A DNA stretch of 64,000 bases, taken from assembly GCA_046327955.1 (NCBI GenBank), contig JAXLXP010000007.1, positions 56,029 through 120,028 on the forward strand, read 5' to 3'. Positions 1 through 64,000 of the stretch are shown piece after piece (positions within the stretch are counted from its first letter, which is position 1; each line of letters opens with the position of its first letter). The notes below the pieces were generated by a model. That model searched no databases and was not told the origin of the DNA. It saw only the letters and a program-made list of their open reading frames with translations. The translations under genes and the position numbers were made by a program. Source of the DNA: Candidatus Binatia bacterium (lineage in GTDB: Bacteria > Desulfobacterota > Binatia > DP-6).

Positions 1-646
1 CGCGCAGGAGGTCCTCGCACCAACGATCGAGCTCGGCCTCGAGCCGCTCGCGCGGCACGACCGTGTTCACGAGACCCATCTGCAGCGCCTCGTGCGCCGT
101 GTAGCGCCGGCACAGCATCCACATCTCCCGCGCCCGCTTCGCCCCGACGACCCGCGTGAGGTACGGCACGAAGTAGCCGTCGGCGGGGCTCGACACCTTC
201 GGGCCGGCCTGCCCGAAGATGGCGTTGTCCGCCGCAATCGTGAAGTCGCAGCAGTAGGCCATGTGATTCGAGCCCGCGATGCAGTAGCCCTGCACCACCG
301 CGATCACCGGCTTGCGGGAGATGCGGATCACGCGGTTGTGAGGATACCGCCAGTAGAACGCCTCGCGCAGCCCCCACTGCTCCCACTCGACGTCGCCACC
401 CGTGCCGAAGTGCTCGCCCGCCCCGGCGAGCGCGACGACGCCGATCCGCGGGTCGTGATTGGCGTCGTAGAACGCGCGGAACATCTCGTCCGCGGAGTGG
501 TTGGTGAGCGCGTTGTACTTCTCCGGCCGGTTGATCGTCACGCGCGCGACACCGCCCTCGAGGTCGCGGTGGAACTTCTTCTCGTACAGGACGTCGGTGA
601 ACTCGAGGCCGGCGCCCGTGACTGGTTCCCAGCTCGTCCAGCTCAT
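1..646 (-). CDS. Crotonase-superfamily enzyme, BadI/MenB-like subfamily (2-ketocyclohexanecarboxyl-CoA hydrolase / naphthoate-synthase type); 3' end leaves the window
   Basis: Own translation from ATG at 646: MSWTSWEPVTGAGLEFTDVLYEKKFHRDLEGGVARVTINRPEKYNALT...GTGGDV...VQGYCIAGSNHMAYCCDFTIAADNAIFGQAGPKVSSPADGYFVPYLTRVVGAKRAREMWMLCRRYTAHEALQMGLVNTVVP. This follows the BadI/MenB pattern (GQxGPKxxSxDxGYG...VGxKxARExW). It is absent from the ORF track because no stop lies in the window. ATGA overlap with the upstream stop at 643. Confidence 0.8.
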   Translation of the reverse strand, partial: MSWTSWEPVTGAGLEFTDVLYEKKFHRDLEGGVARVTINRPEKYNALTNHSADEMFRAFYDANHDPRIGVVALAGAGEHFGTGGDVEWEQWGLREAFYWRYPHNRVIRISRKPVIAVVQGYCIAGSNHMAYCCDFTIAADNAIFGQAGPKVSSPADGYFVPYLTRVVGAKRAREMWMLCRRYTAHEALQMGLVNTVVPRERLEAELDRWCEDLLR

Positions 647-1071
647 AGCGTCCCGATCACCCGCTCGGCCTCCCGCAACTCTCGCAGAAGCGCCGCCGTG
701 TCGATGGCCGTGATCCCCCGCGGCAGCGCGCCGTCGAGCCCCAGCAACGTGGACCAGATCGGGCAGGCCCAGACCGTGACGCCAGCCTCGACCGCGCGCG
801 CAATCAACGCCTTCGCGTCGAGCTGCCGTCCTTCGCCCCGTCCCATGAGCGGCAGACCCGCCGCCTTGGCGCGGTCGGCGAGCTGCAGCCGCAGCGCCTG
901 ACCGGAGAGCTCCCGCGGCCACGCGAAGGTGCCGCGCACCGCCGCCGCCAGCGCTTCCTGCGTCAGCACGACCCCGACCGCCTGCCCTGCCTTGCGGGCC
1001 TCGATCGCGGTGAGCAATCCTCCCGTCAGAGAGCTCGCCAGCGCGTCGCGCAGGATGAAGAGGAGGTCCAT
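643..1071 (-). CDS. Small DsrE/DsrF-like fold protein (function unknown)
   Basis: 142-aa ORF packed without gaps between a CoA-transferase (stop at 1072) and the crotonase (ATGA overlap). The family assignment is from general resemblance only. Confidence 0.5.
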   Translation of the reverse strand: MDLLFILRDALASSLTGGLLTAIEARKAGQAVGVVLTQEALAAAVRGTFAWPRELSGQALRLQLADRAKAAGLPLMGRGEGRQLDAKALIARAVEAGVTVWACPIWSTLLGLDGALPRGITAIDTAALLRELREAERVIGTL

Positions 1072-2268
1072 TCAGCGCTTCCTCCCCGTCCGTCCTTCTT
1101 CGACCAGCCGGGCGATCTCCGCTGGCGCGTAGCCGAGCTCGCCCAGGATCTCCGCCGTGTGCTGGCCAAAGACCGGAGGGGCGAGGCGCACGCTGCCGGG
1201 CGTCCGCTCGAGGTGGATCGGCACGCCCGTGACCTCGAGCGGCCCGAGCGTCGCGTGCTGCGTGGTCGCGACCATGCCGTTGTGGCGCACCTGCGGGTCA
1301 CGCACGACGCGCGGGAGGTCGTTCACGGGGGCGGCCATCGCGTCGGCAGCCACCAGGCGCTCCATGAGCGTGTCGCGCGGCTGTTCGCGGCAGCGCGCCG
1401 CGATCAGCTGCTCGAGCTCGTCCTCGTGCTGCAGGCGGAGCTCGATCGTACGGAAGCGGGGGTCGGACGCCCAGTCGACCTCGAGCCCCTTGCACAGGTT
1501 GCGGAAGAACTTCTCCGACGGGCACGTGAGGCAGAGGCTCTCGCCGTCCGCGCAGCGGAACACGCCCGAGGGCGCGAAATACGGGCTGCGGTTGCCGGAG
1601 CGCGGCGTCACCCACTGGTTCAGGAAGTAGTTGCCGAGCCCGGTACACTGGGCGTGGACCAGCGCGTCGAGCAGCGAGACGTCGACGCGCTGCCCCTGGC
1701 CGCTCCGGGTGCGCTCGTGGAGCGCCGCGAGCACGCCCGTCGCCACCAGGAGCGACGCCATCACGTCCACCAGGGGCACGGTGACGCGAACGGGATCTCC
1801 GTCGGCCGCGCCGTTGAGCGACAGCAGGCCGGCGAAGCCCTGGGCAAGGAAGTCGATGCCGGGACGCCCCGCGTACGGGCCGTCGGCCCCGAACGCCGTG
1901 ACCGCGACCCAGATGACGTCCGGGCGATGGGTGCGCACCTGCTCGTAGGCGATCCCGATCTTCTCGGCCGCCGCGCCGCGCACGTTGGTGATGAGCACGT
2001 CGGCCGTCTGGACGAGCCGGTGGAACGCCGCGCGCCCGGCAGGCTGCTCGAGGTCGAGCACGACGTCGCGCTTGTTGCGGTTGAGGCCGATGAACGGTCC
2101 GCGCTCGCCGTTGCGTTCGGCGCCGAGCCGGCGGCAGTCGTCGCCGGCCGGCGACTCCACCTTGATGACGTCGGCTCCGAGATCGCCGAGCAGCGTCGCG
2201 CCATACGGACCGGCGAGCATGGTTGCGACGTCGAGGACACGGATGCCGGCCAGCGGCCCGCCACTCAC
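1072..2268 (-). CDS. Family III CoA-transferase (CaiB/BaiF type), copy 1
   Basis: The real start is the GTG at 2268 (VSGGPLAGIRVLDVATMLAGPYGATLLGDLGADVIKVESP...), the canonical N-terminus of the family. GTGA overlap with the upstream stop at 2265. The 837-aa track ORF is upstream read-through. Confidence 0.9.
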   Translation of the reverse strand: MSGGPLAGIRVLDVATMLAGPYGATLLGDLGADVIKVESPAGDDCRRLGAERNGERGPFIGLNRNKRDVVLDLEQPAGRAAFHRLVQTADVLITNVRGAAAEKIGIAYEQVRTHRPDVIWVAVTAFGADGPYAGRPGIDFLAQGFAGLLSLNGAADGDPVRVTVPLVDVMASLLVATGVLAALHERTRSGQGQRVDVSLLDALVHAQCTGLGNYFLNQWVTPRSGNRSPYFAPSGVFRCADGESLCLTCPSEKFFRNLCKGLEVDWASDPRFRTIELRLQHEDELEQLIAARCREQPRDTLMERLVAADAMAAPVNDLPRVVRDPQVRHNGMVATTQHATLGPLEVTGVPIHLERTPGSVRLAPPVFGQHTAEILGELGYAPAEIARLVEEGRTGRKR

Positions 2269-3473
2269 AGAATCACCCCCTGCTCCTTGAACTCGCCGAC
2301 CTGCTCCCACGAGTAGCCGAGGGTGTCGACGAGCAGCTCCTCGGTATGTTGGCCGAGCTCCGGCCCGAGGTGCCGCACCGTACCGGGCGTACGGGCGAGC
2401 GCGACCGGGAGACCCCGGACGACCACCTGGCGCTGCACCTCCTCGCAGTGGGTCTCCACGAGGTACTGGTTCTCCCACGCCTGCGGGTCCCGTGCGAGGT
2501 CGGAGAGGTCGCAGATCGTGCTCGCCGCGAGGCCGGCCGCCCGCCAGCGCCCCGTCCATTCGCCGGCGGGGCGCCGCGCGAGAATCGTCTCGAGGCGCTC
2601 GACCAGTGCTGCCGCGTTCGCGGCGCGCGCCGGCGCGGTCGCGAACCGCGCATCGGCGGCGAGCGCCGGATCCTCGAGCGTCGCGCAGAGCCGCGTCCAG
2701 TCTGCGTCGGTGTCGGGCACGCAGAGGAACACCCAGCGGTCCTGGGTCGGGTACGTGTTCCAGAGAGCGTTGGCGGGGTGGGACCGCGACTGTTGGCGGC
2801 CGCACTCCTCGGCGCCGGCGAGATAGCCCTGCAACGTCGGCGCCGCCATGAAGAGCTGCGCGCCGTAGAGCGAGGCGTCGAGGAACTGGCCGCGGCCCGT
2901 CTGCCGGCGCGCGTGCAGCGCGATCATGATGCCGAGCGCGCACATGAGCCCGCCCATCGCGTCGCCCGAGCCCATGCCGACGTAGATCGGCGGCTGTCCC
3001 GGCTCGCCGAGCCGGGGCATGAGCCCGGTGAGAGCCTGCACGGTCATGTCGAAGGCCGGCTTCACGCTCTGCGCGCGCGGACCGTAGCCGCTCGCGACGG
3101 CGTAGACCAGACGCGGGTTGATCGCCGCGAGCTTGTCGTACGCGAGGCCCCACTTCTCGAGCGCCGCCTTGCCGAGGTTCGAGAGGAAGACATCCGACAC
3201 CTCCACCAGCTTGTAGAGGATGTCCCGCCCGGCGGGCTTGTTGAGGTCGACTGCCAGACTCTTCTTGTTGCGGTTGATGACGAGGAAGTACTGGTTCCAG
3301 TCGCCGACCGGCAGGGCCTTGATCGAGCGCACCCCGCGGCCGAGGTCGCCGCCCTGGGGCCGCTCGACGTGGATCACCTCCGCGCCGAAGTCGGCGAGGT
3401 GCTGCCCCGCCACCGGCCCCTGGAACCAGACGGAGAGGTCGATGACACGGATCCCATCGAGCACGCCTGCCAT
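2265..3473 (-). CDS. Family III CoA-transferase (CaiB/BaiF type), copy 2
   Basis: ATG at 3473: MAGVLDGIRVIDLSVWFQGPVAGQHLADFGAEVIHVERP...; 402 aa. The rest of the 1007-aa track ORF is read-through. Confidence 0.9.
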   Translation of the reverse strand: MAGVLDGIRVIDLSVWFQGPVAGQHLADFGAEVIHVERPQGGDLGRGVRSIKALPVGDWNQYFLVINRNKKSLAVDLNKPAGRDILYKLVEVSDVFLSNLGKAALEKWGLAYDKLAAINPRLVYAVASGYGPRAQSVKPAFDMTVQALTGLMPRLGEPGQPPIYVGMGSGDAMGGLMCALGIMIALHARRQTGRGQFLDASLYGAQLFMAAPTLQGYLAGAEECGRQQSRSHPANALWNTYPTQDRWVFLCVPDTDADWTRLCATLEDPALAADARFATAPARAANAAALVERLETILARRPAGEWTGRWRAAGLAASTICDLSDLARDPQAWENQYLVETHCEEVQRQVVVRGLPVALARTPGTVRHLGPELGQHTEELLVDTLGYSWEQVGEFKEQGVIL

Positions 3474-3478
3474 CCCGA

Positions 3479-4661
3479 TCACCCCGCGACGACGCCGTCG
3501 CGCTGGAGGACGGCGATCTGTTCCTCGGTGTAGCCCAATGTCTCGTGGAGGACCGCCGCCGTGTGCTGGCCCACGAGCGGCGCACGCCGGTCGAGGCGCG
3601 CCGGCGTGTCGGTCATGAAGATCGGGAACCCGAGCATCGCGAGCGGCCCGAGGCTCGGGTCCGCGAGGTCGAGCACGTAGCGGTTGCGGCGCGCGTCCTC
3701 GTCGTGCGCGGGATAGTCGTAGCCCTCGATCACGTCGGCCGACATCTGCCGCTCCTGGAAGACGCGGCGCCAGTGCGCCGCCGGCCGCTGGCGGAACCCC
3801 TCGTCGAGACGGCGGATCAGCTCGAGGCGGTTGGCGTCGCAGCGCTTGTCGTGCGAGTCGAAGCGCGGATCGTGCACGTCGAGCCCGACCTCCGGGGCGA
3901 GCAGCGGCCACCACCGGTCGGTGTCGGGCATGGTGAGCGCGACCCAGCGGTCGTCGGACGTCGGATAGAAGTTGCCGCTCATCGGGTTGCCGGCATCGAG
4001 ACGCGCCACGGGGTGCAGGAACCGTTCGCCGCCGATGGCCAGGTACGCCTGCACGTCGAGACTCGCGCCGTACATGTTGCCGGCGAGCAACGACGTGTCG
4101 ACCTGCTGGCCCTCGCCCGTCGTGCCGCGATGGTAGAGCGCGAGCATCACCCCGAGCGCGAGCATGACCGTCGTACATCTGCCCGTGGCCCGGGTACACC
4201 GGCGGCTGCCCCGGCTGGCCGAGCACGCCCATGAGGCCGGTCCGCGCAGCCGCGAGCTCGTCGAGCGCGGGCGCTTCCCGATCCGGGCCCTGGGGACCGA
4301 GTCCCGAGCCGCGCGCGTACACGACGTCGGCACGCAGCGCGGCCACGCTCGCGTAGTCGAGCCCTTCGTCGCGCAGCTGGGTCTCGGGCTGGTCGGTGAG
4401 CACGACGTCGGCCTTCGCTGCCAGCGCTCGGACCAGCTCGCGCCCGCGGGCGCCGGCGAGGTCGACGGCGAGCCCGAGCTTGTTGCGGTTGGCGAGCTCG
4501 TGGCGATGGTTCCACGCCGGCGTGCTCCGCGGCCGTGCCACGGGCAGGCGCTCGACGCGGAGCACCCGCGCGCCGAAGTCGCCGAGCATCCCCGCCGCGA
4601 GCGACGCCCAGAACTCCGTCGTCAGGTCGAGGACGACGATCCCGTCCAGCCCTTTGGCCAC
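3479..4661 (-). pseudogene. Family III CoA-transferase, copy 3, split by a 1-nt frameshift near 4163-4178
   Basis: The N-terminal half (GTG 4661: VAKGLDGIVVLDLTTEFWASLAAGMLGDFGARVLRVERL...GQPPVYPGHGQMYD) is in one frame. The C-terminal half (TTVMLALGVMLALYHRGTTGEGQQVDTSLL...QRDGVVAG) is in another. The span is 1183 nt, which is not a multiple of 3. Alignment to copy 2 (GMGSGDAMGGLMCALGIMIALHARR) places the shift at catgaccgtcgtacat. Confidence 0.8.
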
Positions 4662-4675
4662 CGCGTGCCCCCCCG

Positions 4676-5218
4676 CTACTTGGACCACTCCCGAACGACG
4701 TCGAGTGTCCGGTCGACGAACTCGTGCGGATCGGGCAACGGCCGGCCGAGCCAGTCCCGATAGAACGTGTCGAGGTCGGGGAGGAACTCGAAGTCGGGCG
4801 GGCAGCCGCGCGGCACGGCCTCGACCTCGAGCTGGGTACCGCAGCCCGGGCAGTAGTACTCGCGGAGCTGGATCCACGTCGGGTCGGGCTGCTCGCGACC
4901 CCGGTAGACCTCGCTCAGCGCCGCCTCGGAGTCGCGCACGTGGATCAGCGCGGCAAGCTTCCAGTTGACGCGGTAGTCGCCGAACTCGTGCCCGCAGCGG
5001 CACTTGACGATGCGCTCCCGCCCCTTCTGCACGATCGAGAGGGCCGGCGTGAGCGGCAGCAGGATCCGCTCCTTCCACGGCACGCGGCTCTGCAGGATGC
5101 GGACCCACTTGTCGAAGCGGTCGGCGTCCTTGGGCGCCTTCATGACCTCCTGAACGCGCCGCCAGGGGAGCTTTCCGTCGACCAGCTGCTCGATCTCGTG
5201 GATGTCGTACTCGGCCAT
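4676..5218 (-). CDS. Acetone-carboxylase gamma-subunit-like Zn-binding protein
   Basis: ATG at 5218: MAEYDIHEIEQLVDGKLPWRRVQEVMKAPKDADRFDKWVRILQ...KCRCGHEFGDYRVNWK...YYCPGCGTQLEVE. It has the size and paired Cys motifs of the AcxC family and sits directly downstream of the HyuB-like gene. Confidence 0.8.
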   Translation of the reverse strand: MAEYDIHEIEQLVDGKLPWRRVQEVMKAPKDADRFDKWVRILQSRVPWKERILLPLTPALSIVQKGRERIVKCRCGHEFGDYRVNWKLAALIHVRDSEAALSEVYRGREQPDPTWIQLREYYCPGCGTQLEVEAVPRGCPPDFEFLPDLDTFYRDWLGRPLPDPHEFVDRTLDVVREWSK

Positions 5219-5235
5219 CGCGGCTCCTCGCTGCG

Positions 5236-7428
5236 TCAGAACGTGAAGTCGTCGGGCAGGTTCCAGAAGGCCCGCAGCTCCGTCGCATATCCCGGCGAGA
5301 GCTGCATCGCGGTCCGCCACATCTCGGTCACCGGCGGGGCCATGTTCTCGCCCGCCCGGATCTTCTCGCGCTCCTGCCGCCACCAGTCGCGGAACGGCAC
5401 GCCGCGCTGCTTGCGCGCCGCGCGAATCTCGTCGCGACGGCGGGCCGTGGCCGCCGCGTCGACCGTCCACTGCCCCGCGCCGTCACGGCGGGCGACGACC
5501 CCATGGACCTCGAGCGCCACGCGGTCCCGCGTGAAACCGTTCTCGAGGTCCGTCCGCACCAGCTCCGGGTCGCGCTCGATCGGGTCACCCTGGGCCTGCG
5601 CGCCGGAAACGGGATGGATCACGACGTCGTACTCGTGCAGCGCCTCGGGCACGACGAACGGTGCGATCGCGTTCGTCTCGAGTACCTTGGCGTGGATGTT
5701 CTCCGCGAGGTCCGGCTTCTCGGGGTCACCGCGCTCGTGCACCAACGGCTTCTGCGCCTCGATGAGCGCCTTGACGTTCGTGCCGCTCGCGAAGCTCGGC
5801 CGATCCGGCACCGCGGGGTACGCGCCGTACATCCCGTGGTTCGCCACCACCTTGCTCCGCATGCCGGCGCAGCCGCACTGATACTCGATCCCCGGCGTGT
5901 TCTTGATGAGCCACACCGCCGCGTGGCCGAGACCACCGCGGAACTTCCCGTACCCGCCCGAGTCGGCCTCGAGGTTCCGGCCGAGGTAGACGATCGGGTA
6001 GTAGAGCTCCGTCACCTCCGCGTTCCCGAAGTCCGCGTTGGGCGTGTAGATGCACCACGCGCTGTTCTCGCCGTCCGCCATGCCGCGCGCGGGCGCGCCG
6101 TTGCACGCCTGCTCGAGGGTGAGGCCGGCCGTGTACATCCCGTACTGGTTCGTGCCCGAGAACTCGGCCGTGAGCGTCGTCGCCGCCCCTGCGGCCATCT
6201 CCTCGACGAAGCCGCGGCTGAAATAGAAGCGGCCGAACACCTCGTAGAGACCGCTCAACCAGCACACGCCCGGTGCCCAGGCCACGCCGGAGGACGCGAA
6301 GTAGTTGACCGGGTACGGGTTGGCCCACGACCCGGCCGGCGGCGTCTCGAGCTGCCAGGCCGCGACGCAGCCCCAGTTGAACATGTCGAAGCCGACGATG
6401 TGCGAGTAGCCGTTCATGAGCGCGGAGATGATCGCCGGCGGCGTGATGTTCTCGCCGAACGGCACCCAGCCGCTCGCGCCGGGCAGCGCGAAGGTGACCT
6501 TCGCGTCGGCTCGGATCGTGACGTCCATCGGCAGGTGGAACAGGCAGTCGATGTTCTGGCTCGGCAGGATCACGCGCTTGCCCGCCATCGCCAGGTCCTT
6601 GAAGTTCGACTTCCGGATCCGGCCCGGAACCGTCTGGGACCTCACGCGCGCCACCGCGTAGCGGCGGCTGTCCTCGATGTACTCGCGCGCCGCGTCGCGG
6701 AAGAAGTCGACGCCGTACTTGTCGATGAGCGCGACCAGCCGGTCACGGAGCGTGAGGCAGCCCGCGAGCCGCCCGCGCGCGTCGCCCATCACCCAGTCGG
6801 GCACCCGGGTGCACGAGCGCATCCGTTTCTCGTACCATTTGTAGAACCGGTCGTGCTCGCCGACGCGCTCCATCGTCACCGGAACGCCGTCGCTGAAGCA
6901 GTCGGGGTTGATGAAGCCGATCGAGCCCGGCAGCACGAAGCCGGAGTCCATCACGTGCGTGACCGAGCCCGCCCACGCGACCAGCTCGCCCTTGTAGAAG
7001 ATCGGCACCGTGGTCTGGAAGTCGGGGGTGTGGATGCCGCCGTAGTGCGGGTCGTTGTTCTCGAAGATGTCGCCGGGGCGGATCCCGGGATCCTCCTCGT
7101 AGCCCTCCTCGACGTACCGTCGCAGCAGCATCGAGATGAGCCCGGGATGGGAGACGATCCCCTTGGATGCGCAGATCGCCTCGCCCGTCGGCAGGTGCAG
7201 GCTCCACAGCGCGTCGCCGCCCTCGGCGGCGATCGGCGAGGACGAGACCTTGCAGCCGACGACCCAACCCGCGTCGCAGATGTTGAGGAGGATGTGCCAC
7301 ATGGCTTCGTACGTGCCCGGGTCCTCCTCCTTGCGACGCATGCGCTCGAGGCCGAACAGATGCCCCGTCTCGCGCAGCCCCCGGTCGTTCCGCTCGAGCT
7401 GCTCCTTCAGCGAAAGCGTGCCGCTCAC
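5236..7428 (-). CDS. Hydantoinase B/oxoprolinase-family subunit, acetone-carboxylase alpha-like
   Basis: 730-aa ORF with a 4-nt overlap with the HyuA-like gene. The order HyuA-HyuB-gamma matches acxABC. Confidence 0.85.
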   Translation of the reverse strand: MSGTLSLKEQLERNDRGLRETGHLFGLERMRRKEEDPGTYEAMWHILLNICDAGWVVGCKVSSSPIAAEGGDALWSLHLPTGEAICASKGIVSHPGLISMLLRRYVEEGYEEDPGIRPGDIFENNDPHYGGIHTPDFQTTVPIFYKGELVAWAGSVTHVMDSGFVLPGSIGFINPDCFSDGVPVTMERVGEHDRFYKWYEKRMRSCTRVPDWVMGDARGRLAGCLTLRDRLVALIDKYGVDFFRDAAREYIEDSRRYAVARVRSQTVPGRIRKSNFKDLAMAGKRVILPSQNIDCLFHLPMDVTIRADAKVTFALPGASGWVPFGENITPPAIISALMNGYSHIVGFDMFNWGCVAAWQLETPPAGSWANPYPVNYFASSGVAWAPGVCWLSGLYEVFGRFYFSRGFVEEMAAGAATTLTAEFSGTNQYGMYTAGLTLEQACNGAPARGMADGENSAWCIYTPNADFGNAEVTELYYPIVYLGRNLEADSGGYGKFRGGLGHAAVWLIKNTPGIEYQCGCAGMRSKVVANHGMYGAYPAVPDRPSFASGTNVKALIEAQKPLVHERGDPEKPDLAENIHAKVLETNAIAPFVVPEALHEYDVVIHPVSGAQAQGDPIERDPELVRTDLENGFTRDRVALEVHGVVARRDGAGQWTVDAAATARRRDEIRAARKQRGVPFRDWWRQEREKIRAGENMAPPVTEMWRTAMQLSPGYATELRAFWNLPDDFTF

Positions 7429-9563
7429 GACTTGCTCCCCTTCTTCTCGAGCCAGTAGATGCCGCGCTCGTCGATCCGCGCACGCCAGCCACCGGGGACG
7501 AACAGCGTCGTGTTCGGCGCCTCGACCACCGCGAGCCCGTCGATCACGTTCCCGGGCCGCAGCTCGTCCATCTCCCAGAGCCGCGCGTCACCCCAGCGTC
7601 CGCCCTCGAAGACCGGCCGCGTCCCCTTGGAGGCCTTCTTGGCCGGCTCCGGCGCCTGGAGGTCGTAGGTGACGACCTGCGGCTTCACGGTCTGCACCTG
7701 CGCGATGACGCTCACCTCGCTGGTGAGGTAGGTCGGCTGCGGCGGCCGGCCAGCGAGCGTGAACATCTTGCCGAAGATCTCCTCGAAGCGGGCGAGCAGC
7801 TTGTCGACGTCCGCGTCCGTCTCGAGCCGCGCCACCGGGGATTCGACCTCCACGTCCTCGAGCTGGCCGTAGTACTTGATGTAGGCCATGTGCCGCAGCG
7901 AGATCTGGTCGCGCCGGAAGCCCTCGGCGAGCAGCTCTTTGAGCAGCTCGTCTTCGAGCTGGCGCCACGCCCCGCCGATGACCTGCGCCGCCTGCAGCTT
8001 GCTGCGCGGGTCGAGGGGCGTGACCATCGCCGAGACGCTCTTGTGGCGGCGGTGGGCGTAGTCCATGCACGCGCCGCCCCAGGCCGAGAACGCGGCCGCA
8101 TGCGGCGCGGTCGCCACGCCCTTCCACGGGAAGTCGCCCGCGTAGCCGACGAGGTGCATCGGCCCGGCGCCGCCGTAGCCGAGCAGCACGTAGTCGCGGA
8201 GGTCGTAGCCGAGCATGAGCGAACGCACGAGGTGCTCGCGCATCAGCACGTTGACGAGGTTCACGCACTGTTCGGCGGCAACGTAGGGGTCGAGCCCGAG
8301 CGGCTTCGCGACCAGCTCGGTGAAGACCCGCAGCGCCTTCTCCTTGTTCACCTTGACGCGGCCGCCGAGGTAGTAGTCCGGGTTGATCACGCCGAGCAGC
8401 AGGTCGCAGTCGCAGATGGTCGGCGTCTCGTTGCCGGTCTCCTGGAAGACCGGGCCGGGCGTACCACCGGCGCTGTCGGGGCCCAGCTTGATGCGTTTCG
8501 TGTGCGGGTCGAGGCGGATGTACGTGCCCGTGCCCGCGCCGATCGAACGGATGTCGAGCATCGGCACGTTCACGAACATCTGCATGAACGCCGGCTCGCG
8601 ATCGATCGGCAGGATGCCGGCCGTGATGCAGCCGGCGTCGAAGCTCGTCCCGCCCATGTCGGAGCAGACCATGTTCTCGATGCCGAGTGCCTGCGCGAGG
8701 TAGTGCCCGCCCATGAGGCCGCCCACCGGTCCCGACATGACCGTCTCGAACAGGCGCTTGTAGCGGATGTTGGTGACGCCGCCGTAGCAGAGCACGGTCT
8801 TGAGCGAGCGGTCGTAGCCGCAGTCCGCGAGCTTCTTCTCGACCGTGAGGAACACCTTGCGCGCGGGCTCCGCCGCGTAGGCCTGGATGACCGTCGCGTT
8901 CGCGCGGGAGATCTCGCGCTGCACCGGGGCCACTTCGCTCGAGATGACGACCGGGATCGTCCGCCCGCTCTTGCGGATCGCGTCCTCGGCGATCTCCCGA
9001 GCCCGCTGCTCGTGCGCCGGGTTCGTGAACGACTGGAGAAAGACGATCGCCAGGGACTCGATGCCCTGCGCGAGGAGCTCGTCGACCGCCCGCACGACCT
9101 CGTGCTCGTAGAGCGGGATCACCGCCTTCCCGAACATGTCGATGCGCTCGGTCACGCCACGCGTGAGCGACCGCGGCACGAGCGGTGCGCCGTGCTTGCG
9201 GTACTGCATGTGCGTGACCTCGGGCCAGTCGAAACCGATGAACGTCTGCCGGCCACGCCCCTGAACGATCACGTCCTCGAAGCCGCGCGTGACGATCAAG
9301 CCGGTCTTGAGCCCGTCGAGGTTGATGAGGGAGTTGAGCATCGCCGTGCCGGCGTAGATCACCGTCTCGACGTTGCCGCAGACCTCCTTCTCCGGCTTGA
9401 GGTCCCAGTACGACAGCGCGTCGACCAGCGACTCCATGTAGCCGACGCTCTCGTCGTAGCGCGTCGTCGGGGCCTTGCCGATGACGAACCGGCCCTTCTC
9501 GTCGACCACGATGACGTCCGTCATGGTCCCACCGGCATCGGACGCCACGAGATAGCGCGTCAT
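7425..9563 (-). CDS. Hydantoinase A/oxoprolinase-family ATPase subunit, acetone-carboxylase beta-like
   Basis: 712 aa; the N-terminus MTRYLVASDAGGTMTDVIVVDEKGRF is the ASKHA-type phosphate-1 motif of HyuA proteins. Confidence 0.85.
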   Translation of the reverse strand: MTRYLVASDAGGTMTDVIVVDEKGRFVIGKAPTTRYDESVGYMESLVDALSYWDLKPEKEVCGNVETVIYAGTAMLNSLINLDGLKTGLIVTRGFEDVIVQGRGRQTFIGFDWPEVTHMQYRKHGAPLVPRSLTRGVTERIDMFGKAVIPLYEHEVVRAVDELLAQGIESLAIVFLQSFTNPAHEQRAREIAEDAIRKSGRTIPVVISSEVAPVQREISRANATVIQAYAAEPARKVFLTVEKKLADCGYDRSLKTVLCYGGVTNIRYKRLFETVMSGPVGGLMGGHYLAQALGIENMVCSDMGGTSFDAGCITAGILPIDREPAFMQMFVNVPMLDIRSIGAGTGTYIRLDPHTKRIKLGPDSAGGTPGPVFQETGNETPTICDCDLLLGVINPDYYLGGRVKVNKEKALRVFTELVAKPLGLDPYVAAEQCVNLVNVLMREHLVRSLMLGYDLRDYVLLGYGGAGPMHLVGYAGDFPWKGVATAPHAAAFSAWGGACMDYAHRRHKSVSAMVTPLDPRSKLQAAQVIGGAWRQLEDELLKELLAEGFRRDQISLRHMAYIKYYGQLEDVEVESPVARLETDADVDKLLARFEEIFGKMFTLAGRPPQPTYLTSEVSVIAQVQTVKPQVVTYDLQAPEPAKKASKGTRPVFEGGRWGDARLWEMDELRPGNVIDGLAVVEAPNTTLFVPGGWRARIDERGIYWLEKKGSKS

Positions 9564-9580
9564 CGAGGCCCCCGCATCGA

Positions 9581-9596
9581 GAACGAACGTTCGTTC
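9581..9596. promoter_or_regulatory. Perfect 16-bp palindrome GAACGAACGTTCGTTC, candidate operator of the carboxylase operon
   Basis: Lies 18-33 nt upstream of the ATG at 9563, at the start of an otherwise non-coding ~300-bp upstream region. Confidence 0.4.
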
Positions 9597-9859
9597 TGTA
9601 CCATGGCAACGAAGACTCCCCGCTCAGTCACTCGACCCGACCTCGCTGGTCAGCTGCAGCGGCCGCGCGCGCGCGGCCCCGGCCCGTGGAGACGCCCATC
9701 CCCACGTGCCCATCGCCGTTCCGCTGCGAGGCATGGATGAGTGGCGTGTGCGTCATCGATTCGTCTGCCGCGCGGTGGCGGCATCGGCCGCGGACCATCG
9801 CATTGTCGGGACGTGAACGCAATGGTCGAGCGCACAACCGGCATGGCGCATCCGGGTCC

Positions 9860-10465
9860 CTAACGGCGCGGCGGGCGGCCGAGGAGCCGGCGGAAGAACC
9901 GGACCACGGCCTCCCACGCGACCCGCAGGATCACGGGCAGGATATGGAGGGGCTCCGCCTTCGCGGGCATCGTGGCGATCGGCGCCGCGGTCCCACTGGC
10001 AGACGCCGCCTCGGCGGCCGCGAGCTGCTCTTGCAGACGCGCCACGAATTGTTTGAAGAGCTGCTGCGACACGCCTTGGATCATGCCCCGGCCGACCTGC
10101 ATGATCCGCCCCGTCAGATCGACGCTCGCCTCGGCGACGACTTCCGTCTGCCCGTCGGACACCGTGCGCATCCGGCTCGACATCGTGCCCTTGGCGAGTC
10201 CGCCGCCGGTCTCCTTGCCCTCGGCCAGCATCTGGACCGTGTGCGCCTGCTCGTCGACCTGCTCGAGCCGCACCCGCCCCTTGTAGCTGGCCGTGATGGC
10301 CCCGACCTTCACCTTGACGGAGCCGACGAAGGTGCGATCGTCGACGATCTCCTCGAGCTCCGCGCCTGGCAGGCACGTGACCACGCGGCGCGGGTCCATG
10401 ACGAACGCCCATACCGCGGCGATCGGGGCGCGCACCTGAAAGGTCTCTCGAATCTCGACGGCCAT
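9860..10465 (-). CDS. coxG: CoxG-family SRPBCC protein (carbon monoxide dehydrogenase subunit G-like)
   Basis: 201 aa: MAVEIRETFQVRAPIAAVWAFVMDPRRVVTCLPGAELEEIVDDRTFVGSVKVKVGAITASYKG..., the typical CoxG N-terminal pattern. Confidence 0.8.
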   Translation of the reverse strand: MAVEIRETFQVRAPIAAVWAFVMDPRRVVTCLPGAELEEIVDDRTFVGSVKVKVGAITASYKGRVRLEQVDEQAHTVQMLAEGKETGGGLAKGTMSSRMRTVSDGQTEVVAEASVDLTGRIMQVGRGMIQGVSQQLFKQFVARLQEQLAAAEAASASGTAAPIATMPAKAEPLHILPVILRVAWEAVVRFFRRLLGRPPRR

Positions 10466-10483
10466 CGACTGGAGCCCCGCCCC

Positions 10484-11128
10484 TTAGCCTTCGGCCTTCG
10501 GGCCGTCAATCATCGCGAGGTAGTCCGCCCACGTATCGACGTCGCGAGGGGGTGCCCCCTCGCACGGCACCTCCACCACCCACTCGGGATGCGCCACAAT
10601 CAGGGCCCGCGCCCCCTGGTCGCCCTCGAGGCGGGCCACGTCCTCCCAGATACGGCGCGCGAGCAGCACCGGGTGCCCAGGCACCCGCTCCGCCCCGACC
10701 GTCCAGACCGGCCGAACGACCGCCGCGCGCGTCGTGTGAAACGCCGCCACGACCGCGCCGACGACCTCGGCCTGCACGCCCGGCTGGTCGCCGAGCAGGA
10801 TCGCCGCCGCGTCGGCGCGCGCGCTGGCCGCACGCAGGCCGACCCGCAGCGAGGAGCTCTGGCCGCACGCGTGCTCCGGATTCACGACGACGCGGACGCG
10901 GCGTCCCGCGGGCAGCCGCAATCCGGCCCGGATCTCGTCCGCCCGATGGCCGAGCACCACGACGATCTCGTCGATCGGCGCGCGCAGCGCCTCGTCGAGG
11001 ACGACCTGCAGCAGCGACCGTTCCCCGACTTCGAGGAGCTGCTTGGGGCGCCCCATCCGCGTCGACGAGCCGGCAGCGAGGACGATCCCCGAGACGACGG
11101 GGCGCGCGACGACCTCAGGTCCGGCCAT
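10484..11128 (-). CDS. MobA-like NTP transferase (molybdenum cofactor cytidylyltransferase MocA-like)
   Basis: ATG at 11128: MAGPEVVARPVVSGIVLAAGSSTRMGRPKQLLEV...LLGDQP. It carries the LAAGxSxRMG nucleotide-binding signature. Confidence 0.8.
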   Translation of the reverse strand: MAGPEVVARPVVSGIVLAAGSSTRMGRPKQLLEVGERSLLQVVLDEALRAPIDEIVVVLGHRADEIRAGLRLPAGRRVRVVVNPEHACGQSSSLRVGLRAASARADAAAILLGDQPGVQAEVVGAVVAAFHTTRAAVVRPVWTVGAERVPGHPVLLARRIWEDVARLEGDQGARALIVAHPEWVVEVPCEGAPPRDVDTWADYLAMIDGPKAEG

Positions 11129-12197
11129 GAATCGCACCCGCCGCCGTACTGAGCGGCCCGCCTTCACGCCCATGGCGCGCGGCGACCACCTCGGCCAGGA
11201 TCGCGAGCGCGATCTCCTCGGGCACGCGCCCACCCAAATCGAGGCCGATCGGCGCGCGCACCCGCGCCAGCTCGGCCTCGGAGACACCGGCGGCGCGGAG
11301 CTCCACCCGTCGGCGTTCGAGCGTGCGCCGACTTCCCATCATCCCGACGTACCGCGCGCCGGCGCGCACCGCATGCAGAACGGCCGGGACGTCGAACTTC
11401 GGATCGTGCGTCAGCACGACGACGAAGGACCAGCCGTCGAGGCCGAGCGCGTCGAGCGCCTCGCCGGGTGGCGTGCGCAGAATCGCGTCGGCCGCCCCGA
11501 ACCGCTCCGCGGTCGCGTAGGCGCTGCGCGGATCGACGACCGTCACGCGAAAGCCGAGCGATGCGGCCAGGCGGCAGAGCGCCATCGCGGTGTGCGTCGC
11601 GCCGACGATCACGAGGTGCGACGGCGGCGGGAAGGCCTCGACGAAGATCCGCGCCTCCACGCCATGCCAGGCGCGGCTCAGCACCCGCGTCCCGCCCTCC
11701 GGCAGCAGGCCGCGCGCGGCGGCGGCCACGTCCGCATCGAGCTCGCGGTCGAGCGCTCCGACGTCGGCCCCGCCCTCGAGCAGCGCGAGCTTCCGTCCGA
11801 GCAGCGCCGCCGGCTCGAGCCCGACCGCCAGCGCGGCGGGCCGCTGGTGCTCGAGCGCCGACCGCACCGCCTGCCAGGCCGGCTCGGCGACGAACGGCTC
11901 GATCAGGACCTCGATCGTGCCGCCACAGCTGAGCCCCACCTCGAACGCGACCTCGTCGGCGATGCCATAGGTCGCCATGGCTGGGGCGCCGCGGTCGAGC
12001 ACCTGCATGGCGCGCTCGAACACGTCGCTCTCCACGCAGCCGCCGCTGACCGAGCCGGCCATCCTGCCGCTGCGCGTGACGAAGAGCCGCGCGCCGGGCA
12101 GCCGGGGCGCCGAGCCGCGCATCGCCACCACGGTGGCGAGCGCGATCGCTTCGCCGTTCGCCTGCCAGGCATCGACGTCGGCCAGGATCTCCTGCAT
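11115..12197 (-). CDS. XdhC/CoxI-family molybdoenzyme maturation factor
   Basis: ATG at 12197: MQEILADVDAWQANGEAIALATVVAMRGSAPRLPGARLFVTRSGRMAGSVSGGCVE...HLVIVGATHTAMAL...DPKFD, the XdhC_CoxI plus Rossmann pattern. Confidence 0.85.
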   Translation of the reverse strand: MQEILADVDAWQANGEAIALATVVAMRGSAPRLPGARLFVTRSGRMAGSVSGGCVESDVFERAMQVLDRGAPAMATYGIADEVAFEVGLSCGGTIEVLIEPFVAEPAWQAVRSALEHQRPAALAVGLEPAALLGRKLALLEGGADVGALDRELDADVAAAARGLLPEGGTRVLSRAWHGVEARIFVEAFPPPSHLVIVGATHTAMALCRLAASLGFRVTVVDPRSAYATAERFGAADAILRTPPGEALDALGLDGWSFVVVLTHDPKFDVPAVLHAVRAGARYVGMMGSRRTLERRRVELRAAGVSEAELARVRAPIGLDLGGRVPEEIALAILAEVVAARHGREGGPLSTAAGAIHGRT

Positions 12198-12262
12198 GCG
12201 CCGCCGGTTCTCTTCCCGCCCCGCCGGGCGCGAGTCAACCGCCCCGCGCCGCCCGGCGTGCG

Positions 12263-15200
12263 CTATGTCGCCAACTGCGCGGCGGCGCGGCGGAGGGCGT
12301 CGGCGAGCACGTCGTGGAGAGCAGCGGCACACTCGTCCGACAGCGGCCCCGACGTCCGCCGACCGGCGCGCTCGACGGCGCGCAGCGTCCGCCGCAGTAG
12401 ACTGGTCGCCTCCTGCAGGAGCCGCACTCGCCGCCGCCCGGTCGCGCCGCGGGCGCGGGCCGCCCGGTCTCCGGCCTTCCGAAAGCGCAACGCGATCGTG
12501 CGCGGCACGAGATCGCCCGAACACGACGCCACGGGCAGGCCGCGATCGAACACGCAGGTCACGGCGTCGAGGCCGGTCTGCACGCGATCGACCGCGGCAC
12601 ACGTGGGGACGGTGCCGGAGCACGTGTCGGCCACGTCGCACGCATCGACGGCCGGGCGACACACCGTCGCGGGTGACGCGAAGGCGTCGCCGGGGCACTC
12701 GGCAGAGCGCCCGTCGCAGGTCTCCGCGACGTCGCAGGGGCCGGCGGCCGGGCGACACGTCGTCCCGACTGGCATTGGCTCGCACCCCTGCCGCCGGTCG
12801 CAGGCGCCAGTCAGGCAATCGCCGAGGCAGGAAGCGGCGCCTCCCGGGACGCAAACGTCGCCGTCGCCCCGACAGTGGTCGCCGACGGTGCACGCGTCGC
12901 CGTCGTCGCACGCCGCGACGGACGGCCGCGGCACGCATCCCATGAGCGCGTCGCACGTGAGACACTCCCCGACACAGGGCAGCGGCGCACCACCGACGCA
13001 CCGGCCGGCGGCGTCGCAGTGGTCGTCCACGGTGCAGGCATTCCCGTCGTCGCAGGGAGTGTCCGCCGGCCGGTCCACGCACCCGCGGGGGTCACAGAGC
13101 GTGGTCTGCGCCGCGACGTGTCTCCCGCTGGCGTCGCGCTTCGTGACCTCCAGGGTAAGCGGCGCGAAGCAGTCGAAGGGCATCCGGAACGCGAGCATGG
13201 TGGGTGTCACCGCGTCCGGGTAGAGCGTGGCCAGCAGGGCTCCGTCCGTCGTCCAGATCCGGATGCGGTTCCCGCCTGTCGCCTGGTTGCGCTGCCGGAC
13301 GGCGGGGTCGTCGATCGCGCACGGGCAGGCGCCGTCGACGCACGGCCCCGTGGGACAGACGCCCTCCGGCGTACACGCCGGCAGCGTGGCACAGGCCGAC
13401 GCGTCACCGGCCGGCAGCGCGTTACCCTCGATCGCATTGAAGCCCTCGCCGAACACGCGCACGACGTCGCTCACCCGCGGCCGCCCCGGGCTCACGCGCT
13501 CGAGCACGAGCGTCTCGGCGCGCGGACCGACCGGGCTCCCGAGATCGATGGGCGCGAGCAGTGGCGCCACGTCGTGCGCCAACACCGCCGCGACGTCGCA
13601 CGCGGCACCGGTCCCGCAGTGCTCCCACTGGTTTCCGACCGCCGGTACGGTCGCCGCGTCCGCGGTGAAGAGGTTCGCACCCGCCGCCGTGTTGCGATTG
13701 CCGCTGAACGCGTTGTGGCCGGGAGCGGCCGCCGTCCCGTAGGTGACGTCCGGGGCCTGATGACCGGCGGCCTGCGCGGTAACCGCCCCGAACCCGCGCG
13801 GGAACGATCCGGCCAGACATTGGGTCGCCGCCACGCAGTCGGGATCGACCGTCCCGTCGGCGCGCAGACAGCAGTCGTCGACGGTGCCGCACGGCTTCTC
13901 CTCGTCGGCGGGCGCGGGGCTGCACGTCCCGGTGAGGCCGGGGTACCGGTTGCAGACGAGCGCCACACCCCGGAAGCTCGCGGACGGGACGACGTCGGCG
14001 GACCCATCGACCGTGGTCTCGACGCGACTGCCCGCGAACTGGTTGTCCGCGACATAGTCCTCGTGGAAGTCCCCGACCGCGTTGTCCGCCACCGACAGCC
14101 CGCGGCCGCCCGAGAACCGGACGACGTTGCCGTCGGTGACGAGCGTGCTCCGTTCCACCGTTCCGGCGACAGAGAGCCCGTTCTGCGCCTGCCCCGGAAG
14201 GTTGTGCTGCACGACGTTCTCACGCGCCACGACGTGCCCGCCGAGCGTGCTCTGGACGCCGCCGTTGCGGTTGTCGTGCAGGCAGCTCTGCGCGATCGTC
14301 GTGTGGGCGCCGAAGTCGACCTTGACGCCCTTGTCGGCCGCGCCGGTGATGCGACTCGACTCGATCACGTTGTCGGCGGACCCCACATCGTCGGGCTGAC
14401 CGGCGTCGTCGTCCGTGCCGACGGCGTCGCCGCAGGTCGGGCCGAAAATGACCGCCTGCGCGATGCGGTTGCGCCGAGCCTTCGGCCCCGTGATCCCGAG
14501 CGTGTCGACCTGACACGGCGGCACGGGGTCGGGTTTGCGGCTCCCCTCGAGCGTGAGGCCCTGCAGGACGTTGTCGCTCCCGTACAGGCGCAGGAGCCGC
14601 CGCCCGCACGTATCCACCGACAGGATCACGCCGCCGGGGGCGGCCGCGTGGTCGAGCGCGTCGACGACGATCCGGCTGCCCGTGAAGCAGAGTCCCGCCG
14701 TCGTGCCGTCGGCGACGCCATCGGGCCGGCACTGGTTGCGGCTGTCGTCGAGCGCGCACGGGCGCTGCATCAGATAGACGCGCTGTGGATTCGACGCGCC
14801 CGGGAACGCACTCGGGTCGAAGGTCACCAGCGCCGGTCCCGGGTTGTCTCGCGTATACGCGGCCGCCTGGTCGAGCGCCGACTGCAGGTCGGCGGCCGTG
14901 GTGCCGCCGACGACGAAGGTGCGCGGGTAGGCCGTCCACACCAACGCGTTCGAGACCTCGACCGGCGATCCGGCCACGAGCACGCCGCGCTGCGCCTGTT
15001 CCTGCGGCGACGAACCCGGCACCGTCACGCGGATTCGATGCACCCATGCTCCCGGCTGCAAGCCGCCCATGGTGCCGCAGCGGACGACGCCGCTGCCGGT
15101 GCAGGTGAGCGTCTCGCGGTACGACGTCGCCCCGTCGCCCTGGCAGCCGATCGCGTCGGCCGCGACCTCACCCTCGAGCGCCACCTCGACGATCCCCGCC

Positions 15201-15343
15201 CCAGTCCGGTTGTCGAGGAACACGCTGAGAGTCGCAGTGTCGGGACACACGGGCTCCGCCCGGGTCGAGATTCCGCCGACGGCGATCAGGGCCTGCAGCA
15301 CGATCGCGGCGAGCCGTCGGCGCGGCAGGAGCACGGATCGCAC
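12263..15343 (-). CDS. Large secreted protein: right-handed beta-helix repeats, IPT-like segment, C-terminal Cys-rich repeats with disintegrin-type motifs
   Basis: Track ORF 12263-15553. The likely start is the GTG at 15343 (VRSVLLPRRRLAAIVLQALIAVGGISTRAEP, a signal peptide). Contains NVIESSRITGAADKGVKVD...ENVVQHN beta-helix repeats, CDDGNACTVDDHC repeats, and CRPAAGPCDVAETCDGRSAECPGD at 12686-12757. Confidence 0.75.
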   Translation of the reverse strand: MRSVLLPRRRLAAIVLQALIAVGGISTRAEPVCPDTATLSVFLDNRTGAGIVEVALEGEVAADAIGCQGDGATSYRETLTCTGSGVVRCGTMGGLQPGAWVHRIRVTVPGSSPQEQAQRGVLVAGSPVEVSNALVWTAYPRTFVVGGTTAADLQSALDQAAAYTRDNPGPALVTFDPSAFPGASNPQRVYLMQRPCALDDSRNQCRPDGVADGTTAGLCFTGSRIVVDALDHAAAPGGVILSVDTCGRRLLRLYGSDNVLQGLTLEGSRKPDPVPPCQVDTLGITGPKARRNRIAQAVIFGPTCGDAVGTDDDAGQPDDVGSADNVIESSRITGAADKGVKVDFGAHTTIAQSCLHDNRNGGVQSTLGGHVVARENVVQHNLPGQAQNGLSVAGTVERSTLVTDGNVVRFSGGRGLSVADNAVGDFHEDYVADNQFAGSRVETTVDGSADVVPSASFRGVALVCNRYPGLTGTCSPAPADEEKPCGTVDDCCLRADGTVDPDCVAATQCLAGSFPRGFGAVTAQAAGHQAPDVTYGTAAAPGHNAFSGNRNTAAGANLFTADAATVPAVGNQWEHCGTGAACDVAAVLAHDVAPLLAPIDLGSPVGPRAETLVLERVSPGRPRVSDVVRVFGEGFNAIEGNALPAGDASACATLPACTPEGVCPTGPCVDGACPCAIDDPAVRQRNQATGGNRIRIWTTDGALLATLYPDAVTPTMLAFRMPFDCFAPLTLEVTKRDASGRHVAAQTTLCDPRGCVDRPADTPCDDGNACTVDDHCDAAGRCVGGAPLPCVGECLTCDALMGCVPRPSVAACDDGDACTVGDHCRGDGDVCVPGGAASCLGDCLTGACDRRQGCEPMPVGTTCRPAAGPCDVAETCDGRSAECPGDAFASPATVCRPAVDACDVADTCSGTVPTCAAVDRVQTGLDAVTCVFDRGLPVASCSGDLVPRTIALRFRKAGDRAARARGATGRRRVRLLQEATSLLRRTLRAVERAGRRTSGPLSDECAAALHDVLADALRRAAAQLAT

Positions 15344-15609
15344 GGAAGCCCACACGGCAGGCGTTCCATATCGCAAGTCGCGTGCCGGCGAGACCCCCGC
15401 GCTGGCGGCATCGATGTGGGACACGCTCGCCACTTCCGCGCGCGCCGACAACGCATTCGCCGTGGCGCCGCGTCGAGCAATGCTGCACGACGGGCGGCGG
15501 TGCTCGTGCGACGCTGCGTCCCTACGACGCACGGCCGTCAAAATCGCCCGCACGGCCCGCGTCGAACCCGCGCGCCGACGTGGTACGCCCGCTGCAAGCG
15601 GGGCCCCAC

Positions 15610-15831
15610 ATGCGAGTCTTCCTGTCTCTCACGCTGCTCGTGATCGCCAGCACCGCCCGGGCCGGGCAGATCACCTATGCCACCACGCGACCCAGCGACC
15701 CGCCGCCGCCTCCGCCGGCGAGCGCGAAGGACCTGCAACGGGCGAAGACGCTCGCGGACCAGCTTCAACAGCGAATGAAGCCGGCCCGACAGAGCACCGC
15801 CTGGGCGCACGGCGACCCGACGCGCCGCTGA
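15610..15831 (+). CDS. Small secreted hypothetical protein
   Basis: ATG at 15610: MRVFLSLTLLVIASTARAGQITYATTRPSDPPPPPPASAKDLQRAKTLADQL. Signal-peptide-like N-terminus; no homology recognised. Confidence 0.35.
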   Translation: MRVFLSLTLLVIASTARAGQITYATTRPSDPPPPPPASAKDLQRAKTLADQLQQRMKPARQSTAWAHGDPTRR

Positions 15832-16379
15832 GCACCTCCCGGTGCGCGGCGTCTCGTGAGTGGACGCGGTCGCTACCAATTCGAACCGCCGCGGAAGTTC
15901 CGCTGTCGTTTTCACTACTTGAGACCCGATCCGCCTTCCTCTATCAGCGGATCGCGCCCGAGGCGCTCCGCCTCAAGACGCTCGGGATGTCGGCATCGTC
16001 CATCGCTCGGCTTCTTGGCGTGACAGACAAGACGGTGGCGAAGGCTACCCGTCGTTCTCGATTCGGCACATAGCGACGCATGAGAGGCCTGCCCCCCGAA
16101 TGCTTCGTCACCACGTACATCGTGCGCCGGAATGCGCCAGAATCAGTCGCCATGAACCGAAACCAGCACTCACGCAGCGAAACGCACGCTCGTCGCGTCG
16201 ACGGCCCCCAATGAGAGGCCCGGCTCGGTCAAGGCCAACGTGGCGGCCCCCACGGGCTGAGGTACCTACACCTATCCTCGGGGCTTCTGTTCGCACTCGC
16301 TGGGTCTGTGGACTCGGTGCACGCTGCGTCCAAGTCGCCCCCCCACGTCCGCCCCGCGGCCCGCGTGCCGCTCCCGACC

Positions 16380-16562
16380 CTACGTGGTGACAACGGTCAC
16401 CGCGATGCGACGAGGCTTCGCCGCCTCTGTCTTCGGTAGCGCGACCCCAAGCACCCCATTCGTGAGCCGCGCCGACGCGCCCCGCGATCGTCAGTCAGCA
16501 CGTTGTCGTGGATTCCCACCTCGACCTGCTCGGCGACGATACCGGGCATGTCGGTCGACAGC
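16380..16562 (-). pseudogene. Hsp20/alpha-crystallin gene, 3' remnant (cut by the IS21-family element; also internally deleted/frameshifted)
   Basis: The minus-strand translation adjacent to the IS reads STDMPGIVAEQVEVGIHDNVLT. After a frame change it reads NGVLGVALPKTEAAKPRRIAVTVVTT-stop. Both are hallmark Hsp20 segments, but only ~40 nt apart. Confidence 0.55.
16557..16562. repeat. Target-site duplication GACAGC (left copy) of the IS21-family element
   Basis: The identical hexamer recurs at 22706-22711, immediately outside the inverted termini TGCGTATACCGGCC / GGCCCGGTGCACGCA. Confidence 0.75.
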
Positions 16563-16640
16563 TGCGTATACCGGCCGAGTCGATCACCGATTCCGGCGCA
16601 AGCCGATCACCCGCGCAAGGCGATCACCCGGAGCGAAGCG
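16563..16640. repeat. IS21-family left-end terminal IR plus reiterated subterminal sites (GCAAGCCGATCACC-type)
   Basis: caccgattccgg, gcaagccgatcaccc and gcaaggcgatcaccc are inverted versions of the right-end repeats. Confidence 0.7.
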
Positions 16641-16655
16641 ACGTGAGGGCGGGGG

Positions 16656-16919
16656 TTATTTCGTCGACTTCTCGCCGGTAGTCAAGGTTGCCTTGGCCTT
16701 CCGCAGTGACTCCCCGTGGAGGGTGAGCCGGTGGGCGCCGTGGACGAGCCGGTCGCAGATGGCGTCGGCCACGGTCGCGTCCCCGATGACGGCGTGCCAG
16801 TCCGTCGGGTCGAGTTGGCTGGTGACGAGCGTCGCGGTGACGTTGTAGCGATCCTCCAGGATTTCGAGCAGGCCCTTGCGTTCGGCGGCGCCGAGAGGTT
16901 CGAGGCCGAAGTCGTCGAG
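16656..16919 (-). pseudogene. istB: istB (IS21 helper ATPase), 3' part, separated from its 5' part by the RIT element
   Basis: Minus-strand translation: LDDFGLEPLGAAERKGLLEILEDRYNVTATLVTSQLDPTDWHAVIGDATVADAICDRLVHGAHRLTLHGESLRKAKATLTTGEKSTK-stop. Confidence 0.85.
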
Positions 16920-16940
16920 TTATGTGGAGCTCGACATAAT

Positions 16941-16981
16941 TCGACTCATGTGGAGCACCTCGTAATGTGGCGTCGCCGCCG
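16941..16981. repeat. RIT left inverted repeat (41 bp, perfect)
   Basis: TCGACTCATGTGGAGCACCTCGTAATGTGGCGTCGCCGCCG is the exact reverse complement of 20349-20389. Confidence 0.9.
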
Positions 16982-17078
16982 AACCGCCCCGTCGCGACAG
17001 GGGGTGCGGCCGAGGGACTTCACATAACTCGTAGCCTCGGGTGGGCGCCGCTGGACGGTGCTCCCCAAGGAGGTTGCG

Positions 17079-18299
17079 ATGCTCGCAGAGATGTTCCCTC
17101 GCATTCATGGTCGCCTCGGCTCGCTACGGCTGCTTGGTCCACTGCTCGACGAGTTCATCGGGTGGCTGCACATGCGCGGCTTCCCCCGGTTGCCGATTCG
17201 GTTGCGTGTCCGTGCCGCGCCACGGTTGGCGGCACGGCTCCGACGGCAGGGCATCCGAGACCTCGCGGAGTTGTCCCGCGACCAATGGTTCGCCATGGCG
17301 CCTCGGGCCGACACCGATGTGTACCTCGCGGCGCTGGTCCGCGCGCTGGGGCGGTTTCTCACCGAGCGCGGGAGGTTGAAGCCCTCGACACGGACGGCAG
17401 CGGAGCAACTCGTCGCGGCCTACGGCGGGCACCTCGAGCGTGTCCGCGGATTGGCGAGGTCGACGGTCCTCCAGCACCAGCGCACGGCGTTGGACTTGCT
17501 GTCCTTCGTCGACTTCGCGTGCCCGGGCGACCTCCACACCTTGAGCGCGCGGCGCGTCGAGGACTTCGTCCGCCGGACTGGAAATCGCATCGGTCGGGAG
17601 AGCCTGCAGCACACGGTGGCGCACCTCCGCTCGTTCCTACGGTTCCTCGCAGCGCGGGGCGAGGTCGCGCACGGCCTCCCCGCGTCGATCGACACCCCGC
17701 GGACATATCGGGGGGAGCGTCTGCCGCGCGCCCTGCCATGGGACACCGTGACGGCCTTCCTCGCCGCGATCGATCGTGCGACCCCCATGGGGCGCCGCGA
17801 CTACGCGATCTTCCTGCTCATTGCGACCTATGGGCTGCGCACGAGCGAGGTGGCGGGGCTGCGTCTCGACGACGTCGAGTGGCGGGCGAGCCGGCTGTGC
17901 GTCCGCCGGCCGAAGACCCAGACGCCACTCGTGCTCCCGCTGACGGACGCGGTGGGCGCCGCCCTGCTGGACTACCTGCGTCACGCCCGGCCGTCGCGGC
18001 CATCGTACCGGGAGCTCTTTCTCCGGGTCCGTGCCCCCGCGGGTCCGCTCGCGCCCACCGCGGTCACCGAGGCGTTCCAAGGGTGGACCCGCCGGAGCCG
18101 GTTGCCGATTCCGTACCACGGCCCGCACTGCCTGCGGCACTCGCTGGCCGTGCACCTGCTGCGGCAAGGCACCTCCCTCAAAACGATCGGGGACTTGCTC
18201 GGGCACCGCAGCACCGAGAGCACCTGCGTCTACCTGCGCCTCGATGTCGAGGATCTCCGCGACGCCGCGCTCGACCTGCCACCGGGGGAGCAGCCATGA
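17079..18299 (+). CDS. ritA: Tyrosine recombinase, first of trio
   Basis: AAGGAGG lies 5 nt before the ATG at 17079. C-terminal catalytic pattern ...GLRTSEV...HCLRHSLAVHLLRQG...LLGHRSTESTCVYL (R..HxxR..Y). Confidence 0.85.
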   Translation: MLAEMFPRIHGRLGSLRLLGPLLDEFIGWLHMRGFPRLPIRLRVRAAPRLAARLRRQGIRDLAELSRDQWFAMAPRADTDVYLAALVRALGRFLTERGRLKPSTRTAAEQLVAAYGGHLERVRGLARSTVLQHQRTALDLLSFVDFACPGDLHTLSARRVEDFVRRTGNRIGRESLQHTVAHLRSFLRFLAARGEVAHGLPASIDTPRTYRGERLPRALPWDTVTAFLAAIDRATPMGRRDYAIFLLIATYGLRTSEVAGLRLDDVEWRASRLCVRRPKTQTPLVLPLTDAVGAALLDYLRHARPSRPSYRELFLRVRAPAGPLAPTAVTEAFQGWTRRSRLPIPYHGPHCLRHSLAVHLLRQGTSLKTIGDLLGHRSTESTCVYLRLDVEDLRDAALDLPPGEQP

Positions 18300-19279
18300 G
18301 CGCCGTACACACCTTCACGTCCTACCTCGGTCCCGACATTGCCGCCTACATCGCGCTGAAGCAGGCCCTCGGCCGCGGGTTCGCGCGCGAAACCGCCATC
18401 CTCGCCGATCTCGACGCGTTCCTGGCTGGTCAATCGTGCGACCTGGGTGCCGAGAGTTTCGCGGCGTGGTGTCTCACGATCGGGCGCCTGACGGCGACCG
18501 TCCGCCGCAACTGGATGCGGGTCGCACGCAATGTGTGCCTGTACCGCCGCCGCCAGGATCCCGGCTGCTTCGTCCCTGATCCGACCGGCTTTCCGGCACC
18601 CCATCCGCCGCGGCGACCGCATATCTTTACCAAGGACGAGGTGGCGCAGCTGCTGCGGGCTGCCGCGCGGCTGGCGCCGACGTCGACGTCGCCGCTCTAC
18701 GCCCCTGGGATGCGTCTCGCCGTGGTGCTGCTGTACACGACCGGCCTTCGTCGCGGCGAGCTGGTTCGCCTCCTCCTCTCCGATTACGATCCCGCTGCGC
18801 GCGCGCTCTTGATCCGCGCGTCGAAGTTCCACAAGTCGCGCGTCGTCGCGCTCTCGACCGACGCCACCCGTGAGCTGGAGGCGTTCCTGCGGAATCGCCA
18901 TCGTTGGCCGCATGCCCCTGGGGCGCCGCTGTTGGTGACCTGGCGACACAGTGGCGTGCGCCCGTACTCTGATGGTGGCCTCGGCCAGGCCCTGCGTCGC
19001 CTGTTCCGTGCCGCGGGAGTCCGGACCGCCGCAGACCGCCCGCCGCGGGTGCATGATCTGCGACACACGTATGCCGTCCACGCCCTCCTGCGCTGGTACC
19101 ACCAGGGCGTCGATGTCCAAGCCAAGCTACCGACCCTCGCGACGGCGATGGGCCACGTCTCGATCGCCTCGACCGCCTACTACCTCGCGCTGCTTCCCCC
19201 GGTTGCCGAAGCCGCCAATCAGCGCTTCGCACGACACTGCGCTCCGCTGCTCGCGGCGAGCCCGGGAGACGACCGATGA
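18296..19279 (+). CDS. ritB: Tyrosine recombinase, second of trio
   Basis: The ATG at 18296 overlaps the ritA stop (ATGA). ...GLRRGELVRL...HDLRHTYAVHAL...MGHVSIASTAYYL. Confidence 0.85.
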   Translation: MSAVHTFTSYLGPDIAAYIALKQALGRGFARETAILADLDAFLAGQSCDLGAESFAAWCLTIGRLTATVRRNWMRVARNVCLYRRRQDPGCFVPDPTGFPAPHPPRRPHIFTKDEVAQLLRAAARLAPTSTSPLYAPGMRLAVVLLYTTGLRRGELVRLLLSDYDPAARALLIRASKFHKSRVVALSTDATRELEAFLRNRHRWPHAPGAPLLVTWRHSGVRPYSDGGLGQALRRLFRAAGVRTAADRPPRVHDLRHTYAVHALLRWYHQGVDVQAKLPTLATAMGHVSIASTAYYLALLPPVAEAANQRFARHCAPLLAASPGDDR

Positions 19280-20292
19280 GCGCCGCGGCGCCCAATGCGC
19301 TTGCGCGGACCTTGCGGAGCTTCTTCGGAGATCATCTGCCGCGGGTCCGTGGGGTCAGCCCGCACACCATCCTCAGCTACCGGGACGCCTTCACGCTGCT
19401 CCTCCGGTTCCTCGCCGCGCACTGCGGGCGCGCCGTCGTCGACCTCGACCTCGTGGACCTCGAGCCCGACGCCGTGCTCACGTTCCTCCATCATCTCGAG
19501 GCCGAGCGCGGCAACGGCCCCTCGACGCGCAATGCGCGCCTCGCGGCCGTTCACGCGTTCGCCCGGTACGCGGCGACGAGCCAGCCTGAGCACCTCGAGC
19601 GCTGCCAGCGGTTGCTCGCCATCCCATTCAAGCGCGCCCGTCCCCGTGTGGTCGAGTACTTGGAGATGGAGGAGATGCGGGCGCTCCTCGCTGCGCCCGA
19701 CCCGCAGACCCCCGCCGGGCGCCGGGATCACGCGCTCCTGCTCGCGCTGTTCAACACGGGCGCCCGCGTGCAAGAAATCCTCGACGTCCGGCCGTGCGAC
19801 CTCCAGCTCGCCCGGCCGCTCCAAGTGCGGCTCCGCGGGAAGGGGCGTAAGGAGCGCGTCTGTCCCCTCTGGCCGCAGACCGCCGAGGTCTTCGCAGCGC
19901 TCCTCCGCGCGCAACGGCTCGCGCCCGACGCCATGCAGCCGCTCTTCCGCAGCGCGCGCGGCCAACCGCTGACCCGCTTCGGTGCGCGCTACCTCCTGCG
20001 CAAGTACGTCGCCCGTGTGCAATCGACGGTCCCGACCCTGACCACCAAGCGCGTGCACCCCCACACGCTGCGGCATACAACCGCCGTCCACCTGCTCCAG
20101 GCCGGCGTCGACCTCGTCACCATCAGCCACTGGCTGGGCCACGCCAGCGTCGAGACGACCAACCGCTACGCGGCCGTCGATCTCGAGATGAAGCGCGCGG
20201 CGATCGCGAAGGCCCATCCCGACGGCCTCGGCGACGTCAGCTCCGCCTGGCGGAGCGATGCCACGATCATGGACTGGCTGAAAGCCCTGTAA
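19276..20292 (+). CDS. ritC: Tyrosine recombinase, third of trio
   Basis: The ATG at 19276 overlaps the ritB stop (ATGA). ...GARVQEILDV...HTLRHTTAVHLLQAG...LGHASVETTNRYA. Confidence 0.85.
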   Translation: MSAAAPNALARTLRSFFGDHLPRVRGVSPHTILSYRDAFTLLLRFLAAHCGRAVVDLDLVDLEPDAVLTFLHHLEAERGNGPSTRNARLAAVHAFARYAATSQPEHLERCQRLLAIPFKRARPRVVEYLEMEEMRALLAAPDPQTPAGRRDHALLLALFNTGARVQEILDVRPCDLQLARPLQVRLRGKGRKERVCPLWPQTAEVFAALLRAQRLAPDAMQPLFRSARGQPLTRFGARYLLRKYVARVQSTVPTLTTKRVHPHTLRHTTAVHLLQAGVDLVTISHWLGHASVETTNRYAAVDLEMKRAAIAKAHPDGLGDVSSAWRSDATIMDWLKAL

Positions 20293-20348
20293 ACCGACCC
20301 GGTTATGTGGAGCTCTCGCCCCTCGAGTCCGCAGAATCGTGGCCCACC

Positions 20349-20389
20349 CGGCGGCGACGCCACATTACGAGGTGCTCCACATGAGTCGA
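20349..20389. repeat. RIT right inverted repeat (41 bp, perfect)
   Basis: CGGCGGCGACGCCACATTACGAGGTGCTCCACATGAGTCGA. Confidence 0.9.
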
Positions 20390-20885
20390 GGACGAGGAGC
20401 TGCACCTTGGCGAGGCGGCGCAGCGCGGTGAGGTAGGTGCCATCGGCGCGGGCCTGGGCCAGTTCATCATAGAGGCGCGACACGCGGCGGTAGGCGACGG
20501 TGAAGCCGTCCCGGCACGCCTTGTGGGCGAGCGCGCAGGCCACGTAGCTCTTCCCGACGCCGGTGGGGCCGGTGATGACCACGGTCTGGTGGGCGGCCAC
20601 CCAGCGGGAGGCGCTCAGCTCCTGCACGAGGGCCTTCGGGAGGCCGCGCGGGTGGCGGTAGTCGAGGTCTTCGACGCAGGCCGTGAGCTTGAGCTTCGCG
20701 GTCTTGAGGCGCGTGGTCAGCTTCCGGTTTTCGCGCGTGAGCCATTCCGCGTCGGCGAGGAGGCCCACGAGATCGAGCGGCGCGAGGAGCTCGCGGGGCG
20801 GCTGCGCTTGCCACTGGCGGAGCGCGGCGACCATGCCGTGGAGCTGGAGCGCGGTCAGTTTGTCGAGTGTGGGTTCGAGCAGCAT
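20385..20885 (-). pseudogene. istB: istB, 5' part
   Basis: AAGGAGG then ATG at 20885: MLLEPTLDKLTALQLHGMVAALRQW...VVITGPTGVGKSYVACALAHKA (Walker A)...LAKVQLLVLD, then the RIT end. Confidence 0.85.
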
Positions 20886-20982
20886 GGGGATCCTCCTTGG
20901 GCGCGGTGACGACCGCGCGGGTCGAGGGCTCGATGCCATCCCCCACCGCCGAGAGCCCGTGTCGGCGGCGGAGAGTGGCGCG

Positions 20983-22524
20983 TCAATGGTAGTACTTGGC
21001 GCCGCGGACGTTGGCGTGGAGCGGGAGCGGCGGGGGCTCGGCCTCGGTCGGCAGCGGCTCGGCGTCGCGATGATGACGGAGGATTGCGACGACGCTCTTG
21101 TACGAGCACGCGCGGAAGTGAAGCGCGCGGGCACAGGCCCGTTCGAGCCGCGCGCCCGGGTAGTGCTTGGCGAGCCGCATGATCCCGAGGCACGCCCGGT
21201 AGCCCTGCTCGGGGTGCGGCCGCTGCTCCATGATCGCGGCGAAGAGCGCGGCGGTGCCAGGGCCGACGGTGGCCCCCCACCCGATGAGCCGGGACGGCGT
21301 CCACTCCAGATGGGCCCGGTGCGCCGCCGGCATGTGCGCCGCCTCGGTGGTCGGGTGGTGGCGGATGTGGCTGCGCAGATGGCTCGCGACCCGACGGCCG
21401 TCGTGGAAGAGTTCGACGGTGGTCGCCGTCGCCCGCAGGTCGAGGACTTCGCCGCGGAGCTGGTACGGGACGCTGTAGTAGTGGTCCTCGAAGGCGACGT
21501 GGTAGTCGATACTCACCTTCGGGCGCGCCCAGACGGCGTAGACGTACGGCGTGGCCGGCAGCGGCCGCAGCGCGGCGCGTTCCACGGCCTCGAAGAGCTG
21601 GCGGCGCGACTGGCCCAGCCGGCGCAGTGGCCGGGCGTTCAGCCGCTCCTGCAGCGGGACGATGGCGTCGTGGAGGTCCGCGAGCGAGGGGAAGACGCGA
21701 TCGCGGAGGACCGCGAGGATCCACCGCTCCGCGAGGAGCACGGCCTGCTCGACCTTCGCCTTGTCGCGCGGCTTGTACGGCCGCGCCGGCAAGACCGCGG
21801 TGCCGTAGTGCTGTGCCAGCTCGGCGTAGGTCGGGTTGAGTTCCGGGTCGTAGTAGCACGGCCGCGCGACGCCGGCCTTCGTGTTGTCGGGCACCAGCGC
21901 CGCCGGCACGCCGCCAAAGTACCTGAAGGCGTTGACGTGGCAGGTGATCCACGTCGCCAAGTCCTGGTGGAGCACGGGCTCGACGTACGTGAGGTTGCTC
22001 GCGCCGAGCACCAGCACGAAGAGGACGGCGGTCGTTCGCGCGCCCGTGATCGGATCGACGAGCGTGAGCCCGTCGCCGCTGAAATCGACGAAGCCTTTCG
22101 CCCCGGCGCGGTGGGTCTGCCGCAGCGTCACGGGCAGCGTGCGCGCCCACACCGCGTAGCGGGCGCAGAACTGGCTGTACTGGTAGCCGTCGGGCTCGCG
22201 CTCCCGGTACTCCTGCCAGACGAGCAGCTTGGTCACGTGCGGGCGGTGCAGCTCTTGGTGGATCGCTGCCCAGTCGGGCTCGGGGCGGGCCCGCACCGGC
22301 TGCCCCTCGCTCGGAAAGAGCAGCCGGGTCAGCGCCGCATCGTCGTCGAGCTCCGGTGGTAACGGCCACACGAGCTTCGCGACCGCGATCCGGCCGAGAT
22401 AGCCGCTCACCGTGCTCACCGAGAGCCGACAGCTCCGGGCGATCGCCCGGGCCGGGAGCCCGACGTCCAGCCGGAGTCGGAGCACTTCGCGGAGTTTGCG
22501 CATGGGAATCCTCTCTGCCGCCAT
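20983..22524 (-). CDS. istA: IS21-family transposase IstA
   Basis: AGGAGG then ATG at 22524: MAAERIPMRKLREVLRLRLDVGLPARAIARSCRLSVSTVSGYL (HTH), followed by a DDE core. The track ORF starts 6 nt upstream at a GTG. Confidence 0.85.
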   Translation of the reverse strand: MAAERIPMRKLREVLRLRLDVGLPARAIARSCRLSVSTVSGYLGRIAVAKLVWPLPPELDDDAALTRLLFPSEGQPVRARPEPDWAAIHQELHRPHVTKLLVWQEYREREPDGYQYSQFCARYAVWARTLPVTLRQTHRAGAKGFVDFSGDGLTLVDPITGARTTAVLFVLVLGASNLTYVEPVLHQDLATWITCHVNAFRYFGGVPAALVPDNTKAGVARPCYYDPELNPTYAELAQHYGTAVLPARPYKPRDKAKVEQAVLLAERWILAVLRDRVFPSLADLHDAIVPLQERLNARPLRRLGQSRRQLFEAVERAALRPLPATPYVYAVWARPKVSIDYHVAFEDHYYSVPYQLRGEVLDLRATATTVELFHDGRRVASHLRSHIRHHPTTEAAHMPAAHRAHLEWTPSRLIGWGATVGPGTAALFAAIMEQRPHPEQGYRACLGIMRLAKHYPGARLERACARALHFRACSYKSVVAILRHHRDAEPLPTEAEPPPLPLHANVRGAKYYH

Positions 22525-22625
22525 CACCACCTCCTGGTGGCGGTAGGCGGGCGGGAATCCCCCGCGCCGTCAACGTGCCGGGTGACCGCCGCCGCGCGTC
22601 AGCCCGTCAGGCTGTTCGCACGGCC

Positions 22626-22705
22626 CGGAATCGGTGTTCGGCTTGCGTCGGAATGGGTGTTCGGCTTGCCCCGGAATCGGTGTTCGGAATGGCCCGGTGC
22701 ACGCA
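22626..22705. repeat. IS21-family right-end reiterated sites (3 direct copies, 23-bp period) plus terminal IR
   Basis: CGGAATCGGTGTTCGGCTTGC at 22626, CGGAATGGGTGTTCGGCTTGC at 22649, CGGAATCGGTGTTCGG at 22672, then ...GGTGCACGCA ending at 22705. Confidence 0.75.
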
Positions 22706-22711
22706 GACAGC
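22706..22711. repeat. Target-site duplication GACAGC (right copy)
   Basis: See 16557-16562. Confidence 0.75.
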
Positions 22712-22765
22712 CAGAGCGCGTCGGCATCCTCTTGGATGTCCACGTCGGGGACGTACCACCGTCCG
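22712..22765 (-). pseudogene. Hsp20 gene, 5' remnant
   Basis: The minus-strand translation next to the IS reads GRWYVPDVDIQEDADALW, the WxPxVDIxE motif of Hsp20. It joins in frame to LSTDMPG on the other side of the IS. No clean start codon lies upstream, so the remnant is degenerate. Confidence 0.5.
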
Positions 22766-22987
22766 GCGTTCCTTCCTCCGCCTGGAGCTCCTGCTTGTCC
22801 CGCATGCCTTGTTCCCCTCCCATGTTGCGGTCACGCCAGCTGAACTCGGCTTGGCCCCCGCGACCGGCCGGACCCGCAGCGTCATTCACGATCGTCACGT
22901 CGTGCTCATCGTGGTCGAGCTGACCGCAGTGCTGGCCGGCCGGTACTAGCCGGGCGAGGCGGGATGCGAGCCGACGGAAGGGCTATA

Positions 22988-24091
22988 CTATCGCTTCCGC
23001 TTTGATACCCCCGGCGAAGGCCTACGTCTGGTGCCTAACAATGACATTTCCCTGCTTTTGATCCACCTTGCGATCACGCCCTGATCACTGCCAAGTCGAC
23101 GACTGATGTCCCCGATGGACAGTTCTTCCGCGTAGAGTCGCACCGCTTCCGCCTTCCGTTCGCGATAGCCTTGGGTCCGACAAGCGGGCCGGCAGAAGCT
23201 CTTGTCAGCACGCGAGATCCCCGGCGAAAGCTCAAACCACCTCTGGCAGGCCTGGCACTTTCGATAGCGTCTATTGCCCGCGAGCGCGAGCGCAAACTGG
23301 ACCCACAGTGCGCCGAGGAGGTTGCCGGGAACCTGATGGATCGCCAGGTGGCCCTCGCGATCCCAAAGTAGACGAGAGTGTACTTGGGCCAAGTGCCGGT
23401 TGACGACCCGTTGAAGGTAGTACTGTGCGGGTTTTATGAGGTCACCGGGCGCAAACTCCGCTAGCAGCTCTGGAAAGACGCCATCGGTTGCAATATGCTC
23501 CCAGTGGGCCGTCCCTTCCTTGTCTGGCTCGCCGCTGTATTCAACCCCCGTCCGCCCGCGCCAATGAATGAAGCAACCCAGCCCCGGGATGTCCCTCTTT
23601 TGTACCAGGTCCCGAAGAAGCAGCGCCTCACGCATCGTGTGAATCTCAATGCGCCAGAGCTCGATCGGTTCTCCATGGCCTAACTGTCGGTCGCCGGATG
23701 AGTCTTGTTGCTTCAAATCGATGAGCGGCCCGTCGCGTCCCAACAACGAACCGTACTGATTGGCGAAGCCAAGCATCGATTCCTCGGTCGGGGCCAGCGC
23801 CGCGAAGGTCTGGAACAGCACCGTGTGGCTCCACAGCGGAGCGTAGCGGATGGCGGGGATCCCGCCCGTGCCCGATGGTATCCCGTCGGTCAGGAATAGC
23901 CTCGCCTTCGCTTCTTCCTCGGCGAGACAGTGGGTAGCGTGCTCTGTCTCGGTTGCATTTGGGCCGAGCGGCGGAGGCGCCTCAGGTTGATGAATCCGTT
24001 TCGTCGTAAGCCACCTGTAGCCGGCCTTGGGGACGGTCCATGCGAAGTCAAAGGCGTCCCAGCGGAGCTCATCCTGACCACAGTGACGCAT
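22988..24091 (-). CDS. Hypothetical protein with C-terminal Zn-ribbon (CQACQRWF...FCRPACRTQGYRERK) and HTH (IGDISRRLGSDQGVIARWIK)
   Basis: 367-aa ORF in a visibly lower-GC stretch, divergent from the terminase genes. No family recognised for the N-terminal ~280 aa. Confidence 0.6.
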   Translation of the reverse strand: MRHCGQDELRWDAFDFAWTVPKAGYRWLTTKRIHQPEAPPPLGPNATETEHATHCLAEEEAKARLFLTDGIPSGTGGIPAIRYAPLWSHTVLFQTFAALAPTEESMLGFANQYGSLLGRDGPLIDLKQQDSSGDRQLGHGEPIELWRIEIHTMREALLLRDLVQKRDIPGLGCFIHWRGRTGVEYSGEPDKEGTAHWEHIATDGVFPELLAEFAPGDLIKPAQYYLQRVVNRHLAQVHSRLLWDREGHLAIHQVPGNLLGALWVQFALALAGNRRYRKCQACQRWFELSPGISRADKSFCRPACRTQGYRERKAEAVRLYAEELSIGDISRRLGSDQGVIARWIKSREMSLLGTRRRPSPGVSKRKR

Positions 24092-24232
24092 ACGTGGCGA
24101 TTATATATCAGCTATGGCCGAAAGGGCAACAAATACTGGTTGCATAGACACGATTAAGATGCTACTAGCCGTCACATCTTATGACAGCCCAAATTGCGGG
24201 GCGACAGGTCCATCAAATCCACTACTAACGCT

Positions 24233-24763
24233 ATGCCCCGCACGTGCACCATCTGTCGGCATCCCGAACATGGGCAGATCGACGTCGCCCTCGTGTCTGG
24301 GCGCGGCACGCTTCGAGGCTTAGGTAACACCTATGCCCTCTCGGCTTCCGCCCTGCGCCGCCACCGGGCCGCCCATCTACCCGAGGTCCTGATCAAGGGG
24401 AAGTCGCTCGACGACATCGCCACCGCAGAGTCGCTGGTCGATCAGGTCCGAACGCTCAGGGCCCGCATCCTCGCTCTCCTCGCCAAGGCCGAGACCGACG
24501 GCGACCACAAGACGCAACTCGCCGCTCTTCGCGAGCTGCGCGCGCTCGCGGAACTCGAAGCTCGCGGCGCCGATCGCGACGCGACTGTGATTCATGTGTC
24601 CGTCGTCCAGCAATACGTTCACCGCGTCATCGAGGTTGTCCGTGAGTTTGTGCCGCCCGAGCACTACGATGAAGCGATCGCACGAATCCAGGCAGCGGCC
24701 CACCGCGAGCCGGGCGACGTGACTCCGAGCCGCCCCATCCTGCCAGGCACCGGTAGCAACTGA
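24233..24763 (+). CDS. Phage small-terminase-like / DNA-binding protein (Zn-finger CTICRH plus coiled coil)
   Basis: ATG at 24233: MPRTCTICRHPEHGQIDVALVSGRGTLRGLGNTYALSASALRRHRAAHL. Its position immediately upstream of the large terminase supports the call. The start is uncertain (TTG at 24194 in the track). Confidence 0.45.
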   Translation: MPRTCTICRHPEHGQIDVALVSGRGTLRGLGNTYALSASALRRHRAAHLPEVLIKGKSLDDIATAESLVDQVRTLRARILALLAKAETDGDHKTQLAALRELRALAELEARGADRDATVIHVSVVQQYVHRVIEVVREFVPPEHYDEAIARIQAAAHREPGDVTPSRPILPGTGSN

Positions 24764-24797
24764 ACGCGGGAAGCTCACATCCGGAGGGGGAGGGAAA

Positions 24798-26903
24798 ATG
24801 AGGAAGCTTCCGGACGTCCATGGGAATGCGAAGCCTGCCAACCTGCGACAGCTCGCCCGACTGTCGGAGCTGACACGCCTCGCGGCTACCGCGACCAGCG
24901 CAGACTCCCGCGGGGTGGAAACCGCTCGCCAGCTAACCTTCCTGGACTGGGTCATTCGCGGCAGCTTCGTGGCGGACCGCGAACGGGTCAACTTCGCCGT
25001 CTGGCGCTACCTGCGTGCGATCTACGGGGCGGTGCCCAAGGACCCGACGGGTCTCGACATGGTGATCATGAAGCCGTCGCAGGCGGGCGCGACCATCTTC
25101 GGCATGCTCTTCTGTCTGTGGCTCACGCTGCGGATGCGGTGCCAGGGCGCCTACTTCCTGCCGACCGCCGACATGGCGCTCAAGTTCAGCCAGAACCGCT
25201 TCATCCGCCTCGCGCGGGATAACGACCCGATTCACAAGCTGATGGGCGACCCGGCGAGCCCCCATGAGCACCGGATCGTCGACGAAGGCTCCGCGAGCGT
25301 GCGCCGGATTCTCCAGAGCATTCTCTATTTCAGCTACATGGGAGGGGCCATTTCGACGGAGTCACTCCCCCTCGACTTCCTCGTGCTCGATGAGGTCCAG
25401 GAGATGCTCCTCGAGGATATCCAGAAGGCTGAGGAGCGCCTCTCTGCCTCGACGCTGCGCGCGGTGCTCCGCATGAGCACGGCGAACTTTGCCGGCGCCG
25501 ACGTGCACTACTACTACGAGCGGAGTGATCAGCGGGAGTTTCACACGCGCTGCCGCTGCACGTGCGAGAAGTGCGGCAACCCGGGCATCGTGCTCACCGA
25601 GTGCTGGGATTCCCGGCTCGGGCCGCTCTGCATCAAGGATGAGGGCGGCGCCGTGTACTACCAGTGCCCGCGCTGCACCATGGTCCTCGAGAACGTGCAG
25701 GACGGCGCGTTCTACCCCCACAATCCGGGTGCGCGGCGCATCGGGTTCCACTGGGGGCAGATGCTCTCGCCACGGCAGAGCGCGCGCGACATCCTGGAGA
25801 AGTGGCGCAACAGCCCCGACACGGGGACGTTTTACCGCCGCGTGCTGGGGCTGCCGTACGCCGACCCGGCCACGCTCCCGGTGACGCAGGCGCACCTCGC
25901 GGCCGCGCAGCGGCCGGAGCTGCGCTGGGGACTACCCGCGGTGCCGCGCGCGCTCGACGGGACGTTCATGGGCGTCGACCAGATGGGCCAGGTGAACTAC
26001 TGCGTCCTGAAGGGCCGGGACGCGCAGACGGGGCGCCAGCAGCTCCTCCATCTTGAGGTCATCCAAGCCGAGGACCCTTGGGAGAGGTGCGCGGCGCTGA
26101 TGCACGAGTACCGCGTGACCATCTGCGCGACGGAGGCGCTCCCGAATTTCAACGAGGCGTTCCGGTTCGCGAAGCGCTTCAACGGCAAAGTGTTCGTGGT
26201 CGACTACGCGGACCTAGCTGACGAGCTGGTGCTCTGGGGCGACCGCCCGAAGGACAAGGTGACGGTGCGGCGGACCGACCAGGAGGCGCGCCTCCGCTAC
26301 GTGGCGCGCGTCGACCAGTTCCGGATGATGAGTTGGTCGCTCGGGCGCTGGTCGAATCTGCTCGTCGACACGCCCGACGCCCGGACGCTCCTGCAGTCGG
26401 TGCGCACGCCCGAGGGCGTCGCCGTCCGCCAGGTCTGCCGCGACCTCTTCTGGTTACATCTCCAACGCGTGGCGCTGGTCACCGAGCTGCGCGAGGGGAA
26501 GACGGACGAACGCCGCTTCCGGCGCGCGGTCAAGAAGGTCGGCATCGACCCGCACTTTGCGTTCGCGAACATGCTCTGTGATGTCGCCTGGGTGCGGGCC
26601 CACGGCACCGAGATGCTCCTCGGGACCCAGGACACGGGGCGCATTTTGATCGATCCCCCAGGACCGCTGCGGAATACGTCCTACCTGGAGCAGATTGTGG
26701 AGGGGTTGCCTGAGGTCTTTGCCGGCGCGGGCATGCGGATGCTCTCGCCGATCAGCCGCGACGCGAACGCGCCAGCGTGCGGCAGCTGCTGGAACCGGGA
26801 CAAGGAGACGAATTACTGCCGCGCGAGGTACTGGACCGTGCAGCCCGAGCAACCGCCGTGCGCGGCGTACGCGCCGGAGGAGGAGGCGCCGACGTATCCA
26901 TGA
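24798..26903 (+). CDS. Phage terminase large subunit, GpA (lambda-type) family
   Basis: GGAGGGGGAGGG RBS. 701 aa. Walker A-like MKPSQAGATI, Walker B FLVLDEVQE, and an internal Zn-ribbon CTCEKCGN...YQCPRC typical of Terminase_GpA. Confidence 0.8.
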   Translation: MRKLPDVHGNAKPANLRQLARLSELTRLAATATSADSRGVETARQLTFLDWVIRGSFVADRERVNFAVWRYLRAIYGAVPKDPTGLDMVIMKPSQAGATIFGMLFCLWLTLRMRCQGAYFLPTADMALKFSQNRFIRLARDNDPIHKLMGDPASPHEHRIVDEGSASVRRILQSILYFSYMGGAISTESLPLDFLVLDEVQEMLLEDIQKAEERLSASTLRAVLRMSTANFAGADVHYYYERSDQREFHTRCRCTCEKCGNPGIVLTECWDSRLGPLCIKDEGGAVYYQCPRCTMVLENVQDGAFYPHNPGARRIGFHWGQMLSPRQSARDILEKWRNSPDTGTFYRRVLGLPYADPATLPVTQAHLAAAQRPELRWGLPAVPRALDGTFMGVDQMGQVNYCVLKGRDAQTGRQQLLHLEVIQAEDPWERCAALMHEYRVTICATEALPNFNEAFRFAKRFNGKVFVVDYADLADELVLWGDRPKDKVTVRRTDQEARLRYVARVDQFRMMSWSLGRWSNLLVDTPDARTLLQSVRTPEGVAVRQVCRDLFWLHLQRVALVTELREGKTDERRFRRAVKKVGIDPHFAFANMLCDVAWVRAHGTEMLLGTQDTGRILIDPPGPLRNTSYLEQIVEGLPEVFAGAGMRMLSPISRDANAPACGSCWNRDKETNYCRARYWTVQPEQPPCAAYAPEEEAPTYP

Positions 26904-27103
26904 CCGCCAGAGCGTGGGGTCCGCAGGTCACGACGGAGCCGACGACGAGCAGGGGGGAGGCGTAGGTCAGGACGAGAGCTAACCTCAATGTGACAGAAGC
27001 CAGCACTAGCAAAGTGGCATGGTAGGGACAAAAGGGGCTTCCGTTGTGGTAGAGTCGCGGTCGCGAAGCCAGCGAAACCACCCTTAACGAAAGGCCATTC
27101 CCA

Positions 27104-27307
27104 ATGCTGTGGAGAAAAGCGGATTTGCGGGGCCGGGTCAATGGGGATCTGACACTCCGGTTCGGGCACGGCGGGCTGACGTCTTACGCGGGACTCGAGT
27201 TCGTGCGGCGGTACTTCGACGCGCTCGGCTTGGTGCGGCTGGTGCGGCGCGAGTTGGCGACCGCCGTGCCGCGCACCGACTTCAGGGTAACCGCGATGGT
27301 ACTGTGA
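27104..27307 (+). pseudogene. N-terminal fragment of an IS1380/IS4-superfamily DDE transposase
   Basis: Only 67 aa: ...DLTLRFGHGGLTSYAGLEFVRRYFDALGLVRLV, the typical transposase N-terminal pattern. No DDE domain follows. Confidence 0.45.
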
Positions 27308-27322
27308 GCCGTCGCCCGCCGC

Positions 27323-27646
27323 TCACCGTTCCTCGGCATAGCGCACGCTAGGGAGCCCCTCCGCGCCGCGACCTTCCGGCGTGAGATCGAGGACACCCCA
27401 CAGTGGCCAGAGCAGATCGACGTGACGAGGGTGTTGTCCCGCCTCCGGCCGGAGGAAGAGCAGCTCGGTGGCGGAGAAGTGCTCGATGCGATCGCCGACC
27501 CTGCGGAAGACGTTCAGGTTCGGGATCCGCTCGCCCGCATCGTTCTCCCCGAAGCAGTCGCGACTGAAGGTGTTCCGGCTCGACGACAAGAGGCGCAGAT
27601 GCGTCCAGCCACCTTGCCGGCCCCAGTCGTGGATCGCTGCCAGCAT
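27323..27646 (-). pseudogene. DUF899 (thioredoxin-like) protein, C-terminal fragment
   Basis: LAAIHDWGRQGGW...SSSRNTFSRDCFG...NLNVFRRVGDRIEHF...LDLTPEGRG follows the DUF899 C-terminal pattern. An in-frame TAG lies directly upstream and an IS5-family element is ~100 bp away. Confidence 0.5.
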
Positions 27647-27743
27647 GGTCTATATGGACCCAGCTGGCCATCGGCGCGACGCCGACCTGCGAGCGTGGCT
27701 TGCGCGCGCGGTGCGCCTCGCCCGGGCGCTGCCACCGAAGTAG

Positions 27744-29067
27744 CTAGCAGGTTGCTGAAGAACGCGTCGATGACGGCACTTGCATGATGAAAGAGCGGCG
27801 GCGCGACGACCTCAGCGGCGGGGAGATGGGGTTCCGGGGCGGCGTTGGGCAGCCGGTTTCGGCTCCGGCCGACACCCCGGCCACCGTCTCATGCTACCGC
27901 GATCTCGGGCATCAGCTTCGCCATCCGCAACAGGTCGTAGGCCGCCCCCACGAGGTAGGCCCAGAAGCCGGTGCGTTGCACGCCGCGGTAGCGTGTTTTC
28001 CGCAAGCCCCCGATCGTCTTCCCCCACCCGAAGATCTCCTCGACCTTCTTGCGGCACCGCTGGCTGAGCTGGTAGCCCGCGTGGCGCAGGGTCCGCCAAT
28101 CGAGGGTGGAATCCCGCCGCGTCGTGATGTTCGGCGCCACGTGCGGGGTAATCCCTTCCGCGCGCAGGCCGGCCACGAAGGCGGCCGTGTCGTAGGCCTT
28201 GTCCGCGCCGAGCGTCCGCGGCCGAATCCCGTTGCGGCGCTGCCGCCGGACCATCGTGAGCGCCGCCTCCCGTTCGGCCGTCCCCGTCGCGCGGGTGACC
28301 AGGATGTCGACGCACAGGCCGTGGCGGTTCTCCATGAGGACATGCCCCGCGAAGGCGAGCTTCGCCTCCTTGCCGTTGCCCTTGCGCGCCAACAGCGCAT
28401 CACTGTCGGTGATCGACGCATGCGTCGCGTTGCTGCGCCGCTCCCCGTGAAAGTTCACGGTGGGATTGCCGGGATCGTCGGGGGGCGGCCGGTCCTCGGC
28501 CCGCTCGCCCTTCGGGCGGAAGCTCTTGAGCGACGCCCACGCCTCAATCAGCGTCCCGTCCACGGTGAAGTGCTCGGCCGACAGCAGGTGGGCGGCCTTC
28601 GCCTGCTGCACCACCCCCTCGAAAAACCGCCGCGCCACGTCGGCGCGCAGCAGCCGCTCCTTGTTCTTGGCGATCGTCGAGGCGTCGAAGGGGACGGTGT
28701 GGAGGTCCAGGTCGAGAAACCATTGGAAGAGGAGGTTGTACTGCAGCTGCTCGCAAAGCTGCCGCTCGCTGCGAATGCTGTAGAGCGCGATCAGCAGGCA
28801 CGCCTTGAGCAACCGCTCGGGCGGGACCGACGGGCGGCCGCGCTCGGCGTACATCCGCTCGAACACGGGCGAGAGCCGGGCGAGTTCCGCATCCGCCAGC
28901 GCTTTGATCCGCCGCAACGGATGGTCCGCCGGAATCCGGTGCTCCGCGCTCACCACGCTCAACATCGTCCGCTGCCGCTCCACCTCTCCCCGCATCCCGG
29001 CCTCCTCCTCGGAAACCCTATAGATCCGCGCGCGGGCGAAGTCGAGCGTTTTTCAGCAGCCTGCTAG
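27744..29067 (-). mobile_element. IS5-family insertion sequence (single DDE transposase)
   Basis: 22-bp IRs CTAGCAGGTTGCTGAAGAACGC / CTAGCAGGCTGCTGAAAAACGC (2 mismatches). The terminal CTAG could equally be a 4-bp palindromic TSD. Confidence 0.85.
27889..28995 (-). CDS. IS5-family transposase
   Basis: 368 aa: ...HPLRRIKALADAEL...RPSVPPERLLKACLLIALYSIRSERQLCEQLQYNLLFQWFL...GADKAYD... Confidence 0.9.
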   Translation of the reverse strand: MRGEVERQRTMLSVVSAEHRIPADHPLRRIKALADAELARLSPVFERMYAERGRPSVPPERLLKACLLIALYSIRSERQLCEQLQYNLLFQWFLDLDLHTVPFDASTIAKNKERLLRADVARRFFEGVVQQAKAAHLLSAEHFTVDGTLIEAWASLKSFRPKGERAEDRPPPDDPGNPTVNFHGERRSNATHASITDSDALLARKGNGKEAKLAFAGHVLMENRHGLCVDILVTRATGTAEREAALTMVRRQRRNGIRPRTLGADKAYDTAAFVAGLRAEGITPHVAPNITTRRDSTLDWRTLRHAGYQLSQRCRKKVEEIFGWGKTIGGLRKTRYRGVQRTGFWAYLVGAAYDLLRMAKLMPEIAVA

Positions 29068-29290
29068 AGTCGGCGCCAGCCCGCGCCAGCATTGCGGGGC
29101 CCGGCCACGAGCAGGCGCTCCGAGACGGGCACGCAGCCTCTCGGGGCTGCCCACTCACCGTACTGCCGAGTTGCTGATCTCGATCCTCGTCGACGGCGGG
29201 ACTTGTGGCACGGGAACTTCCAGAAGGCCGCGCGCGTCAACAGCATGTAGAGGCAGCGTGTCGGGACGGGCGGCCTCGGAGGAACAGCGT

Positions 29291-30031
29291 ATGAACCAGA
29301 CGCACGCCCATGGGAACGGGATGCCATTTCGGGCGCTGCGACGGATACCCGCGCAGAGATGGCCCACTCCTCTTGGTCCTGTAATCGGAGCGCTGGTCGC
29401 CGGCTGCTTTTCCATCGGCGCAACGGCAAGTGAGGCGCCATCACCCGTGCCAAGTCGGGCGGAGACAACCTTCGCCGCCCATCGAGAGCACGGCGGTCTC
29501 GTGATCGACCATATGCGGGGTACCGGGACGGCGGATGTCTTCATCTGCCAATCGGGGTCGGCAGCTCGAGCCCGCGTAGAAGAAGGAGACGGGAAGAGGG
29601 TGGTGGCACTCCGCTCGCTCGGGCCTGGCGAGGTCGCCGTCCGAGCCAGATGCTGTACCGAGGCACCGACAACCGGTCGGGTCGAACCACGCTGGGAAGA
29701 CAATGCCATCCGTTTGGCTCTCCGCACCGATGCATTGTCCCTGGAAACGGGCTTCTTCGAGCGAGTCGACTCGGGGCGGTCTAGACGCTTGAGCCGGGCC
29801 GTCGACATGGCCATCAGCCTCCGTGGGACCTACGAGGCGTTGTTGCGAGATCCCGGCGGCAGGTCCGTAGGCTGGCTCCGCGTTCAGGTCCAACGTTGCG
29901 GGGCGCGGACGTACGAGGGCGTTCTTCCGGAGGCCGTCGCCCCAGGGCTCGCGGCAGCTGCGGCCTTGGCGCTCGACACTGAGATCGACTGGATCGAGAG
30001 CCATTCGCTGGACGTGTACAGCGGGAGCTAG
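29291..30031 (+). CDS. Secreted/membrane-anchored hypothetical protein
   Basis: GGAGGA lies 7 nt before the ATG at 29291: MNQTHAHGNGMPFRALRRIPAQRWPTPLGPVIGALVAGCFSIGATA... Confidence 0.5.
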   Translation: MNQTHAHGNGMPFRALRRIPAQRWPTPLGPVIGALVAGCFSIGATASEAPSPVPSRAETTFAAHREHGGLVIDHMRGTGTADVFICQSGSAARARVEEGDGKRVVALRSLGPGEVAVRARCCTEAPTTGRVEPRWEDNAIRLALRTDALSLETGFFERVDSGRSRRLSRAVDMAISLRGTYEALLRDPGGRSVGWLRVQVQRCGARTYEGVLPEAVAPGLAAAAALALDTEIDWIESHSLDVYSGS

Positions 30032-30066
30032 AGTTCACCCTCCCTGAGCGCCTTCAGCGGTCCCCG

Positions 30067-30630
30067 ATGAGTACTGGTCGCCACACGGAATTTGCCGCGG
30101 TCGCCATCAGCTTTCTGTCCGCGATCTACAACGCGGCGCGCCGCATGACGGGCAACGAGCACGACGCCGAGGATCTGGCGCAGGAGACCTACGTCGAGGC
30201 GTTCCGTCACGCGGCGCAGCTGCGCGACCTGGCCCACTGTAAGGCCTGGCTCTTCTGCATCCTCCGCAACCGCTTCATCTCGTCCGAGCGGAAGCGCCGC
30301 GCGCGGCCGGAGCTGGTCATGGTCGAGGGCGGCGTCGAGGCGGCGGACGCCAACGCGGCGCAGGAGAGCCTGCCGCGGCTCGAACGCGCCATGATGGCAC
30401 GACTCGCCAGACCAGCCATCGTGCACGCTCTGGAACGATTGCCCGACGAGCTGCGCACGGGGCTTCTCCTCTGTGACCTGGAAGGTTTCACGTACGAAGA
30501 GATCGCCGAGATCATGGGCTGCCCGATCGGGACCGTGCGTTCCCGGATCGCTCGGGCGCGTGCCCGCCTCATCAAGCAGCTCGCTGTCGAGGCAGCTGCT
30601 CTTGGCGTAGGCAAGGAGCCGTTCCGATGA
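30067..30630 (+). CDS. ECF-type RNA polymerase sigma-70 factor
   Basis: Region 2 (DAEDLAQETYVEAF) and region 4 (LPDELRTGLLLCDLEGFTYEEIAEIMGCPIGTVRSRIARAR). Confidence 0.9.
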   Translation: MSTGRHTEFAAVAISFLSAIYNAARRMTGNEHDAEDLAQETYVEAFRHAAQLRDLAHCKAWLFCILRNRFISSERKRRARPELVMVEGGVEAADANAAQESLPRLERAMMARLARPAIVHALERLPDELRTGLLLCDLEGFTYEEIAEIMGCPIGTVRSRIARARARLIKQLAVEAAALGVGKEPFR

Positions 30631-31391
30631 AGGGCTGCAATACCCCGTTTGACCTGCTCAACGCGTACGTCGACGGCGAGCTCGCGCCACCGGAAGAGCT
30701 CGAGCTGCGGCGACACCTCGACGTCTGCGAGGCGTGTCGGAGCCAGGTAGAGACGCTGCTCGCCCTCAAGGAAGCCGTGGCCGCCAGCGCGGAGACGCGG
30801 CCGGTCCCCCATACGTTACGCGAGCGACTCGGGATGCTGGCCCAGCCGAGGACAGGACGGTTACTCAGCCGCCGCACGTGGGTCACAGGACTCGCAGCCG
30901 GGCTGTTGCTCGCGGTGGGTGTCACCGGCTGGTTCATGCTCCGGCCGCAGGCACACACTGACATTGTCACGGAGGCGCTGGTCGCCGACCATCTGCACTT
31001 CCTCCAAGAACCGGACGCCCTGGAGATCGCGTCGAACGACCCGCAGCAGATCGCCGCGTGGTTCAGCGACAAGGTGGCGTTCCCGGTCCCTGTGCCCGCC
31101 CTCCGCGCTGCCGACCTGGTGGGCGGCCGACTCTGCTCGCTCTGGGGTCACAAGATCGCCCTCGCCTTCTACGAGGTGCACGGCAAGCGATTGTCGCTCT
31201 TCATGGCCGATCCGGCCACGTTCCCGCTCGGCAGTCGGCCGGCGGGCAGCTGCCGCACCGCCCTCGGTGACTACGACGTCTGTATCGTCCCGACGTCGTC
31301 GACCGTCCTCGCCCTCGTCGGCGACAAGGACGAGATGGCCGGCGTTCTGCGGGAGCTCGAGACGCTGGCCACCCAGCACCCCCAGAGCTGA
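30627..31391 (+). CDS. Membrane-spanning anti-sigma factor (zf-HC2)
   Basis: 4-nt overlap with the sigma gene. N-terminal LLNAYVDGELAPPEELELRRHLDVCEACRSQ (HxxxCxxC), then one TM segment. Confidence 0.8.
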   Translation: MKGCNTPFDLLNAYVDGELAPPEELELRRHLDVCEACRSQVETLLALKEAVAASAETRPVPHTLRERLGMLAQPRTGRLLSRRTWVTGLAAGLLLAVGVTGWFMLRPQAHTDIVTEALVADHLHFLQEPDALEIASNDPQQIAAWFSDKVAFPVPVPALRAADLVGGRLCSLWGHKIALAFYEVHGKRLSLFMADPATFPLGSRPAGSCRTALGDYDVCIVPTSSTVLALVGDKDEMAGVLRELETLATQHPQS

Positions 31392-31406
31392 GGCGTAAGA
31401 GACTCC

Positions 31407-34400
31407 ATGCGCCTCGTTCGCTTCGCGCTCGCGAATCCGTACACCGTGATCGTGGGTGTCCTCGCCATCATCGTGCTCGGCGTCACGGCGGCCGTCCGCA
31501 TGCCCGTCGACATCCTGCCACAGTTCCACACTCCCGCCGTCCAGATTGTGACCTTCTACCCCGGGATGCCGGCCGAGGTGATGGAGAAGGACATCACGAC
31601 ACGCCTCGAGCGCTGGACCGGCCAGTCGGCGGGAATCGCGCGCCAGGAGTCCCGCTCGATGATCGGGGTCTCGATCGTCAAGGACTTCTTTCACGAGGGG
31701 ATCGATCCCGCGTCGGCGATCGCGCAGGTGAGCTCGTACGCCATGTCCGACCTCTTCTACCTTCCACCCGGCACCGTGCCGCCCATGGTCATGCCGTTCG
31801 ACCCGACAGCGACCGTGCCGCTCGCGCTGATCACGGTGTCGAGCCCGCAGTTCGACGAGACCAAGCTCTACGACGTCGCGTACTTCGATCTCCGGAACCG
31901 CCTCCAGGGGATCTCGGGCGTCATCGCCCCCGCGGTCTACGGCGGGAAGCTCCGCCGCATCCTCGCCTACGTCGGCCCGCGCAAGCTCGAGGCGCGCGGC
32001 CTCTCGCCGATGGATGTCGTGCAGACGCTCCGGAGCTTCAGCACGCTCATCCCGACGGGCACGGCGAAGCTCGGGGACCTCGACTACCAGGTCATCACGA
32101 ACGGCCTGCCGGAGCGCGTCGAGGAGATGAACGACTTCCCCATCCGCATCGAAGGTGACGCCCCAGTGCTGATCCGGGACGTCGGGGAGGTCAAGGACTC
32201 GCACCAGATCCAGACGAACATCGTCCGCATCAGCGCGCCGCCCGACATGGTCGGCAAGCGGCAGGTGTACATCCCCATCTATCGCCAGCCAGGCGCGAAC
32301 ACGATCGCAGTCGTCGACGGCGTTCGAAGCGCGCTCGCCTCGATCCTCGAGCGCCTGCCCAAGGGGATCAACCTGGGCGTCGTCATGGACCAGTCGGTCT
32401 ACGTGCGCCGTGCCATCCGGAGCCTCGTCGACGAGGGGCTTCTCGGGGCCGGGCTCGCGGCGCTCATGATCCTGCTCTTCCTCGGCGACCTGCGCTCGAC
32501 CCTCATGACGGCGTTCGCGATCCCGCTGTCGATCCTGGCCGCCTTCATCGGCCTCTACTTCACCGGCCACTCAATCAACGCGATGACGCTCGGCGGGCTC
32601 GCGCTCGCCGTCGGCCGGCTCGTCGACGACGCGATCGTCGTGCTCGAGAACACGGACCGCCACCTCGCAGCGGGCGCTCCGCCCGCCCGGGCCGCCCTCG
32701 AGGCCGCAGGCGAGGTGTCGATGCCGGTGCTCGCCGCGACCGTCACGACCATCGTCGTCTTCTTCCCCGTCGTATTTCTGACCGGCATCGGGAAGTTCCT
32801 GTTCACGCCGCTGGCGCTGGCCGTCGGCTTCTCCATCGCGGCCTCCTATCTCGTGGCGATGGCGGTGGTGCCCGTCTACTGCGCGCGGTTCCTGAGTCGT
32901 AGCGACCACAAGAGTTCGGACGGCGCGCCTGGCCCGGTCACCAGCTTCCTCCGGCGCTTCGAGCAGGGCGTCGAGCGCGTGCGGGAGCACTATGGGCGAT
33001 GGCTCGTGCGCGCCATGGACCGTCGGACGCGCGTGCTCGGTGCCGTCGCAGCGCTGTTCGTGGTCGCCCTCCTGCTCGCACCCTTCGTCGGGACGGATCT
33101 CTTCCCCGAGGTCGACGCTGGCCAGTTCTCGGTGCGCGTCCGGGCCACGAGCGGCACGCGGATCGAGCGGACAGAGGAGCTCGTCGCCCGGGTCGAGCAA
33201 ACCCTCAAGGAGACCATCCCATCCCGCGACCTGGCGATGGTCATCGCCAACGCCGGCGTCCTCCTCGACTGGCCGGCCGCGTACACCCCCAACGCCGGCG
33301 TCCAGGACGCCTTCATCGACGTGCAGCTGACCGACCGCCGCAGCCGCTCGGCGCAGGAGTACGCCCGCGCGGTTCGCCGCGTGCTGAACGAGCGCTTCCC
33401 CGAGGCGGCGTTCTCGGTCCACACCGGCGGCATCGTCACCGCCGCGCTCAACGGCGGGCTCCCCTCGCCCATCGACATCCAGGTGAGCGGCAACAAGCTC
33501 GACGTCGCCCACGATGTCGCCGAGCGGGTGCGCCGCGCCGTGGCGATGGTCCGCGGCGCGGCCGACGTCCGCATCCAGCAGCGCCTCGACTACCCGGCGA
33601 TCAAGGTCAACGTCGACCGCACGAAGGCGGCCTACCTGGGCCTCACGCCGAGCCAGGTCGTCAAGAACGTGGTCTCGAGCCTCAACTCGTCGATCAACTT
33701 CGACCCGGCGTTCTGGATCGACGAATCCAACGGCAATCACTACTTCCTCGGGGTGCAGTACCCGGAGGAGATGATCGAGTCGCTCCAGACGCTCGAGAAC
33801 ATCCCGCTTACCGCCCCCGGGGCCGCAACGCTTGCCCCCATGCCGGTGCGGGGCATGCCGGACGGCCACCTGTCCCCGCCGGCGCGCCTCGCGCTGCTCA
33901 AGAACGTCGCGGCCTTCGAGCCCAGGACGGCGCCGACCGAGGTGAACCACTTGAACATCAGCCGGGTGATCGACGTGTACGCCAACGTCGACGGCCGCGA
34001 CGTGGGCGGCGTAGCGGTGGACGTCGAACGCAAACTCGACCCGATCCGCGCCACGATGCCCGCCGGGTACACGATCACGATGCGCGGCGAGGTGCAGAGC
34101 ATGCGCGAGTCCTTCGCGAGCCTCGGCTTCGGCTTCGTGCTCGCAGCGGTCCTGGTCTACCTGATCATGGTCGCCCAGTTCCGGTCCTTCCTGGACCCCT
34201 TCGTCGTCATGTTCGCCGTGCCGCTCGGCCTGATCGGCGTCGTGGTGATCCTGCTCGTCACCGGCAGCACACTCAACGTCCAGTCCTTCATGGGGGTGAT
34301 CTTCATGCTCGGCATCGCGGTCTCCAACTCCGTCCTGCTCGTCGAATTCGCGAACCGCCTGCGTGCTGAGGGCGCTTCGCCCGAGGAGGCCGCCATCCGC

Positions 34401-34637
34401 GCCGCCGAGATCCGCTTCCGGCCGATCGTGATGACCTCGCTCGCCGCCGTGCTCGGGCTGATGCCGATGGCGATCGGCCTCGGTCACGGCAGCGAGGCGA
34501 ACGTGCCCCTCGCCCGCGCCGTGATGGGTGGTCTCGCCGTCTCGACCGTCCTCACGCTCTTCGTCGTTCCGTTGCTCTACAGGATTCTCAAGCGAGGGCC
34601 GGCGCCGGCGGGCGCGGCGGCATCGGGCGGCATATGA
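31407..34637 (+). CDS. RND efflux permease (AcrB/CzcA superfamily)
   Basis: 1076 aa with 12-TM RND architecture: MRLVRFALANPYTVIVGVLAIIVLG... Confidence 0.95.
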   Translation: MRLVRFALANPYTVIVGVLAIIVLGVTAAVRMPVDILPQFHTPAVQIVTFYPGMPAEVMEKDITTRLERWTGQSAGIARQESRSMIGVSIVKDFFHEGIDPASAIAQVSSYAMSDLFYLPPGTVPPMVMPFDPTATVPLALITVSSPQFDETKLYDVAYFDLRNRLQGISGVIAPAVYGGKLRRILAYVGPRKLEARGLSPMDVVQTLRSFSTLIPTGTAKLGDLDYQVITNGLPERVEEMNDFPIRIEGDAPVLIRDVGEVKDSHQIQTNIVRISAPPDMVGKRQVYIPIYRQPGANTIAVVDGVRSALASILERLPKGINLGVVMDQSVYVRRAIRSLVDEGLLGAGLAALMILLFLGDLRSTLMTAFAIPLSILAAFIGLYFTGHSINAMTLGGLALAVGRLVDDAIVVLENTDRHLAAGAPPARAALEAAGEVSMPVLAATVTTIVVFFPVVFLTGIGKFLFTPLALAVGFSIAASYLVAMAVVPVYCARFLSRSDHKSSDGAPGPVTSFLRRFEQGVERVREHYGRWLVRAMDRRTRVLGAVAALFVVALLLAPFVGTDLFPEVDAGQFSVRVRATSGTRIERTEELVARVEQTLKETIPSRDLAMVIANAGVLLDWPAAYTPNAGVQDAFIDVQLTDRRSRSAQEYARAVRRVLNERFPEAAFSVHTGGIVTAALNGGLPSPIDIQVSGNKLDVAHDVAERVRRAVAMVRGAADVRIQQRLDYPAIKVNVDRTKAAYLGLTPSQVVKNVVSSLNSSINFDPAFWIDESNGNHYFLGVQYPEEMIESLQTLENIPLTAPGAATLAPMPVRGMPDGHLSPPARLALLKNVAAFEPRTAPTEVNHLNISRVIDVYANVDGRDVGGVAVDVERKLDPIRATMPAGYTITMRGEVQSMRESFASLGFGFVLAAVLVYLIMVAQFRSFLDPFVVMFAVPLGLIGVVVILLVTGSTLNVQSFMGVIFMLGIAVSNSVLLVEFANRLRAEGASPEEAAIRAAEIRFRPIVMTSLAAVLGLMPMAIGLGHGSEANVPLARAVMGGLAVSTVLTLFVVPLLYRILKRGPAPAGAAASGGI

Positions 34638-35788
34638 AGGCAGCGTACAACGTACTGGCAGCGGCGCTGCTGATGGCCGGCGGATGCTCGCGGCCCTCGG
34701 AGGGCACGAAAGGACCGGACGCGACGGCGGCACCCGCCCGAGTGGAGGTCACGCGGCCGGAGCGTCGAGACGTTGCGCGGACGATCACGCTCTCCGCGAG
34801 CGTCGAGGCGTTCGAGCAGGCGCCCGTCTGCGCAAAGGTGGGGGGATACGTCGACCGCATCATCGTCGACATCGGCGACCGGGTGACCGAGGGCCAGGTC
34901 CTCGCCACGCTCGATATCCCCGAGATGGCTGACCAGTCCGCACAGGCGGAGCAACAGCTCGCCCAACAGCAGGCAGAGGTGACGAAGGCGGAAGCCGAGG
35001 CCGCGCTCCAGAAGACCATCTCTGCCCGCAGCCAAGGGCTGCGCGCGAAGGACGCCATCACCGAGCAGGACCTGGACGAGGCCCGGGCGGGGGCCGCAAA
35101 GGCGAGGGCCGAGCTCGAGCTGGCCCGCGCACGCGGAAAGAGCGCGGAGGCGCGGGTCGCTGAGCTTCGGGCGCTCATGCAGTACGCCACGTTGCGCGCT
35201 CCGTTCGCAGGCATCGTCACCCGCCGATTCGTAGATCGGGGTGCGCTCGTGCAGGCGTCCAGCTCGAACAACTCCCCTCTGCTGATCGTGGCGCGCACCG
35301 ACACCGTGCGGGTGTTTGCGGACGTCCCGGAGCCGGACGTGTCCTTCATCAGCCGGGGCGATCGCGCCGTGCTCGCAGTCGCCGCGCTTCCCGGCAGAGC
35401 GTTCGCCGGTCAGATCACCCGCTTCGCCGAGGCGCTCGAGCCGAGCTCCCGCACGATGCGGACCGAGGTCGACCTTCCCAATCCCGACGGGACCCTGCGC
35501 GCGGGCATGTACGGCACCGTGACGATCGCGGTGGAAACGCACCCCGACGCGCTCACGGTCCCGGAGGCCGCCGTGCGGCGGGAGAAGACGCGAGCGGTCG
35601 TGTACGCCGTCGACGGTGACCGCTCCGCAGAGCGAATCGTGAAGGCTGGCCTCGCCGCTGAGGGGCGTGTGGAGATCCTCGAGGGGCTTGGCGACGGCGA
35701 CCGCGTGATCACGTCCGGCGCGATCGGGCTCGGCGAAGGGGCTCCCGTTCAGGTGGTGGAGGCTCCGCGAACGGGTGCCACGCCATGA
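34634..35788 (+). CDS. RND periplasmic adaptor (HlyD/MFP family) lipoprotein
   Basis: 4-nt overlap. Lipobox LLMAGGC, a coiled-coil hairpin and a beta-barrel. Confidence 0.9.
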   Translation: MKAAYNVLAAALLMAGGCSRPSEGTKGPDATAAPARVEVTRPERRDVARTITLSASVEAFEQAPVCAKVGGYVDRIIVDIGDRVTEGQVLATLDIPEMADQSAQAEQQLAQQQAEVTKAEAEAALQKTISARSQGLRAKDAITEQDLDEARAGAAKARAELELARARGKSAEARVAELRALMQYATLRAPFAGIVTRRFVDRGALVQASSSNNSPLLIVARTDTVRVFADVPEPDVSFISRGDRAVLAVAALPGRAFAGQITRFAEALEPSSRTMRTEVDLPNPDGTLRAGMYGTVTIAVETHPDALTVPEAAVRREKTRAVVYAVDGDRSAERIVKAGLAAEGRVEILEGLGDGDRVITSGAIGLGEGAPVQVVEAPRTGATP

Positions 35789-37188
35789 GCCCAGCCCGCG
35801 CCGTAGCGTTGCTCCTCGCCGCGGTCACCCCGGCTCTGGCAGGAGAGGCTGCGTCGGCCGGCAGCTCGCCCCACGAGATGCCGCTGCCGGCCGTCCAGAT
35901 GCGGCTCATCGAGGAAGGGAAGTCCCTGCCCATCGATCTCGCGACCGGGCTTGCGCTCGCGCAGGCGAACAACCTGGACATCCTCGCGGCGCGGGCTCAT
36001 CTCGCGGACGCGCGCGGGGTGCGGAACGAGTCGCTCGGCTACCTCGTCCCGGAGTATCACGGCTCGTTCACCGCCAACCGGATCGACGGGGAGATCCAGG
36101 CCTCGTTCGGTAACCTGGAGCGGCACACGTTCAATACCTTCATCCCGGCAACCGGCGCTGCCCTCACCCTCAACCCGGGGCGGGTAGTGTTCGACGCGCT
36201 CGCCGCCCATCGCAGCCTCGCCGCCGCCGAGCACGACAGCGAACAGGTGACGCAGGACGTCCTTGCCACCGTGGCCCAGCAGTACTTCGCCCTCCAGGAG
36301 GCGCAGGCACGCATCAAGATCGCCGAAGAGGCGCTGGCCGCCTCGCGGCAGCTGGCCCGCGTCGGGCGCGACCGCGAGGCGGAAGGCGCGGGTCTCAAGG
36401 TGGACGTGGCGCGGGCCGAGGCCCGTGCCGCCGCCGACGAGGTGCGACTCGCAGAGGCCGAAAGGAGGTTGCGCAACGCCTCGGTACGACTCGCCCTCAC
36501 GCTGAAGACCGATCCGGCGGTGATGCTCTTCCCGCTGGAGACCGTCGTCCGGCAGCGGGCGATCGTCGACCCCACGCGGCCACTCGAAGAGCTGACCACG
36601 CGAGCTGCTGGGAGTCGACCCGACCTCGCCGCGCAGCTTCGGCGGGTGACCGCCGCGGAGAGCCGGCACACGGCGACCTGGGCGGGTGCTGTCGGCCCGA
36701 CGATCGCCGGATCGGTGGAAGAGAGCGCCGTCGGAGAGCGTGTCAGCAACCTAGGGGAGCGTCAGATCTACGGCGGCTTCATCGGCTTCCGCCTCTCGCC
36801 GGCATCGATCGGCCAGGTTCAGGCGGCGAAGGCCCGGGTCGAGCAGGCGCGCCTCGCGGAGGAGCGCCTCGCGCAGCAGGTTACCGGCGACGTGATCATG
36901 GCGCGCGAGAGCGTGCTGACCGCCGGGGAGCAGATCGAGGCCGCGCTGGGGGGCCTCCGCGCGGCGGAGGCGGCCTTCGAGCTGAGCCAGGTGCGCTTCA
37001 AGGGGGGCGTGGGTATCGGACTGGAGGTACTTGACGCCCAGGCCGCGCTCAGCGAGGCACGGTCCAACGTGGTCACCGCGATCGTCACCTACGACGTGGC
37101 GCAGGTGGCGCTCCTGCGCGCGCTGGGCGGTGTCTCCGTGCCGGCACTCCTCCAGCAAGCCGATGCGGGTGGGCCCCCGTCGCCGTGA
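35785..37188 (+). CDS. TolC-family outer-membrane efflux protein
   Basis: 467 aa with a signal peptide and two repeated OEP halves. Confidence 0.85.
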
Positions 37189-39464
37189 GGGCCATGACCG
37201 CGCGCTTGCTCGCCGCCCTGGTGATCTTGGGCTTCGGCGTCGCCTGCAGTGACCCAACGCACGACCCGCCGCCGCCCGCGATCGGGCCGCTCCCGGGGGC
37301 CGAATCGTTCAGCTCGAAACTGCAGGCCGAGCTCGCCGCCGCCCTCGCCGCGAAGGGAGCCGCCTATCACCCCCACACGCGCCACCTTCGTCCCGACGGC
37401 ACCCCTCGCTACACGAACCGCCTGATCCTCGAGTCGAGCCCGTATCTACTCCAGCACGCCCACAACCCCGTCAACTGGTACCCCTGGGGCGACGAGGCGT
37501 TCGCGCACGCGGCGCGCGAGTCGAAGCCCGTGCTCCTCAGCGTCGGCTACTCGACGTGCCACTGGTGCCACGTGATGGAGGACGAGTCCTTCGAGGACGA
37601 GGAGATCGCGACCTACCTCAACCAGCACTACGTCGCCATCAAGGTCGACCGGGAGGTCCGCCCCGACGTGGATGACGTCTACATGAGTGTCGTGCAGATG
37701 CTGACGGGGAGCGGTGGCTGGCCGATGACGGTCTGGCTGACGCCGGAACGCCAACCCTTCTCCGGTGGCACGTACTTCCCGCCGCGCCAGTTCCTCAGCG
37801 CACTCCAGCAGCTTCGCCAAGCGTTCGATGTCGAGCCCTTCCGCGTCGCCGAGCAGGCGGGCGAGATTACCCGCCGGCTACAGCAGTCGGCGGAACGCCC
37901 CGGCGGCGAGGCGTTGCCCGACGCCACCGTGCTCCGTCGCGCGTTCGACGGCTTCGCCACGACCTTCGACGGGGCGAACGGTGGGTTCGGGCGCGCCCCC
38001 AAGTTCCCGCGCCCACCGGACCTGGAGCTTCTCCTCCGTTACCACCGTCATGTGGCGAGCGCGCGGGCCCTCGACATGGTGACCCTGACGCTCGAGAAGA
38101 TGGCGGCCGGGGGTATCCACGACCACGTCGGCGGTGGCTTTCACCGCTACGCGACCGACGCGACGTGGCAGGTGCCGCACTTCGAGAAGATGCTCTACGA
38201 CAACGCCCAGCTCGCCGCCGTCTACCTCGCCGCCTACCAGGTCACCAAACGCGACGAGTTCGCCGACATGACCCGCGACATACTCGACTACGTCGGCCGG
38301 GAGATGACGGCGCCCGAGGGTGGCTTCTACGCAGCGACCGATGCGGACAGCGAGGGCGCAGAAGGGAAGTTCTTCGTCTGGACCCCGGCCGAGGTCCGCG
38401 CCGCGCTCGACGGCCCGCACGCCGACGTCGTCCTCGCCGACTATGGCGTCACCGACAAGGGGGACTTCCACGGCAAGAACATCCTCCACGTCACGGCACC
38501 GCTTCCCGAAGTGGCGTCGAAGCTCGGGCTCGAGCCTACCCGGCTCCGCCAGCTTCTCGACGAAGCGCGCGCGGAGCTCTACGCCGTCCGCGCACGGCGC
38601 GTGGCGCCCCACAAGGACACGAATATCCTCGCCGCCTGGAACGGCCTCATGATCTCGGCCTTCGCCCGCGCCGGCTCGGTCCTGGGGAATCCCGGCTACA
38701 TCGGGCGGGCGACCGCGGCGGCACGGTTCGCCCTCGAGCGGATGCGGGCCGACGGCCGCTTGCGACGGAGCTTCGCCGGGGGCACGGCACACGAGGAAGC
38801 GTTCCTCGACGACTATGCCTTCGTGGCTGCCGGACTCCTCGACCTCTACGAGGCGACCTTCGAGCTACGCTGGCTGCGCGAAGCCATCGCACTCCAGGAC
38901 GTCCTCGTGCGCGACTTCTCGGATGCAGACAAGGGCGGATTCTTCCTGACCGGGGCGCGCCGGGAAGTGACGCTCAGCCGGCAGAAGCCGTACTACGATG
39001 GGGCCACCCCGTCCGGGAACGCCGTTGCCGCGCTGAACATGCTCAGACTCGCCGAGTTCACCGCCGACGACCGGTGGCGTGGCCGGGCCGAGGCGACGCT
39101 CCGCACCTTTGCCCTCATCCTTCAGCGCACGCCAGGGGCGGCGCCCGCGCTCCTCGCGGCCCTCGACTTCCGCCTCGACCGGCCGAAGGAGATTGTGATC
39201 ATCAGCCCCGCCGGCCAGACCGACGGCAGTCGCCCCCTGCTCAACACCGTGCACGCTGCCTACGTGCCAAATCACGTCCTTACGGTCACGACCGAGGGGG
39301 AGGAGCAGGCCCGCCAGCGCAGCCTCATCCCCTTGGTGGCCGAGAAGCTGGCGCTCCACGGAACGGCGACGGCCTATGTCTGCGAGCAGAAGGTCTGCTC
39401 GCTTCCGACCTCGGATCCTGCCGTGCTCGCCGCTCAGCTGGCGAAGGTCCATCCACTCGAGTAG
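37185..39464 (+). CDS. Thioredoxin-domain (DUF255, YyaL-like) protein fused to a six-hairpin glycosidase-like domain; lipoprotein
   Basis: [80 protein letters not shown]. Lipobox ILGFGVAC. Confidence 0.85.
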
Positions 39465-39521
39465 CGTCTGTTCCTCTCACGCGCATTGCAACGCCTGTCC
39501 GCCTGGGACTAGGAGACAATC

Positions 39522-39563
39522 ATGACGAACAGGCACGACGTCGACAGCTGGCGTTTCCTGTGA
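39522..39563 (+). CDS. 13-codon leader ORF (MTNRHDVDSWRFL) coupled to the downstream GTG start
   Basis: A strong AGGAGA lies 5 nt upstream of the ATG. Its TGA overlaps the GTG at 39560 (cctGTGAacc). Confidence 0.3.
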   Translation: MTNRHDVDSWRFL

Positions 39564-40015
39564 ACCCGACTACCCAACTCGCCGAATCCGCGCCCGCCAT
39601 CGCCGCCGCCATGCGAGCCGAGCAGGTGCACGGCGCGGTACTCACGCCCGTTTGACCGGACTGCTGCCGGTCCGTTGGACTGGTCGCACGCGTGATCGAG
39701 GAGGCGGGGGTGCCAACCGTCGTTTTGAACATGATGCCCGCTTACCAGCCCTCGGTCGGCGCGCCGCGCGTTGCCGCGATCTCATATCCTTTCGGCCGCC
39801 CGTACGGGAACGTCGGCGATGCCGACTTGCAGCGCGCGGTGCTCCGGGCGGCGCTCGGGGTGCTCGAGACGGCGCGCACGCCGGGCGAGGTCGTCCATCT
39901 CCCCTTCCGCTGGCCCGAGGACCCGAAGGCAACAAACTGGGCGCCCGACAAGCCCTCGCCGATCACGGCGATGATGCTGAAGGCTCGGCGGTGCCCCTGG
40001 CGCATGCGGTCCTGA
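39560..40015 (+). CDS. Candidate selenoprotein: GrdB C-terminal-domain-like small protein with in-frame UGA (39653-39655) in a U-P-D-C redox motif
   Basis: Read through the TGA: VNPTTQLAESAPAIAAAMRAEQVHGAVLTPV-U-PDCCRSVGLVARVIEEAGVPTVVLNMMPAYQPSVGAPRVAAISYPFGRPYGN... This follows the glycine reductase protein B pattern around its Sec (U-x-x-C...E-x-AGIP-V...VGA-x-R...P-x-G-x-P). A hairpin lies 11 nt after the UGA. A paralogue is at 63642+. Confidence 0.55.
39667..39683 (+). promoter_or_regulatory. SECIS-like hairpin (7-bp stem CCGGTCC/GGACTGG, loop GTT)
   Basis: Starts exactly 11 nt after the TGA. A G and U are in the apical loop. The same architecture occurs in the paralogue. Confidence 0.45.
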
Positions 40016-40147
40016 ACCCGTTTCCCGGTCGCCGCGGGGACCCGGCGCGCACCATGCCGATCGTGGTGGGCGCCCTGGGTAGGCGCCAGTCGAAGCAGCG
40101 CAGCCTCCATTTGTTGTCTCCGTTGGCGAAATGTTGCCGGGCCAGCT

Positions 40148-41788
40148 ATGCCGCCCTCTGTCGTGGACCCTTCGCCACCGACCGGGCCTCCCAAGCCGGT
40201 CTCTCTCGAGGATGACGACGCGACGCCGCAGGTCGTGAGTGGCGAGATCCGCGATTTTCTCCGCGCTCACGAGCAACGGCGGCGGCAACTCCCTCGGGCC
40301 ATTCTCATCGGGATCCTCAGTGGCCTTACCGCGGTCGCGTTCAGTCGCACGTTGGCAGCCGCTGATCTACTTCGGACGGGGCTCATCGAGTATGCGCACG
40401 GATGTCCAGGCTGGGGCGTAATTGTTCCCGCCCTCCTAGGCGCGCTCGGGGCAGCCATCGCCGTGTCCCTCGTTCGGCAGGTCGCCCCGGAGGCCTCGGG
40501 GAGCGGCATCCCGCACCTTAAGGCGGTTGTCCATCACCTGCGGACGATGCGTTGGGGCCGCGTTCTCGGCGTCAAGTTCGTCGGTGGTGTAGTCGGTATC
40601 GGCGGCGGGTTAACGCTCGGGCGGGAGGGGCCGACCATTCAGATGGGGGGCGCCATCGGCCAGATGGTGAGCGGCTGGTTCACGTGCTCTCCTCGGGAAC
40701 GCCAGACGCTGATCACGGCTGGCGCGGGCGCGGGCCTCGCGGCGGCATTCAATGCGCCGCTGGCTGGCCTCGTCTTCGTCCTCGAAGAGGTCCAACGGGA
40801 TTTCGCTCCGACGGTGTTCACGGCGACCTTGATCGCGGCGGCGACAGCGGACGTCGTCACTCGACTTCTCACCGGACAACTGCCCGTCTTCCATGTCGAG
40901 ACTCACGCGATTCCTCCCCTCCTCGCGCTCCCGGTCTCGTTGCTGCTTGGCCTCGCCGCGGGCGTGCTCGGTGTGGCGTTCAATCGCTCGCTCGTCGGCA
41001 CACTGGACCTCTTCCAACGAATCCGGCGGTGGCCCCCGTGGGTGACCGGCGCGCTAGTAGGAATCGCCGTTGGCGCCGTGGGATGGTTTGTCCCCGAAGC
41101 GCTCGGGGGAGGGCACCGCCTCGTCGAGAGGACCCTCGCGGGGCAACTGCCATTGCGCGCCCTGGTGGGATTCTTCGGGCTCCGCTTCTGTCTCACGATG
41201 GTGAGCTACGGCAGCGGCGCTCCAGGGGGGATATTCGCGCCCCTCCTCGTACTCGGCTCTGAGCTGGGTCTCGGCCTAGGTCTGCTGTCCCAGTGGGTCC
41301 TGCCTGGCACAGTCGAGCACCCCGAGACGTTCGCGGTCGTTGGCATGGCGGCGTACTTCACTGCCATCGTTCGCGCACCGCTGACGGGAATTGTCCTCAT
41401 GGTCGAGATGACCGGGGATTATTCTCTCATCCTTCCGCTGCTGGTCGCGTGCCTGAGCGCATACGGCGTGGCGGACCTTCTCAGAGACCGGCCCGTCTAT
41501 GAGGCACTGCTAGAGAGAGACCTCTTGCGGGGCCACGAGGGCCCAGCGTTGCCGGGAACGTTGCTTCTGGAACTGACCGTCGCGCCGGGAGCACCGTTTG
41601 AGGGGAAGTGCGTCAGGGATCTTGGACTGCCCGCCGGCTGCATCCTCATCACCCTCCACCGGCATCTCCGCGAAGAGGTTCCGACGGCGGCCTCACTGAT
41701 CCAGGCCGGTGACCGCATCACGGCCGTGGTCAGCCCCGAAGCTGTCAGCGCCGTGGCGCTTCTCCGGCATGGGACTACCGGGTCCTGA
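40148..41788 (+). CDS. ClC-family chloride channel / H+-Cl- antiporter with C-terminal TrkA-C (RCK_C) domain
   Basis: GSGIPHLK, GREGPTIQMG and GAPGGIFAPLL selectivity motifs. The C-terminal segment ...AGDRITAVVSPEAV is a TrkA_C pattern. Confidence 0.9.
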   Translation: MPPSVVDPSPPTGPPKPVSLEDDDATPQVVSGEIRDFLRAHEQRRRQLPRAILIGILSGLTAVAFSRTLAAADLLRTGLIEYAHGCPGWGVIVPALLGALGAAIAVSLVRQVAPEASGSGIPHLKAVVHHLRTMRWGRVLGVKFVGGVVGIGGGLTLGREGPTIQMGGAIGQMVSGWFTCSPRERQTLITAGAGAGLAAAFNAPLAGLVFVLEEVQRDFAPTVFTATLIAAATADVVTRLLTGQLPVFHVETHAIPPLLALPVSLLLGLAAGVLGVAFNRSLVGTLDLFQRIRRWPPWVTGALVGIAVGAVGWFVPEALGGGHRLVERTLAGQLPLRALVGFFGLRFCLTMVSYGSGAPGGIFAPLLVLGSELGLGLGLLSQWVLPGTVEHPETFAVVGMAAYFTAIVRAPLTGIVLMVEMTGDYSLILPLLVACLSAYGVADLLRDRPVYEALLERDLLRGHEGPALPGTLLLELTVAPGAPFEGKCVRDLGLPAGCILITLHRHLREEVPTAASLIQAGDRITAVVSPEAVSAVALLRHGTTGS

Positions 41789-41992
41789 TACTTGGTTGGC
41801 GAACGCGGGAACGCGCTCCGCAGGGGCGGGAGGGCCGAGGTGGTCGTCGCCATACGAGATCGCCTCAGACAGGTCGCTCACCGGTCCGAATCGAGCGGGT
41901 CTCGCGCCACGGTCGGCTGCGTCGCAGCGGTCCACGTCATCTACCTGAGCTACGCGCTCCGCATGTGGGTCGGGCCGTAGAAGCCCGCCCCA

Positions 41993-42820
41993 TCAGCCCG
42001 GCTTGACGAACTTCAGCACGAAGCGGTCGCTCGTCCCCCGCCGGTCGCCCGCCGCCGATGGTGCATCGTTCCAGTCGCGCGGATCCGCCGGATTGCGCAG
42101 GAAGCCCGCCTGGGCGACGAGCCGGAAGCCCGCGGCTTCGATCTCCTCTCGCACGACCCGTTCTTCGATGCGGTGGAGCGTCTTCACTTCGTTCGTCCCC
42201 GAGCCCGGGCGGCCGCTGTGATCGATGATCCCGTAGATGCCGCCGGGCCGGAGTGCCCGAAAGACGGCGCCGTTCATCCGCGTTCGATCGACGCCCATCC
42301 ACACGGTGTCGTGATAGAAGAGCACGATGAGCACCATGTCGAGACTGCGCGCCTCCGGGGGCAGCGGATCGTCGAACTCCCTGTCGATGCGCACGACGTA
42401 CTGCATGACGGACTTGGCAAGCCGCGCGCTCCACGGGCGCTCCGCGAAGCGCTCCAGGATGAACCGCGAATTCTGTCCGTAGACGACCCCGATAGGACCG
42501 ACGACGCGAGCCAGGAGCTCCGTCGTGTAGCCGCCTCCTGCGCCCAGGTCCGCCACCCGCATGCCGGGCGCCACACCGAAGAAGGCGAGCATCTCCCCCG
42601 GGCGCCGGCCGCGGTCAAGCGCGCGGTCCTCATCCGTCCGATCCAGAGCGTCGACAGCCGCACCGATGGAGGGCGGAACCGGGACGGCGGCGACCGCAGA
42701 CCGGGCGTTCACCGCACCCGTCGTCGGGCCCGACGTCCTGTTGCAGGCGGGAACCAACAGGGCGGCGCCGGCCAAGAGCAATCCCGGGAGAGCCATCGAG
42801 TCGTGCACGCCGCGCCTCAC
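41993..42820 (-). CDS. Exported class I SAM-dependent methyltransferase (lipoprotein signal)
   Basis: LLVPAC lipobox and the SAM motif VADLGAGGGYTTELLA. GTGA overlap with the upstream gene. An alternative ATG is at 42796. Confidence 0.8.
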   Translation of the reverse strand: MRRGVHDSMALPGLLLAGAALLVPACNRTSGPTTGAVNARSAVAAVPVPPSIGAAVDALDRTDEDRALDRGRRPGEMLAFFGVAPGMRVADLGAGGGYTTELLARVVGPIGVVYGQNSRFILERFAERPWSARLAKSVMQYVVRIDREFDDPLPPEARSLDMVLIVLFYHDTVWMGVDRTRMNGAVFRALRPGGIYGIIDHSGRPGSGTNEVKTLHRIEERVVREEIEAAGFRLVAQAGFLRNPADPRDWNDAPSAAGDRRGTSDRFVLKFVKPG

Positions 42821-43182
42821 GTGCGACCGCCCAGGACGTAGCGGATGACGTCGACGTAGTCGATGACGAGCGACAGCGAATTCGTGGCGAGTAGCACCGT
42901 GACCCAGGTACTGAAGGCGCTACCCGGCTCGAGGCGCGGGCGCTGGCGTACCAGATAGATGACGAGCGGCGTCCAGAAGACCACGTGGGCCAGCCCGAGG
43001 AGCCGATTGAAGCCGTTCAACGTGAGCAGGACCGACATGAAGATCGCCGCGCCGCCGAAGGCGGCGAGCGCCCAGCGGGCCTGGACTTGGCGGAGAAACA
43101 GAATGGCGGCGAGGTTGACCAACCCCAGCCACGCGATCCACGCCTGCAGCCAGAGCGGGTACCTCAGGATGTGTTCGAGCAT
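42817..43182 (-). CDS. Small integral membrane protein (4 predicted TM)
   Basis: 121-aa hydrophobic ORF, translationally coupled to the methyltransferase. Confidence 0.6.
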   Translation of the reverse strand: MLEHILRYPLWLQAWIAWLGLVNLAAILFLRQVQARWALAAFGGAAIFMSVLLTLNGFNRLLGLAHVVFWTPLVIYLVRQRPRLEPGSAFSTWVTVLLATNSLSLVIDYVDVIRYVLGGRT

Positions 43183-43213
43183 GGCGAGGCTCCCTTCGTG
43201 TGTCTCGAGACAG

Positions 43214-43396
43214 TCAGGCGCTCACGACCCGGAGATGCTCGAGCACTTCGCCGAGTCTCCAGACGCGTATACCTACGACTTCCCGGGGATGCTTGGTTCG
43301 GACGTGATCTGCGAGCTGCTGCGTCTCCTCGTCCCCGATGATGTCGGCAGTCGCGACGGTCTGCGCGCAGCACATGCAAGTCGCAGCATAGCTCAT
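43214..43396 (-). CDS. Small Cys-containing protein (DUF1059-like?)
   Basis: ATG at 43396: MSYAATCMCCAQTVATADIIGDEETQQLADHVRTKHPREVV...; weak family resemblance only. Confidence 0.4.
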   Translation of the reverse strand: MSYAATCMCCAQTVATADIIGDEETQQLADHVRTKHPREVVGIRVWRLGEVLEHLRVVSA

Positions 43397-43483
43397 GGAC
43401 GACCTCGCTAACCGTAGTCGCACCAGTACCTCCCGCAGCACGGACGCCGAGAGCGATATTCTGGAAGTCCTTGTGGGCATCCC

Positions 43484-44395
43484 TCACGCGAACTTCCCCA
43501 GGCTCGGCAGCCACGCGACGAACTCCCGCGCAATCGCGTCGGGCACTTCCTCTTGAATGAAGTGGCCGGCTCGACCCACGTCGCGAATCCGCACGCCGGG
43601 CACGTTCGCCTCCAGCCAGCGGATCCGTGCAGGCGTCGTGATCGCCCCCGGCGTGGCCCGTAGCCAGAGGAGTGGAATGCCGAGCGTCGGCAGCCGGCGC
43701 TCGATCTCCGCCAGCACCGCATACGTGGGTTCCGACGGGTCGAGCGGCAGCATGGCCGGCCAGCGTCTGATCGCCTTTCGGGATGCCACCGTCGGGTAGA
43801 ACGCGCGGTACTGCTCGAGCGCTTCGCGGGAGATCGCGCCCGGGGTCGCTGCGGTCGCGGGGAGCACGCGCTCGACAAACAGGTTCAGCATCTGCAACAG
43901 GACGAAGCCCAGTGTCGGAACGCGGAAGGCCCGGAACGCGAGCTGGAACGGCAGCGGGAAGTCCTCCCAGCGCAGCGGCCAGGGGAAGGTCTCCATTGCG
44001 GCGATCCCACGCACGTTGCCGGGCGCTTCGAGCGCATAGTGGAAACCAAGCGGCCCGCCCCAGTCGTGCAGCACCAGCACGAGGTCGCGGAGCGCGAGCG
44101 CCTCGATCACCCCCCGGACGACGGCCGCATGCTCGGCGAACGTGTAGACCACGTCCGGCTTGTCGGAGAGCCCGTGGCCCATGAGATCGATGGCGATCGC
44201 GCGGCCGTGGCGGGCGGCGGCCGGCAGGACGTTCCGCCACAGGAACGACGACGTCGGATTGCCATGCAGGAAGAGGATCGGCCGGCCCTCTCCCGCCTCC
44301 ACGTACTGGATGCGGACACGGGTCAGGTGGTAGCCCGCCAACGCCGACGGCGGCTCGAGATCGAGGAAGCGGCTGAAGAGCAACGCGTCCATCAT
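43484..44395 (-). CDS. Haloalkane dehalogenase-type alpha/beta hydrolase
   Basis: PILFLHGNPTSSFLWRNV and LVLHDWGG are the signature motifs of haloalkane dehalogenases. Confidence 0.85.
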   Translation of the reverse strand: MMDALLFSRFLDLEPPSALAGYHLTRVRIQYVEAGEGRPILFLHGNPTSSFLWRNVLPAAARHGRAIAIDLMGHGLSDKPDVVYTFAEHAAVVRGVIEALALRDLVLVLHDWGGPLGFHYALEAPGNVRGIAAMETFPWPLRWEDFPLPFQLAFRAFRVPTLGFVLLQMLNLFVERVLPATAATPGAISREALEQYRAFYPTVASRKAIRRWPAMLPLDPSEPTYAVLAEIERRLPTLGIPLLWLRATPGAITTPARIRWLEANVPGVRIRDVGRAGHFIQEEVPDAIAREFVAWLPSLGKFA

Positions 44396-44397
44396 CC

Positions 44398-45522
44398 CTA
44401 CCGCGTCCCGACCACGGCGAAGACGGCGACCCCAAGAGCCGCCGCAGCGGGCACGGTCACGACCCAGGCAAGGACCATTCCATGCACGGTCCTCCAGTTG
44501 ATCGCCCCTCGTTCGGCGCCGGCGGCGATGATCGCCCCCGATGACACGTGGGTGGTCGACATCGGCAGTCCGCCGACCGCCCCGGCGGTGACGACCGCCG
44601 CCGTCACGAGGTTAGCCACGAATCCACCGCGATGGTCGAGCCGCGTGACCTTCTCGGCCAGGACGTTGGTCACCCGGCGGCCGCCGACGAGGCTCCCCGC
44701 AACCATGCCGAGCGTGGCCAGCACGAACATCAACGACGGGGCCACGGGCGATCCGCCGGAGAGCGCCGAGGCCGCCAACATGAGCGCGACTATCTTGGGG
44801 GCATCATTCATGCCGCGGGCGAAGCTGGTCGCGCCGCTCGTGAGCCAGTGCACATGGTCGACGGTCAGGCGGAGCGCCGTCGGCCGTTCGGTGGCGCAGG
44901 CGACCTGTGTTCCGATGGTGATTCGGGCCTGCAAGCCCTGCGCAACCAGGGCGGCCGTGTTGGACGCGCCCACCGGCACCAGCGATGGCTCGATCTCGGT
45001 GCAGAGGCAGTCCGCCGGCTCAGCCGCCGGAGACGTCGCAACGGAGGCCACGCGAAGCAGCAGCAGCGTCACGACGAGCGACACGACGGGGCTGAGCAGC
45101 AGCGGCAGGACGACCTTCCCGCCGATAGCGACCCAGTTGATCCCGTGGAAGCCGTAGGCGACCGCGCCGACGCCGGCAATCGCACCGACGATCGCGTGGG
45201 TCGTCGAGACCGGCAGGCCGGAGCGCGTCGCGATCAGCACCCAGGCGGTGGCACCGAGGATGGTCGCGAGCGCGGCTGCAAAGGTCGGCGGGGTTCCGGG
45301 CGCCAGCAGCCCGTTGCCGAAGGTGGACACCATGGCCCACGCCAGACTCCCACCCGTCAGCCCACCGAGGGCCGTGCAGAGTGCGCCCCAGCGGATGGCG
45401 CGGCGATAGTCGCTCACGCCGCTTCCGACCAGGGTTGCGATGCCCTTCGAGACGTCGTTGGCCCCGTTCGCGAGGGCAACGAGGAAGCCTGCAACGACGA
45501 CGATGGAGCCTGCGGAACTCAT
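44398..45522 (-). CDS. PiT-family inorganic phosphate (arsenate-permeable class) transporter
   Basis: ATG at 45522: MSSAGSIVVVAGFLVALANGANDVSKGIATLVG...ARGMNDAPKIVA, the two PHO4 repeats. Confidence 0.9.
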   Translation of the reverse strand: MSSAGSIVVVAGFLVALANGANDVSKGIATLVGSGVSDYRRAIRWGALCTALGGLTGGSLAWAMVSTFGNGLLAPGTPPTFAAALATILGATAWVLIATRSGLPVSTTHAIVGAIAGVGAVAYGFHGINWVAIGGKVVLPLLLSPVVSLVVTLLLLRVASVATSPAAEPADCLCTEIEPSLVPVGASNTAALVAQGLQARITIGTQVACATERPTALRLTVDHVHWLTSGATSFARGMNDAPKIVALMLAASALSGGSPVAPSLMFVLATLGMVAGSLVGGRRVTNVLAEKVTRLDHRGGFVANLVTAAVVTAGAVGGLPMSTTHVSSGAIIAAGAERGAINWRTVHGMVLAWVVTVPAAAALGVAVFAVVGTR

Positions 45523-46504
45523 GGTCCCCCCAGTGCGCCGCCACAGCTCGACCCGGCGCCGGCCGTACACCGAAGCAGTGGCTGGCCGTCGCGACCGGTT
45601 GGCCGGCGAGCCCGTCAATTGAATCGACTCCCCAGATCGTTCGAGCTCCCGTCTGGCGGGTCGCCCCGAGCGGGATGTCGAGCATCTGGTTGAAGTCACA
45701 GTCGTAGAGGCGCCCGTCCCAGCCGACGCTCACCAGCGACCGGCACATGAGCGCCGGCACAGTGGCAGGATTGAAGTGGTTCACGAGCAAGCCCATGTAC
45801 GCGTCGAGCCAACCCTCGCGAGCGAGCGCGTCGGCGAATCGCTTGATCGGCATGTTCGTGATGGTGAGGAGCCGGCGGAACTCGATCCCGAAGCCTCGCC
45901 GTAGTTCCTCTCGATACCGCGCCTCGAGTTCCTGCTGGCACGGCGGAAGGAAGGCGCCCACCGGGTTGTAGACGAGGTCAAGCACGAGGTCGGAGCCCGG
46001 GCGGCCGTATCCGAGCGCGTTCAACCGCTGGAGTGCCTCGATGCTCTTGTCGAACACCCCCCCGCCTCGCTGCTTGTCCACGTTGCCCGCGCTGTAGCAG
46101 GGCAGGCTCGCGACCACCTCGACGGCGTTCTCGGCGAGGAACTCGGCGAGGTCCGCCATGCCCGGTTCGAGGAGCACGGTGAGATTGCAGCGATCGATCA
46201 CGTGCCGGCCAAGCCGCCGCGCCTCCGCCACGAGCCAGTGGAAGTTCGTGTTCAGCTCCGGCGCGCCGCCGGTCACGTCGACGACCTCCACGTCCGGACT
46301 GCCCTCAAGCAGCTCGATGACGCGCGCGGCGACCGGTCGACCCATCATCTCGGTCCGCTTCGGCCCCGCGTCGACGTGGCAGTGATGGCACGCCTGGTTG
46401 CAGCGCTTGCCCACGTTCACCTGCAGGGTGGTGACCCGCTCGCGCGCGAGCGGCGCGAGCCCGTGCTGCGCGAGGGCGCGGTCGAAGTCCGCCGCGGCCG
46501 TCAA
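45519..46504 (-). CDS. arsS: Arsenosugar-biosynthesis radical SAM protein ArsS (radical SAM/Cys-rich domain family), with an apparent 1-nt deletion 17 codons before the stop
   Basis: TTG at 46504 (TTGA overlap with the arsM stop): (M)TAAADFDRALAQHGLAPLARERVTTLQVNVGKRCNQACHHCHVDAGP... The main frame ends ...ATASHCFG. The expected tail CTAGAGSSCGGALGGP-stop lies in the -1 frame and terminates in an ATGA overlap with the PiT start. The span is 986 nt, not a multiple of 3. Confidence 0.8.
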
Positions 46505-47691
46505 CAGCAGCTTCCGCCCTTGGCGGCATTCCCGCCGCACCCGTTGCCGACCGCGTCGGTCGTCACGCGATACTCCTGGCCCTTCGTCTCCCGCGGATGG
46601 CGCTCGAGCGCTTCCCCCGTGCACGGAAACGCGGGCGCATCCTCGAGGGGGATCAGCACGCGCGGCGGGATGAGTTCCAGGTGCGCGCGGTAGGGCTCCT
46701 GCGAGTAGATGCGGAACGTCTTCTCACAGACGGCCGTTCGCATACCCCTACGCAGCACGTGCCCGTCGTCGTCCTCCACCTGCCGGAAGGGGCCACGATA
46801 GACGACCGCGTGCTTCTGGTCCCAGCACGGCCCCTCCTTGCCCTTGTAGGCCGCGACTGTCACGCTCCGAAACTCGATGCCCTGGACTGTCCGCCAGGGC
46901 TCGGTCTGGCGCTCAAGGAGCGTCACGCCGTAGAAGCTTGCGGCTTCGAACGCGGCGAGGAAGATATCCTCACGCAGCGCCCCCGCGATGCAGCCGCTCC
47001 AGAGTTCCGGGTCTCGCTGGATGGGCTCCGGGACATCCTCATCGCTCACGATGTCGGAGATGACGGCCCGCCCGCCGCGCCGCAGCACGCGGAAGATCTC
47101 AGCAAAGAGCTCTCGCTTGTCCTCTGGGCGCACGAGGTTCAGGACGCAGTTGGAGATGACGACGTCGACCGACTGGTCCGCCACCAGCGGTCGAAGACGC
47201 CGCTGCTCCGCAATCCGCGCCTCCAGGCGTGCGAGGTCCGTCTCCGAGCGAACGGGTTCCGCGCGCAGGAGATCGTCGAGCCACTCGCGGTCGAGGCGCA
47301 GGTCCTGGATCTTCCCCTTCTGGAAGCTCGTGTTCGCATAGCCGACCCGTCGGGCCACCTCGGGGGCGTTCCGGCGCGCCACCGCGAGCATGTCGTCGTT
47401 CATGTCGACGCCGATGACCCGCCCGGTCGGGCCGACCACCTGGCTCGCGAGGAAGCACACCTTGCCGCTGCCCGAGCCCAGATCCAGCACGGTCTCGCCT
47501 GGCCCCACGTGTCGCGTTGGATCGCCGCAGCCGTAGTCCCGCGCCAGCACCTCTTCGGGGAGTGCGGCGAGCAACCGCGAATCGTACGAGGTCGGACAGC
47601 AGAGCGCCGGCTCCGCCGTCCGCGCGCCTGCGGAGTAGCGCTCTCGAACGGCAGCCTCGACGTCGATCCCTTGTTGAGCCTGCTCGGACAT
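46501..47691 (-). CDS. arsM: Arsenite S-adenosylmethionine methyltransferase
   Basis: GGGAGGAAG RBS then ATG at 47691: MSEQAQQGIDVEAAVRERYSAGARTAEPALCCPTSYD...DYGCGDPT...VLDLGSGSG..., with a Cys-rich C-terminus. Confidence 0.9.
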   Translation of the reverse strand: MSEQAQQGIDVEAAVRERYSAGARTAEPALCCPTSYDSRLLAALPEEVLARDYGCGDPTRHVGPGETVLDLGSGSGKVCFLASQVVGPTGRVIGVDMNDDMLAVARRNAPEVARRVGYANTSFQKGKIQDLRLDREWLDDLLRAEPVRSETDLARLEARIAEQRRLRPLVADQSVDVVISNCVLNLVRPEDKRELFAEIFRVLRRGGRAVISDIVSDEDVPEPIQRDPELWSGCIAGALREDIFLAAFEAASFYGVTLLERQTEPWRTVQGIEFRSVTVAAYKGKEGPCWDQKHAVVYRGPFRQVEDDDGHVLRRGMRTAVCEKTFRIYSQEPYRAHLELIPPRVLIPLEDAPAFPCTGEALERHPRETKGQEYRVTTDAVGNGCGGNAAKGGSCC

Positions 47692-47704
47692 GTCTTCCTC
47701 CCGT

Positions 47705-48511
47705 TCAGGAAACTGCGAGGATGCCATCCTCGATCCAGCGGAGCAGGAGCTGCGCCGCTTCGCGCACCGCCTCCTCCGAGCCCACCACCGACTCCAGGGC
47801 CGCACACACGCTGGCGAACGGCTCGCCGCAAATCACACGCCCGAGGGCCAGATGCTCCTCCACACCCATGCTTGCCTGGTACACCATGAATCCATCACGC
47901 CAGACCCGAAGCGACGTCCTCGTCGGGCGTACGCCCTCGGGAGGCCCGCCCTCCTCGGCGGCCGCCCACAGCTCGTGGACCGGCCAGGCGCTGTGGAGGA
48001 GCTGGACCGCCGGCACCAACCGGAAGATGAGGCGCGGCCACTCCGGCAGCGCGACCGCACCCAGGTCGTCGACGCGCAGCCGTTGCGCGTCGGGCGCATC
48101 GAAGACCGCCAAGCGGGCCCACTCGAGCCGCGCGAGATCGGCTAGAAACGGCAGCCCCTCGATCTCGGGTCCCAGAGCAAGGAACGCCGCAAACCGCTCG
48201 CCGACGTGCCGAACGGACGGGTGCAGCGACGGGTTCCGCGCCAGGTAGGTGCGCACTACAGCGTCAAACCGCTCCGCACCGAGGATCGCCGCCACGCGCG
48301 GGAAGTCCTCGCTCAGCACGTCGTGCAGCCGTGCCCAGTACATCTGCGCGTAGATGTCGAGGCGGTCTACGGGCCCCAGCGGCCCTCGCCCCTCCACCAC
48401 CCGCACGAGGGCCGGGTCAAACTCCTCCGACGCTGACGGCCCGGGGCTCGCCGCGATCGAGCGGAAGAAGGACGTCTGCAGGTCATGCAGAGCGAGCACG
48501 GGCACCTCCAA
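47705..48511 (-). CDS. bufC: DUF2063 protein (BufC/HvfC-type partner of the MNIO enzyme)
   Basis: 268 aa: ...LQTSFFRSI...DRLDIYAQMYWARLHDVLSEDFPRV... Overlaps the DUF692 gene by 29 nt. Confidence 0.85.
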   Translation of the reverse strand: MEVPVLALHDLQTSFFRSIAASPGPSASEEFDPALVRVVEGRGPLGPVDRLDIYAQMYWARLHDVLSEDFPRVAAILGAERFDAVVRTYLARNPSLHPSVRHVGERFAAFLALGPEIEGLPFLADLARLEWARLAVFDAPDAQRLRVDDLGAVALPEWPRLIFRLVPAVQLLHSAWPVHELWAAAEEGGPPEGVRPTRTSLRVWRDGFMVYQASMGVEEHLALGRVICGEPFASVCAALESVVGSEEAVREAAQLLLRWIEDGILAVS

Positions 48512-49331
48512 TGACCTCCGTTTCTACGGCGCGGGCGCACTCCGCTTCCGCGCACAGGACCTCCCATTCGGGGATCTGATCGTCCCACTCGACGAGCGTG
48601 GAGACGGGGCCGAAGCGGCGCAGCGCCAGGCGATAGAGGTCCCACACCGCGGGGACAACGTGTCCGTCGTGCGTGTCGAGGAGATGCGTCCCCTTGTCGC
48701 TGTGGCCCGCCAGGTGGATCTGGCCGACCCGATCGGCGGGCATGGCCATCACGTAGGCGGCCGCGTCGAACCCGTGGTTCACGCTGCTCACGTAGACGTT
48801 GTTCACATCCAACAGGATGCCGCAGTCGGCGCGCTCGGCGATCTCGGCCAGAAACTGCCACTCGGGCATGACCGAGTGCTTGAAGGTGAGGTAGCTCGAG
48901 ACGTTCTCGACGAGGATCTGCCGATTGAGCCGATCCTGCGCCCGCCGCACTCGCTCCACGACGTGCGTCAGCGCCTCCTCGGTATACGGCAGCGGCAGCA
49001 GGTCGTGCGCGTAGTGGCCGCCGATGCTGCCCCAGCAGAGGTGATCCGACACCCACGCAGGCTCGAAGCGATCCGCCAGCACGCGGAGCGCGGTGAGATA
49101 GGTTTCGTTCAGGGGATCGGTCGAGCCGAGCGACAGCGACACGCCGTGAAGGACGAGCTGGGCCAGCGCCCGGGCCCGCTCGAGCACCGCCAGCGGCCGG
49201 CCGCCCCGGATCATGAAGTTCTCCGAGATCGCTTCGAACCAGTCGATCTGCGCCGTGCCCTCGAGCACGCGGGGAAAGTGCTTCGTGCGCAGCCCGACGC
49301 CGTGACCGAGATATGGAACGATGCACGCCAT
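48483..49331 (-). CDS. bufB: DUF692 / MNIO (multinuclear non-heme iron oxidative) enzyme, MbnB/BufB-type
   Basis: MACIVPYLGHGVGLRTKHFPRVLEGTAQIDWFEAISENFM...VSDHLCW...ILVENVSSY...LLDVNNVYVS...IHLAGH. The start is either the ATG at 49331 or the track start at 49352. Confidence 0.9.
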   Translation of the reverse strand: MACIVPYLGHGVGLRTKHFPRVLEGTAQIDWFEAISENFMIRGGRPLAVLERARALAQLVLHGVSLSLGSTDPLNETYLTALRVLADRFEPAWVSDHLCWGSIGGHYAHDLLPLPYTEEALTHVVERVRRAQDRLNRQILVENVSSYLTFKHSVMPEWQFLAEIAERADCGILLDVNNVYVSSVNHGFDAAAYVMAMPADRVGQIHLAGHSDKGTHLLDTHDGHVVPAVWDLYRLALRRFGPVSTLVEWDDQIPEWEVLCAEAECARAVETEVIGGARARSA

Positions 49332-49407
49332 CTGCGTTTCCCTCTTCGACACCCGGAGGCGGTCGGGTCCCTGGCTGTCAGCCAGGGACCCTCCCCGCGA
49401 TCGCTCA

Positions 49408-49677
49408 CTACAGCTTCTTGGGTTCGATGACTTTGCCGCCCTGCTTTGCGCACTCCTCGGCGCTGCTCACGTCCACGAATCCCTTCCCCTTGCAGGCGTT
49501 CTTACCCTTGCAGGCATTCTCCGCCCCGGCGCAGCTGCCCTTCCCCTTGCACGCGTTGATGCCGGCGCAGTGCACCTCACTCCCCGCCTTGTCCGTGGCC
49601 CGTGCCACGACTCCGCCCGACAGCAGCAGCGCGGCGGCCGCGCTCGCGATCAGAATGCCTCTTCCGACTGTGTTCAT
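49408..49677 (-). CDS. bufA: Bufferin-type RiPP precursor (DUF2282-related, 6-Cys class) with Sec signal peptide
   Basis: MNTVGRGILIASAAAALLLSGGVVARA / TDKAGSEVHCAGINACKGKGSCAGAENACKGKNACKGKGFVDVSSAEECAKQGGKVIEPKKL. Six Cys, reiterated AC-KGK units, directly upstream of the MNIO gene. Confidence 0.8.
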   Translation of the reverse strand: MNTVGRGILIASAAAALLLSGGVVARATDKAGSEVHCAGINACKGKGSCAGAENACKGKNACKGKGFVDVSSAEECAKQGGKVIEPKKL

Positions 49678-49760
49678 CCGTCTCTCCTCATGGTTGATTG
49701 TGGGTGGGCTCGGCTGGCCCGTCGATCCAGCGCCCCAATGGCGCCGGATTGGCTCACCGT

Positions 49761-50453
49761 CTACGGCTGCTTCTCACCTTCATGCGCATCCGGGACGGCC
49801 GCGAAGAGGTTGACGTCGACCGTCCCCTCGGTGCCGACTACGTCCGCCAGCTGCTGCACCCGGGCAAGCCAGCCGGCGGTGTTCTTGGGGCTCACACCAT
49901 ACTTCTCCCGGTCGAACTGCTCGATGCGAGCGCGGATGCGGAGCGTCCGCGTCGAGCCGTAGGTGCCGGGTGGCAAGTAGATCACCGTCCCCTGGATGCG
50001 CTCCCGGCGGTGATCGTCGCGCGGCCGGCCGCAGATCGTGAACGTGCCCTCGGTGGTGAAGGCCACCGGCTTCTTGGGCTCGACCGGGGGTGGCAGCTTG
50101 ACGGCCGGCACCTCGAGGGTGAACGTGCACTGGGCCGGCTCCATCTTCTTGTTGGTGGCCCACTGGCCGAAGTGCTCAGTCTTCGTGTCGTCGTTGTCGA
50201 CGCGGATGGAGGTCAGGGGGACCGAGCAGGTTGCATGGCCTTCCAGCTTTCCCTCGTCGACCGTCAACGTACAGCCGACCGCGGAGCTTAGGGCCATGAT
50301 GCGCTCCCCGATGGTCGAGTCGAAGACCGCGGTAAAGGCGTTGTTACCGACCTCGGGATCCACGGTGAACTTCGTGTCGGCAACCGCGGGCGCGGCCAAG
50401 AGCGCCACCACCATCACGGCGGCCAACGGCAGGTGGATGACACGCGACCTCAT
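49761..50453 (-). CDS. Periplasmic YceI-like protein
   Basis: ATG at 50453: MRSRVIHLPLAAVMVVALLAAPAVADTKFTVDPEVGNNAFTAVFDS...SIRVDNDDTKTEHF. Signal peptide plus a YceI-like pattern; moderate resemblance. Confidence 0.55.
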   Translation of the reverse strand: MRSRVIHLPLAAVMVVALLAAPAVADTKFTVDPEVGNNAFTAVFDSTIGERIMALSSAVGCTLTVDEGKLEGHATCSVPLTSIRVDNDDTKTEHFGQWATNKKMEPAQCTFTLEVPAVKLPPPVEPKKPVAFTTEGTFTICGRPRDDHRRERIQGTVIYLPPGTYGSTRTLRIRARIEQFDREKYGVSPKNTAGWLARVQQLADVVGTEGTVDVNLFAAVPDAHEGEKQP

Positions 50454-50521
50454 AGGCAACCCCCCAAATGTCAGGATGCCCGTTGGATGCGGCTCGGCCT
50501 GTCGTGTCGCATGCCCCAGCG

Positions 50522-50800
50522 TCAGCGGCCGGCCGCAAACCGCTCCCGCAGGGCACGCCGGACTCGGAGGCATACTTCCTCGGGGATCTCGTCAGCAGGC
50601 AGCTCGCCGGTCAGCTTGATGACCGTCGCGTAGGTGCGGGCGAACGCCTCGCAGTCAGGGCAGTTCTGCAGATGCCGCGTGATGATCGCGGTCAGCTTCG
50701 GCTCGAGCAGGCCCTCGAAGTAGTCGTGCAGGACGGCCACGACCTCCTCGCAGCTCCGCTTGCCCAGCACGCGCATCATGCGTCCCATGACCTGCTTCAT
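50522..50800 (-). CDS. Cytoplasmic ZAS-family anti-sigma factor (RsrA-like, C-x26-HxxxCxxC)
   Basis: 92 aa: MKQVMGRMMRVLGKRSCEEVVAVLHDYFEGLLEPKLTAIITRHLQNCPDCEAF. ATGA overlap with the sigma gene. No TM segment. Confidence 0.75.
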   Translation of the reverse strand: MKQVMGRMMRVLGKRSCEEVVAVLHDYFEGLLEPKLTAIITRHLQNCPDCEAFARTYATVIKLTGELPADEIPEEVCLRVRRALRERFAAGR

Positions 50801-51516
50801 CGTTCGTCTCCAACGTGCTGCGCGAGCTGTGCTCTGAGCCAGAGTCGCGCTCGGTGGAGCCGGCTGCGGGTGGCTGACACCGTGAGCCCAGTCGCCGCCG
50901 CGATGTCCTCGTGACTCTGGCCCTCCCCGTCCTTCAACCAGACGATCGCCCGATCGAGCTCCGGGAGCGCGTCGAGCGCGGTCTTGAGAGCGGCGCGCAG
51001 CTCCGCCCGGCGCACGGGGGCCTCCGCCGACTCCGCCCAGTCGGGCACGGCCTGCGCATGCATGCCCATCCAATTGAACTTCGGGAGGTCCTCCTCGGAG
51101 ATCACCCGCGTGTGCGCCGGAGCCCTCCGGCGCATGAACGCGCAATTGACCGCGATCCGGTAGAGCCAGGACCCGAACGCCGCGTCACCGCGGAAGCCAT
51201 CGAGCTTCTCGAAGGCGGCCAGCAACGCCTCCTGGTACACATCGGCGGCCTCGGTGGGATCGCGGGTGATGCGAAGGATGCCCCGGTAGACCGGGCGCTC
51301 GTAAGGCTGAATCAGTTCCTCGAACGCCGGCAGGTCGCCCTGCCGCACGCGCGCGACGAGCGCAGCCTCCTCCGGGGCCCGCGTCCCGACCGTACTGGTA
51401 CCAGCGTCATCCACCCGTGCGGTCCTCCTGACGTTGGATGCAGCTGCGGTGTCGGCGTTGTACGGCGCACCCCCCCGCAACGGCCGAACCGCCCCGCGCA
51501 TCAAGATCTCGGACAC
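50797..51516 (-). CDS. ECF-type RNA polymerase sigma factor (start uncertain, probably downstream of 51516)
   Basis: ...ALVARVRQGDLPAFEELIQPYERPVYRGILRITRDPTEAADVYQEALLAAF...LPELDRAIVWLKDGEGQSHEDIAAATGLTVSATRSRLHRAR. Confidence 0.9.
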   Translation of the reverse strand: MSEILMRGAVRPLRGGAPYNADTAAASNVRRTARVDDAGTSTVGTRAPEEAALVARVRQGDLPAFEELIQPYERPVYRGILRITRDPTEAADVYQEALLAAFEKLDGFRGDAAFGSWLYRIAVNCAFMRRRAPAHTRVISEEDLPKFNWMGMHAQAVPDWAESAEAPVRRAELRAALKTALDALPELDRAIVWLKDGEGQSHEDIAAATGLTVSATRSRLHRARLWLRAQLAQHVGDER

Positions 51517-51570
51517 CTATGGACCGTCAACCCGGCGGGAACATTGACGATCGGTCCTTCCGCGCCCGCG
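51432..51570. repeat. Copy A of a ~138-bp direct repeat (sigma-gene upstream region plus a dead 5' end of the thioredoxin-like gene)
   Basis: cgttggatgcagctgcggtgtcggcgttgtacggcgcaccc...atggaccgtcaacccggcgggaacattgacgatcggtccttcc aligns, with scattered mismatches and small indels, to 53153-53289. Confidence 0.8.
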
Positions 51571-51609
51571 ACCATTCTCGTATGGTGCCGCTATGCCGCT
51601 GAGGGCTGC

Positions 51610-52266
51610 GTGAGCGACCGTCGGGGCGCCCTCTGCGTCTTTGCCAAGCCCCCTATGCCTGGACGGGTCAAGACGCGGCTCGTGCCGGCCCTGGGGGTCG
51701 AGGGGGCGGCCCATCTCGCACATGCTGTTCTCTGCGATACCTGGTCCAGCGCCCGGGCCCTTCCCTGGGCCAGTCCTATCCTCGCCACGACCCACGTCTT
51801 CCCGCCCGCCCTCCGGCCCGCACCGGATGCCGTCGTGTGGATGCAGGGCAGCGGAGACCTGGGACGCCGCATCGAGCGGATCCTCGCCCGCGCGCTCGGG
51901 CGCTTCCCGTTCGCGATCGCACTCGGCGCGGACACGCCCGGCCTGCCCGTCCGGTTCCTCGAGGAAGCACGGGTGGCACTCGGCTCGGCCGACGCGGTTG
52001 TCGGTCCCACGGAGGACGGTGGCTTCTATCTCCTGGGCCTCAGGCGGTGTCCGCGGGGCCTCCTCGCCGGCCTGCCGTGGAGCGATCGCGACACTTGCGC
52101 GCGCACGCTCGAGCGGCTACGGGCCCGCGGACTCATCACCGTCGTCCTGGATTCGTGGTTTGACATCGACCGCCCGGAAGATCTGGACCGCTTGCGGGCA
52201 CTCCTTGGGCGCGGCGAACTCGCGGCGCCGGCGACATGCCGGGCGCTGGGGCGGACGCAGGCCTGA
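51610..52266 (+). CDS. TIGR04282-type (DUF2064) arsenosugar-associated glycosyltransferase
   Basis: GTG at 51610: VSDRRGALCVFAKPPMPGRVKTRLVPALG...GDLGRRIERI...IALGADTPGLP...VVGPTEDGGFYLLGL... Confidence 0.8.
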   Translation: MSDRRGALCVFAKPPMPGRVKTRLVPALGVEGAAHLAHAVLCDTWSSARALPWASPILATTHVFPPALRPAPDAVVWMQGSGDLGRRIERILARALGRFPFAIALGADTPGLPVRFLEEARVALGSADAVVGPTEDGGFYLLGLRRCPRGLLAGLPWSDRDTCARTLERLRARGLITVVLDSWFDIDRPEDLDRLRALLGRGELAAPATCRALGRTQA

Positions 52267-53003
52267 AGCTGTCCTGGCGGAGACGCAGGCGCCAGACGCC
52301 GCCCGCCGCGCGGCCGGGCGGCATCTCGATCATCGTTCCCGTCATCGACGAGGAGCGCCGCATCGGGCAGCGCCTGAAGGAGCTGCGCGGAACCCCGGAC
52401 GTGGCCGAGGTGATCGTCGTCGATGGCGGGAGCAGAGACCGCACGCTGGAGATCGTGCGAGGATGTCCAGGGGTGCGCCTGCTTGCAGCGCTGCGGGGTC
52501 GTGGCGTGCAGATGAACGCGGGCGCCAGGGCTGCGTCGGGCGACGTGCTCCTTTTCCTGCACGCAGACGTCTCCCTTCCCCCCGATGCCACCGCATGCGT
52601 CGCCCGGGCACTCGCCGCTCCGGAGGTGGTCGCAGGAGCGTTTCGCACCTGGACCGTCGACGATGCCGGCCGCTCCTGCCTCACACCGCTCTTGCATCTC
52701 GCGGATCTGCGCTCGCGCGTCGCGCGCTTGCCGTACGGGGATCAGGCGGTCTTCGTTCGTCGCGAAGCGTTCGTGCGTGTCGGTGGCTTCCCCGACCAAC
52801 CGCTCATGGAGGACCTCGAGCTGGCGCGCCGCCTGAGGAGAATCGGGCGGATTGTCGTGGTACCTGCCGTCGTCCGCGTCTCCGGACGCCGCTTCCTCGC
52901 CCATCCACTGTCTGCCATTCTGACCATGCGACTGTTCCCGCTCCTGTATCGCCTGGGTGTCTCGGCGCGGGTACTCGACCGGCTCTACGGGCGCCCGCGC
53001 TGA
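52236..53003 (+). CDS. TIGR04283-type family-2 glycosyltransferase (arsenosugar-associated)
   Basis: ISIIVPVIDEERRIGQRLKEL...VIVVDGGSRDRT...LLFLHADVSLP...LPYGDQAVFVRREAF...MEDLELARRLRR. Confidence 0.85.
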   Translation: MPGAGADAGLKLSWRRRRRQTPPAARPGGISIIVPVIDEERRIGQRLKELRGTPDVAEVIVVDGGSRDRTLEIVRGCPGVRLLAALRGRGVQMNAGARAASGDVLLFLHADVSLPPDATACVARALAAPEVVAGAFRTWTVDDAGRSCLTPLLHLADLRSRVARLPYGDQAVFVRREAFVRVGGFPDQPLMEDLELARRLRRIGRIVVVPAVVRVSGRRFLAHPLSAILTMRLFPLLYRLGVSARVLDRLYGRPR

Positions 53004-53020
53004 CGCCTCCCGCCCTCGTC

Positions 53021-53155
53021 TCAGCGCCGCAGCGCGCGCCATCGCTCGAAGAGCCGCCGGACGCGCGGGGTGAGCCGGCTCCGGCTGTAGGCGTCCCCGG
53101 CATTCTTCATCACCTCCGCCTGGGTGGGGTACGGATGGATCGCGGCCGCGATCGT
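53021..53155 (-). pseudogene. 3' remnant (~45 codons) of a pyridine nucleotide-disulfide oxidoreductase (dimerisation-domain tail)
   Basis: The minus-strand tail reads ...TIAAAIHPYPTQAEVMKNAGDAYSRSRLTPRVRRLFERWRALRR-stop. The upstream part is replaced by repeat copy B. Confidence 0.5.
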
Positions 53156-53289
53156 TGGATGCAGCTCCGGTGTCGGTGTCGTACGGCACACCCGTGCAAC
53201 AGCCGAACCGTCCCCCGCATCAAGACATCGGGCACCCATGGACCGCCAACCCGCCGAGATCGTTGACGATCGATCCTTCCCCACCCGCG
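53153..53289. repeat. Copy B of the ~138-bp direct repeat (functional promoter/5' end of the thioredoxin-like gene)
   Basis: See 51432-51570. Confidence 0.8.
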
Positions 53290-53879
53290 TGCTCGAACCC
53301 CGGCACCCGACGCTGGTGCTCTTCACTGCCCGGGATTGTCTCCCGTGCGACTTCCTGGCGCACCGGCTTCCGGCCATGGCCTCGGACCTCGAGGGTTCGA
53401 TCGACATCGTCTGCTGCGCGACCGAGGCCAGCCCGCGGACGGTCCAGCGGTACAACATCGCCCGGACCCCGACTCTCCTCCTGTTCATGGACGGCGGACT
53501 GATTGCCTCGCGAGTCGGACCTGCCCCTCTCCCGGTGATCCGGCGCTGGGTCGTAGAGGCCCTGAAGGGCCACGTGGAGGTCGAAACGGAACAGGACGCG
53601 CCGATCTCTGGGGGAGGAGGACCCATGAACGCGGTGCGGGTCTTCTTCCGGCATGTCGTGAGTCGCCCGATCGTCCTGCGATCCTGCGGAGTCGCGAGTG
53701 TGGTCGCCCCTGTGCTGCTTCTCCTGAATCACGCGGATTCTCTGCTGAGCAGTCCCTTGAGTTACCCCGCCCTGCGGAAGCTCGCTCTCAACTTCGTTGT
53801 CCCTTATCTCGTTTCCTCGTACTCCTCGGCACGGGCCGCGACCCGATGGGCTGCCACCGATCCCGGAGCGACACCATGA
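53238..53879 (+). CDS. Thioredoxin-like protein (DCLPC) continuous with a NrtS-like membrane module
   Basis: MDRQPAEIVDDRSFPTRVLEPRHPTLVLFTARDCLPCDFL...RTPTLLLFMDG. After a Gly-rich linker comes MNAVRVFFRHVVSRPIVLRSCGVASVVAPVLLLLNHADSLL...LNFVVPYLVSSYS (NrtS pattern). An internal GGAGGAGG plus the ATG at 53625 could also give a separate product. Confidence 0.7.
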   Translation: MDRQPAEIVDDRSFPTRVLEPRHPTLVLFTARDCLPCDFLAHRLPAMASDLEGSIDIVCCATEASPRTVQRYNIARTPTLLLFMDGGLIASRVGPAPLPVIRRWVVEALKGHVEVETEQDAPISGGGGPMNAVRVFFRHVVSRPIVLRSCGVASVVAPVLLLLNHADSLLSSPLSYPALRKLALNFVVPYLVSSYSSARAATRWAATDPGATP

Positions 53880-53926
53880 CCCGGCCCGGCAGTCCTGCCC
53901 AGAGGCCCGGGCTTTCCGACGGGACG
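53876..53926 (+). pseudogene. Patatin-like phospholipase gene, first 17 codons (split by the IS701-family element; continues at 59442)
   Basis: The ATG at 53876 overlaps the upstream stop (ATGA): MTRPGSPAQRPGLSDGT. Rejoined at 59442 it gives ...DGT-ALVLSGGGITGFLYQIGVRAAL...FDLFVGTSAG (GGGxxG and GxSxG motifs). Confidence 0.6.
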
Positions 53927-53985
53927 CCTAGTACTACTGTGTCATAAACCTTGCGGGGCCGGCCGTGGTATGGCACGAGTCAGCC

Positions 53986-55149
53986 ATGGGGGGACAGGCG
54001 GCGGGGGCGGGGCGGTTTGCGGAGTACGTGGAGCGGTTGGGGGCGGCGGTCGGACACGCCGACCGTGGCGAGCCGTTGCGCGCCTATCTGACGGGCCTCT
54101 TACTCCCGGGCGAGCGCAAGAGCGTTGAACCGATGGCGGCGAAGATCGACCCCCGGCGGGTGCGGGCGCGGCACCAGTCGATGCATCACTTTGTCGCCGT
54201 GGCGCCCTGGGATGAGCGCGCCGTGTTGCGCACGGCCCGCGACTACTTGCTTCCGGAGCTCGAGCGCCATGCCCCGGTGGGGGCGTGGGTCGTCGATGAC
54301 ACCGGCATCCCGAAGAAGGGCTTGCATTCCGTCGGGGTGGCGCGCCAGTACTGTGGCCCGCGCGGCAAGCAGGACAATTGTCAGGTCGCGGTCACCGTCT
54401 CGCTGGTCAATGCGGTGCTCAGCGTGCCCGGTGCCTATCGGCTCTATCTGCCCGAGGCGTGGGCGCGGGACCGGCGGCGCCGGGCGGCCGCCCACGTCCC
54501 GGTGGCGGTGCGGTTTCAAACGAAGTGGGCCATCGCCCTGGAGGCGATCGACGAGCTGCTGGCCGAAGGGCTGCCCCGCGCCCCCGTCGTCGCCGACGCC
54601 GGCTACGGGGTGATCACCGCGTTTCGCGAGGGGCTCAGCACGCGCGGCTTCTCGTACGCCGTCGGCATCACGAGCGAAACGACGGTGTGGCCGCCCGGCC
54701 AGGGCCCGTTGCCGCCCGCGCCGTGGAGCGGGCAGGGGCGTCCGCCGACGCGGCTGCGACGGACGGCGCGCGTGCACCCACTGGCGGTGGAGGTGCTGGC
54801 GCGACGGCTGGCCCCGACGATGTGGCGCCCCGTGCGGTGGCGGGCCGGGACGCGGGGCACGATGCAGTCGCGCTTTGCGACGGTGCGCGTGCGCGCGGCC
54901 CATCGCGACGATCAGCGGGCGGAGGCGCGGGCCCCCGAGTGGTTGCTGATCGAGTGGCCGCGGGGCAACGAGGCGCCCGCCAAGTATTGGCTCTCCACGG
55001 TCCCGGCCGACGTCCCGCTCGACGAACTCGTGCGGCTCGTCAAGATTCGCTGGCGCATCGAGCGCGATTTCCAGGAACTCAAGGACGAGCTGGGGGGCGA
55101 CCACTATGAGGGCCGCGGCTGGCGGGGCTTTCATCACCACGGGGCCTTA
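53986..55149 (+). pseudogene. IS701-family transposase, 5' part
   Basis: MGGQAAGAGRFAEYVERLGAAVGHADRGEPLRAYLTGLLLPGERKSVEPMAA...VVDDTGIPKKG...RWRIERDFQELKDELGGDHYEGRGWRGFHHHGAL, then the interruption. Confidence 0.85.
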
Positions 55150-55152
55150 GAG

Positions 55153-56611
55153 CCACCCGTTTCAAGGTGTCTTCTTGGTCCGTGCCGCCGCCATGAGCCG
55201 CGCCGTGGAGTGATGGCGCTGGGCGACCCTCCGCGCGACGTAGCCTTTGGGCGCGGGTACCTTGGGCGCGCGCCGACTCTTCCGCACCGTGGCGATGTTC
55301 AGTCCCGCCGCGGTCTTCCGCAGCAGGGCCGCGAAGCGCGCGTCGCCGAGGGCGTCCCAGGGGGCCCAGTCGGTGGTGTCGGTCGCGATCGCGAAGCCCT
55401 GGTACCTCGCACGGATCTCGACCGCCACGTGATACGACGACACGGCCGGGACGTCCCCGTCGACCGTGTGGGTCGCTTCGACCGCGCGGCGCACTACCTG
55501 GAGCACATTGAACGCCAAGACCGCGAGCCCAAACGCGAACAGCGCCGCCTTCGGCTGGCCGAGCGTGCGCAGCCCGCCGGCCAGCGCGGCTTCGAGTTCG
55601 CCGAACATCCCCTCGATCGTCCACCGCCCACGGTAGTGCTCGGCGATCTCACGGGCCCGCAGCCGCGTGGCGGGCACGTTCGTCAGCAGCACGAGCGTGG
55701 TGGCACCATCCTGGGTCGGCGCGTCCGAGTGCACCCGGACCTGCCGGAGTGGCAGCGTCCGGCCATCGCTGCGCGTCATGGTGACCGGCTGTTCGTCCAC
55801 GGTCCCCGTGGCCGTGCGGCCACCGCGGCGGGGCATCCCCGACGCCACCACGATCGGCGAGCGCCCGTGCTTGCGCACGATGAAGACGGCGCCCTGGTCC
55901 GCAAACCCCTCGAACAAGCGCGTCGTGCTGAAATTCCGATCCGCCACCCACAACTGCCCGCGGGCAGCCAGGGCGACCAGCGCCTCCGTGAGCGAGCGCT
56001 CTTGGGCATGCGCGTCCTCACACGGGACGAGGTCCACCGCCAGCCCGAGCTGCGGATCGTAGACCACCAACGTGTGGCCGGGCAGCGCGGCGCCCCGCAG
56101 GCCGCGCAACGCCTTGAGCCGCTTCTCCGTCGCCGGCAAGTGATTGCCGTCGACGATGCGCACCGCGTACCCGCCGCCCCCCACTGCGGGCCCCGACCGT
56201 CAGCGCGGCGAGCACGCCGGCGAGTCGCTGCGCGCCGTCGCGGACCATTGCCCGCACCAGGGCGGGCTCCGTCCGGTTAATCTTGTCGTACAGCGCCGTC
56301 AGCGACACCGGGAGGGTGGCGCCCGCCGCTCGGACCGCCGCGTGAATCGACGGCCGGAACCCGAACGTGACCGAGGCGAGCAAATCCACGACCGTCGAGA
56401 ACAGCAGCGACCGGACGTACTGCCGCTCGGCGTGCTGGGCGAACAGCGCATCGAGCCACGGCGCCGCCAGCGCCCGCCGCAGCGTCAGGTGCGCCATTAC
56501 GGTCAGCGGACTCCGTTTGAGGAACCGCTCCACCACCGCATCCCACCCCATCCGCCACCTCCCACCCTCGAGGCAGCGCTACCTCACGGGGGGTCACCTT
56601 GAAAGGGGTGG
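55153..56611 (-). mobile_element. IS4-family-like insertion sequence
   Basis: 17-bp IRs CCACCCGTTTCAAGGTG (55153-55169) and CACCTTGAAAGGGGTGG (56595-56611), with 1 mismatch. Flanked by the 9-bp direct repeat GCCTTAGAG (55144-55152 and 56612-56620). Confidence 0.8.
55162..56551 (-). pseudogene. IS4-family DDE transposase with a frameshift at a C/G run near 56175-56185
   Basis: The N-terminal frame (MGWDAVVERFLKRSPLTVMAHLTLRRAL...) and the C-terminal frame (...GGYAVRIVDGNHLPATEKRLKAL...WVADRNF...HYRGRWTIEGMFGELE...) overlap. The span is 1390 nt, not a multiple of 3. Confidence 0.8.
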
Positions 56612-56620
56612 GCCTTAGAG

Positions 56621-56768
56621 CCACCCCTTTCAAGGTGACGAACGCCCGTAATCATTGAGGTATTTCGAGAAAGTCGGCGAAGGGCCGTCTGTAGAAACCG
56701 GCCTCTGGAGCGGTGATCGAGCGGAAAGGTGCTGATTTCATCGACTTCCGCCACCTTGAAAGGGGTGG
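56621..56768. mobile_element. 148-bp MITE-like derivative of the IS4-like element
   Basis: Same IRs (CCACCCCTTTCAAGGTG ... CACCTTGAAAGGGGTGG) and no ORF. Followed by a third GCCTTAGAG copy (56769-56777). Confidence 0.7.
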
Positions 56769-56778
56769 GCCTTAGAGC

Positions 56779-57603
56779 CTATCCCAATAGGCCTGCGGCA
56801 CGCCACGTGATAATCGCGCAGGCGATGTGCAACATCCCGAGGTAGGTCTCCGGCTTCTCTCCCACCGAATCAACACCCGCCGGAATCAATTCATCCAGCT
56901 ATGCGCGCGCGCGACCACCCACCGCCGCGCTTTGAAGCCGGCGCGGCGCTTGAGTGCCCGGGCTTCCTCCCCGCGGGTGCGCAGGTGCAGCGTGAAGCCG
57001 AAGGTGCGGGCGAGGGTGCGGACCTCGTCGTAGTCGTAGCCCTTGACGAGACAGAGCCCCTGCCGGACCGTCGGCCGGGGGCGCGGGCGCCGCACCGGCA
57101 CGCTGGCGACCGTCTCGGCGAACAACTTGAAGTCATTGCGATTGGCGCCGGCGATCGCGAGCCCGATCGGCACGCCCGCGGCCTCGGTCAGCAGACTGCG
57201 TTTGGTCCCGCCTTTGGCGCGATCCGTGGGGTTGGGCCCGGTTTTTTCCCCCACCCAACGGGGCCTTGGTCATCGCCCCGTCCATCGACAGCCAGCGCCA
57301 GTCCAGCCCGTACGCCTGATCGTAGTGGCGCAACGCCCGGCGCCACAACGTGCGAAACACCCCGGCCGCCGTCCATTCCTGAAAGCGCCGATGCGCGGAC
57401 GACGACGAACAGAGGCCCGTGCTGTTCAGGGCATTCCACTGACACCCGGTCCGGAGCACGAAGAGAATCGCGTCCAGTGCCGCGCGGTCTGGGACCCGCG
57501 GGTTGTGACATCCCAGCGGATGCGGCTTCCGCGCGGGCAGCAACGGCTCGATCTTCGCCCACAGCGCATCCGGCATCCGCCACCCATCATCCTTTGCCAC
57601 CAT
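56779..57603 (-). pseudogene. IS5-family transposase (orfA/orfB with GGGAAAAAAC slippery site), also carrying a nonsense codon and a 1-nt deletion in the 3' part
   Basis: orfA: MVAKDDGWRMPDALWAKIEPLLPARKPHPLGCHNPRVPDRAALDAILFVLRTGCQWNAL. orfB: EKTGPNPTDRAKGGTKRSLLTEAAGVPIG...YDYDEV. The tail reads HSWMN-TGA-FRRVLIRWE(frameshift)KKPETYLGMLHIACAIITWRAAGLLG. Confidence 0.75.
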
Positions 57604-57653
57604 CCCCACATCACCACCCCCCGCACCGTCTACCACGTCTTGACCCCTACCGG

Positions 57654-59168
57654 TCGGAGTAGGGACCGCGGTCGCCCGCGGCCCCTCCACAGATCCGGAC
57701 GTGCGGCATTACCGCATCCGGCTCCTGCCTTGGGTGACGACGCCAAAGCGGACGAGGGGATACGGGTGACAGATGCGGACGGGCGGAAGCCACCGGTCGA
57801 TGTAGCGTTGCATCCGGCGCCACGGCAGGTGGTGCTGCTGGCTGCGGCGACGCAGGGCGCGCCACCACAGCCGTCCCACTGCTTGGCGGAAGGCCCCGAG
57901 CGCCGAGCCGTTCATCGGGACGCCGTAGTACCGCATATGGCCCCCAACAGCGGCCCGGAGTAGAGATTGGCCAGGAGCGGGCTGATGCTGCCCCCCTGGA
58001 CTGTACCGCTCTCCCTCTGTGTTCGCTTCCCCTCCTCCAGCACGCCGGCCCACAGCCATTTCTGGATGAGGCGCACGACGCGCCGGTCCCCCACACGGTG
58101 CTCGAGAAACTTCACCAGCCATCCGTGGTCGAGGGTATCGAAGAAGCCACGGATATCGGCATCGAGCACCCAGTTCACCCTCCTCGTCGAGAGCCCGACC
58201 GTGAGCGCGTCCAGAGCCTGATGCGGATTGCGTCGCGGTCGGAATCCATACGAGAAACCGAGGAAGTCGCCCTCGTAGATGGCGTTGAGCACCTCAACGA
58301 CGGCGCGCTGGACGACCTTGTCTTCCAGCGCGGGAACGCCGAGCGGCCGCAGCCGCCCGTCCGCCTTCGGGATGTACACTCTACGCACTGGCTTCGCCCG
58401 GTACGCCCCCCGTTGGAGCCGGCCGGAGAGGTCCTGCAGATGCGCTTCCAGATTCTCTCCGTAGTGCCGCCACGTCTCGCCATCGATGCCAGCAGCCGCA
58501 TCACGTTTGAGCTCCCAGTAGGCTGCCCGCAACCGCTCGATGGCGTACACGTGGTGAAGGAGCGCGGTGAACCGCTGCTGCCTGTCTCTCCTCGCTGCCT
58601 GCCGTACCCGCTCGAGCGCGCTGAGCGTGCTTCCCCGGCTCTGCGTCCGGCGCGCGTTACGCTCGGGCGAGTTCCCCTTGGCCAGCCCCCTTCCCTCCAC
58701 CACCTCCGCGGCCGGTTCCTCGGCGTTGTTCGGTGGCTTCCCGGGTACTACGAGGCTGTCCGACTTCCCGCGTCCGTCCATCATCGGCGTACGTCCTCGG
58801 ACTTCCCGATGCGGCCGGCGGTCCCCTCGACCGCCGGCAGACGCGGGACCTCCCGGTTCCCGTGCGAGGTGCATCCGTACATGCGTGGGGTCTTCGACCG
58901 CGCGGGGTCCTGGGACGCCTCGCGCTCCCGGCGCCCCCGGTCTGGCCTTCCGCGTCTATCCACCGCGTCGGCACCCCGGAGTACCCGCCGCTTGCGCAGC
59001 GGGGTAAGAGATTTCGCGGCTCAATACCCAGCCTGCACGTACCCCTGCCAACGCTTCACCTCCGCCCTCACGGGCGACGGCGCATGACTCAGCGTCAGAG
59101 CGGATCGCTACTCCTTTCTCTGTGTGGCTCTTTCATCCACGACACCTCGCCGGTTTGTACCGGCGCAC
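57654..59168 (-). mobile_element. Group II intron with internally deleted reverse-transcriptase/maturase ORF
   Basis: 5' end GTGCGCC (59168 downward). Domain V GAGCCGGATGCGGTAATGCCGCACGTCCGGATC (57692-57724). Domain VI helix GGGGCCGCGGGCGACCGCGGTCCCTAC with a bulged A. 3' end ...CCGAC at 57654. The IEP frame (58784 downward) reads MMDGRGKSDSLVVPGKPPNN...LRPLGVPALEDKVVQRAV...GGSISPLLANLY, then jumps frame to ...GHMRYYGVPMNGSALGAFRQAV; the YADD region is missing. Confidence 0.8.
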
Positions 59169-59178
59169 CGATAGGCTC

Positions 59179-59434
59179 TTATGCATTGCCGCGTACGCCT
59201 TCCTCGCCGCCGAGCGAGCTCGGCTCCCCCCCCCAGCACCTCTTGCCTTCCTCCGCCCCGCTCGCCTACCCGGTGGGTTCCGACCACGCGGCGCTGCCCA
59301 TGCGTCCTGAACGCCATCACCCGGCGTCGATCACGACGATGCGAGTGCACCAGGCGCGCACCCTCGTCGCCCTCCTGCCCGGCTGCCCGTACTGCGGCAC
59401 GAACGACGGGGCGTCGGCGTTTATGACACAGTAG
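59179..59434 (+). pseudogene. IS701-family transposase, 3' part (additional frameshift)
   Basis: ...LCIAAYAFLAAERARLPPPAPLAFLRPARLPGGFRPRG, then in another frame RPERHHPASITTMRVHQARTLVALLPGCPYCGTNDGASAFMTQ-stop. Confidence 0.75.
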
Positions 59435-59441
59435 TACTAGG

Positions 59442-59590
59442 ACGGCGCTGGTGCTCTCGGGGGGCGGCATCACGGGGTTTCTCTACCAGATCGGTGTGCG
59501 CGCTGCGCTCGCGCACGCCGTACCACCCGGGCCGTTCAACGAACACTTCGATCTCTTCGTCGGGACCAGCGCGGGAGTGGTCACGGTCGC
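59442..59590 (+). pseudogene. Patatin-like phospholipase gene, continuation, truncated after ~45 codons
   Basis: ALVLSGGGITGFLYQIGVRAALAHAVPPGPFNEHFDLFVGTSAGVV. It then runs into the opposite-strand hydrolase remnant. Confidence 0.55.
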
Positions 59591-59965
59591 GACGGCCACC
59601 GCTTCCGGCACCCGCGCCGCGGCCGCCAGCACCGCAGCACCGCCCAGGCTGTGGCCAACGAGCAGCTTGGAGGCCCGGTACCGCTCGCGCAGGAAGCGCG
59701 TCGCCGCCACTATGTCGTCCACGTTCGAGGAGAAATTCGTATTGGCGAACTCCCCTTCGCTGCTGCCGAGCCCCGTGAAGTCGAAGCGCAGGACCGCGAT
59801 GCCCCGCTCTGCCAACGCGCCGCTGATGCGTGCGGCGGGGAAAAGGTCTTTGGAGCAGGTGAAGCAGTGGGCGACCACGGCGTGGGCGATCGACTCGCCG
59901 GGAGGCAGATCGAGTCGGGCCGCCAGCAAGACTTCCTGCAACCCCAGAAAACCTGACCTTCTCAC
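59483..59965 (-). pseudogene. Alpha/beta hydrolase (N-terminal module of the hydrolase/OsmC bifunctional type), 3'-truncated
   Basis: ...HAVVAHCFTCSKDLFPAARISGALAERGIAVLRFDFTGLGSSEGEFANTNFSSNVDDIVAATRFL...LLVGHSLGGAAVLAAAARVPEAVAVATV, then non-homologous tail sequence. Confidence 0.6.
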
Positions 59966-60011
59966 TGCGGTTCGCTATGTGTCTTCTCCCGTTCGTCGGT
60001 CGCGGCTACCC

Positions 60012-61439
60012 TCAGCGCCGGTCCTCCAGCAAGAGATAGAGGACGTTGTCGGCGAAGGCCGGATCGCGTGTCATGCCGAGGTGATCGCTGAAGAGGAAGG
60101 TGGCGCCTCGCCAGACGATCGGCGACACGAGGGTGGGGCTCCAGGTACCACCGACCCGCTCGTCGAGCAGGGCGCTACTCCGGAGCACGGTGCCGTCGCC
60201 CGGCTCCCATCGCACCACTGCGAGCCGCCCGTTCGCTCCGCGGAGAGCAGCGACCGCACTGGTTGGAGCGGCGTCGCCAGCCACTAGGAACAGGTCCCCT
60301 CCCTCGTGTGGCGGCTCTGGCTGATCGAGCGCCGTGAAGAGCTGCTGTGCCCGGGCGAAGCATTTTCGCTGATGGTCGAGCGCGATCCGCCGACGGGTGG
60401 CGGGATCCGGGATCTCCGGCAGGAGCCAGCTCAGGATCCGATCCTGGTCGCGAGACGCCAGACCCCAGCCCATACGCTCCCAAAGCCCGGGATCGAGGAC
60501 GTCGGCGCGCGGGGCGCCGGCCTCGTCCGACTCGACCAGTGCGCCGTGTCGGGTCCGCGGGAGTAGCTGATAAACGGAGGGGAAGGTGCCGAGGATCGCC
60601 GGCCCGTACCACGGAAGGAAGCGGCCGACGCTGCTCCCGTTGACCAGCTGCATGAGCGCGTCGACCGACCCGGCATCGGGTGTCCCGACGAGGATCACGC
60701 GGTCGACGTAGCGCAGCCCTGCCCAGGTGATCGGCGACGTCGAGCCGTCGCTCGGCAGGTCGGCGGCTCCGTACAGACGGTAGTAGCGCGCGATCAGCCC
60801 GCCCATGGAATGGGCGACGATGTCGAACTTCACGTCGCGGTCCACCCCATACCGCCTGCGGATCTCCTCGCGGACGTAGGCTCCCTTCTCGAGGATGAAC
60901 TGGTGGAGCCGCACGGCGTTCTCGACGTTGTCCCGTCGCCAGTCGTACGGAAACTGAAAGCAGGTGAAGTGATCGCGGCCGTAGTCGATGGCGCCGAGGA
61001 GACCGACGCTCTGGTCGCGGAAACCCCCGGCGCCGAGCGTCGCGAGGATCTCGAAGTACGCCTTGAGCTGGACGGGAAGGCCGAAGAGCCTCACCCGGAG
61101 TTTGTCCAGGACGCCATCCGGGACGACGTCGTCGCGGAGCTCGCGCAGCGGGACCCCTTCTCGCATCGGGAGAGCAACGACGCGAGCCCCGGCGGGGCTC
61201 GTAGGGTCCGCATAGTCGCGGTCGAAGGCGCCCCATATCGTACGGCCGGTCCTCGCGTCTCTCAGCCGGGAGCCGACGATCCCCGGGATGACGATGATCG
61301 GGTTCCGAAACGGGCCGTGATGTTGGGCGGCACGGTTGTAGATGGCCCCGAGCTGCGGCACCCTCGGCGACGTGGTGCAGCCGGCGATCGCGACCAAGCC
61401 GGCCAGCGCCGCGGCGAGAACTCGCTGCGTGCCCACCAT
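60012..61439 (-). CDS. LCAT/PDAT-like alpha/beta-hydrolase lipoprotein (lecithin:cholesterol acyltransferase family)
   Basis: ATG at 61439: MVGTQRVLAAALAGLVAIAGC (lipobox)...NPIIVIPGIVGSRL...FPYDWRRD...IVAHSMGGLIARYY. Confidence 0.75.
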   Translation of the reverse strand: MVGTQRVLAAALAGLVAIAGCTTSPRVPQLGAIYNRAAQHHGPFRNPIIVIPGIVGSRLRDARTGRTIWGAFDRDYADPTSPAGARVVALPMREGVPLRELRDDVVPDGVLDKLRVRLFGLPVQLKAYFEILATLGAGGFRDQSVGLLGAIDYGRDHFTCFQFPYDWRRDNVENAVRLHQFILEKGAYVREEIRRRYGVDRDVKFDIVAHSMGGLIARYYRLYGAADLPSDGSTSPITWAGLRYVDRVILVGTPDAGSVDALMQLVNGSSVGRFLPWYGPAILGTFPSVYQLLPRTRHGALVESDEAGAPRADVLDPGLWERMGWGLASRDQDRILSWLLPEIPDPATRRRIALDHQRKCFARAQQLFTALDQPEPPHEGGDLFLVAGDAAPTSAVAALRGANGRLAVVRWEPGDGTVLRSSALLDERVGGTWSPTLVSPIVWRGATFLFSDHLGMTRDPAFADNVLYLLLEDRR

Positions 61440-61455
61440 CACGATCGCCGGCGCC

Positions 61456-62100
61456 TCACTGGACCTTGAGATCGAGCACGTCTGACATCTTGCGCAGTCT
61501 CTCCGCGAACTGCTGGTGCTCGGAGTGCGAGTTGCAGAAGGCAAACCGCATGAGAAATCGTCCGTCTTGCCGATCGAAGGAGAGAGGACCCTCCTGGGTG
61601 TGGCCGCGACTCAGGGCGTCGTGTACCGCGCCCACGAGTTCCTCGTTCTCGCGTGCGGTCACTTGGTACTGATGCACGCTACACTTCGTCGCCATCCGTT
61701 GCTCGACCGCACCGAGGGTGCGCAGTGCCAAGAGGACGACGACCGTCCCCGCTGCTGCCAAGAAGTAGTTCTCCAGAGCGGCGGCTAATCCAAGCGCGCC
61801 GTTTACCCAGATCAGCGCCGCCGTCGTTAGCCCACGTACCGTCCCCCGCTCCCGAACGATCACCCCGGCACCCAAGAACCCCAACCCGGTCACCACGTTC
61901 GCGGCGATCTTCCCCGCCCCATCCGTTCCGAGAGACTTGCCAGCCAAGAAGAAGAGCGCCGTTCCGACGGTCACCAGGACCTGCGTACGCAAGCCGGCCA
62001 GCTTGTGCGACAACTCCCGCTCGAGTCCGAGCACGAGGCCGATTGCCGAAGCAACCGCCAAGGGGATGAGCAGGGCAACTACTGTACCAGTCTCAGACAA
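61456..62100 (-). CDS. MgtC/SapB-family membrane protein
   Basis: ...AIGLVLGLERELSHKLAGLRTQVLVTVGTALFF...GLGFLGAGVIVRERGTVRGLTTAALIW, plus a C-terminal ACT-like domain. Confidence 0.85.
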   Translation of the reverse strand: MSETGTVVALLIPLAVASAIGLVLGLERELSHKLAGLRTQVLVTVGTALFFLAGKSLGTDGAGKIAANVVTGLGFLGAGVIVRERGTVRGLTTAALIWVNGALGLAAALENYFLAAAGTVVVLLALRTLGAVEQRMATKCSVHQYQVTARENEELVGAVHDALSRGHTQEGPLSFDRQDGRFLMRFAFCNSHSEHQQFAERLRKMSDVLDLKVQ

Positions 62101-62253
62101 ATTCCTCTCCTCGTGTCAGAACGTATTCGAGCCCGACGACGAACAGCGCTCCCGCGAAGTCGGCTCCCACGCTGACCAACGCGGCGTGAAAGAGCGTCCT
62201 CCCCACGATGCGCTGGTCGAGGGGCGCAGTCTCGGCCACCGTCCACATCTTCC

Positions 62254-63552
62254 TCATGACCTGGGCCGCCGCCCCAGGCTCCACTTGAGCGCGGGCGGGG
62301 TCATCATCGTTGTCATGATCACCATGACGACGACAGCGGAGAAGGTAGTATCGTCGATCACGCGTCGGCCGCCGACATAGAGCGAGAGCCCGATGTTGGC
62401 GAAGATGAGGCCCACCTCGCCGCGAGGGATCATCGCGATTCCGACGGTCAGCCGGTCAACGCCCTTGCCCAGAACCCCGAGGGAGCAAGCCTGCTTTCCA
62501 AGGATGGCGACGACCGTGAGCGCAACGGCAAGCCCGAGGACTCCTGGTTGTGCAAATGAACGAAGATCGGTCCGCATCCCCATGACCACGAAGAAGATCG
62601 GCACGAGGAACGAAGAGATCGGATGGATCAGATCCTCGAGACCGTGCTCCCCGCGGTCCACGAAATCTCGGTAGTGAACCTGCTCCAGGATGAGGCCAGC
62701 GGCAAAGGCTCCAACGATGGGCGCGAGCCCGATGAGGTTGGCGAGCCAAGAGAGCAAGAAGCAGAACGCGAGGCCGATCGCGAGCAGGACGCCACGCGTG
62801 CGCAGCTTGGAGGCGAGCGAGAAGAGCTTTCGCGAGAACAGCACGCCCAGCGCCAACGAGACGACGAGGAACCCGGTCGCTTCGCCAAGCACCCAGAGGA
62901 CGTCGACCGGCGCGAGGCTGCCGCCGCGATTGGCGGCGCCGATGACCCCGGTGACCACGGCCAGAATGACGAGCCCGAGCACATCGTCGATGACCGCCGC
63001 CCCGAGGATGACGCGCGCCTCGTCCGACTGCGAGCGACCGAGGTCTTTGAGGACGCGGGCCGTGATGCCCACGCTCGTGGCGGTGAGGGTGGCGCCGATG
63101 AACGCGTGGACGCAGGGACCGTGGGAAGGCAACAGCCAGGCTCCCACACCCCAGCCCAGAGCGAACGGCGTGACGACCCCGAGGATCGCCACGAGGAGTG
63201 CGGACCAGCCGACCTTGAGCATCTGACCAACCGTCGATTCGAGCCCGACCTCGAACAGGAGGACGAGAACACCGACCCGAGCGAACATGTCGATGAACGG
63301 GTCCGTCTTGATCGGCTCGACCCCCGAGAAGCCGGCGAGCGTGAGGTTCCCAAGGACGACGCCGATGATAAGCTCGCCGAGCACGGCCGGCTGGCCGATC
63401 CGCACCACCAGGTCGCCGCCGACCTTGGCTGCGAGCAAGATGACGACGAGCCAGAGCGCCACCGAGGCAACCGGATCGGCGTGCCCCCCTCCCTCCGATG
63501 CGTAGGCGGGAACGGCGAGCACGAAGCATCCGATCGCGGCGGCTATCTTGAT
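62254..63552 (-). CDS. CPA2-family cation:proton antiporter; start unclear (ATC 63552 with signal-like leader, or GTG 63522 / 63462)
   Basis: ...VALWLVVILLAAKVGGDLVVRIGQPAVLGELIIGVVLGN...VGLES...GAAVIDDVLGLV. There is no ATG. (M)KIAAAIGCFVLAVPAYA/SEGGGHADP would be a signal-like leader beginning at an ATC, preceded by AAGGGAG. Confidence 0.8.
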   Translation of the reverse strand: MKIAAAIGCFVLAVPAYASEGGGHADPVASVALWLVVILLAAKVGGDLVVRIGQPAVLGELIIGVVLGNLTLAGFSGVEPIKTDPFIDMFARVGVLVLLFEVGLESTVGQMLKVGWSALLVAILGVVTPFALGWGVGAWLLPSHGPCVHAFIGATLTATSVGITARVLKDLGRSQSDEARVILGAAVIDDVLGLVILAVVTGVIGAANRGGSLAPVDVLWVLGEATGFLVVSLALGVLFSRKLFSLASKLRTRGVLLAIGLAFCFLLSWLANLIGLAPIVGAFAAGLILEQVHYRDFVDRGEHGLEDLIHPISSFLVPIFFVVMGMRTDLRSFAQPGVLGLAVALTVVAILGKQACSLGVLGKGVDRLTVGIAMIPRGEVGLIFANIGLSLYVGGRRVIDDTTFSAVVVMVIMTTMMTPPALKWSLGRRPRS

Positions 63553-63611
63553 TAGGCTCCCTTCACGGTTCCGGTCGCCTGCTCCTCGCCGATCAGTTTG
63601 ATCGTCGCCAT
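63552..63611 (-). CDS. 19-codon upstream ORF (MATIKLIGEEQATGTVKGA), possibly a CMD/AhpD-like N-terminal remnant or a coupling leader
   Basis: Strong GGGAGGAGGAA RBS 4 nt before the ATG at 63611. Its TAA overlaps the ATC at 63552 (TAATC). Confidence 0.3.
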   Translation of the reverse strand: MATIKLIGEEQATGTVKGA

Positions 63612-63641
63612 GTCGTTCCTCCTCCCGTGCTGCGTTCCAGT

Positions 63642-64000
63642 TCACCGTCGTGGCACCGGCCCCGGCATCATCGCGAGCGCCGGCACCGCGGTTGCAAGGC
63701 AGAGCTCCAGCAGTGCCCGCAGGATCGCTCGCTGCCGTGGCGGGTCGTCCAACGCTCCGAGGGGGTAGCCCAGGGGATAGGGCACCGCGAGCGCACGGGG
63801 CGGCCGCACCTTCCTGGTGATCTCCGGGAGCAGCGTCAACGAGGCGGTCACGATCCCCCGTCGCTCCAGCTCCACCTGGACCAGGCCAACGACCTGGTGA
63901 CACATGGGTCACACCGGCACCAGGAGGGCCACGTCGACCTCGTCGTCCACCAGGAGTGTCGCGGCCTTCGGCGCCGTGTCGCGGATCAGCCGGCCTGGTG
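63642..64000 (-). CDS. Candidate selenoprotein, GrdB C-terminal-domain-like, paralogue of 39560-40015; in-frame UGA at 63909-63911; 5' end outside the window
   Basis: Minus strand: ...[100 protein letters not shown]... The track shows only the part after the TGA. Confidence 0.55.
63880..63898 (-). promoter_or_regulatory. SECIS-like hairpin (ACCAGGTC/GGCCTGGT, loop GTT)
   Basis: Starts 10 nt after the TGA. Loop and position match the hairpin at 39667-39683. Confidence 0.45.

Follow-up and report, generated by a model that had tools for sequence, protein, structure and literature searches.

The window, by which we mean the whole 64-kb stretch of DNA analysed here, carries on its minus strand an ECF sigma gene followed by genes for a small zinc-finger anti-sigma factor (ZAS), a secreted protein that we call X, a peptide precursor (bufA2), an MNIO maturase (bufB) and its DUF2063 partner (bufC) (Table 1). 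All six open reading frames lie where a sequence-only reading had placed them. That reading closed the locus at 47705, which proved to be too early, as co-directional, tightly packed genes continue to 43484 and take the cluster gap-free into an arsM-arsS-pit-hydrolase string. From the ZAS gene to the hydrolase gene the successive gaps are 68, 83, 76, -29 and 13 nt, an overlap, -4 and 2 nt, and a terminator search found no terminator-like site in the intergenic gaps of this string; the search returned 3 matches in total compared with 3.4 expected by chance, the sole minus-strand match (48475-48491) lying within the bufB/bufC overlap. Every relative with which the window was compared is a metagenome-assembled sequence, and the loci surveyed that carry X (n=72) come from uncultured Binatia, Myxococcota and others.

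Table 1. Features of the bufferin cluster and its surroundings, by position in the window
Feature	Position	Strand	Basis or remark
Haloalkane-dehalogenase-like alpha/beta hydrolase	43484..44395	-	NF002938 279 vs 241; 2 nt past pit
pit, PiT/PHO4-family transporter	44398..45522	-	Pfam PHO4 216 bits
arsS radical-SAM gene	45519..46540 (start approximate)	-	TIGR04167 407 vs 300
ArsM-like SAM methyltransferase	46501..47691	-	starts 13 nt past bufC stop
bufC, DUF2063/HvfC-type partner	47705..48511	-	PF09836; 29-nt overlap with bufB
bufB, MNIO maturase	48483..49331	-	NF050167, PF05114
RNA hairpin, 12-bp GC-rich stem, no T-tail	49365..49391	-	between bufA2 and bufB
bufA2 precursor, 89 aa, Sec signal, six-Cys core	49408..49677	-	NF050166
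X, secreted, 230 aa, four conserved Cys, divergent YceI-fold beta-barrel	49761..50453	-	signal peptide, predicted structure
P_X, candidate ECF promoter TGCGAC-N16-CATCCAA	50483..50511	-	in 68-nt ZAS-X spacer
ZAS anti-sigma (zf-HC2), soluble, 92 aa, CHCC C17/H43/C47/C50	50522..50800	-	Pfam zf-HC2
ECF sigma, RpoE/AlgU/SigW-like type	50797..51414	-	205 aa from GTG; ORF reaches 51516
P_sigma, candidate ECF promoter TACAAC-N16-CATCCAA	51434..51462	-	about 20 nt before sigma GTG
~140-nt direct repeat, copy 1	51432..51570		sigma upstream region and truncated thioredoxin-gene 5' end
TIGR04282-family arsenosugar-biosynthesis glycosyltransferase	51601..52266	+	145.6 vs cut-off 134; divergent from sigma
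TIGR04283-family arsenosugar-biosynthesis glycosyltransferase	52236..53003	+	213 vs cut-off 182
Direct repeat, copy 2	53153..53289		83-90% identical; 5' region of intact thioredoxin gene
Thioredoxin-domain protein, C-terminal extension	53238..53879	+	Pfam Thioredoxin 44 bits

As the precursor and the MNIO pass the NCBI BufA2 and BufB cut-offs (NF050166, 84.2 bits against 60 over profile positions 2-78 of 79; NF050167, 377 against 310), the core genes form a Buf2 bufferin cluster of the known type, as had been suggested, and bufferin 2 is a metal-binding modified peptide of an already known kind. The small ORF, for which 1125 homologues were found, thus falls inside the bufferin precursor family; it has the signal peptide (...VVARA/TD...) and the six Cys read from the letters alone, and its reiterated units are visible as DNA direct repeat D2. 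The presumed enzyme pair was likewise matched by family models, BufB by Pfam PF05114 MbnB_TglH_ChrH (359 bits, 1e-107) and BufC by PF09836 (DUF2063; 70 bits, cut-off 27), the latter scoring 68 with NF050145 HvfC, under its cut-off of 142. In Caulobacter Buf2 each of the four central Cys carries a -4 Da modification, a disulfide joins Cys I and VI, and buf2 is Cu-induced via SigF (PMC11626156). Between bufA2 and bufB, a 78-nt stretch around the hairpin folds at -39.4 kcal/mol (z = -3.3). Of 37 aligned loci, 29 have a stem there too, 7 bp or longer and in most cases 9-18 bp, formed by other letters; the hairpin is thus conserved in position and not in sequence.

The sigma factor, which likely starts at the GTG at 51414 with AGGAGG just before it, matches Pfam Sigma70_r2 and r4_2 and TIGR02937 (88 bits, cut-off 43). 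Its best solved relatives are AlgU (6in7), RpoE (1or7) and SigW, SigR domains reaching only about 30 bits, and it is 76% identical to the sigma of L008, a locus with the same gene order as the window including the arsenic-type genes. The start codon of the anti-sigma gene and the stop codon of sigma share the letters ATGA, which shows the two to be translationally coupled. The anti-sigma matches Pfam zf-HC2 (35 bits, cut-off 22) and belongs to a small, rare family, 24 proteins being found among 5.8 billion; in 17 homologues C17, H43, C47 and C50 are invariant and C76 is variable. It has no membrane segment (top 19-residue hydropathy 0.69) and no NrsF homologue is encoded anywhere in the 64 kb, in agreement with the earlier view that a membrane anti-sigma is absent. 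The description of this protein as RsrA-like holds for its motif, C-x26-H-x3-C-x2-C, whereas the RsrA equivalog model gives 24.7 against a cut-off of 62.5 and the nearest solved relative is RsiW (5wuq, E 0.01), not RsrA. RsiW has a CHCC motif too, yet it is inactivated by proteolysis, and therefore the CHCC motif alone does not predict redox sensing. The control module is indeed unusual, as close relatives hold SigF/NrsF, or a second sigma/ZAS type, in the same position. According to a published survey, Buf2 clusters have no sigma/anti-sigma genes (PMC12452194). In L078, L079 and L080 the type-1 sigma/ZAS pair does not adjoin a bufferin cluster, which counts against our main reading.

Both sigma and X are preceded by a bipartite motif, T[GA]C[AG]AC-N16-CATCCAA. 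In its strict form it occurs three times in the window compared with 0.005 expected, the third copy (53155-53183, minus strand) being inside the second repeat copy, and among the first 69 loci it was found, outside the window, only before sigma and X in L008. The P_sigma-type motif precedes orthologous sigma genes exactly in L008, L070 and L078 and with one mismatch in L077 and L079, while at the place matching P_X it stands before X in L008 and L070 and before bufA2 in L077, where X is absent. Sigma control of the adjacent genes thus gains support from a shared, lineage-specific, promoter-like motif. RpoE-type promoters read GGAACTT-N16-TCAAA, and we count the RpoE/AlgU-like character of the sigma and the resemblance of the motif to such promoters in favour of our main reading. 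The -10-like element of P_sigma ends ~18 nt before the GTG, which counts against our main reading, since the transcript would have a very short leader unless translation begins at another codon.

Protein X has no Pfam or NCBIfam match even at E=10, and its 965 homologues are all unannotated. Its AF2 model (pLDDT 77.7) retrieves BcnB (5ixg) and YceI (1y0g) in Foldseek at E 2e-7 to 1e-6 with target-normalised TM of 0.7-0.78, and the X family profile matches one Pfam-YceI protein (P0372, E 5e-5). The label YceI-like, given to X from its letters, is therefore upheld at the level of the fold and by this single sequence bridge, though not by Pfam, and X is predicted to be a divergent YceI-fold barrel. 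In about two-thirds of the 72 loci, which span several phyla (Binatia, Myxococcota, others), the gene right before bufA2 is X, and it keeps this place whichever regulator type is present; judged by this gene order, a whole clade has X as a conserved core partner, and its place between regulators and precursor is not a one-off insertion.

The ArsM-like protein, with motifs LCC, YGCGDP, SNCV and WSGC, has arsenic methyltransferase models as its top NCBIfam matches, all below cut-off (NF040538, 328 against 500), and its orthologue in L008 (79% identical) occupies the equivalent place. Comparison of frames with L031 and L006 points to an apparent 1-nt deletion in arsS near 45569, just ahead of the C-terminal CTAGAGSSCGGAL motif; once the frame is restored, the arsS stop and the pit start codon share an ATGA, and pit follows arsS also in L006. 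Two arsenosugar glycosyltransferase genes flank the cluster upstream, and in L031 and L008 an orthologue of the TIGR04283-family gene is found near the bufferin genes. An arsenic-gene link was found in five other loci, 6 of about 53 bufferin loci in all, and its arrangements differ: in L006 the string sigF-nrsF-arsM-arsS-pit converges with X-bufA2BC-hydrolase, the order in L031 is bufC-DUF547-arsS, and in L075 arsS fragments adjoin sigF-nrsF. Hydrolase homologues adjoin X-bufA2BC in L005, L006, L067, L073 and L074. There are signs of rearrangement nearby, namely the 140-nt duplication, remnants of genes and, from position 53965 on, IS elements; the thioredoxin gene of L077, 71% identical to that of the window, is divergent from sigma.

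We propose that the locus, from an uncultured high-GC bacterium akin to Binatia and Myxococcota, is probably an ECF-sigma-controlled Buf2 bufferin operon working as follows. At rest the anti-sigma would hold the sigma factor, and since it has no membrane or periplasmic part the signal to it would have to act in the cytoplasm. The likeliest signal is an attack on the CHCC zinc site by oxidants or electrophiles, or by thiophilic metal(loid)s, for example Cu(I) or As(III), which would amount to the thiol or soft-metal trigger that the sequence-only reading predicted. Freed sigma would fire P_sigma, in autoregulation, and P_X, which would drive X-bufA2. The hairpin 3' of bufA2 may keep the precursor in excess over the enzymes, with read-through into bufBC and, in the lineage of the window, into arsM-arsS-pit-hydrolase; counting against this reading are the frameshift in arsS, the small share of bufferin loci that have arsenic-type genes and the hairpin itself, which could terminate transcription ahead of bufB. 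By analogy with Caulobacter Buf2, BufB and BufC would act in the cytoplasm and turn the four central Cys of BufA2 into 5-thiooxazoles, the product would reach the periplasm by its Sec signal peptide, and there the first and last Cys would form a disulfide and the peptide would sequester soft metal. Least certain is the role of X, which may be a periplasmic barrel that works beside the bufferin and carries or binds either the peptide or a hydrophobic ligand.

That the locus is an ordinary copper-stress bufferin cluster, whose arsenosugar neighbours came there by chance in a rearranged genomic island and are independently transcribed and used, and whose sigma/ZAS pair responds to oxidative stress in general or to stress arising in the envelope and not to metal(loid)s, we regard as rather unlikely. 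It would fit the copper induction of Caulobacter buf2, the rearranged surroundings, the frameshifted arsS and the absence of a nearby arsenic-type gene from about 47 of 53 X-bufA2BC loci; moreover, as the hydrolase gene directly follows bufC in L073 and L074, arsM-arsS-pit in the window looks inserted. Yet no fewer than three distinct arrangements (window/L008, L006, L031 and L075) show the arsenic link, and with an arsenic gene set expected, by estimate, about once per genome, such linkage is hard to obtain by chance. In L006 sigF-nrsF itself heads the arsM-arsS-pit string, and in the window only 13 nt, without a terminator-like site, separate bufC from arsM.

The cytoplasmic site of sensing can also be questioned, as the ZAS might be no sensor but a constitutive brake that proteolysis or a partner protein takes off, the signal being sensed elsewhere, for example by way of X or the bufferin itself in the periplasm. 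The proteolytic removal of RsiW, its best solved relative, and the missed RsrA cut-off speak for such a brake, and so do sister loci that put the same gene block under the membrane sensor NrsF, which suggests that the relevant stimulus is periplasmic. We nevertheless find it quite improbable, given a ZAS without membrane segment or extracytoplasmic domain, no conserved protease or partner gene adjoining it, and four invariant zinc ligands that include the N-terminal Cys. As to X, the structures solved for YceI-fold relatives are labelled polyisoprenoid-binding protein or antibiotic sequester, and X could be a general periplasmic lipid- or isoprenoid-binding stress protein unrelated to bufferin that merely shares a stress-inducible promoter. 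About one-third of X genes are without bufA2, some of these contigs ending just past X, and X is not obligatory, since L077 (ZAS 88% identical) has sigma-ZAS-bufA2 without X. This explanation seems rather unlikely to us against the position of X immediately before bufA2 under any regulator type, and against L071, where a canonical YceI takes the slot of X beside an orthologous sigma/ZAS pair.

The operon that we propose shares with Caulobacter vibrioides buf2 (bufA2-bufB2-bufC2; BUF_6/12Cys) the Sec-signal six-Cys precursor, the MNIO and DUF2063 partner, the lack of DoxX and ECF sigma control. There, however, the regulators are SigF and membrane NrsF, encoded at the buf1 locus, whereas the window has an RpoE-like sigma and a 92-aa soluble ZAS in cis, adds a YceI-fold gene before the precursor and extends to arsM-arsS-pit-hydrolase. 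Buf1 (DUF2282) clusters with sigF-nrsF and doxX resemble it in having an adjoining sigma/anti-sigma pair and one accessory non-enzyme gene, but their precursor family is different, their accessory is the membrane protein DoxX rather than a periplasmic YceI-fold protein, and the anti-sigma of the window is cytoplasmic. The thiol-oxidation switch SigR-RsrA of Streptomyces likewise has a small soluble ZAS with C-x26-H-x3-C-x2-C (ligands C11, H37, C41 and C44 in RsrA), a thioredoxin gene in the neighbourhood and an autoregulated sigma, for which the window offers a candidate; the window sigma is RpoE/AlgU-like and not SigR-like, the promoter motif differs and the RsrA model scores below its cut-off. 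SigW of Bacillus subtilis is among the closest sigmas and RsiW is the closest solved anti-sigma domain, but RsiW sits in the membrane until regulated proteolysis releases it, and the window anti-sigma has no membrane segment. With the lipocalin-like barrels YceI, BcnA-BcnB and TT1927b, X shares a predicted eight-stranded barrel with helical insert, periplasmic location and the N-terminal T-F-x-V-D-P start, and it differs in its 10-15% identity, lack of a Pfam YceI match, about 40 extra residues, four conserved Cys and dedicated bufferin-cluster position. Compared with the ArsM/ArsS arsenosugar pathway (TIGR04167, TIGR04282, TIGR04283), arsS and both glycosyltransferases of the window exceed the curated cut-offs and arsM adjoins arsS, whereas ArsM is under every equivalog cut-off, arsS is frameshifted, and members of the set stand on both sides of the RiPP cluster and share its direction. 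What is new at this Buf2 locus is the putative soluble cytoplasmic zinc-finger switch, of a rare type that relatives replace by other regulators, the candidate promoter motif, the undescribed, probably periplasmic partner X and the fused arsenic-metabolism genes.

With a G+C content of about 69%, the window carries a bufferin locus whose core almost certainly belongs to the known Buf2 family. The 89-aa precursor BufA2 scores 84.2 bits against NF050166 (cut-off 60), with profile positions 2-78 of 79 covered, and its translation shows a Sec signal peptide (MNTVGRGILIASAAAALLLSGGVVARA/TD...), the N-terminal segment being the hydropathy maximum, followed by six cysteines in the core. The MNIO maturase BufB is recognised by NF050167 (377.3, cut-off 310) and by PF05114 (359 bits), and its partner BufC by the Pfam DUF2063 model PF09836 (70.2, cut-off 27.2). 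BufC falls below the cut-off of the HvfC equivalog NF050145 (67.8 vs 142), as expected, since it is of a different subfamily. BufA2, BufB and BufC are thereby members of their families, and the HMM scans bear out the bufferin-type locus proposed in the sequence-only reading; no second bufferin was found elsewhere in the 64-kb window. In Caulobacter Buf2, the four central cysteines lose 4 Da each to become 5-thiooxazoles, Cys I and VI form a disulfide, and the peptide is periplasmic, copper-binding and Cu-induced (PMC11626156). By analogy, the same thiooxazole chemistry and export may be expected here. The genes form a compact co-directional string.

Features of the bufferin locus, in window coordinates; all genes of the bufferin finding lie on the minus strand
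Feature	Position	Strand	Remark
ECF sigma ORF	50797-51516	-	likely GTG start 51414 behind AGGAGG
Anti-sigma (ZAS), 92 aa	50522-50800	-	ATG overlaps sigma stop as ATGA
X, 230 aa, secreted	49761-50453	-	68-nt spacer after ZAS gene
bufA2 precursor, 89 aa	49408-49677	-	83 nt after X; NF050166
12-bp GC stem	49365-49391		between bufA2 and bufB
bufB MNIO	48483-49331	-	76 nt after bufA2; NF050167, PF05114
bufC DUF2063 gene	47705-48511	-	overlaps bufB; PF09836
Strict promoter-like motif, three copies	51434-51462, 50483-50511, 53155-53183	-	chance expectation 0.005 in window
ArsM-like methyltransferase		-	starts 13 nt after bufC; arsenic methyltransferase models best, all below cut-off
arsS		-	next after arsM; TIGR04167 406.8 vs cut-off 300
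PiT transporter		-	after arsS; ATG overlaps restored arsS stop
Haloalkane-dehalogenase-like hydrolase		-	2 nt after PiT gene
TIGR04282- and TIGR04283-family "arsenosugar biosynthesis" glycosyltransferases			upstream, divergent from sigma; both over cut-off

The sigma factor scores 88 against the generic ECF model TIGR02937 (cut-off 43), its closest solved relatives being AlgU, RpoE and SigW, and its gene is translationally coupled to that of the anti-sigma. The latter matches Pfam zf-HC2 (PF13490, 35 vs cut-off 22.2) and is built as a zinc-binding anti-sigma (ZAS) protein, with H-x3-C-x2-C and an upstream Cys/His ligand encoded just after an ECF sigma; C17, H43, C47 and C50 are invariant among 17 homologues and C76 varies. 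The zinc ligands of RsrA are C11, H37, C41 and C44, a spacing equal to that of the CHCC set of our protein. The label "RsrA-like" given earlier to this anti-sigma thus describes a resemblance in motif and not a membership, because TIGR03988, the equivalog model for RsrA as the mycothiol-system anti-SigR, scores 24.7 (cut-off 62.5), and among solved structures only the N-terminal domain of RsiW came up as a relative (E 0.01), with no RsrA chain among the matches at E<=1. The family is small, counting 24 proteins among 5.8 billion in a search whose sensitivity is limited by its word index, and a metagenome scan with the ZAS alignment, using narrow peptide patterns, yielded 3 loci only.

As the anti-sigma has no hydrophobic segment (top 19-residue hydropathy 0.69) and hence no membrane or periplasmic part, release of sigma must act in the cytoplasm; this is the solid part of the trigger proposed earlier. 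From the anatomy of the pair, sensing would be cytoplasmic, via a Zn-thiolate ZAS protein, and we suggest only tentatively that thiol oxidation or a soft metal could be the trigger. The membrane anti-sigma of the Caulobacter SigF system is absent, as had been noted: a search of the window for a homologue of NrsF (PF06532) found none. Nor is the sigma of the SigF type, as it shares only 28% identity with the SigF-like sigmas of L066 and L069 (L-numbers denote comparison loci from other genomes and metagenomes). Elsewhere in the window, a second ECF sigma gene at 30067-31391 is followed by a 254-aa ORF, a possible anti-sigma; the two are unrelated to the bufferin locus.

Alignment of the window with L008, its closest full relative, uncovered a conserved bipartite motif, T[GA]C[AG]AC-N16/17-CATCCAA, before sigma and again in the ZAS-X spacer. 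The element CATCCAACG alone occurs 3 times in the window, where 0.45 are expected. GCATCCAACG had been considered as a -35 element and was rejected, as the L008 alignment makes it the downstream half of the bipartite motif. Among the 69 loci then collected, the motif stood only before sigma and X of L008. Later finds added L070, where it stands ahead of both sigma and X, L078, with a copy ahead of sigma, and L077, which has no X and carries the motif in front of bufA2. The sigma genes of L077 and L079 are preceded by a one-mismatch version, and in L079 and L080 a DUF3179 gene has an exact copy in front of it. A sigma-70-type promoter scan found none. RpoE-type promoters read GGAACTT-N16-TCAAA, a consensus that the bipartite motif resembles, fitting the relatives of sigma. 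The shared motif is good comparative evidence, not experimental proof, that sigma autoregulates and directly drives the bufferin block; we regard direct control of the cluster by the adjacent sigma as likely. Reporter assays in a surrogate host could build directly on the candidate promoter.

A further element within the unit is the hairpin between bufA2 and bufB, whose 78-nt stretch folds at -39.4 kcal/mol (z = -3.3). Stems of at least 7 bp (mostly 9-18 bp), unrelated in sequence and in some cases with a T-rich tail after, occupy the same position in 29 of 37 aligned loci. That the place is kept while the sequence changes points to a function. Most likely the hairpin would cause partial termination or stabilise the transcript, leaving precursor in excess over the enzymes; a precursor followed by a hairpin is an arrangement of other RiPP operons as well. 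The terminator scan gave nothing beyond chance and no site in any intergenic gap, and an Rfam scan of 43-54 kb gave no known RNA family. In L008 (11020-11360), an extra Cys/His-rich small ORF (~70 aa, MTFTVACVRCHQ...) lies between bufA2 and bufB; the corresponding gap in the window holds the hairpin only.

The gene X, inserted between regulators and precursor, had been called YceI-like, which stands by fold and by one sequence bridge but not by a Pfam match. Neither Pfam (PF04264 YceI included) nor NCBIfam gave a useful match even at E=10, the X profile returned only noise from PDB sequences, and hhalign of the X alignment with one canonical YceI was not significant. An AlphaFold (AF2) model from 24 sequences (pLDDT 77.7, pTM 0.71) nevertheless predicts an eight-stranded lipocalin-like barrel, and the top 11 Foldseek matches are all YceI-fold (E 2e-7 to 2e-5, probability 1.0), BcnB (5ixg) being the best at E 2.4e-7 and E. 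coli YceI (1y0g) and TT1927b following at ~1e-6, with target-normalised TM-scores up to 0.78 at 10-15% identity. In addition, the X profile has a nearly full-length match to one protein, P0372 (E 4.8e-5), and this protein itself scores 114 bits as Pfam YceI. Because of the matches of the model and this single bridge, we consider X to be a divergent branch of the YceI family. The four proteins P0331, P0342, P0353 and P0376 (528-2864 aa) match X-profile residues ~90-150 in 7-15 repeated stretches, either an X-related repeat domain or a compositional artefact.

A signal peptide and four conserved cysteines mark the X family, in which conservation is high; its 965 homologues are unnamed except for two tagged "polyisoprenoid-binding protein YceI" by JGI. 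Clustered at 50% identity, the matches of an exhaustive profile search came to only 113 clusters, with many fragments among them. The genome scan with the X alignment yielded 63 loci, all in metagenome-assembled genomes (Binatia, Myxococcota including Anaeromyxobacter, Methylomirabilota, a Gemmatimonadaceae bin and a Limnocylindria bin), and further loci came from exact-protein look-ups and one metagenome scan. In about two-thirds of the 72 X-bearing loci X lies directly upstream of bufA2-bufB-bufC, the remainder being solitary X or contig ends. Solitary homologues (L011, L018, L038, L050 and others), with neither bufA2 nor an MNIO gene in the surrounding 10 kb, show that the family's tie to bufferins is not strict; nor is X obligatory in loci with the window's type of regulators, as L077 shows. 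In L071, an orthologous sigma/ZAS pair (59% and 58% identical) is divergent from a canonical YceI gene (Pfam 169 bits) followed by bufA2-bufB-bufC; a YceI-type gene before bufA2 therefore arose or persisted in two sequence-distinct forms. The anatomy suggests that X may serve the bufferin as a periplasmic partner, and a large, well-conserved family without annotation but with a clear genomic partner makes its function testable.

The regulators adjoining the X-bufA2BC block differ between close relatives. An RpoE-like sigma with an 87-92-aa ZAS protein (type 1) is found in the window, L008, L070, L077 and L071; a 216-aa sigma, only 31% identical to that of the window, with a ZAS protein of 80 aa or longer (type 2) in 12 loci, e.g. 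L002 and L067; and a SigF-like sigma with NrsF (type 3) in 14 loci, e.g. L066, L069, L073 and L074, often exactly where sigma and ZAS stand in the window. A single genome, GCA_975095495.1 (L002 and L066), has two X-bufA2-bufB(-bufC) blocks, one of type 2 with a convergent sigma and an 80-aa ZAS protein, the other of type 3 with an upstream SigF-like sigma and NrsF. The type 1 pair is not dedicated to bufferins, as L078, L079 and L080 carry it without an adjacent cluster.

The locus is larger than the sequence-only reading had it, with arsenic-type genes on both sides. The ArsM-like protein remains below the cut-offs of NF040538 (328 vs 500) and NF008823 (202 vs 263) and so is not assigned to an equivalog or subfamily; its translation shows the conserved ArsM Cys motifs on inspection. 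The arsS frame is lost after ...SHCFG, at 45560-45580 (minus strand): where L031 and L006 have TTCGGCTGCACG, the window has TTCGGTGTACG and is one base short, a 1-nt deletion that puts the conserved C-terminal CTAGAGSSCGGAL out of frame, so that the Cys(Sec)-rich motif is not intact. Either the gene is a true pseudogene or the assembly is wrong at this point. Gene order in L008 is identical; L006 has sigF-nrsF-arsM-arsS-pit convergent with X-bufA2BC-hydrolase, L031 has bufC-DUF547-arsS-VTT...TIGR04283, in L075 arsS fragments adjoin sigF-nrsF with DUF547 and DsbH after bufC, and L023 has an ArsM fragment. Altogether 6 of ~53 bufferin loci have arsenic-type genes, in at least three arrangements, a recurrence that in our judgement probably exceeds chance. 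The hydrolase, too, is often a neighbour (a match in seven loci), and as it directly follows bufC in L073 and L074, arsM-arsS-pit looks inserted into an older bufC-hydrolase junction. Some 300 nt downstream of the hydrolase, two co-directional genes (41993-43182, minus strand) encode a 121-aa protein without matches and a 275-aa methyltransferase-like protein weakly similar to ArsM-type models.

The upstream flank carries a direct repeat of ~140 nt (51432-51570 and 53153-53289, 83-90% identical). An intact thioredoxin gene has the second copy as its 5' region; the first copy, upstream of sigma, keeps a truncated thioredoxin start (MDRQPGGNIDDRSF...stop). The two copies enclose both glycosyltransferase genes, which look like an insertion into an ancestral intergenic region between divergent thioredoxin and sigma genes, of the kind seen in L077. 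Just downstream of the third promoter-motif copy, 53024-53155 (minus strand) holds what is left of a VTT-domain/pyridine-nucleotide-disulfide oxidoreductase fusion: its final 44 codons, which share 91% identity with the C-terminal end of an 802-aa L077 protein. Transposase genes (DDE_5, DDE_Tnp_1) occupy 53965-57254, directly beyond the thioredoxin gene, and the region looks rearranged. The thioredoxin-domain protein (53238-53879) has a C-terminal extension of ~100 aa. In L006 (62% identical), L008 and L017, homologues are encoded close to the bufferin or arsenic genes; a second place in the window, 59439-59546, is matched as well by residues 135-170 of the L077 thioredoxin. A Thioredox_DsbH (DUF255) protein is encoded at 37185-39464, and its homologues adjoin bufferin clusters in L069 and L075 and occur on the L005/L078 contig.

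Judged from this anatomy, the arsenic genes would be induced together with the bufferin block. One could then picture Buf2 bufferins and their dedicated periplasmic YceI-fold partner as parts of an ECF-controlled defence of an uncultured soil and groundwater clade against arsenic, a thiophilic metalloid. A single switch, a cytoplasmic Zn-thiolate (or NrsF in sister lineages), would set off two arms together: in the periplasm the bufferin and X would sequester the metalloid, and in the cytoplasm ArsM and ArsS would convert As(III). We think this picture improbable as a whole, and a specific role of the locus in arsenic is likewise doubtful; if it is true, bufferins would be tied to arsenic for the first time, and the YceI branch of X would gain its first known function. 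To our knowledge, bufferin studies so far concern the copper response of Caulobacter only. That links to arsenic-transforming genes recur, physical and regulatory alike, suggests that some bufferins handle metal(loid)s besides copper, and published MerC-bufferin fusions hint in the same direction (PMC12452194).

The RiPP system itself is already known, bufferins being reported as the largest group of MNIO-modified peptides (PMC11626156). Our literature search found no paper joining YceI with bufferins or MNIOs, and the conserved YceI-fold partner family appears unreported, as does the link with arsenosugar-type genes. In a published survey, an unrelated gene was counted in only if no more than 10 bp separated it from a known one (PMC12452194), a rule by which X would have been excluded. 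The same survey describes sigma/anti-sigma genes in Buf1 clusters and not in Buf2 (PMC12452194); a cis-encoded soluble ZAS control module for bufferins and the three-way interchange of regulator types appear unreported too. The same peptide machinery is combined with no fewer than three sigma/anti-sigma modules that replace one another, one of which is wholly cytoplasmic, and this amounts to a natural experiment on the site of sensing.

Follow-up and report, generated by a model that had tools for sequence, protein, structure and literature searches.

A PrdB/GrdB-like UxxC selenoprotein gene of Candidatus Binatia with a SECIS hairpin and recurrent redox gene neighbours

Judged from comparative sequence evidence, the minus-strand gene at the end of the window (the whole stretch of 64,000 nucleotides that was analysed) is a real selenocysteine (Sec) encoding gene of the already described PrdB/GrdB-like family, and its product is a bona fide UxxC selenoprotein. 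The 160 aa and 87 aa ORFs which gene callers annotate at this locus are a single selenoprotein of 249 residues, and many database entries share the mis-annotation. What is new here is one more member; the selenoprotein family itself was known before. Taken as a whole, we consider it highly probable that this is a stand-alone GRDB-family selenoprotein whose UGA is recoded via a SECIS hairpin, whose Sec and Cys form a redox pair linked to an FAD oxidoreductase, and whose neighbouring CPA transporter gene is incidental. The features are listed in Table 1.

Table 1. Features of the PrdB-like selenoprotein gene and of its genomic context (window coordinates)
Feature	Position	Strand	Remarks
PrdB-like selenoprotein gene, 3' 359 nt	63642..64000	-	rest beyond window
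Complete PrdB-like gene	63642-64391	-	about 750 nt; 160 aa + Sec + 88 aa
UGA (TGA) = Sec, first residue of U-P-M-C motif	63909..63911	-	aligned with first Cys of PV-C-PxC in full-length homologues
Pro codon	63908-63906	-	
Met codon	63905-63903	-	
TGT, putative resolving Cys of UxxC	63900..63902	-	Cys invariant there in alignment A1 (C164)
Spacer UGA-to-hairpin, 10 nt, CCCATGTGTC		-	
SECIS hairpin ACCAGGTC-GTT-GGCCTGGT	63880..63898	-	begins 10 nt after UGA; comparative support
Hairpin 5' arm ACCAGGTC	63898-63891	-	
Hairpin loop GTT	63890-63888	-	
Hairpin 3' arm GGCCTGGT	63887-63880	-	
True stop TGA	63644-63642	-	end of PrdB-like gene
FAD-dependent disulfide oxidoreductase, 3' fragment (another copy)	53024..53180	-	context only
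TIGR04283-family 'arsenosugar biosynthesis' glycosyltransferase	52236..53003	+	213.4 bits vs cut-off 182; context, functional link inferred
TIGR04282-family (DUF2064) transferase	51631..52086	+	115 bits vs cut-off 134, 152-aa matched segment only; context
ArsS radical SAM gene	45578..46489	-	TIGR04167 397.7 bits vs cut-off 300; context

Gene structure and reading frame

Reading the minus strand through the internal TGA yields exactly the peptide that was quoted in the preliminary description of this DNA. The 5' part of the gene was taken from the public contig L001, which carries the same 87-aa ORF and CPA gene, is identical and reaches 472 nt past the window. On L001 the frame upstream of the UGA, which stops close to the codon could have closed, runs through 160 open codons and begins with an ATG at what would be window coordinate 64391, so that the 249 residues are reconstructed from the window and L001 together. 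All family-invariant residues are intact in the window copy.

Because the gene's own end codon is also TGA, this codon works as a stop in the genome and the internal TGA requires recoding. An alternative genetic code with TGA as a sense codon was rejected, since the gene itself terminates with TGA. The 64-kb window contains no tRNA genes of any kind, tRNA-Sec included.

Conservation of the selenocysteine codon

Of 167 related copies, 164 have TGA at the homologous codon and the remaining three encode Cys there. All 82 copies from species-representative genomes carry TGA. Even with the Cys form as query, the metagenome scan recovered 80 loci of which 79 have TGA at this codon. TGA copies were found in Myxococcota, Acidobacteriota, Binatia, Gemmatimonadota, Nitrospirota and Planctomycetota. 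In the alignment, Cys occupies the Sec position of full-length relatives; in the closest full-length relative the Sec codon is gone and CGA stands in its place. The best 120 database matches are mostly about 160 aa long and were ended by the gene callers at the same codon.

The SECIS hairpin

A hairpin with a GTT loop, 10 nt past the UGA, had been described previously and is present as described. Its stability by itself is not unusual for DNA of 69% G+C (z = -1.25), as 19 of 200 shuffled sequences fold equally well. Its proposed role as a recoding (SECIS) element is borne out by the comparison with relatives, in which the hairpin keeps the same register and compensatory changes were found.

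Among 153 distinct sequences, stem columns 20-26 pair with columns 32-38, and the core columns are paired in about 90% or more. Pair 25-33 occurs as AU (90 sequences), GC (50), GU (10) and AC (1), and pair 21-37 as CG (113), UA (28) and CA (3). The covariation of these two pairs gave Fisher values of 1e-28 and 8e-27, calculated with phylogeny ignored and for a stem that lies within coding sequence. All four combinations of the two covarying pairs exist, which indicates that the switches occurred repeatedly. Third codon positions across the stem behave accordingly, with GGU where the partner is A and GGC where it is G, and synonymous changes covary with replacement changes. The loop is conserved as well, with G28 in 152 and U29 in 151 of the 153 distinct sequences, and RNAalifold independently recovers the top of the same hairpin. 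The lower stem is shifted in the U-P-V-C-M-Q subclade.

The Cys-form DNAs, three copies representing only two distinct sequences, fold weakly at this site, with -4.0 and -2.8 kcal/mol where the Sec forms average -13.0. Furthermore, the V-G-L residues encoding the hairpin are not kept in Cys-form proteins. The conserved TGA, together with a conserved hairpin that shows covariation, thus supports a genuine UxxC selenoprotein whose UGA is served by a bacterial SECIS element.

Family assignment

With the whole protein as query, the Pfam family GRDB (PF07355) matched with 35.3 bits (cut-off 22), aligning residues 15-158 to positions 203-345 of the 347 in the profile. A Pfam search with the window fragment alone did not reach the GRDB cut-off and returned noise only, because the GRDB model stops just before the Sec. 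The NCBIfam PrdB model (TIGR04483) aligned over its positions 21-217 of 238 with a score of 114.7 bits, which is below its equivalog cut-off of 300. Scores with the further models were 39.4 bits for TIGR01917 (cut-off 602), 53.2 for NF040794 (800), 45.8 for NF040795 (775) and 38.3 for TIGR01918 (65.45). Many members are named 'D-proline reductase (dithiol) PrdB' by JGI, and NCBI names the N-terminal fragment of the window gene 'glycine/sarcosine/betaine reductase selenoprotein B family protein'. UxxC is listed as the PrdB motif in PMC2398784, and the window protein has U-P-M-C at the homologous position.

Recurrent gene neighbours

On L001, 13 nt lie between the C-terminus of an FAD-dependent disulfide oxidoreductase (L001 1-67) and the PrdB-like gene downstream of it, as also at locus L005. 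The family of this oxidoreductase was assigned on the protein of locus L169 (NF004991, 731 bits with a cut-off of 620). In many close orthologous loci, a TIGR04283 gene stands immediately upstream of the PrdB-like gene with a TGATG overlap, which was checked in at least five of them (L169, L003, L011, L004 and L022); five further loci have the same spacing by tblastn.

The window gene belongs to the U-P-x-C-H subclade. Among loci with enough flanking sequence, ArsS-cluster genes or the FAD oxidoreductase occur in 16 of the 33 loci of this subclade, and they are rare elsewhere (2 of 28 N-type and 0 of 7 M-type loci). These neighbour counts were made by tblastn with defined query proteins, and raw-ORF clustering was noisy due to alternative-frame ORFs in DNA of high G+C. 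In the window, the ArsS cluster lies at 45.5-53 kb, 11-18 kb from the PrdB-like gene with mobile elements in between, and only the FAD oxidoreductase is adjacent; the window's ArsS gene is frameshifted by a 1-nt deletion 16 codons ahead of its stop. The link with the ArsS cluster could reflect common ancestry of a few lineages. Our literature search found no paper in which arsenosugars or ArsS occur alongside any of GrdB, selenoprotein B, PF07355 and proline reductase.

The gene at 39560 and the ion transporters

The preliminary description paired our gene with a second one, at 39560 in the window, and both parts of that comparison hold: the two proteins are colinear (BLASTP, 43% identity over 79 residues, E 2e-18) and their hairpins are in the same codon register. 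The 39560 gene proved to be an internally deleted remnant of a paralogue of about 294 residues. In intact relatives of this paralogue the next gene is of the DsbA family or a methyltransferase, not ClC. The argument from two independent paralogues is therefore weaker than it had appeared.

It had also been noted that each of the two genes precedes a transporter gene on the same strand. This is correct for the window, with a Na_H_Exchanger (CPA) gene about 119 nt downstream of the 63642 gene and a Voltage_CLC gene about 130 nt downstream of the 39560 gene, but the pattern is absent elsewhere. When 175 related loci with 4-6 kb flanks were searched (blastp and tblastn with the window proteins as queries), no CPA or ClC homologue was found near the gene except on the identical L001; among the first 81 of these loci, the downstream sequence extends to 1.5 kb or more in 69. 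Likewise, the nine gene contexts with Pfam labels contain neither CPA nor ClC, and no transporter directly adjoins the gene. The sole transporter near a relative is an Nramp gene at locus L175, which is divergent and two genes off. The linkage being missing elsewhere, a connection with ion transport is not supported.

The window is rich in transposases, gene fragments and a group II intron. With mobile elements and broken genes throughout, the transporter adjacencies are most readily explained by rearrangement. As a neighbour, the downstream CPA gene is specific to this lineage, and the proximity to ion transporters is accidental and peculiar to this genome. No clear start codon is seen for the CPA gene, and the spacer contains a stray ORF of 19 codons.

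Proposed function and structure

By analogy with the established bacterial mechanism, and assuming that the host has the machinery, SelB with Sec-tRNA(Sec) would bind the 7-8 bp hairpin with its G-U apical loop on the translating mRNA and deliver Sec to the UGA. The Sec and the Cys three residues on would form a U-x-x-C redox pair that may cycle between the selenol/thiol and the selenenylsulfide state. The likeliest reductant would be the FAD-dependent pyridine-nucleotide-disulfide oxidoreductase encoded immediately upstream.

In the AlphaFold2 (AF2) model of a Cys homologue (P0004, pLDDT 91), a strand at residues 154-158 is followed by CPxC at 161-164 and a helix at 164-177, and the redox pair of this homologue is thus predicted to lie where a beta-strand leads into the N-terminal end of a helix. 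No sequence relative was found in the PDB, and a fold search with the P0004 model gave nothing significant (best E 4e-3, TM 0.36).

The gene neighbourhood suggests a selenol/thiol reductase module. The recurrent neighbours would point to an arsenosugar-type pathway with ArsS, ArsM, TIGR04282 and TIGR04283 rather than to D-proline, glycine or ion transport. A more specific proposal, which we put forward tentatively and regard as rather unlikely, is that in Myxococcota and Binatia the U-P-x-C-H PrdB-like selenoproteins and the adjoining FAD disulfide oxidoreductase serve the ArsS/ArsM organoarsenical pathway as a dedicated selenol reductase module. One possible task of such a module would be the regeneration of the trivalent methylarsenic compounds on which the radical SAM enzyme ArsS acts. 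The association with an FAD disulfide reductase and the ArsS-type cluster is a concrete and testable lead to function.

Alternative explanations

Instead of being recoded, the TGA might be a genuine stop. The locus would then be a pseudogene or a pair of genes (160 aa and 87 aa), with the hairpin a mere by-product of the codons. The two ORFs reported by gene callers, a hairpin stability within the shuffled range, the several decayed genes of the window and the CGA codon of the closest full-length relative would all agree with this. A nonsense mutation is, however, not expected to persist at a single codon through 164 copies from several phyla with protein-level conservation on both flanks, and the GGU/GGC covariation at third positions is not what the codon usage of high-G+C genomes would produce. 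As the window copy moreover retains every family-invariant residue, we consider a real stop extremely improbable.

With recoding accepted, two other roles come into question. The protein might be a true D-proline reductase PrdB, or a GrdB-type subunit of a Stickland reductase, with a pyruvoyl PrdA/GrdE partner. TIGR04483 is its best NCBIfam match and is colinear with it, size and UxxC agree, and JGI gives many members this name; on the other hand, the score is far under 300, the GrdB/GrdF/GrdH models reach 39-53 bits where 600-800 are required, partner-type families are missing from the nine Pfam-labelled contexts, and the carriers are mainly Myxococcota, Acidobacteriota and Binatia of soil and sediment rather than Clostridia that ferment amino acids. 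We therefore regard this assignment as very unlikely. The preliminary description had suggested a redox- or selenium-dependent accessory of ion transport, taken here as an accessory subunit or a regulator of the monovalent-ion transporter whose gene follows (CPA, or ClC for the paralogue). The position of both GRDB-like genes shortly upstream of a same-strand transporter speaks for it, but neither transporter accompanies the family in the 175 related loci, L001 excepted, or in the nine labelled contexts, the 39560 gene is a deletion remnant, gene order has been rearranged here by transposases, a group II intron and fragmentation, and the CPA gene lacks a clear start codon behind a spacer with a stray ORF. 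This idea has in our judgement almost no chance of being right, and the ion-transport hypothesis can be dropped.

Comparison with known systems

Three papers (PMC1088965, PMC2398784, PMC1794560) show that the family was counted as a selenoprotein in environmental surveys and in Anaeromyxobacter between 2005 and 2008. In these papers 'Proline reductase PrdB (pfam07355, UxxC)' is included in the Sargasso Sea and GOS surveys, and Anaeromyxobacter dehalogenans and Geobacter uraniumreducens are credited with a 'proline reductase' selenoprotein. The closest relatives of the window gene include two Anaeromyxobacter-type loci (L007 and L015). The survey family shares the Pfam family and the UxxC motif with our gene and is likewise dominated by Sec over Cys forms, with 235 to 110 in the GOS survey and 164 to 3 here. 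By Pfam family and motif, the window gene and the 'PrdB' of the surveys and of Anaeromyxobacter are most probably the same family, which was thus already known as a selenoprotein. In the available text of these papers the D-proline reductase function is assigned by name only, and we found there no discussion of a missing PrdA partner or of gene context. An abundant environmental selenoprotein family has been named 'proline reductase' for twenty years with no PrdA partner in sight.

In Clostridium sticklandii and C. difficile, PrdB is the 26-kDa selenoprotein subunit of D-proline reductase (Kabisch et al. 1999, cited in PMC1088965 and PMC13188914). The window protein resembles PrdB in its almost full-length homology, its equal size (249 compared to about 240 residues), the Sec in U-x-x-C at the equivalent position and a SECIS element in the coding sequence straight after the UGA. 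In contrast to PrdB, window-type genes lack PrdA, PrdC, PrdD and PrdE as neighbours, occur in non-fermentative soil and sediment phyla and have the FAD disulfide oxidoreductase and ArsS-cluster genes beside them. Together with the low TIGR04483 score, the absence of partners, the host phyla and the different neighbours make D-proline unlikely as the substrate. With GrdB, GrdF and GrdH (TIGR01917, NF040794 and NF040795), the alignment covers their C-terminal half (about 212-417 of 431), the Sec site included; these proteins have about 430 residues, whereas the window protein has about 250. GrdB has UxxCxxC (PMC13188914), whereas the window protein reads U-P-M-C-H-Q-V and the third Cys is absent. 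GrdA, GrdC, GrdD and GrdE are missing as neighbours at window-type loci, and no family of the PrdA/GrdE, GrdA, GrdC/D or PrdC type is found among the Pfam labels of the nine gene contexts.

The hairpin can be compared with bacterial SECIS elements (the E. coli fdhF type and the general model of Zhang and Gladyshev). The window-type loop is short (3-5 nt) and an obvious bulged U is absent. Shared with these elements are the position directly 3' of the UGA within the ORF, the start of the apical loop 17-18 nt after the UGA and the conserved G-U of the loop.

Reading frame of gene 2

The in-frame TGA, the read-through peptide and the hairpin which the preliminary description assigned to the minus-strand gene at the window end (gene 2) were all found in place. 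The minus strand reads ...CTG GTG CCG GTG TGA CCC ATG TGT CAC CAG GTC GTT GGC CTG GTC..., and the read-through product includes ...PYPLGYPLG...PRR before the stop. The 87-aa ORF 3' of the TGA is recorded on one Logan contig, L001 (2,607 nt), a public contig identical to the window end, which on translation gives the same 87-aa ORF and has a 100% identical Na+/H+ exchanger-type (CPA) gene. Stops closing the frame upstream of the UGA had been named as evidence against a selenoprotein; in L001 this frame is open for 160 codons, the first of which is ATG. Because the frame is open to this ATG, gene 2 comprises 160 aa + UGA + 88 aa = 249 residues, and the full gene, with its 5' end taken from L001, would reach window coordinate 64391.

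Gene calling splits gene 2 into a 160-aa product, labelled GRDB (Pfam: PF07355), and an 87-aa product. The whole protein, scored in Pfam with Cys replacing the UGA, reaches 35.3 bits for GRDB (cut-off 22), and the NCBIfam PrdB score is 114.7 bits over profile positions 21-217 of 238. The window's N-terminal fragment is named 'MAG: glycine/sarcosine/betaine reductase selenoprotein B family protein [Candidatus Binatia bacterium]' at NCBI.

Features of the window discussed in the text (bit scores as score vs threshold where two are given)
Feature	Coordinates	Strand	Remarks
Gene 1 remnant	39522-40015	plus	
ArsS	45578-46489	minus	TIGR04167, 397.7 vs 300 bits
ArsM-like methyltransferase gene	46504-47805	minus	
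DUF2064 transferase	51631-52086	plus	TIGR04282, 115 vs 134 bits, 152-aa segment only
GT2 transferase	52236-53003	plus	TIGR04283, 213.4 vs 182 bits
FAD oxidoreductase 3' fragment	53024-53180	minus	
DDE transposase gene	55162-56184		
Group II intron beside truncated alpha/beta-hydrolase gene	57653-59133, 59483-59965	minus	RF02005 157 bits, RF00029 42.5 bits
Reverse-transcriptase ORF	57912-58874		in group II intron
Gene 2 stop codon	63644-63642	minus	
Hairpin ACCAGGTC-GTT-GGCCTGGT	63898-63880	minus	10 nt 3' of TGA
Gene 2 in-frame TGA	63911-63909	minus	

Conservation of the UGA codon

Searching the protein collection returned 3,524 relatives of the gene 2 protein. The best 120 of these are mostly proteins of about 160 aa, which match 64% of the query and end at the gene 2 UGA codon; roughly thirty are full-length (244-286 aa). 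The motif PV-C-P-x-C, with Cys at the UGA position, is present in 16 of the 17 aligned full-length relatives, the exception being P0002. A scan of species-representative genomes gave 548 matching stretches, and the best 80 loci belong to Myxococcota, Acidobacteriota (Thermoanaerobaculia, Holophagae), Binatia, Gemmatimonadota, Nitrospirota, Planctomycetota and others. In these loci and L001, all 82 gene copies have TGA at the homologous codon, with conserved protein sequence on both sides of it. TGA was also found in 79 of 80 metagenome loci, although that scan was seeded with Cys-form proteins. Over the DNA copies examined this amounts to 164 with TGA and 3 with Cys codons. Since a nonsense codon is conserved and aligned with a redox Cys, we interpret the UGA as a selenoprotein signature.

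P0002 (encoded at 8001-8735 of locus L176) is the closest full-length relative of gene 2, with 70% identity. Its Sec codon is replaced by CGA (Arg), its hairpin is disrupted (CAC GAG vs CAC CAG) and residues which are otherwise invariant are changed; probably this copy has lost Sec and is decaying. A Binatia MAG contig (L077) carries two selenoprotein gene copies, at 6466 and 10649, 4.2 kb apart, both with TGA and hairpin.

The SECIS hairpin

Stretches of 66 nt that include the TGA (columns 7-9) align without gaps; columns 20-26 form a stem with columns 32-38, and columns 27-31 are the loop. In 153 distinct sequences, pair 25-33 is AU in 90, GC in 50, GU in 10, UA in 2 and AC in 1, and pair 21-37 is CG in 113, UA in 28, GG in 8, CA in 3 and CC in 1, while the loop bases G28 and U29 are kept in 152 and 151 sequences, respectively. 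Restricted to the two main states of each pair, Fisher tests without phylogenetic correction gave 1e-28 (pair 25-33) and 8e-27 (pair 21-37). The two pairs are found in all four possible combinations, indicating that the stem switched more than once. Compensatory changes at these two covarying pairs agree with the earlier proposal that the hairpin is a recoding element. The coupled changes are synonymous at the third position on one arm and replacements on the other: GGU/GGC tracks Thr/Ala and CAC/CAU tracks Val/Ile across the stem, a coupling that codon usage does not predict. Doubly changed cells in the stem pairs number 48, compared to 18.3 ± 2.9 in shuffles, and RNAalifold independently placed the hairpin top at the same columns.

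The Cys-form DNAs (two distinct sequences) fold weakly, with -4.0 and -2.8 kcal/mol compared to a Sec-form mean of -13.0, and the stem-encoding residues Q-T/A-V-G-L-V/I are not kept in Cys-form proteins. The stability of the window hairpin alone is not significantly above that of shuffled sequence (z = -1.25); the case for the hairpin rests on sequence comparison, not on folding energy. The apical loop begins 17-18 nt past the UGA and has a G-U inside, a spacing and loop composition that agree with bacterial SECIS elements. The conserved TGA and the covarying hairpin uphold the initial interpretation, and we predict with high confidence that gene 2 encodes a selenoprotein with a SECIS element.

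The U-P-x-C-M-Q subclade of Sulfomarinibacteraceae and other Acidobacteriota (L024, L026, L030, L035, L036, L043, L055, L070, L074) breaks pairs 20-38 and 21-37. Within columns 16-39, TGCA could instead base-pair with a second TGCA, leaving a bulge on the 5' side, which would make a variant lower stem of the SECIS.

Gene 1, the plus-strand paralogue

Gene 1 was described as colinear with gene 2 and sharing its hairpin register, and both points hold: the proteins are 43% identical over 79 residues (E 2e-18) and the gene 1 hairpin, CCGGTCC-GTT-GGACTGG, lies in the same codon register. Members of the gene 1 family have about 294 residues, with 178-182 aa containing the GRDB match, the UGA and about 115 aa, as seen in two intact loci (L087, L088). 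The window copy starts with the ATG at 39522 (plus strand) and reads MTNRHDVDSWRFL up to a stop, matching the family N-terminus (MSNPIEVDSWRFV in L087); it then resumes in another frame at ...QLAESAPAIAAAMRAEQVHGAVLTPV-U. As about 130 codons are missing compared to L087 and L088 and the frame jumps, gene 1 is an internally deleted remnant. Its relatives in the databases are also truncated.

Genomic context

Both genes do lie next to an ion transporter gene in the window, from which a role in ion transport had been proposed. Downstream of gene 2 come a gene of the Na+/H+ exchanger family (199.7 bits), MgtC and a gene for an LCAT-like hydrolase, and gene 1 is followed by ClC with a TrkA_C domain. 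The linkage does not extend to other genomes: blastp of the window's CPA and ClC proteins against every ORF of 100 aa or more from 81 loci, 69 of which extend 1.5 kb or further downstream, matched L001 alone, and tblastn against 175 loci matched only L001 and the window. In the intact gene 1 relatives, the place of ClC is taken by a DsbA-family gene (L087) or a methyltransferase gene (L088). In the Pfam-labelled contexts neighbours are varied and no transporter directly adjoins the gene, the nearest being a divergent Nramp gene two genes away (L175). The window itself is heavily rearranged, with DDE transposases, a group II intron (Rfam), a truncated alpha/beta-hydrolase gene, an oxidoreductase gene fragment, the deleted gene 1 and a frameshifted ArsS gene, so a chance juxtaposition of both genes with transporters is plausible. 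Because none of the other loci compared shows the linkage, we reject the ion-transport interpretation; such a role for gene 2 is not supported.

The 119-nt spacer between gene 2 and the CPA gene (63523-63641, minus strand) contains a 19-codon ORF, MATIKLIGEEQATGTVKGA and stop, and then an A+T-richer stretch, cctaatcaagatagcc; it may be a rearrangement scar. No ATG is present in the CPA frame, and the GTG called as its start lies inside an apparent signal peptide. Other IS-like ORFs are located near the group II intron and DDE transposase. A RiPP (bufferin-type) cluster is located at 47708-49352 (minus strand): the ArsM-like gene and the ECF sigma factor gene flank a gene for an MNIO-family bufferin maturase (NF050167, 377 bits) and one for an HvfC-like RiPP recognition protein.

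The best-supported association of the gene 2 relatives, seen mainly in its own subclade, is with a disulfide reductase and an ArsS-type cluster. At locus L169 the GRDB-like gene is the last in a same-strand run of six, after radical SAM with DUF3641, VTT/DedA, pyridine-nucleotide-disulfide oxidoreductase, DUF2064 and GT2 glycosyltransferase genes. The GT2 stop and GRDB-like start overlap as TGATG in L169, L003, L011, L004 and L022. The L169 oxidoreductase matches the FAD-containing oxidoreductase family NF004991 (731 vs 620 bits), with likeness to MerA and lipoamide dehydrogenase as well. When the L169 proteins served as tblastn queries and loci with 1.5 kb or more of upstream sequence were counted, at least one cluster gene was found in 16 of 33 loci of the U-P-x-C-H subclade, to which gene 2 belongs, in 2 of 28 of the U-P-x-C-N and in 0 of 7 of the U-P-x-C-M subclade.

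Upstream of gene 2, the first 67 nt of L001 encode the C-terminus of a second FAD oxidoreductase copy, ...SRSRLTPRVQRLFAGWLALRR, which stops 13 nt before the gene 2 ATG, as likewise in the Myxococcaceae locus L005. By eye, the last ~67 nt of the window's oxidoreductase fragment share roughly 90% identity with the 3' end of this copy. These sequences suggest that the ArsS-type cluster was duplicated and rearranged. The fragment is convergent with the TIGR04283 gene, and its 5' side is cut off beside a transposase-rich stretch. In the ArsS gene (45458-46531, minus strand) one nucleotide is missing from the Gly codon of ...SHCFG|CTAGAGSSCGGALGGP, 16 codons before the stop; the frameshift is either genuine or due to an assembly error. 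The SSCGG residue of ArsS is Cys (TGT), not Sec. A literature search found no paper naming both the selenoprotein family and the ArsS-type cluster, and we consider this association a modestly interesting lead.

Possible function and relation to known selenoproteins

Our analysis establishes the recoding signals, the U-x-x-C motif and the family membership of gene 2. Sec insertion at the UGA would be SelB-dependent, and the U-x-x-C pair would cycle between selenol/thiol and selenenylsulfide. In the predicted structure of the Cys homologue P0004 (pLDDT 91), the CPxC is modelled between strand 154-158 and helix 164-177, a usual place for a redox pair; no solved structure resembles this model. The adjacent FAD oxidoreductase would be the likely reductant, and the substrate could, speculatively, be connected with the ArsS pathway.

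Gene 2 is not a PrdB or GrdB equivalog: its protein scores far below the cut-offs of both, no partner genes appear in the nine Pfam-labelled contexts, and unlike GrdB it has no UxxCxxC motif. In earlier surveys, 'Proline reductase PrdB (pfam07355, UxxC)' ranks third in abundance among the known selenoprotein families of the Sargasso Sea (PMC1088965), the PrdB family in GOS comprises 235 selenoproteins and 110 Cys homologues (PMC2398784), and both Anaeromyxobacter dehalogenans and Geobacter uraniumreducens are recorded as having a 'proline reductase' selenoprotein (PMC1794560). Since these surveys list PrdB and the closest relatives of gene 2 include Anaeromyxobacter-type loci, gene 2 is most probably a new member of this already known selenoprotein family.
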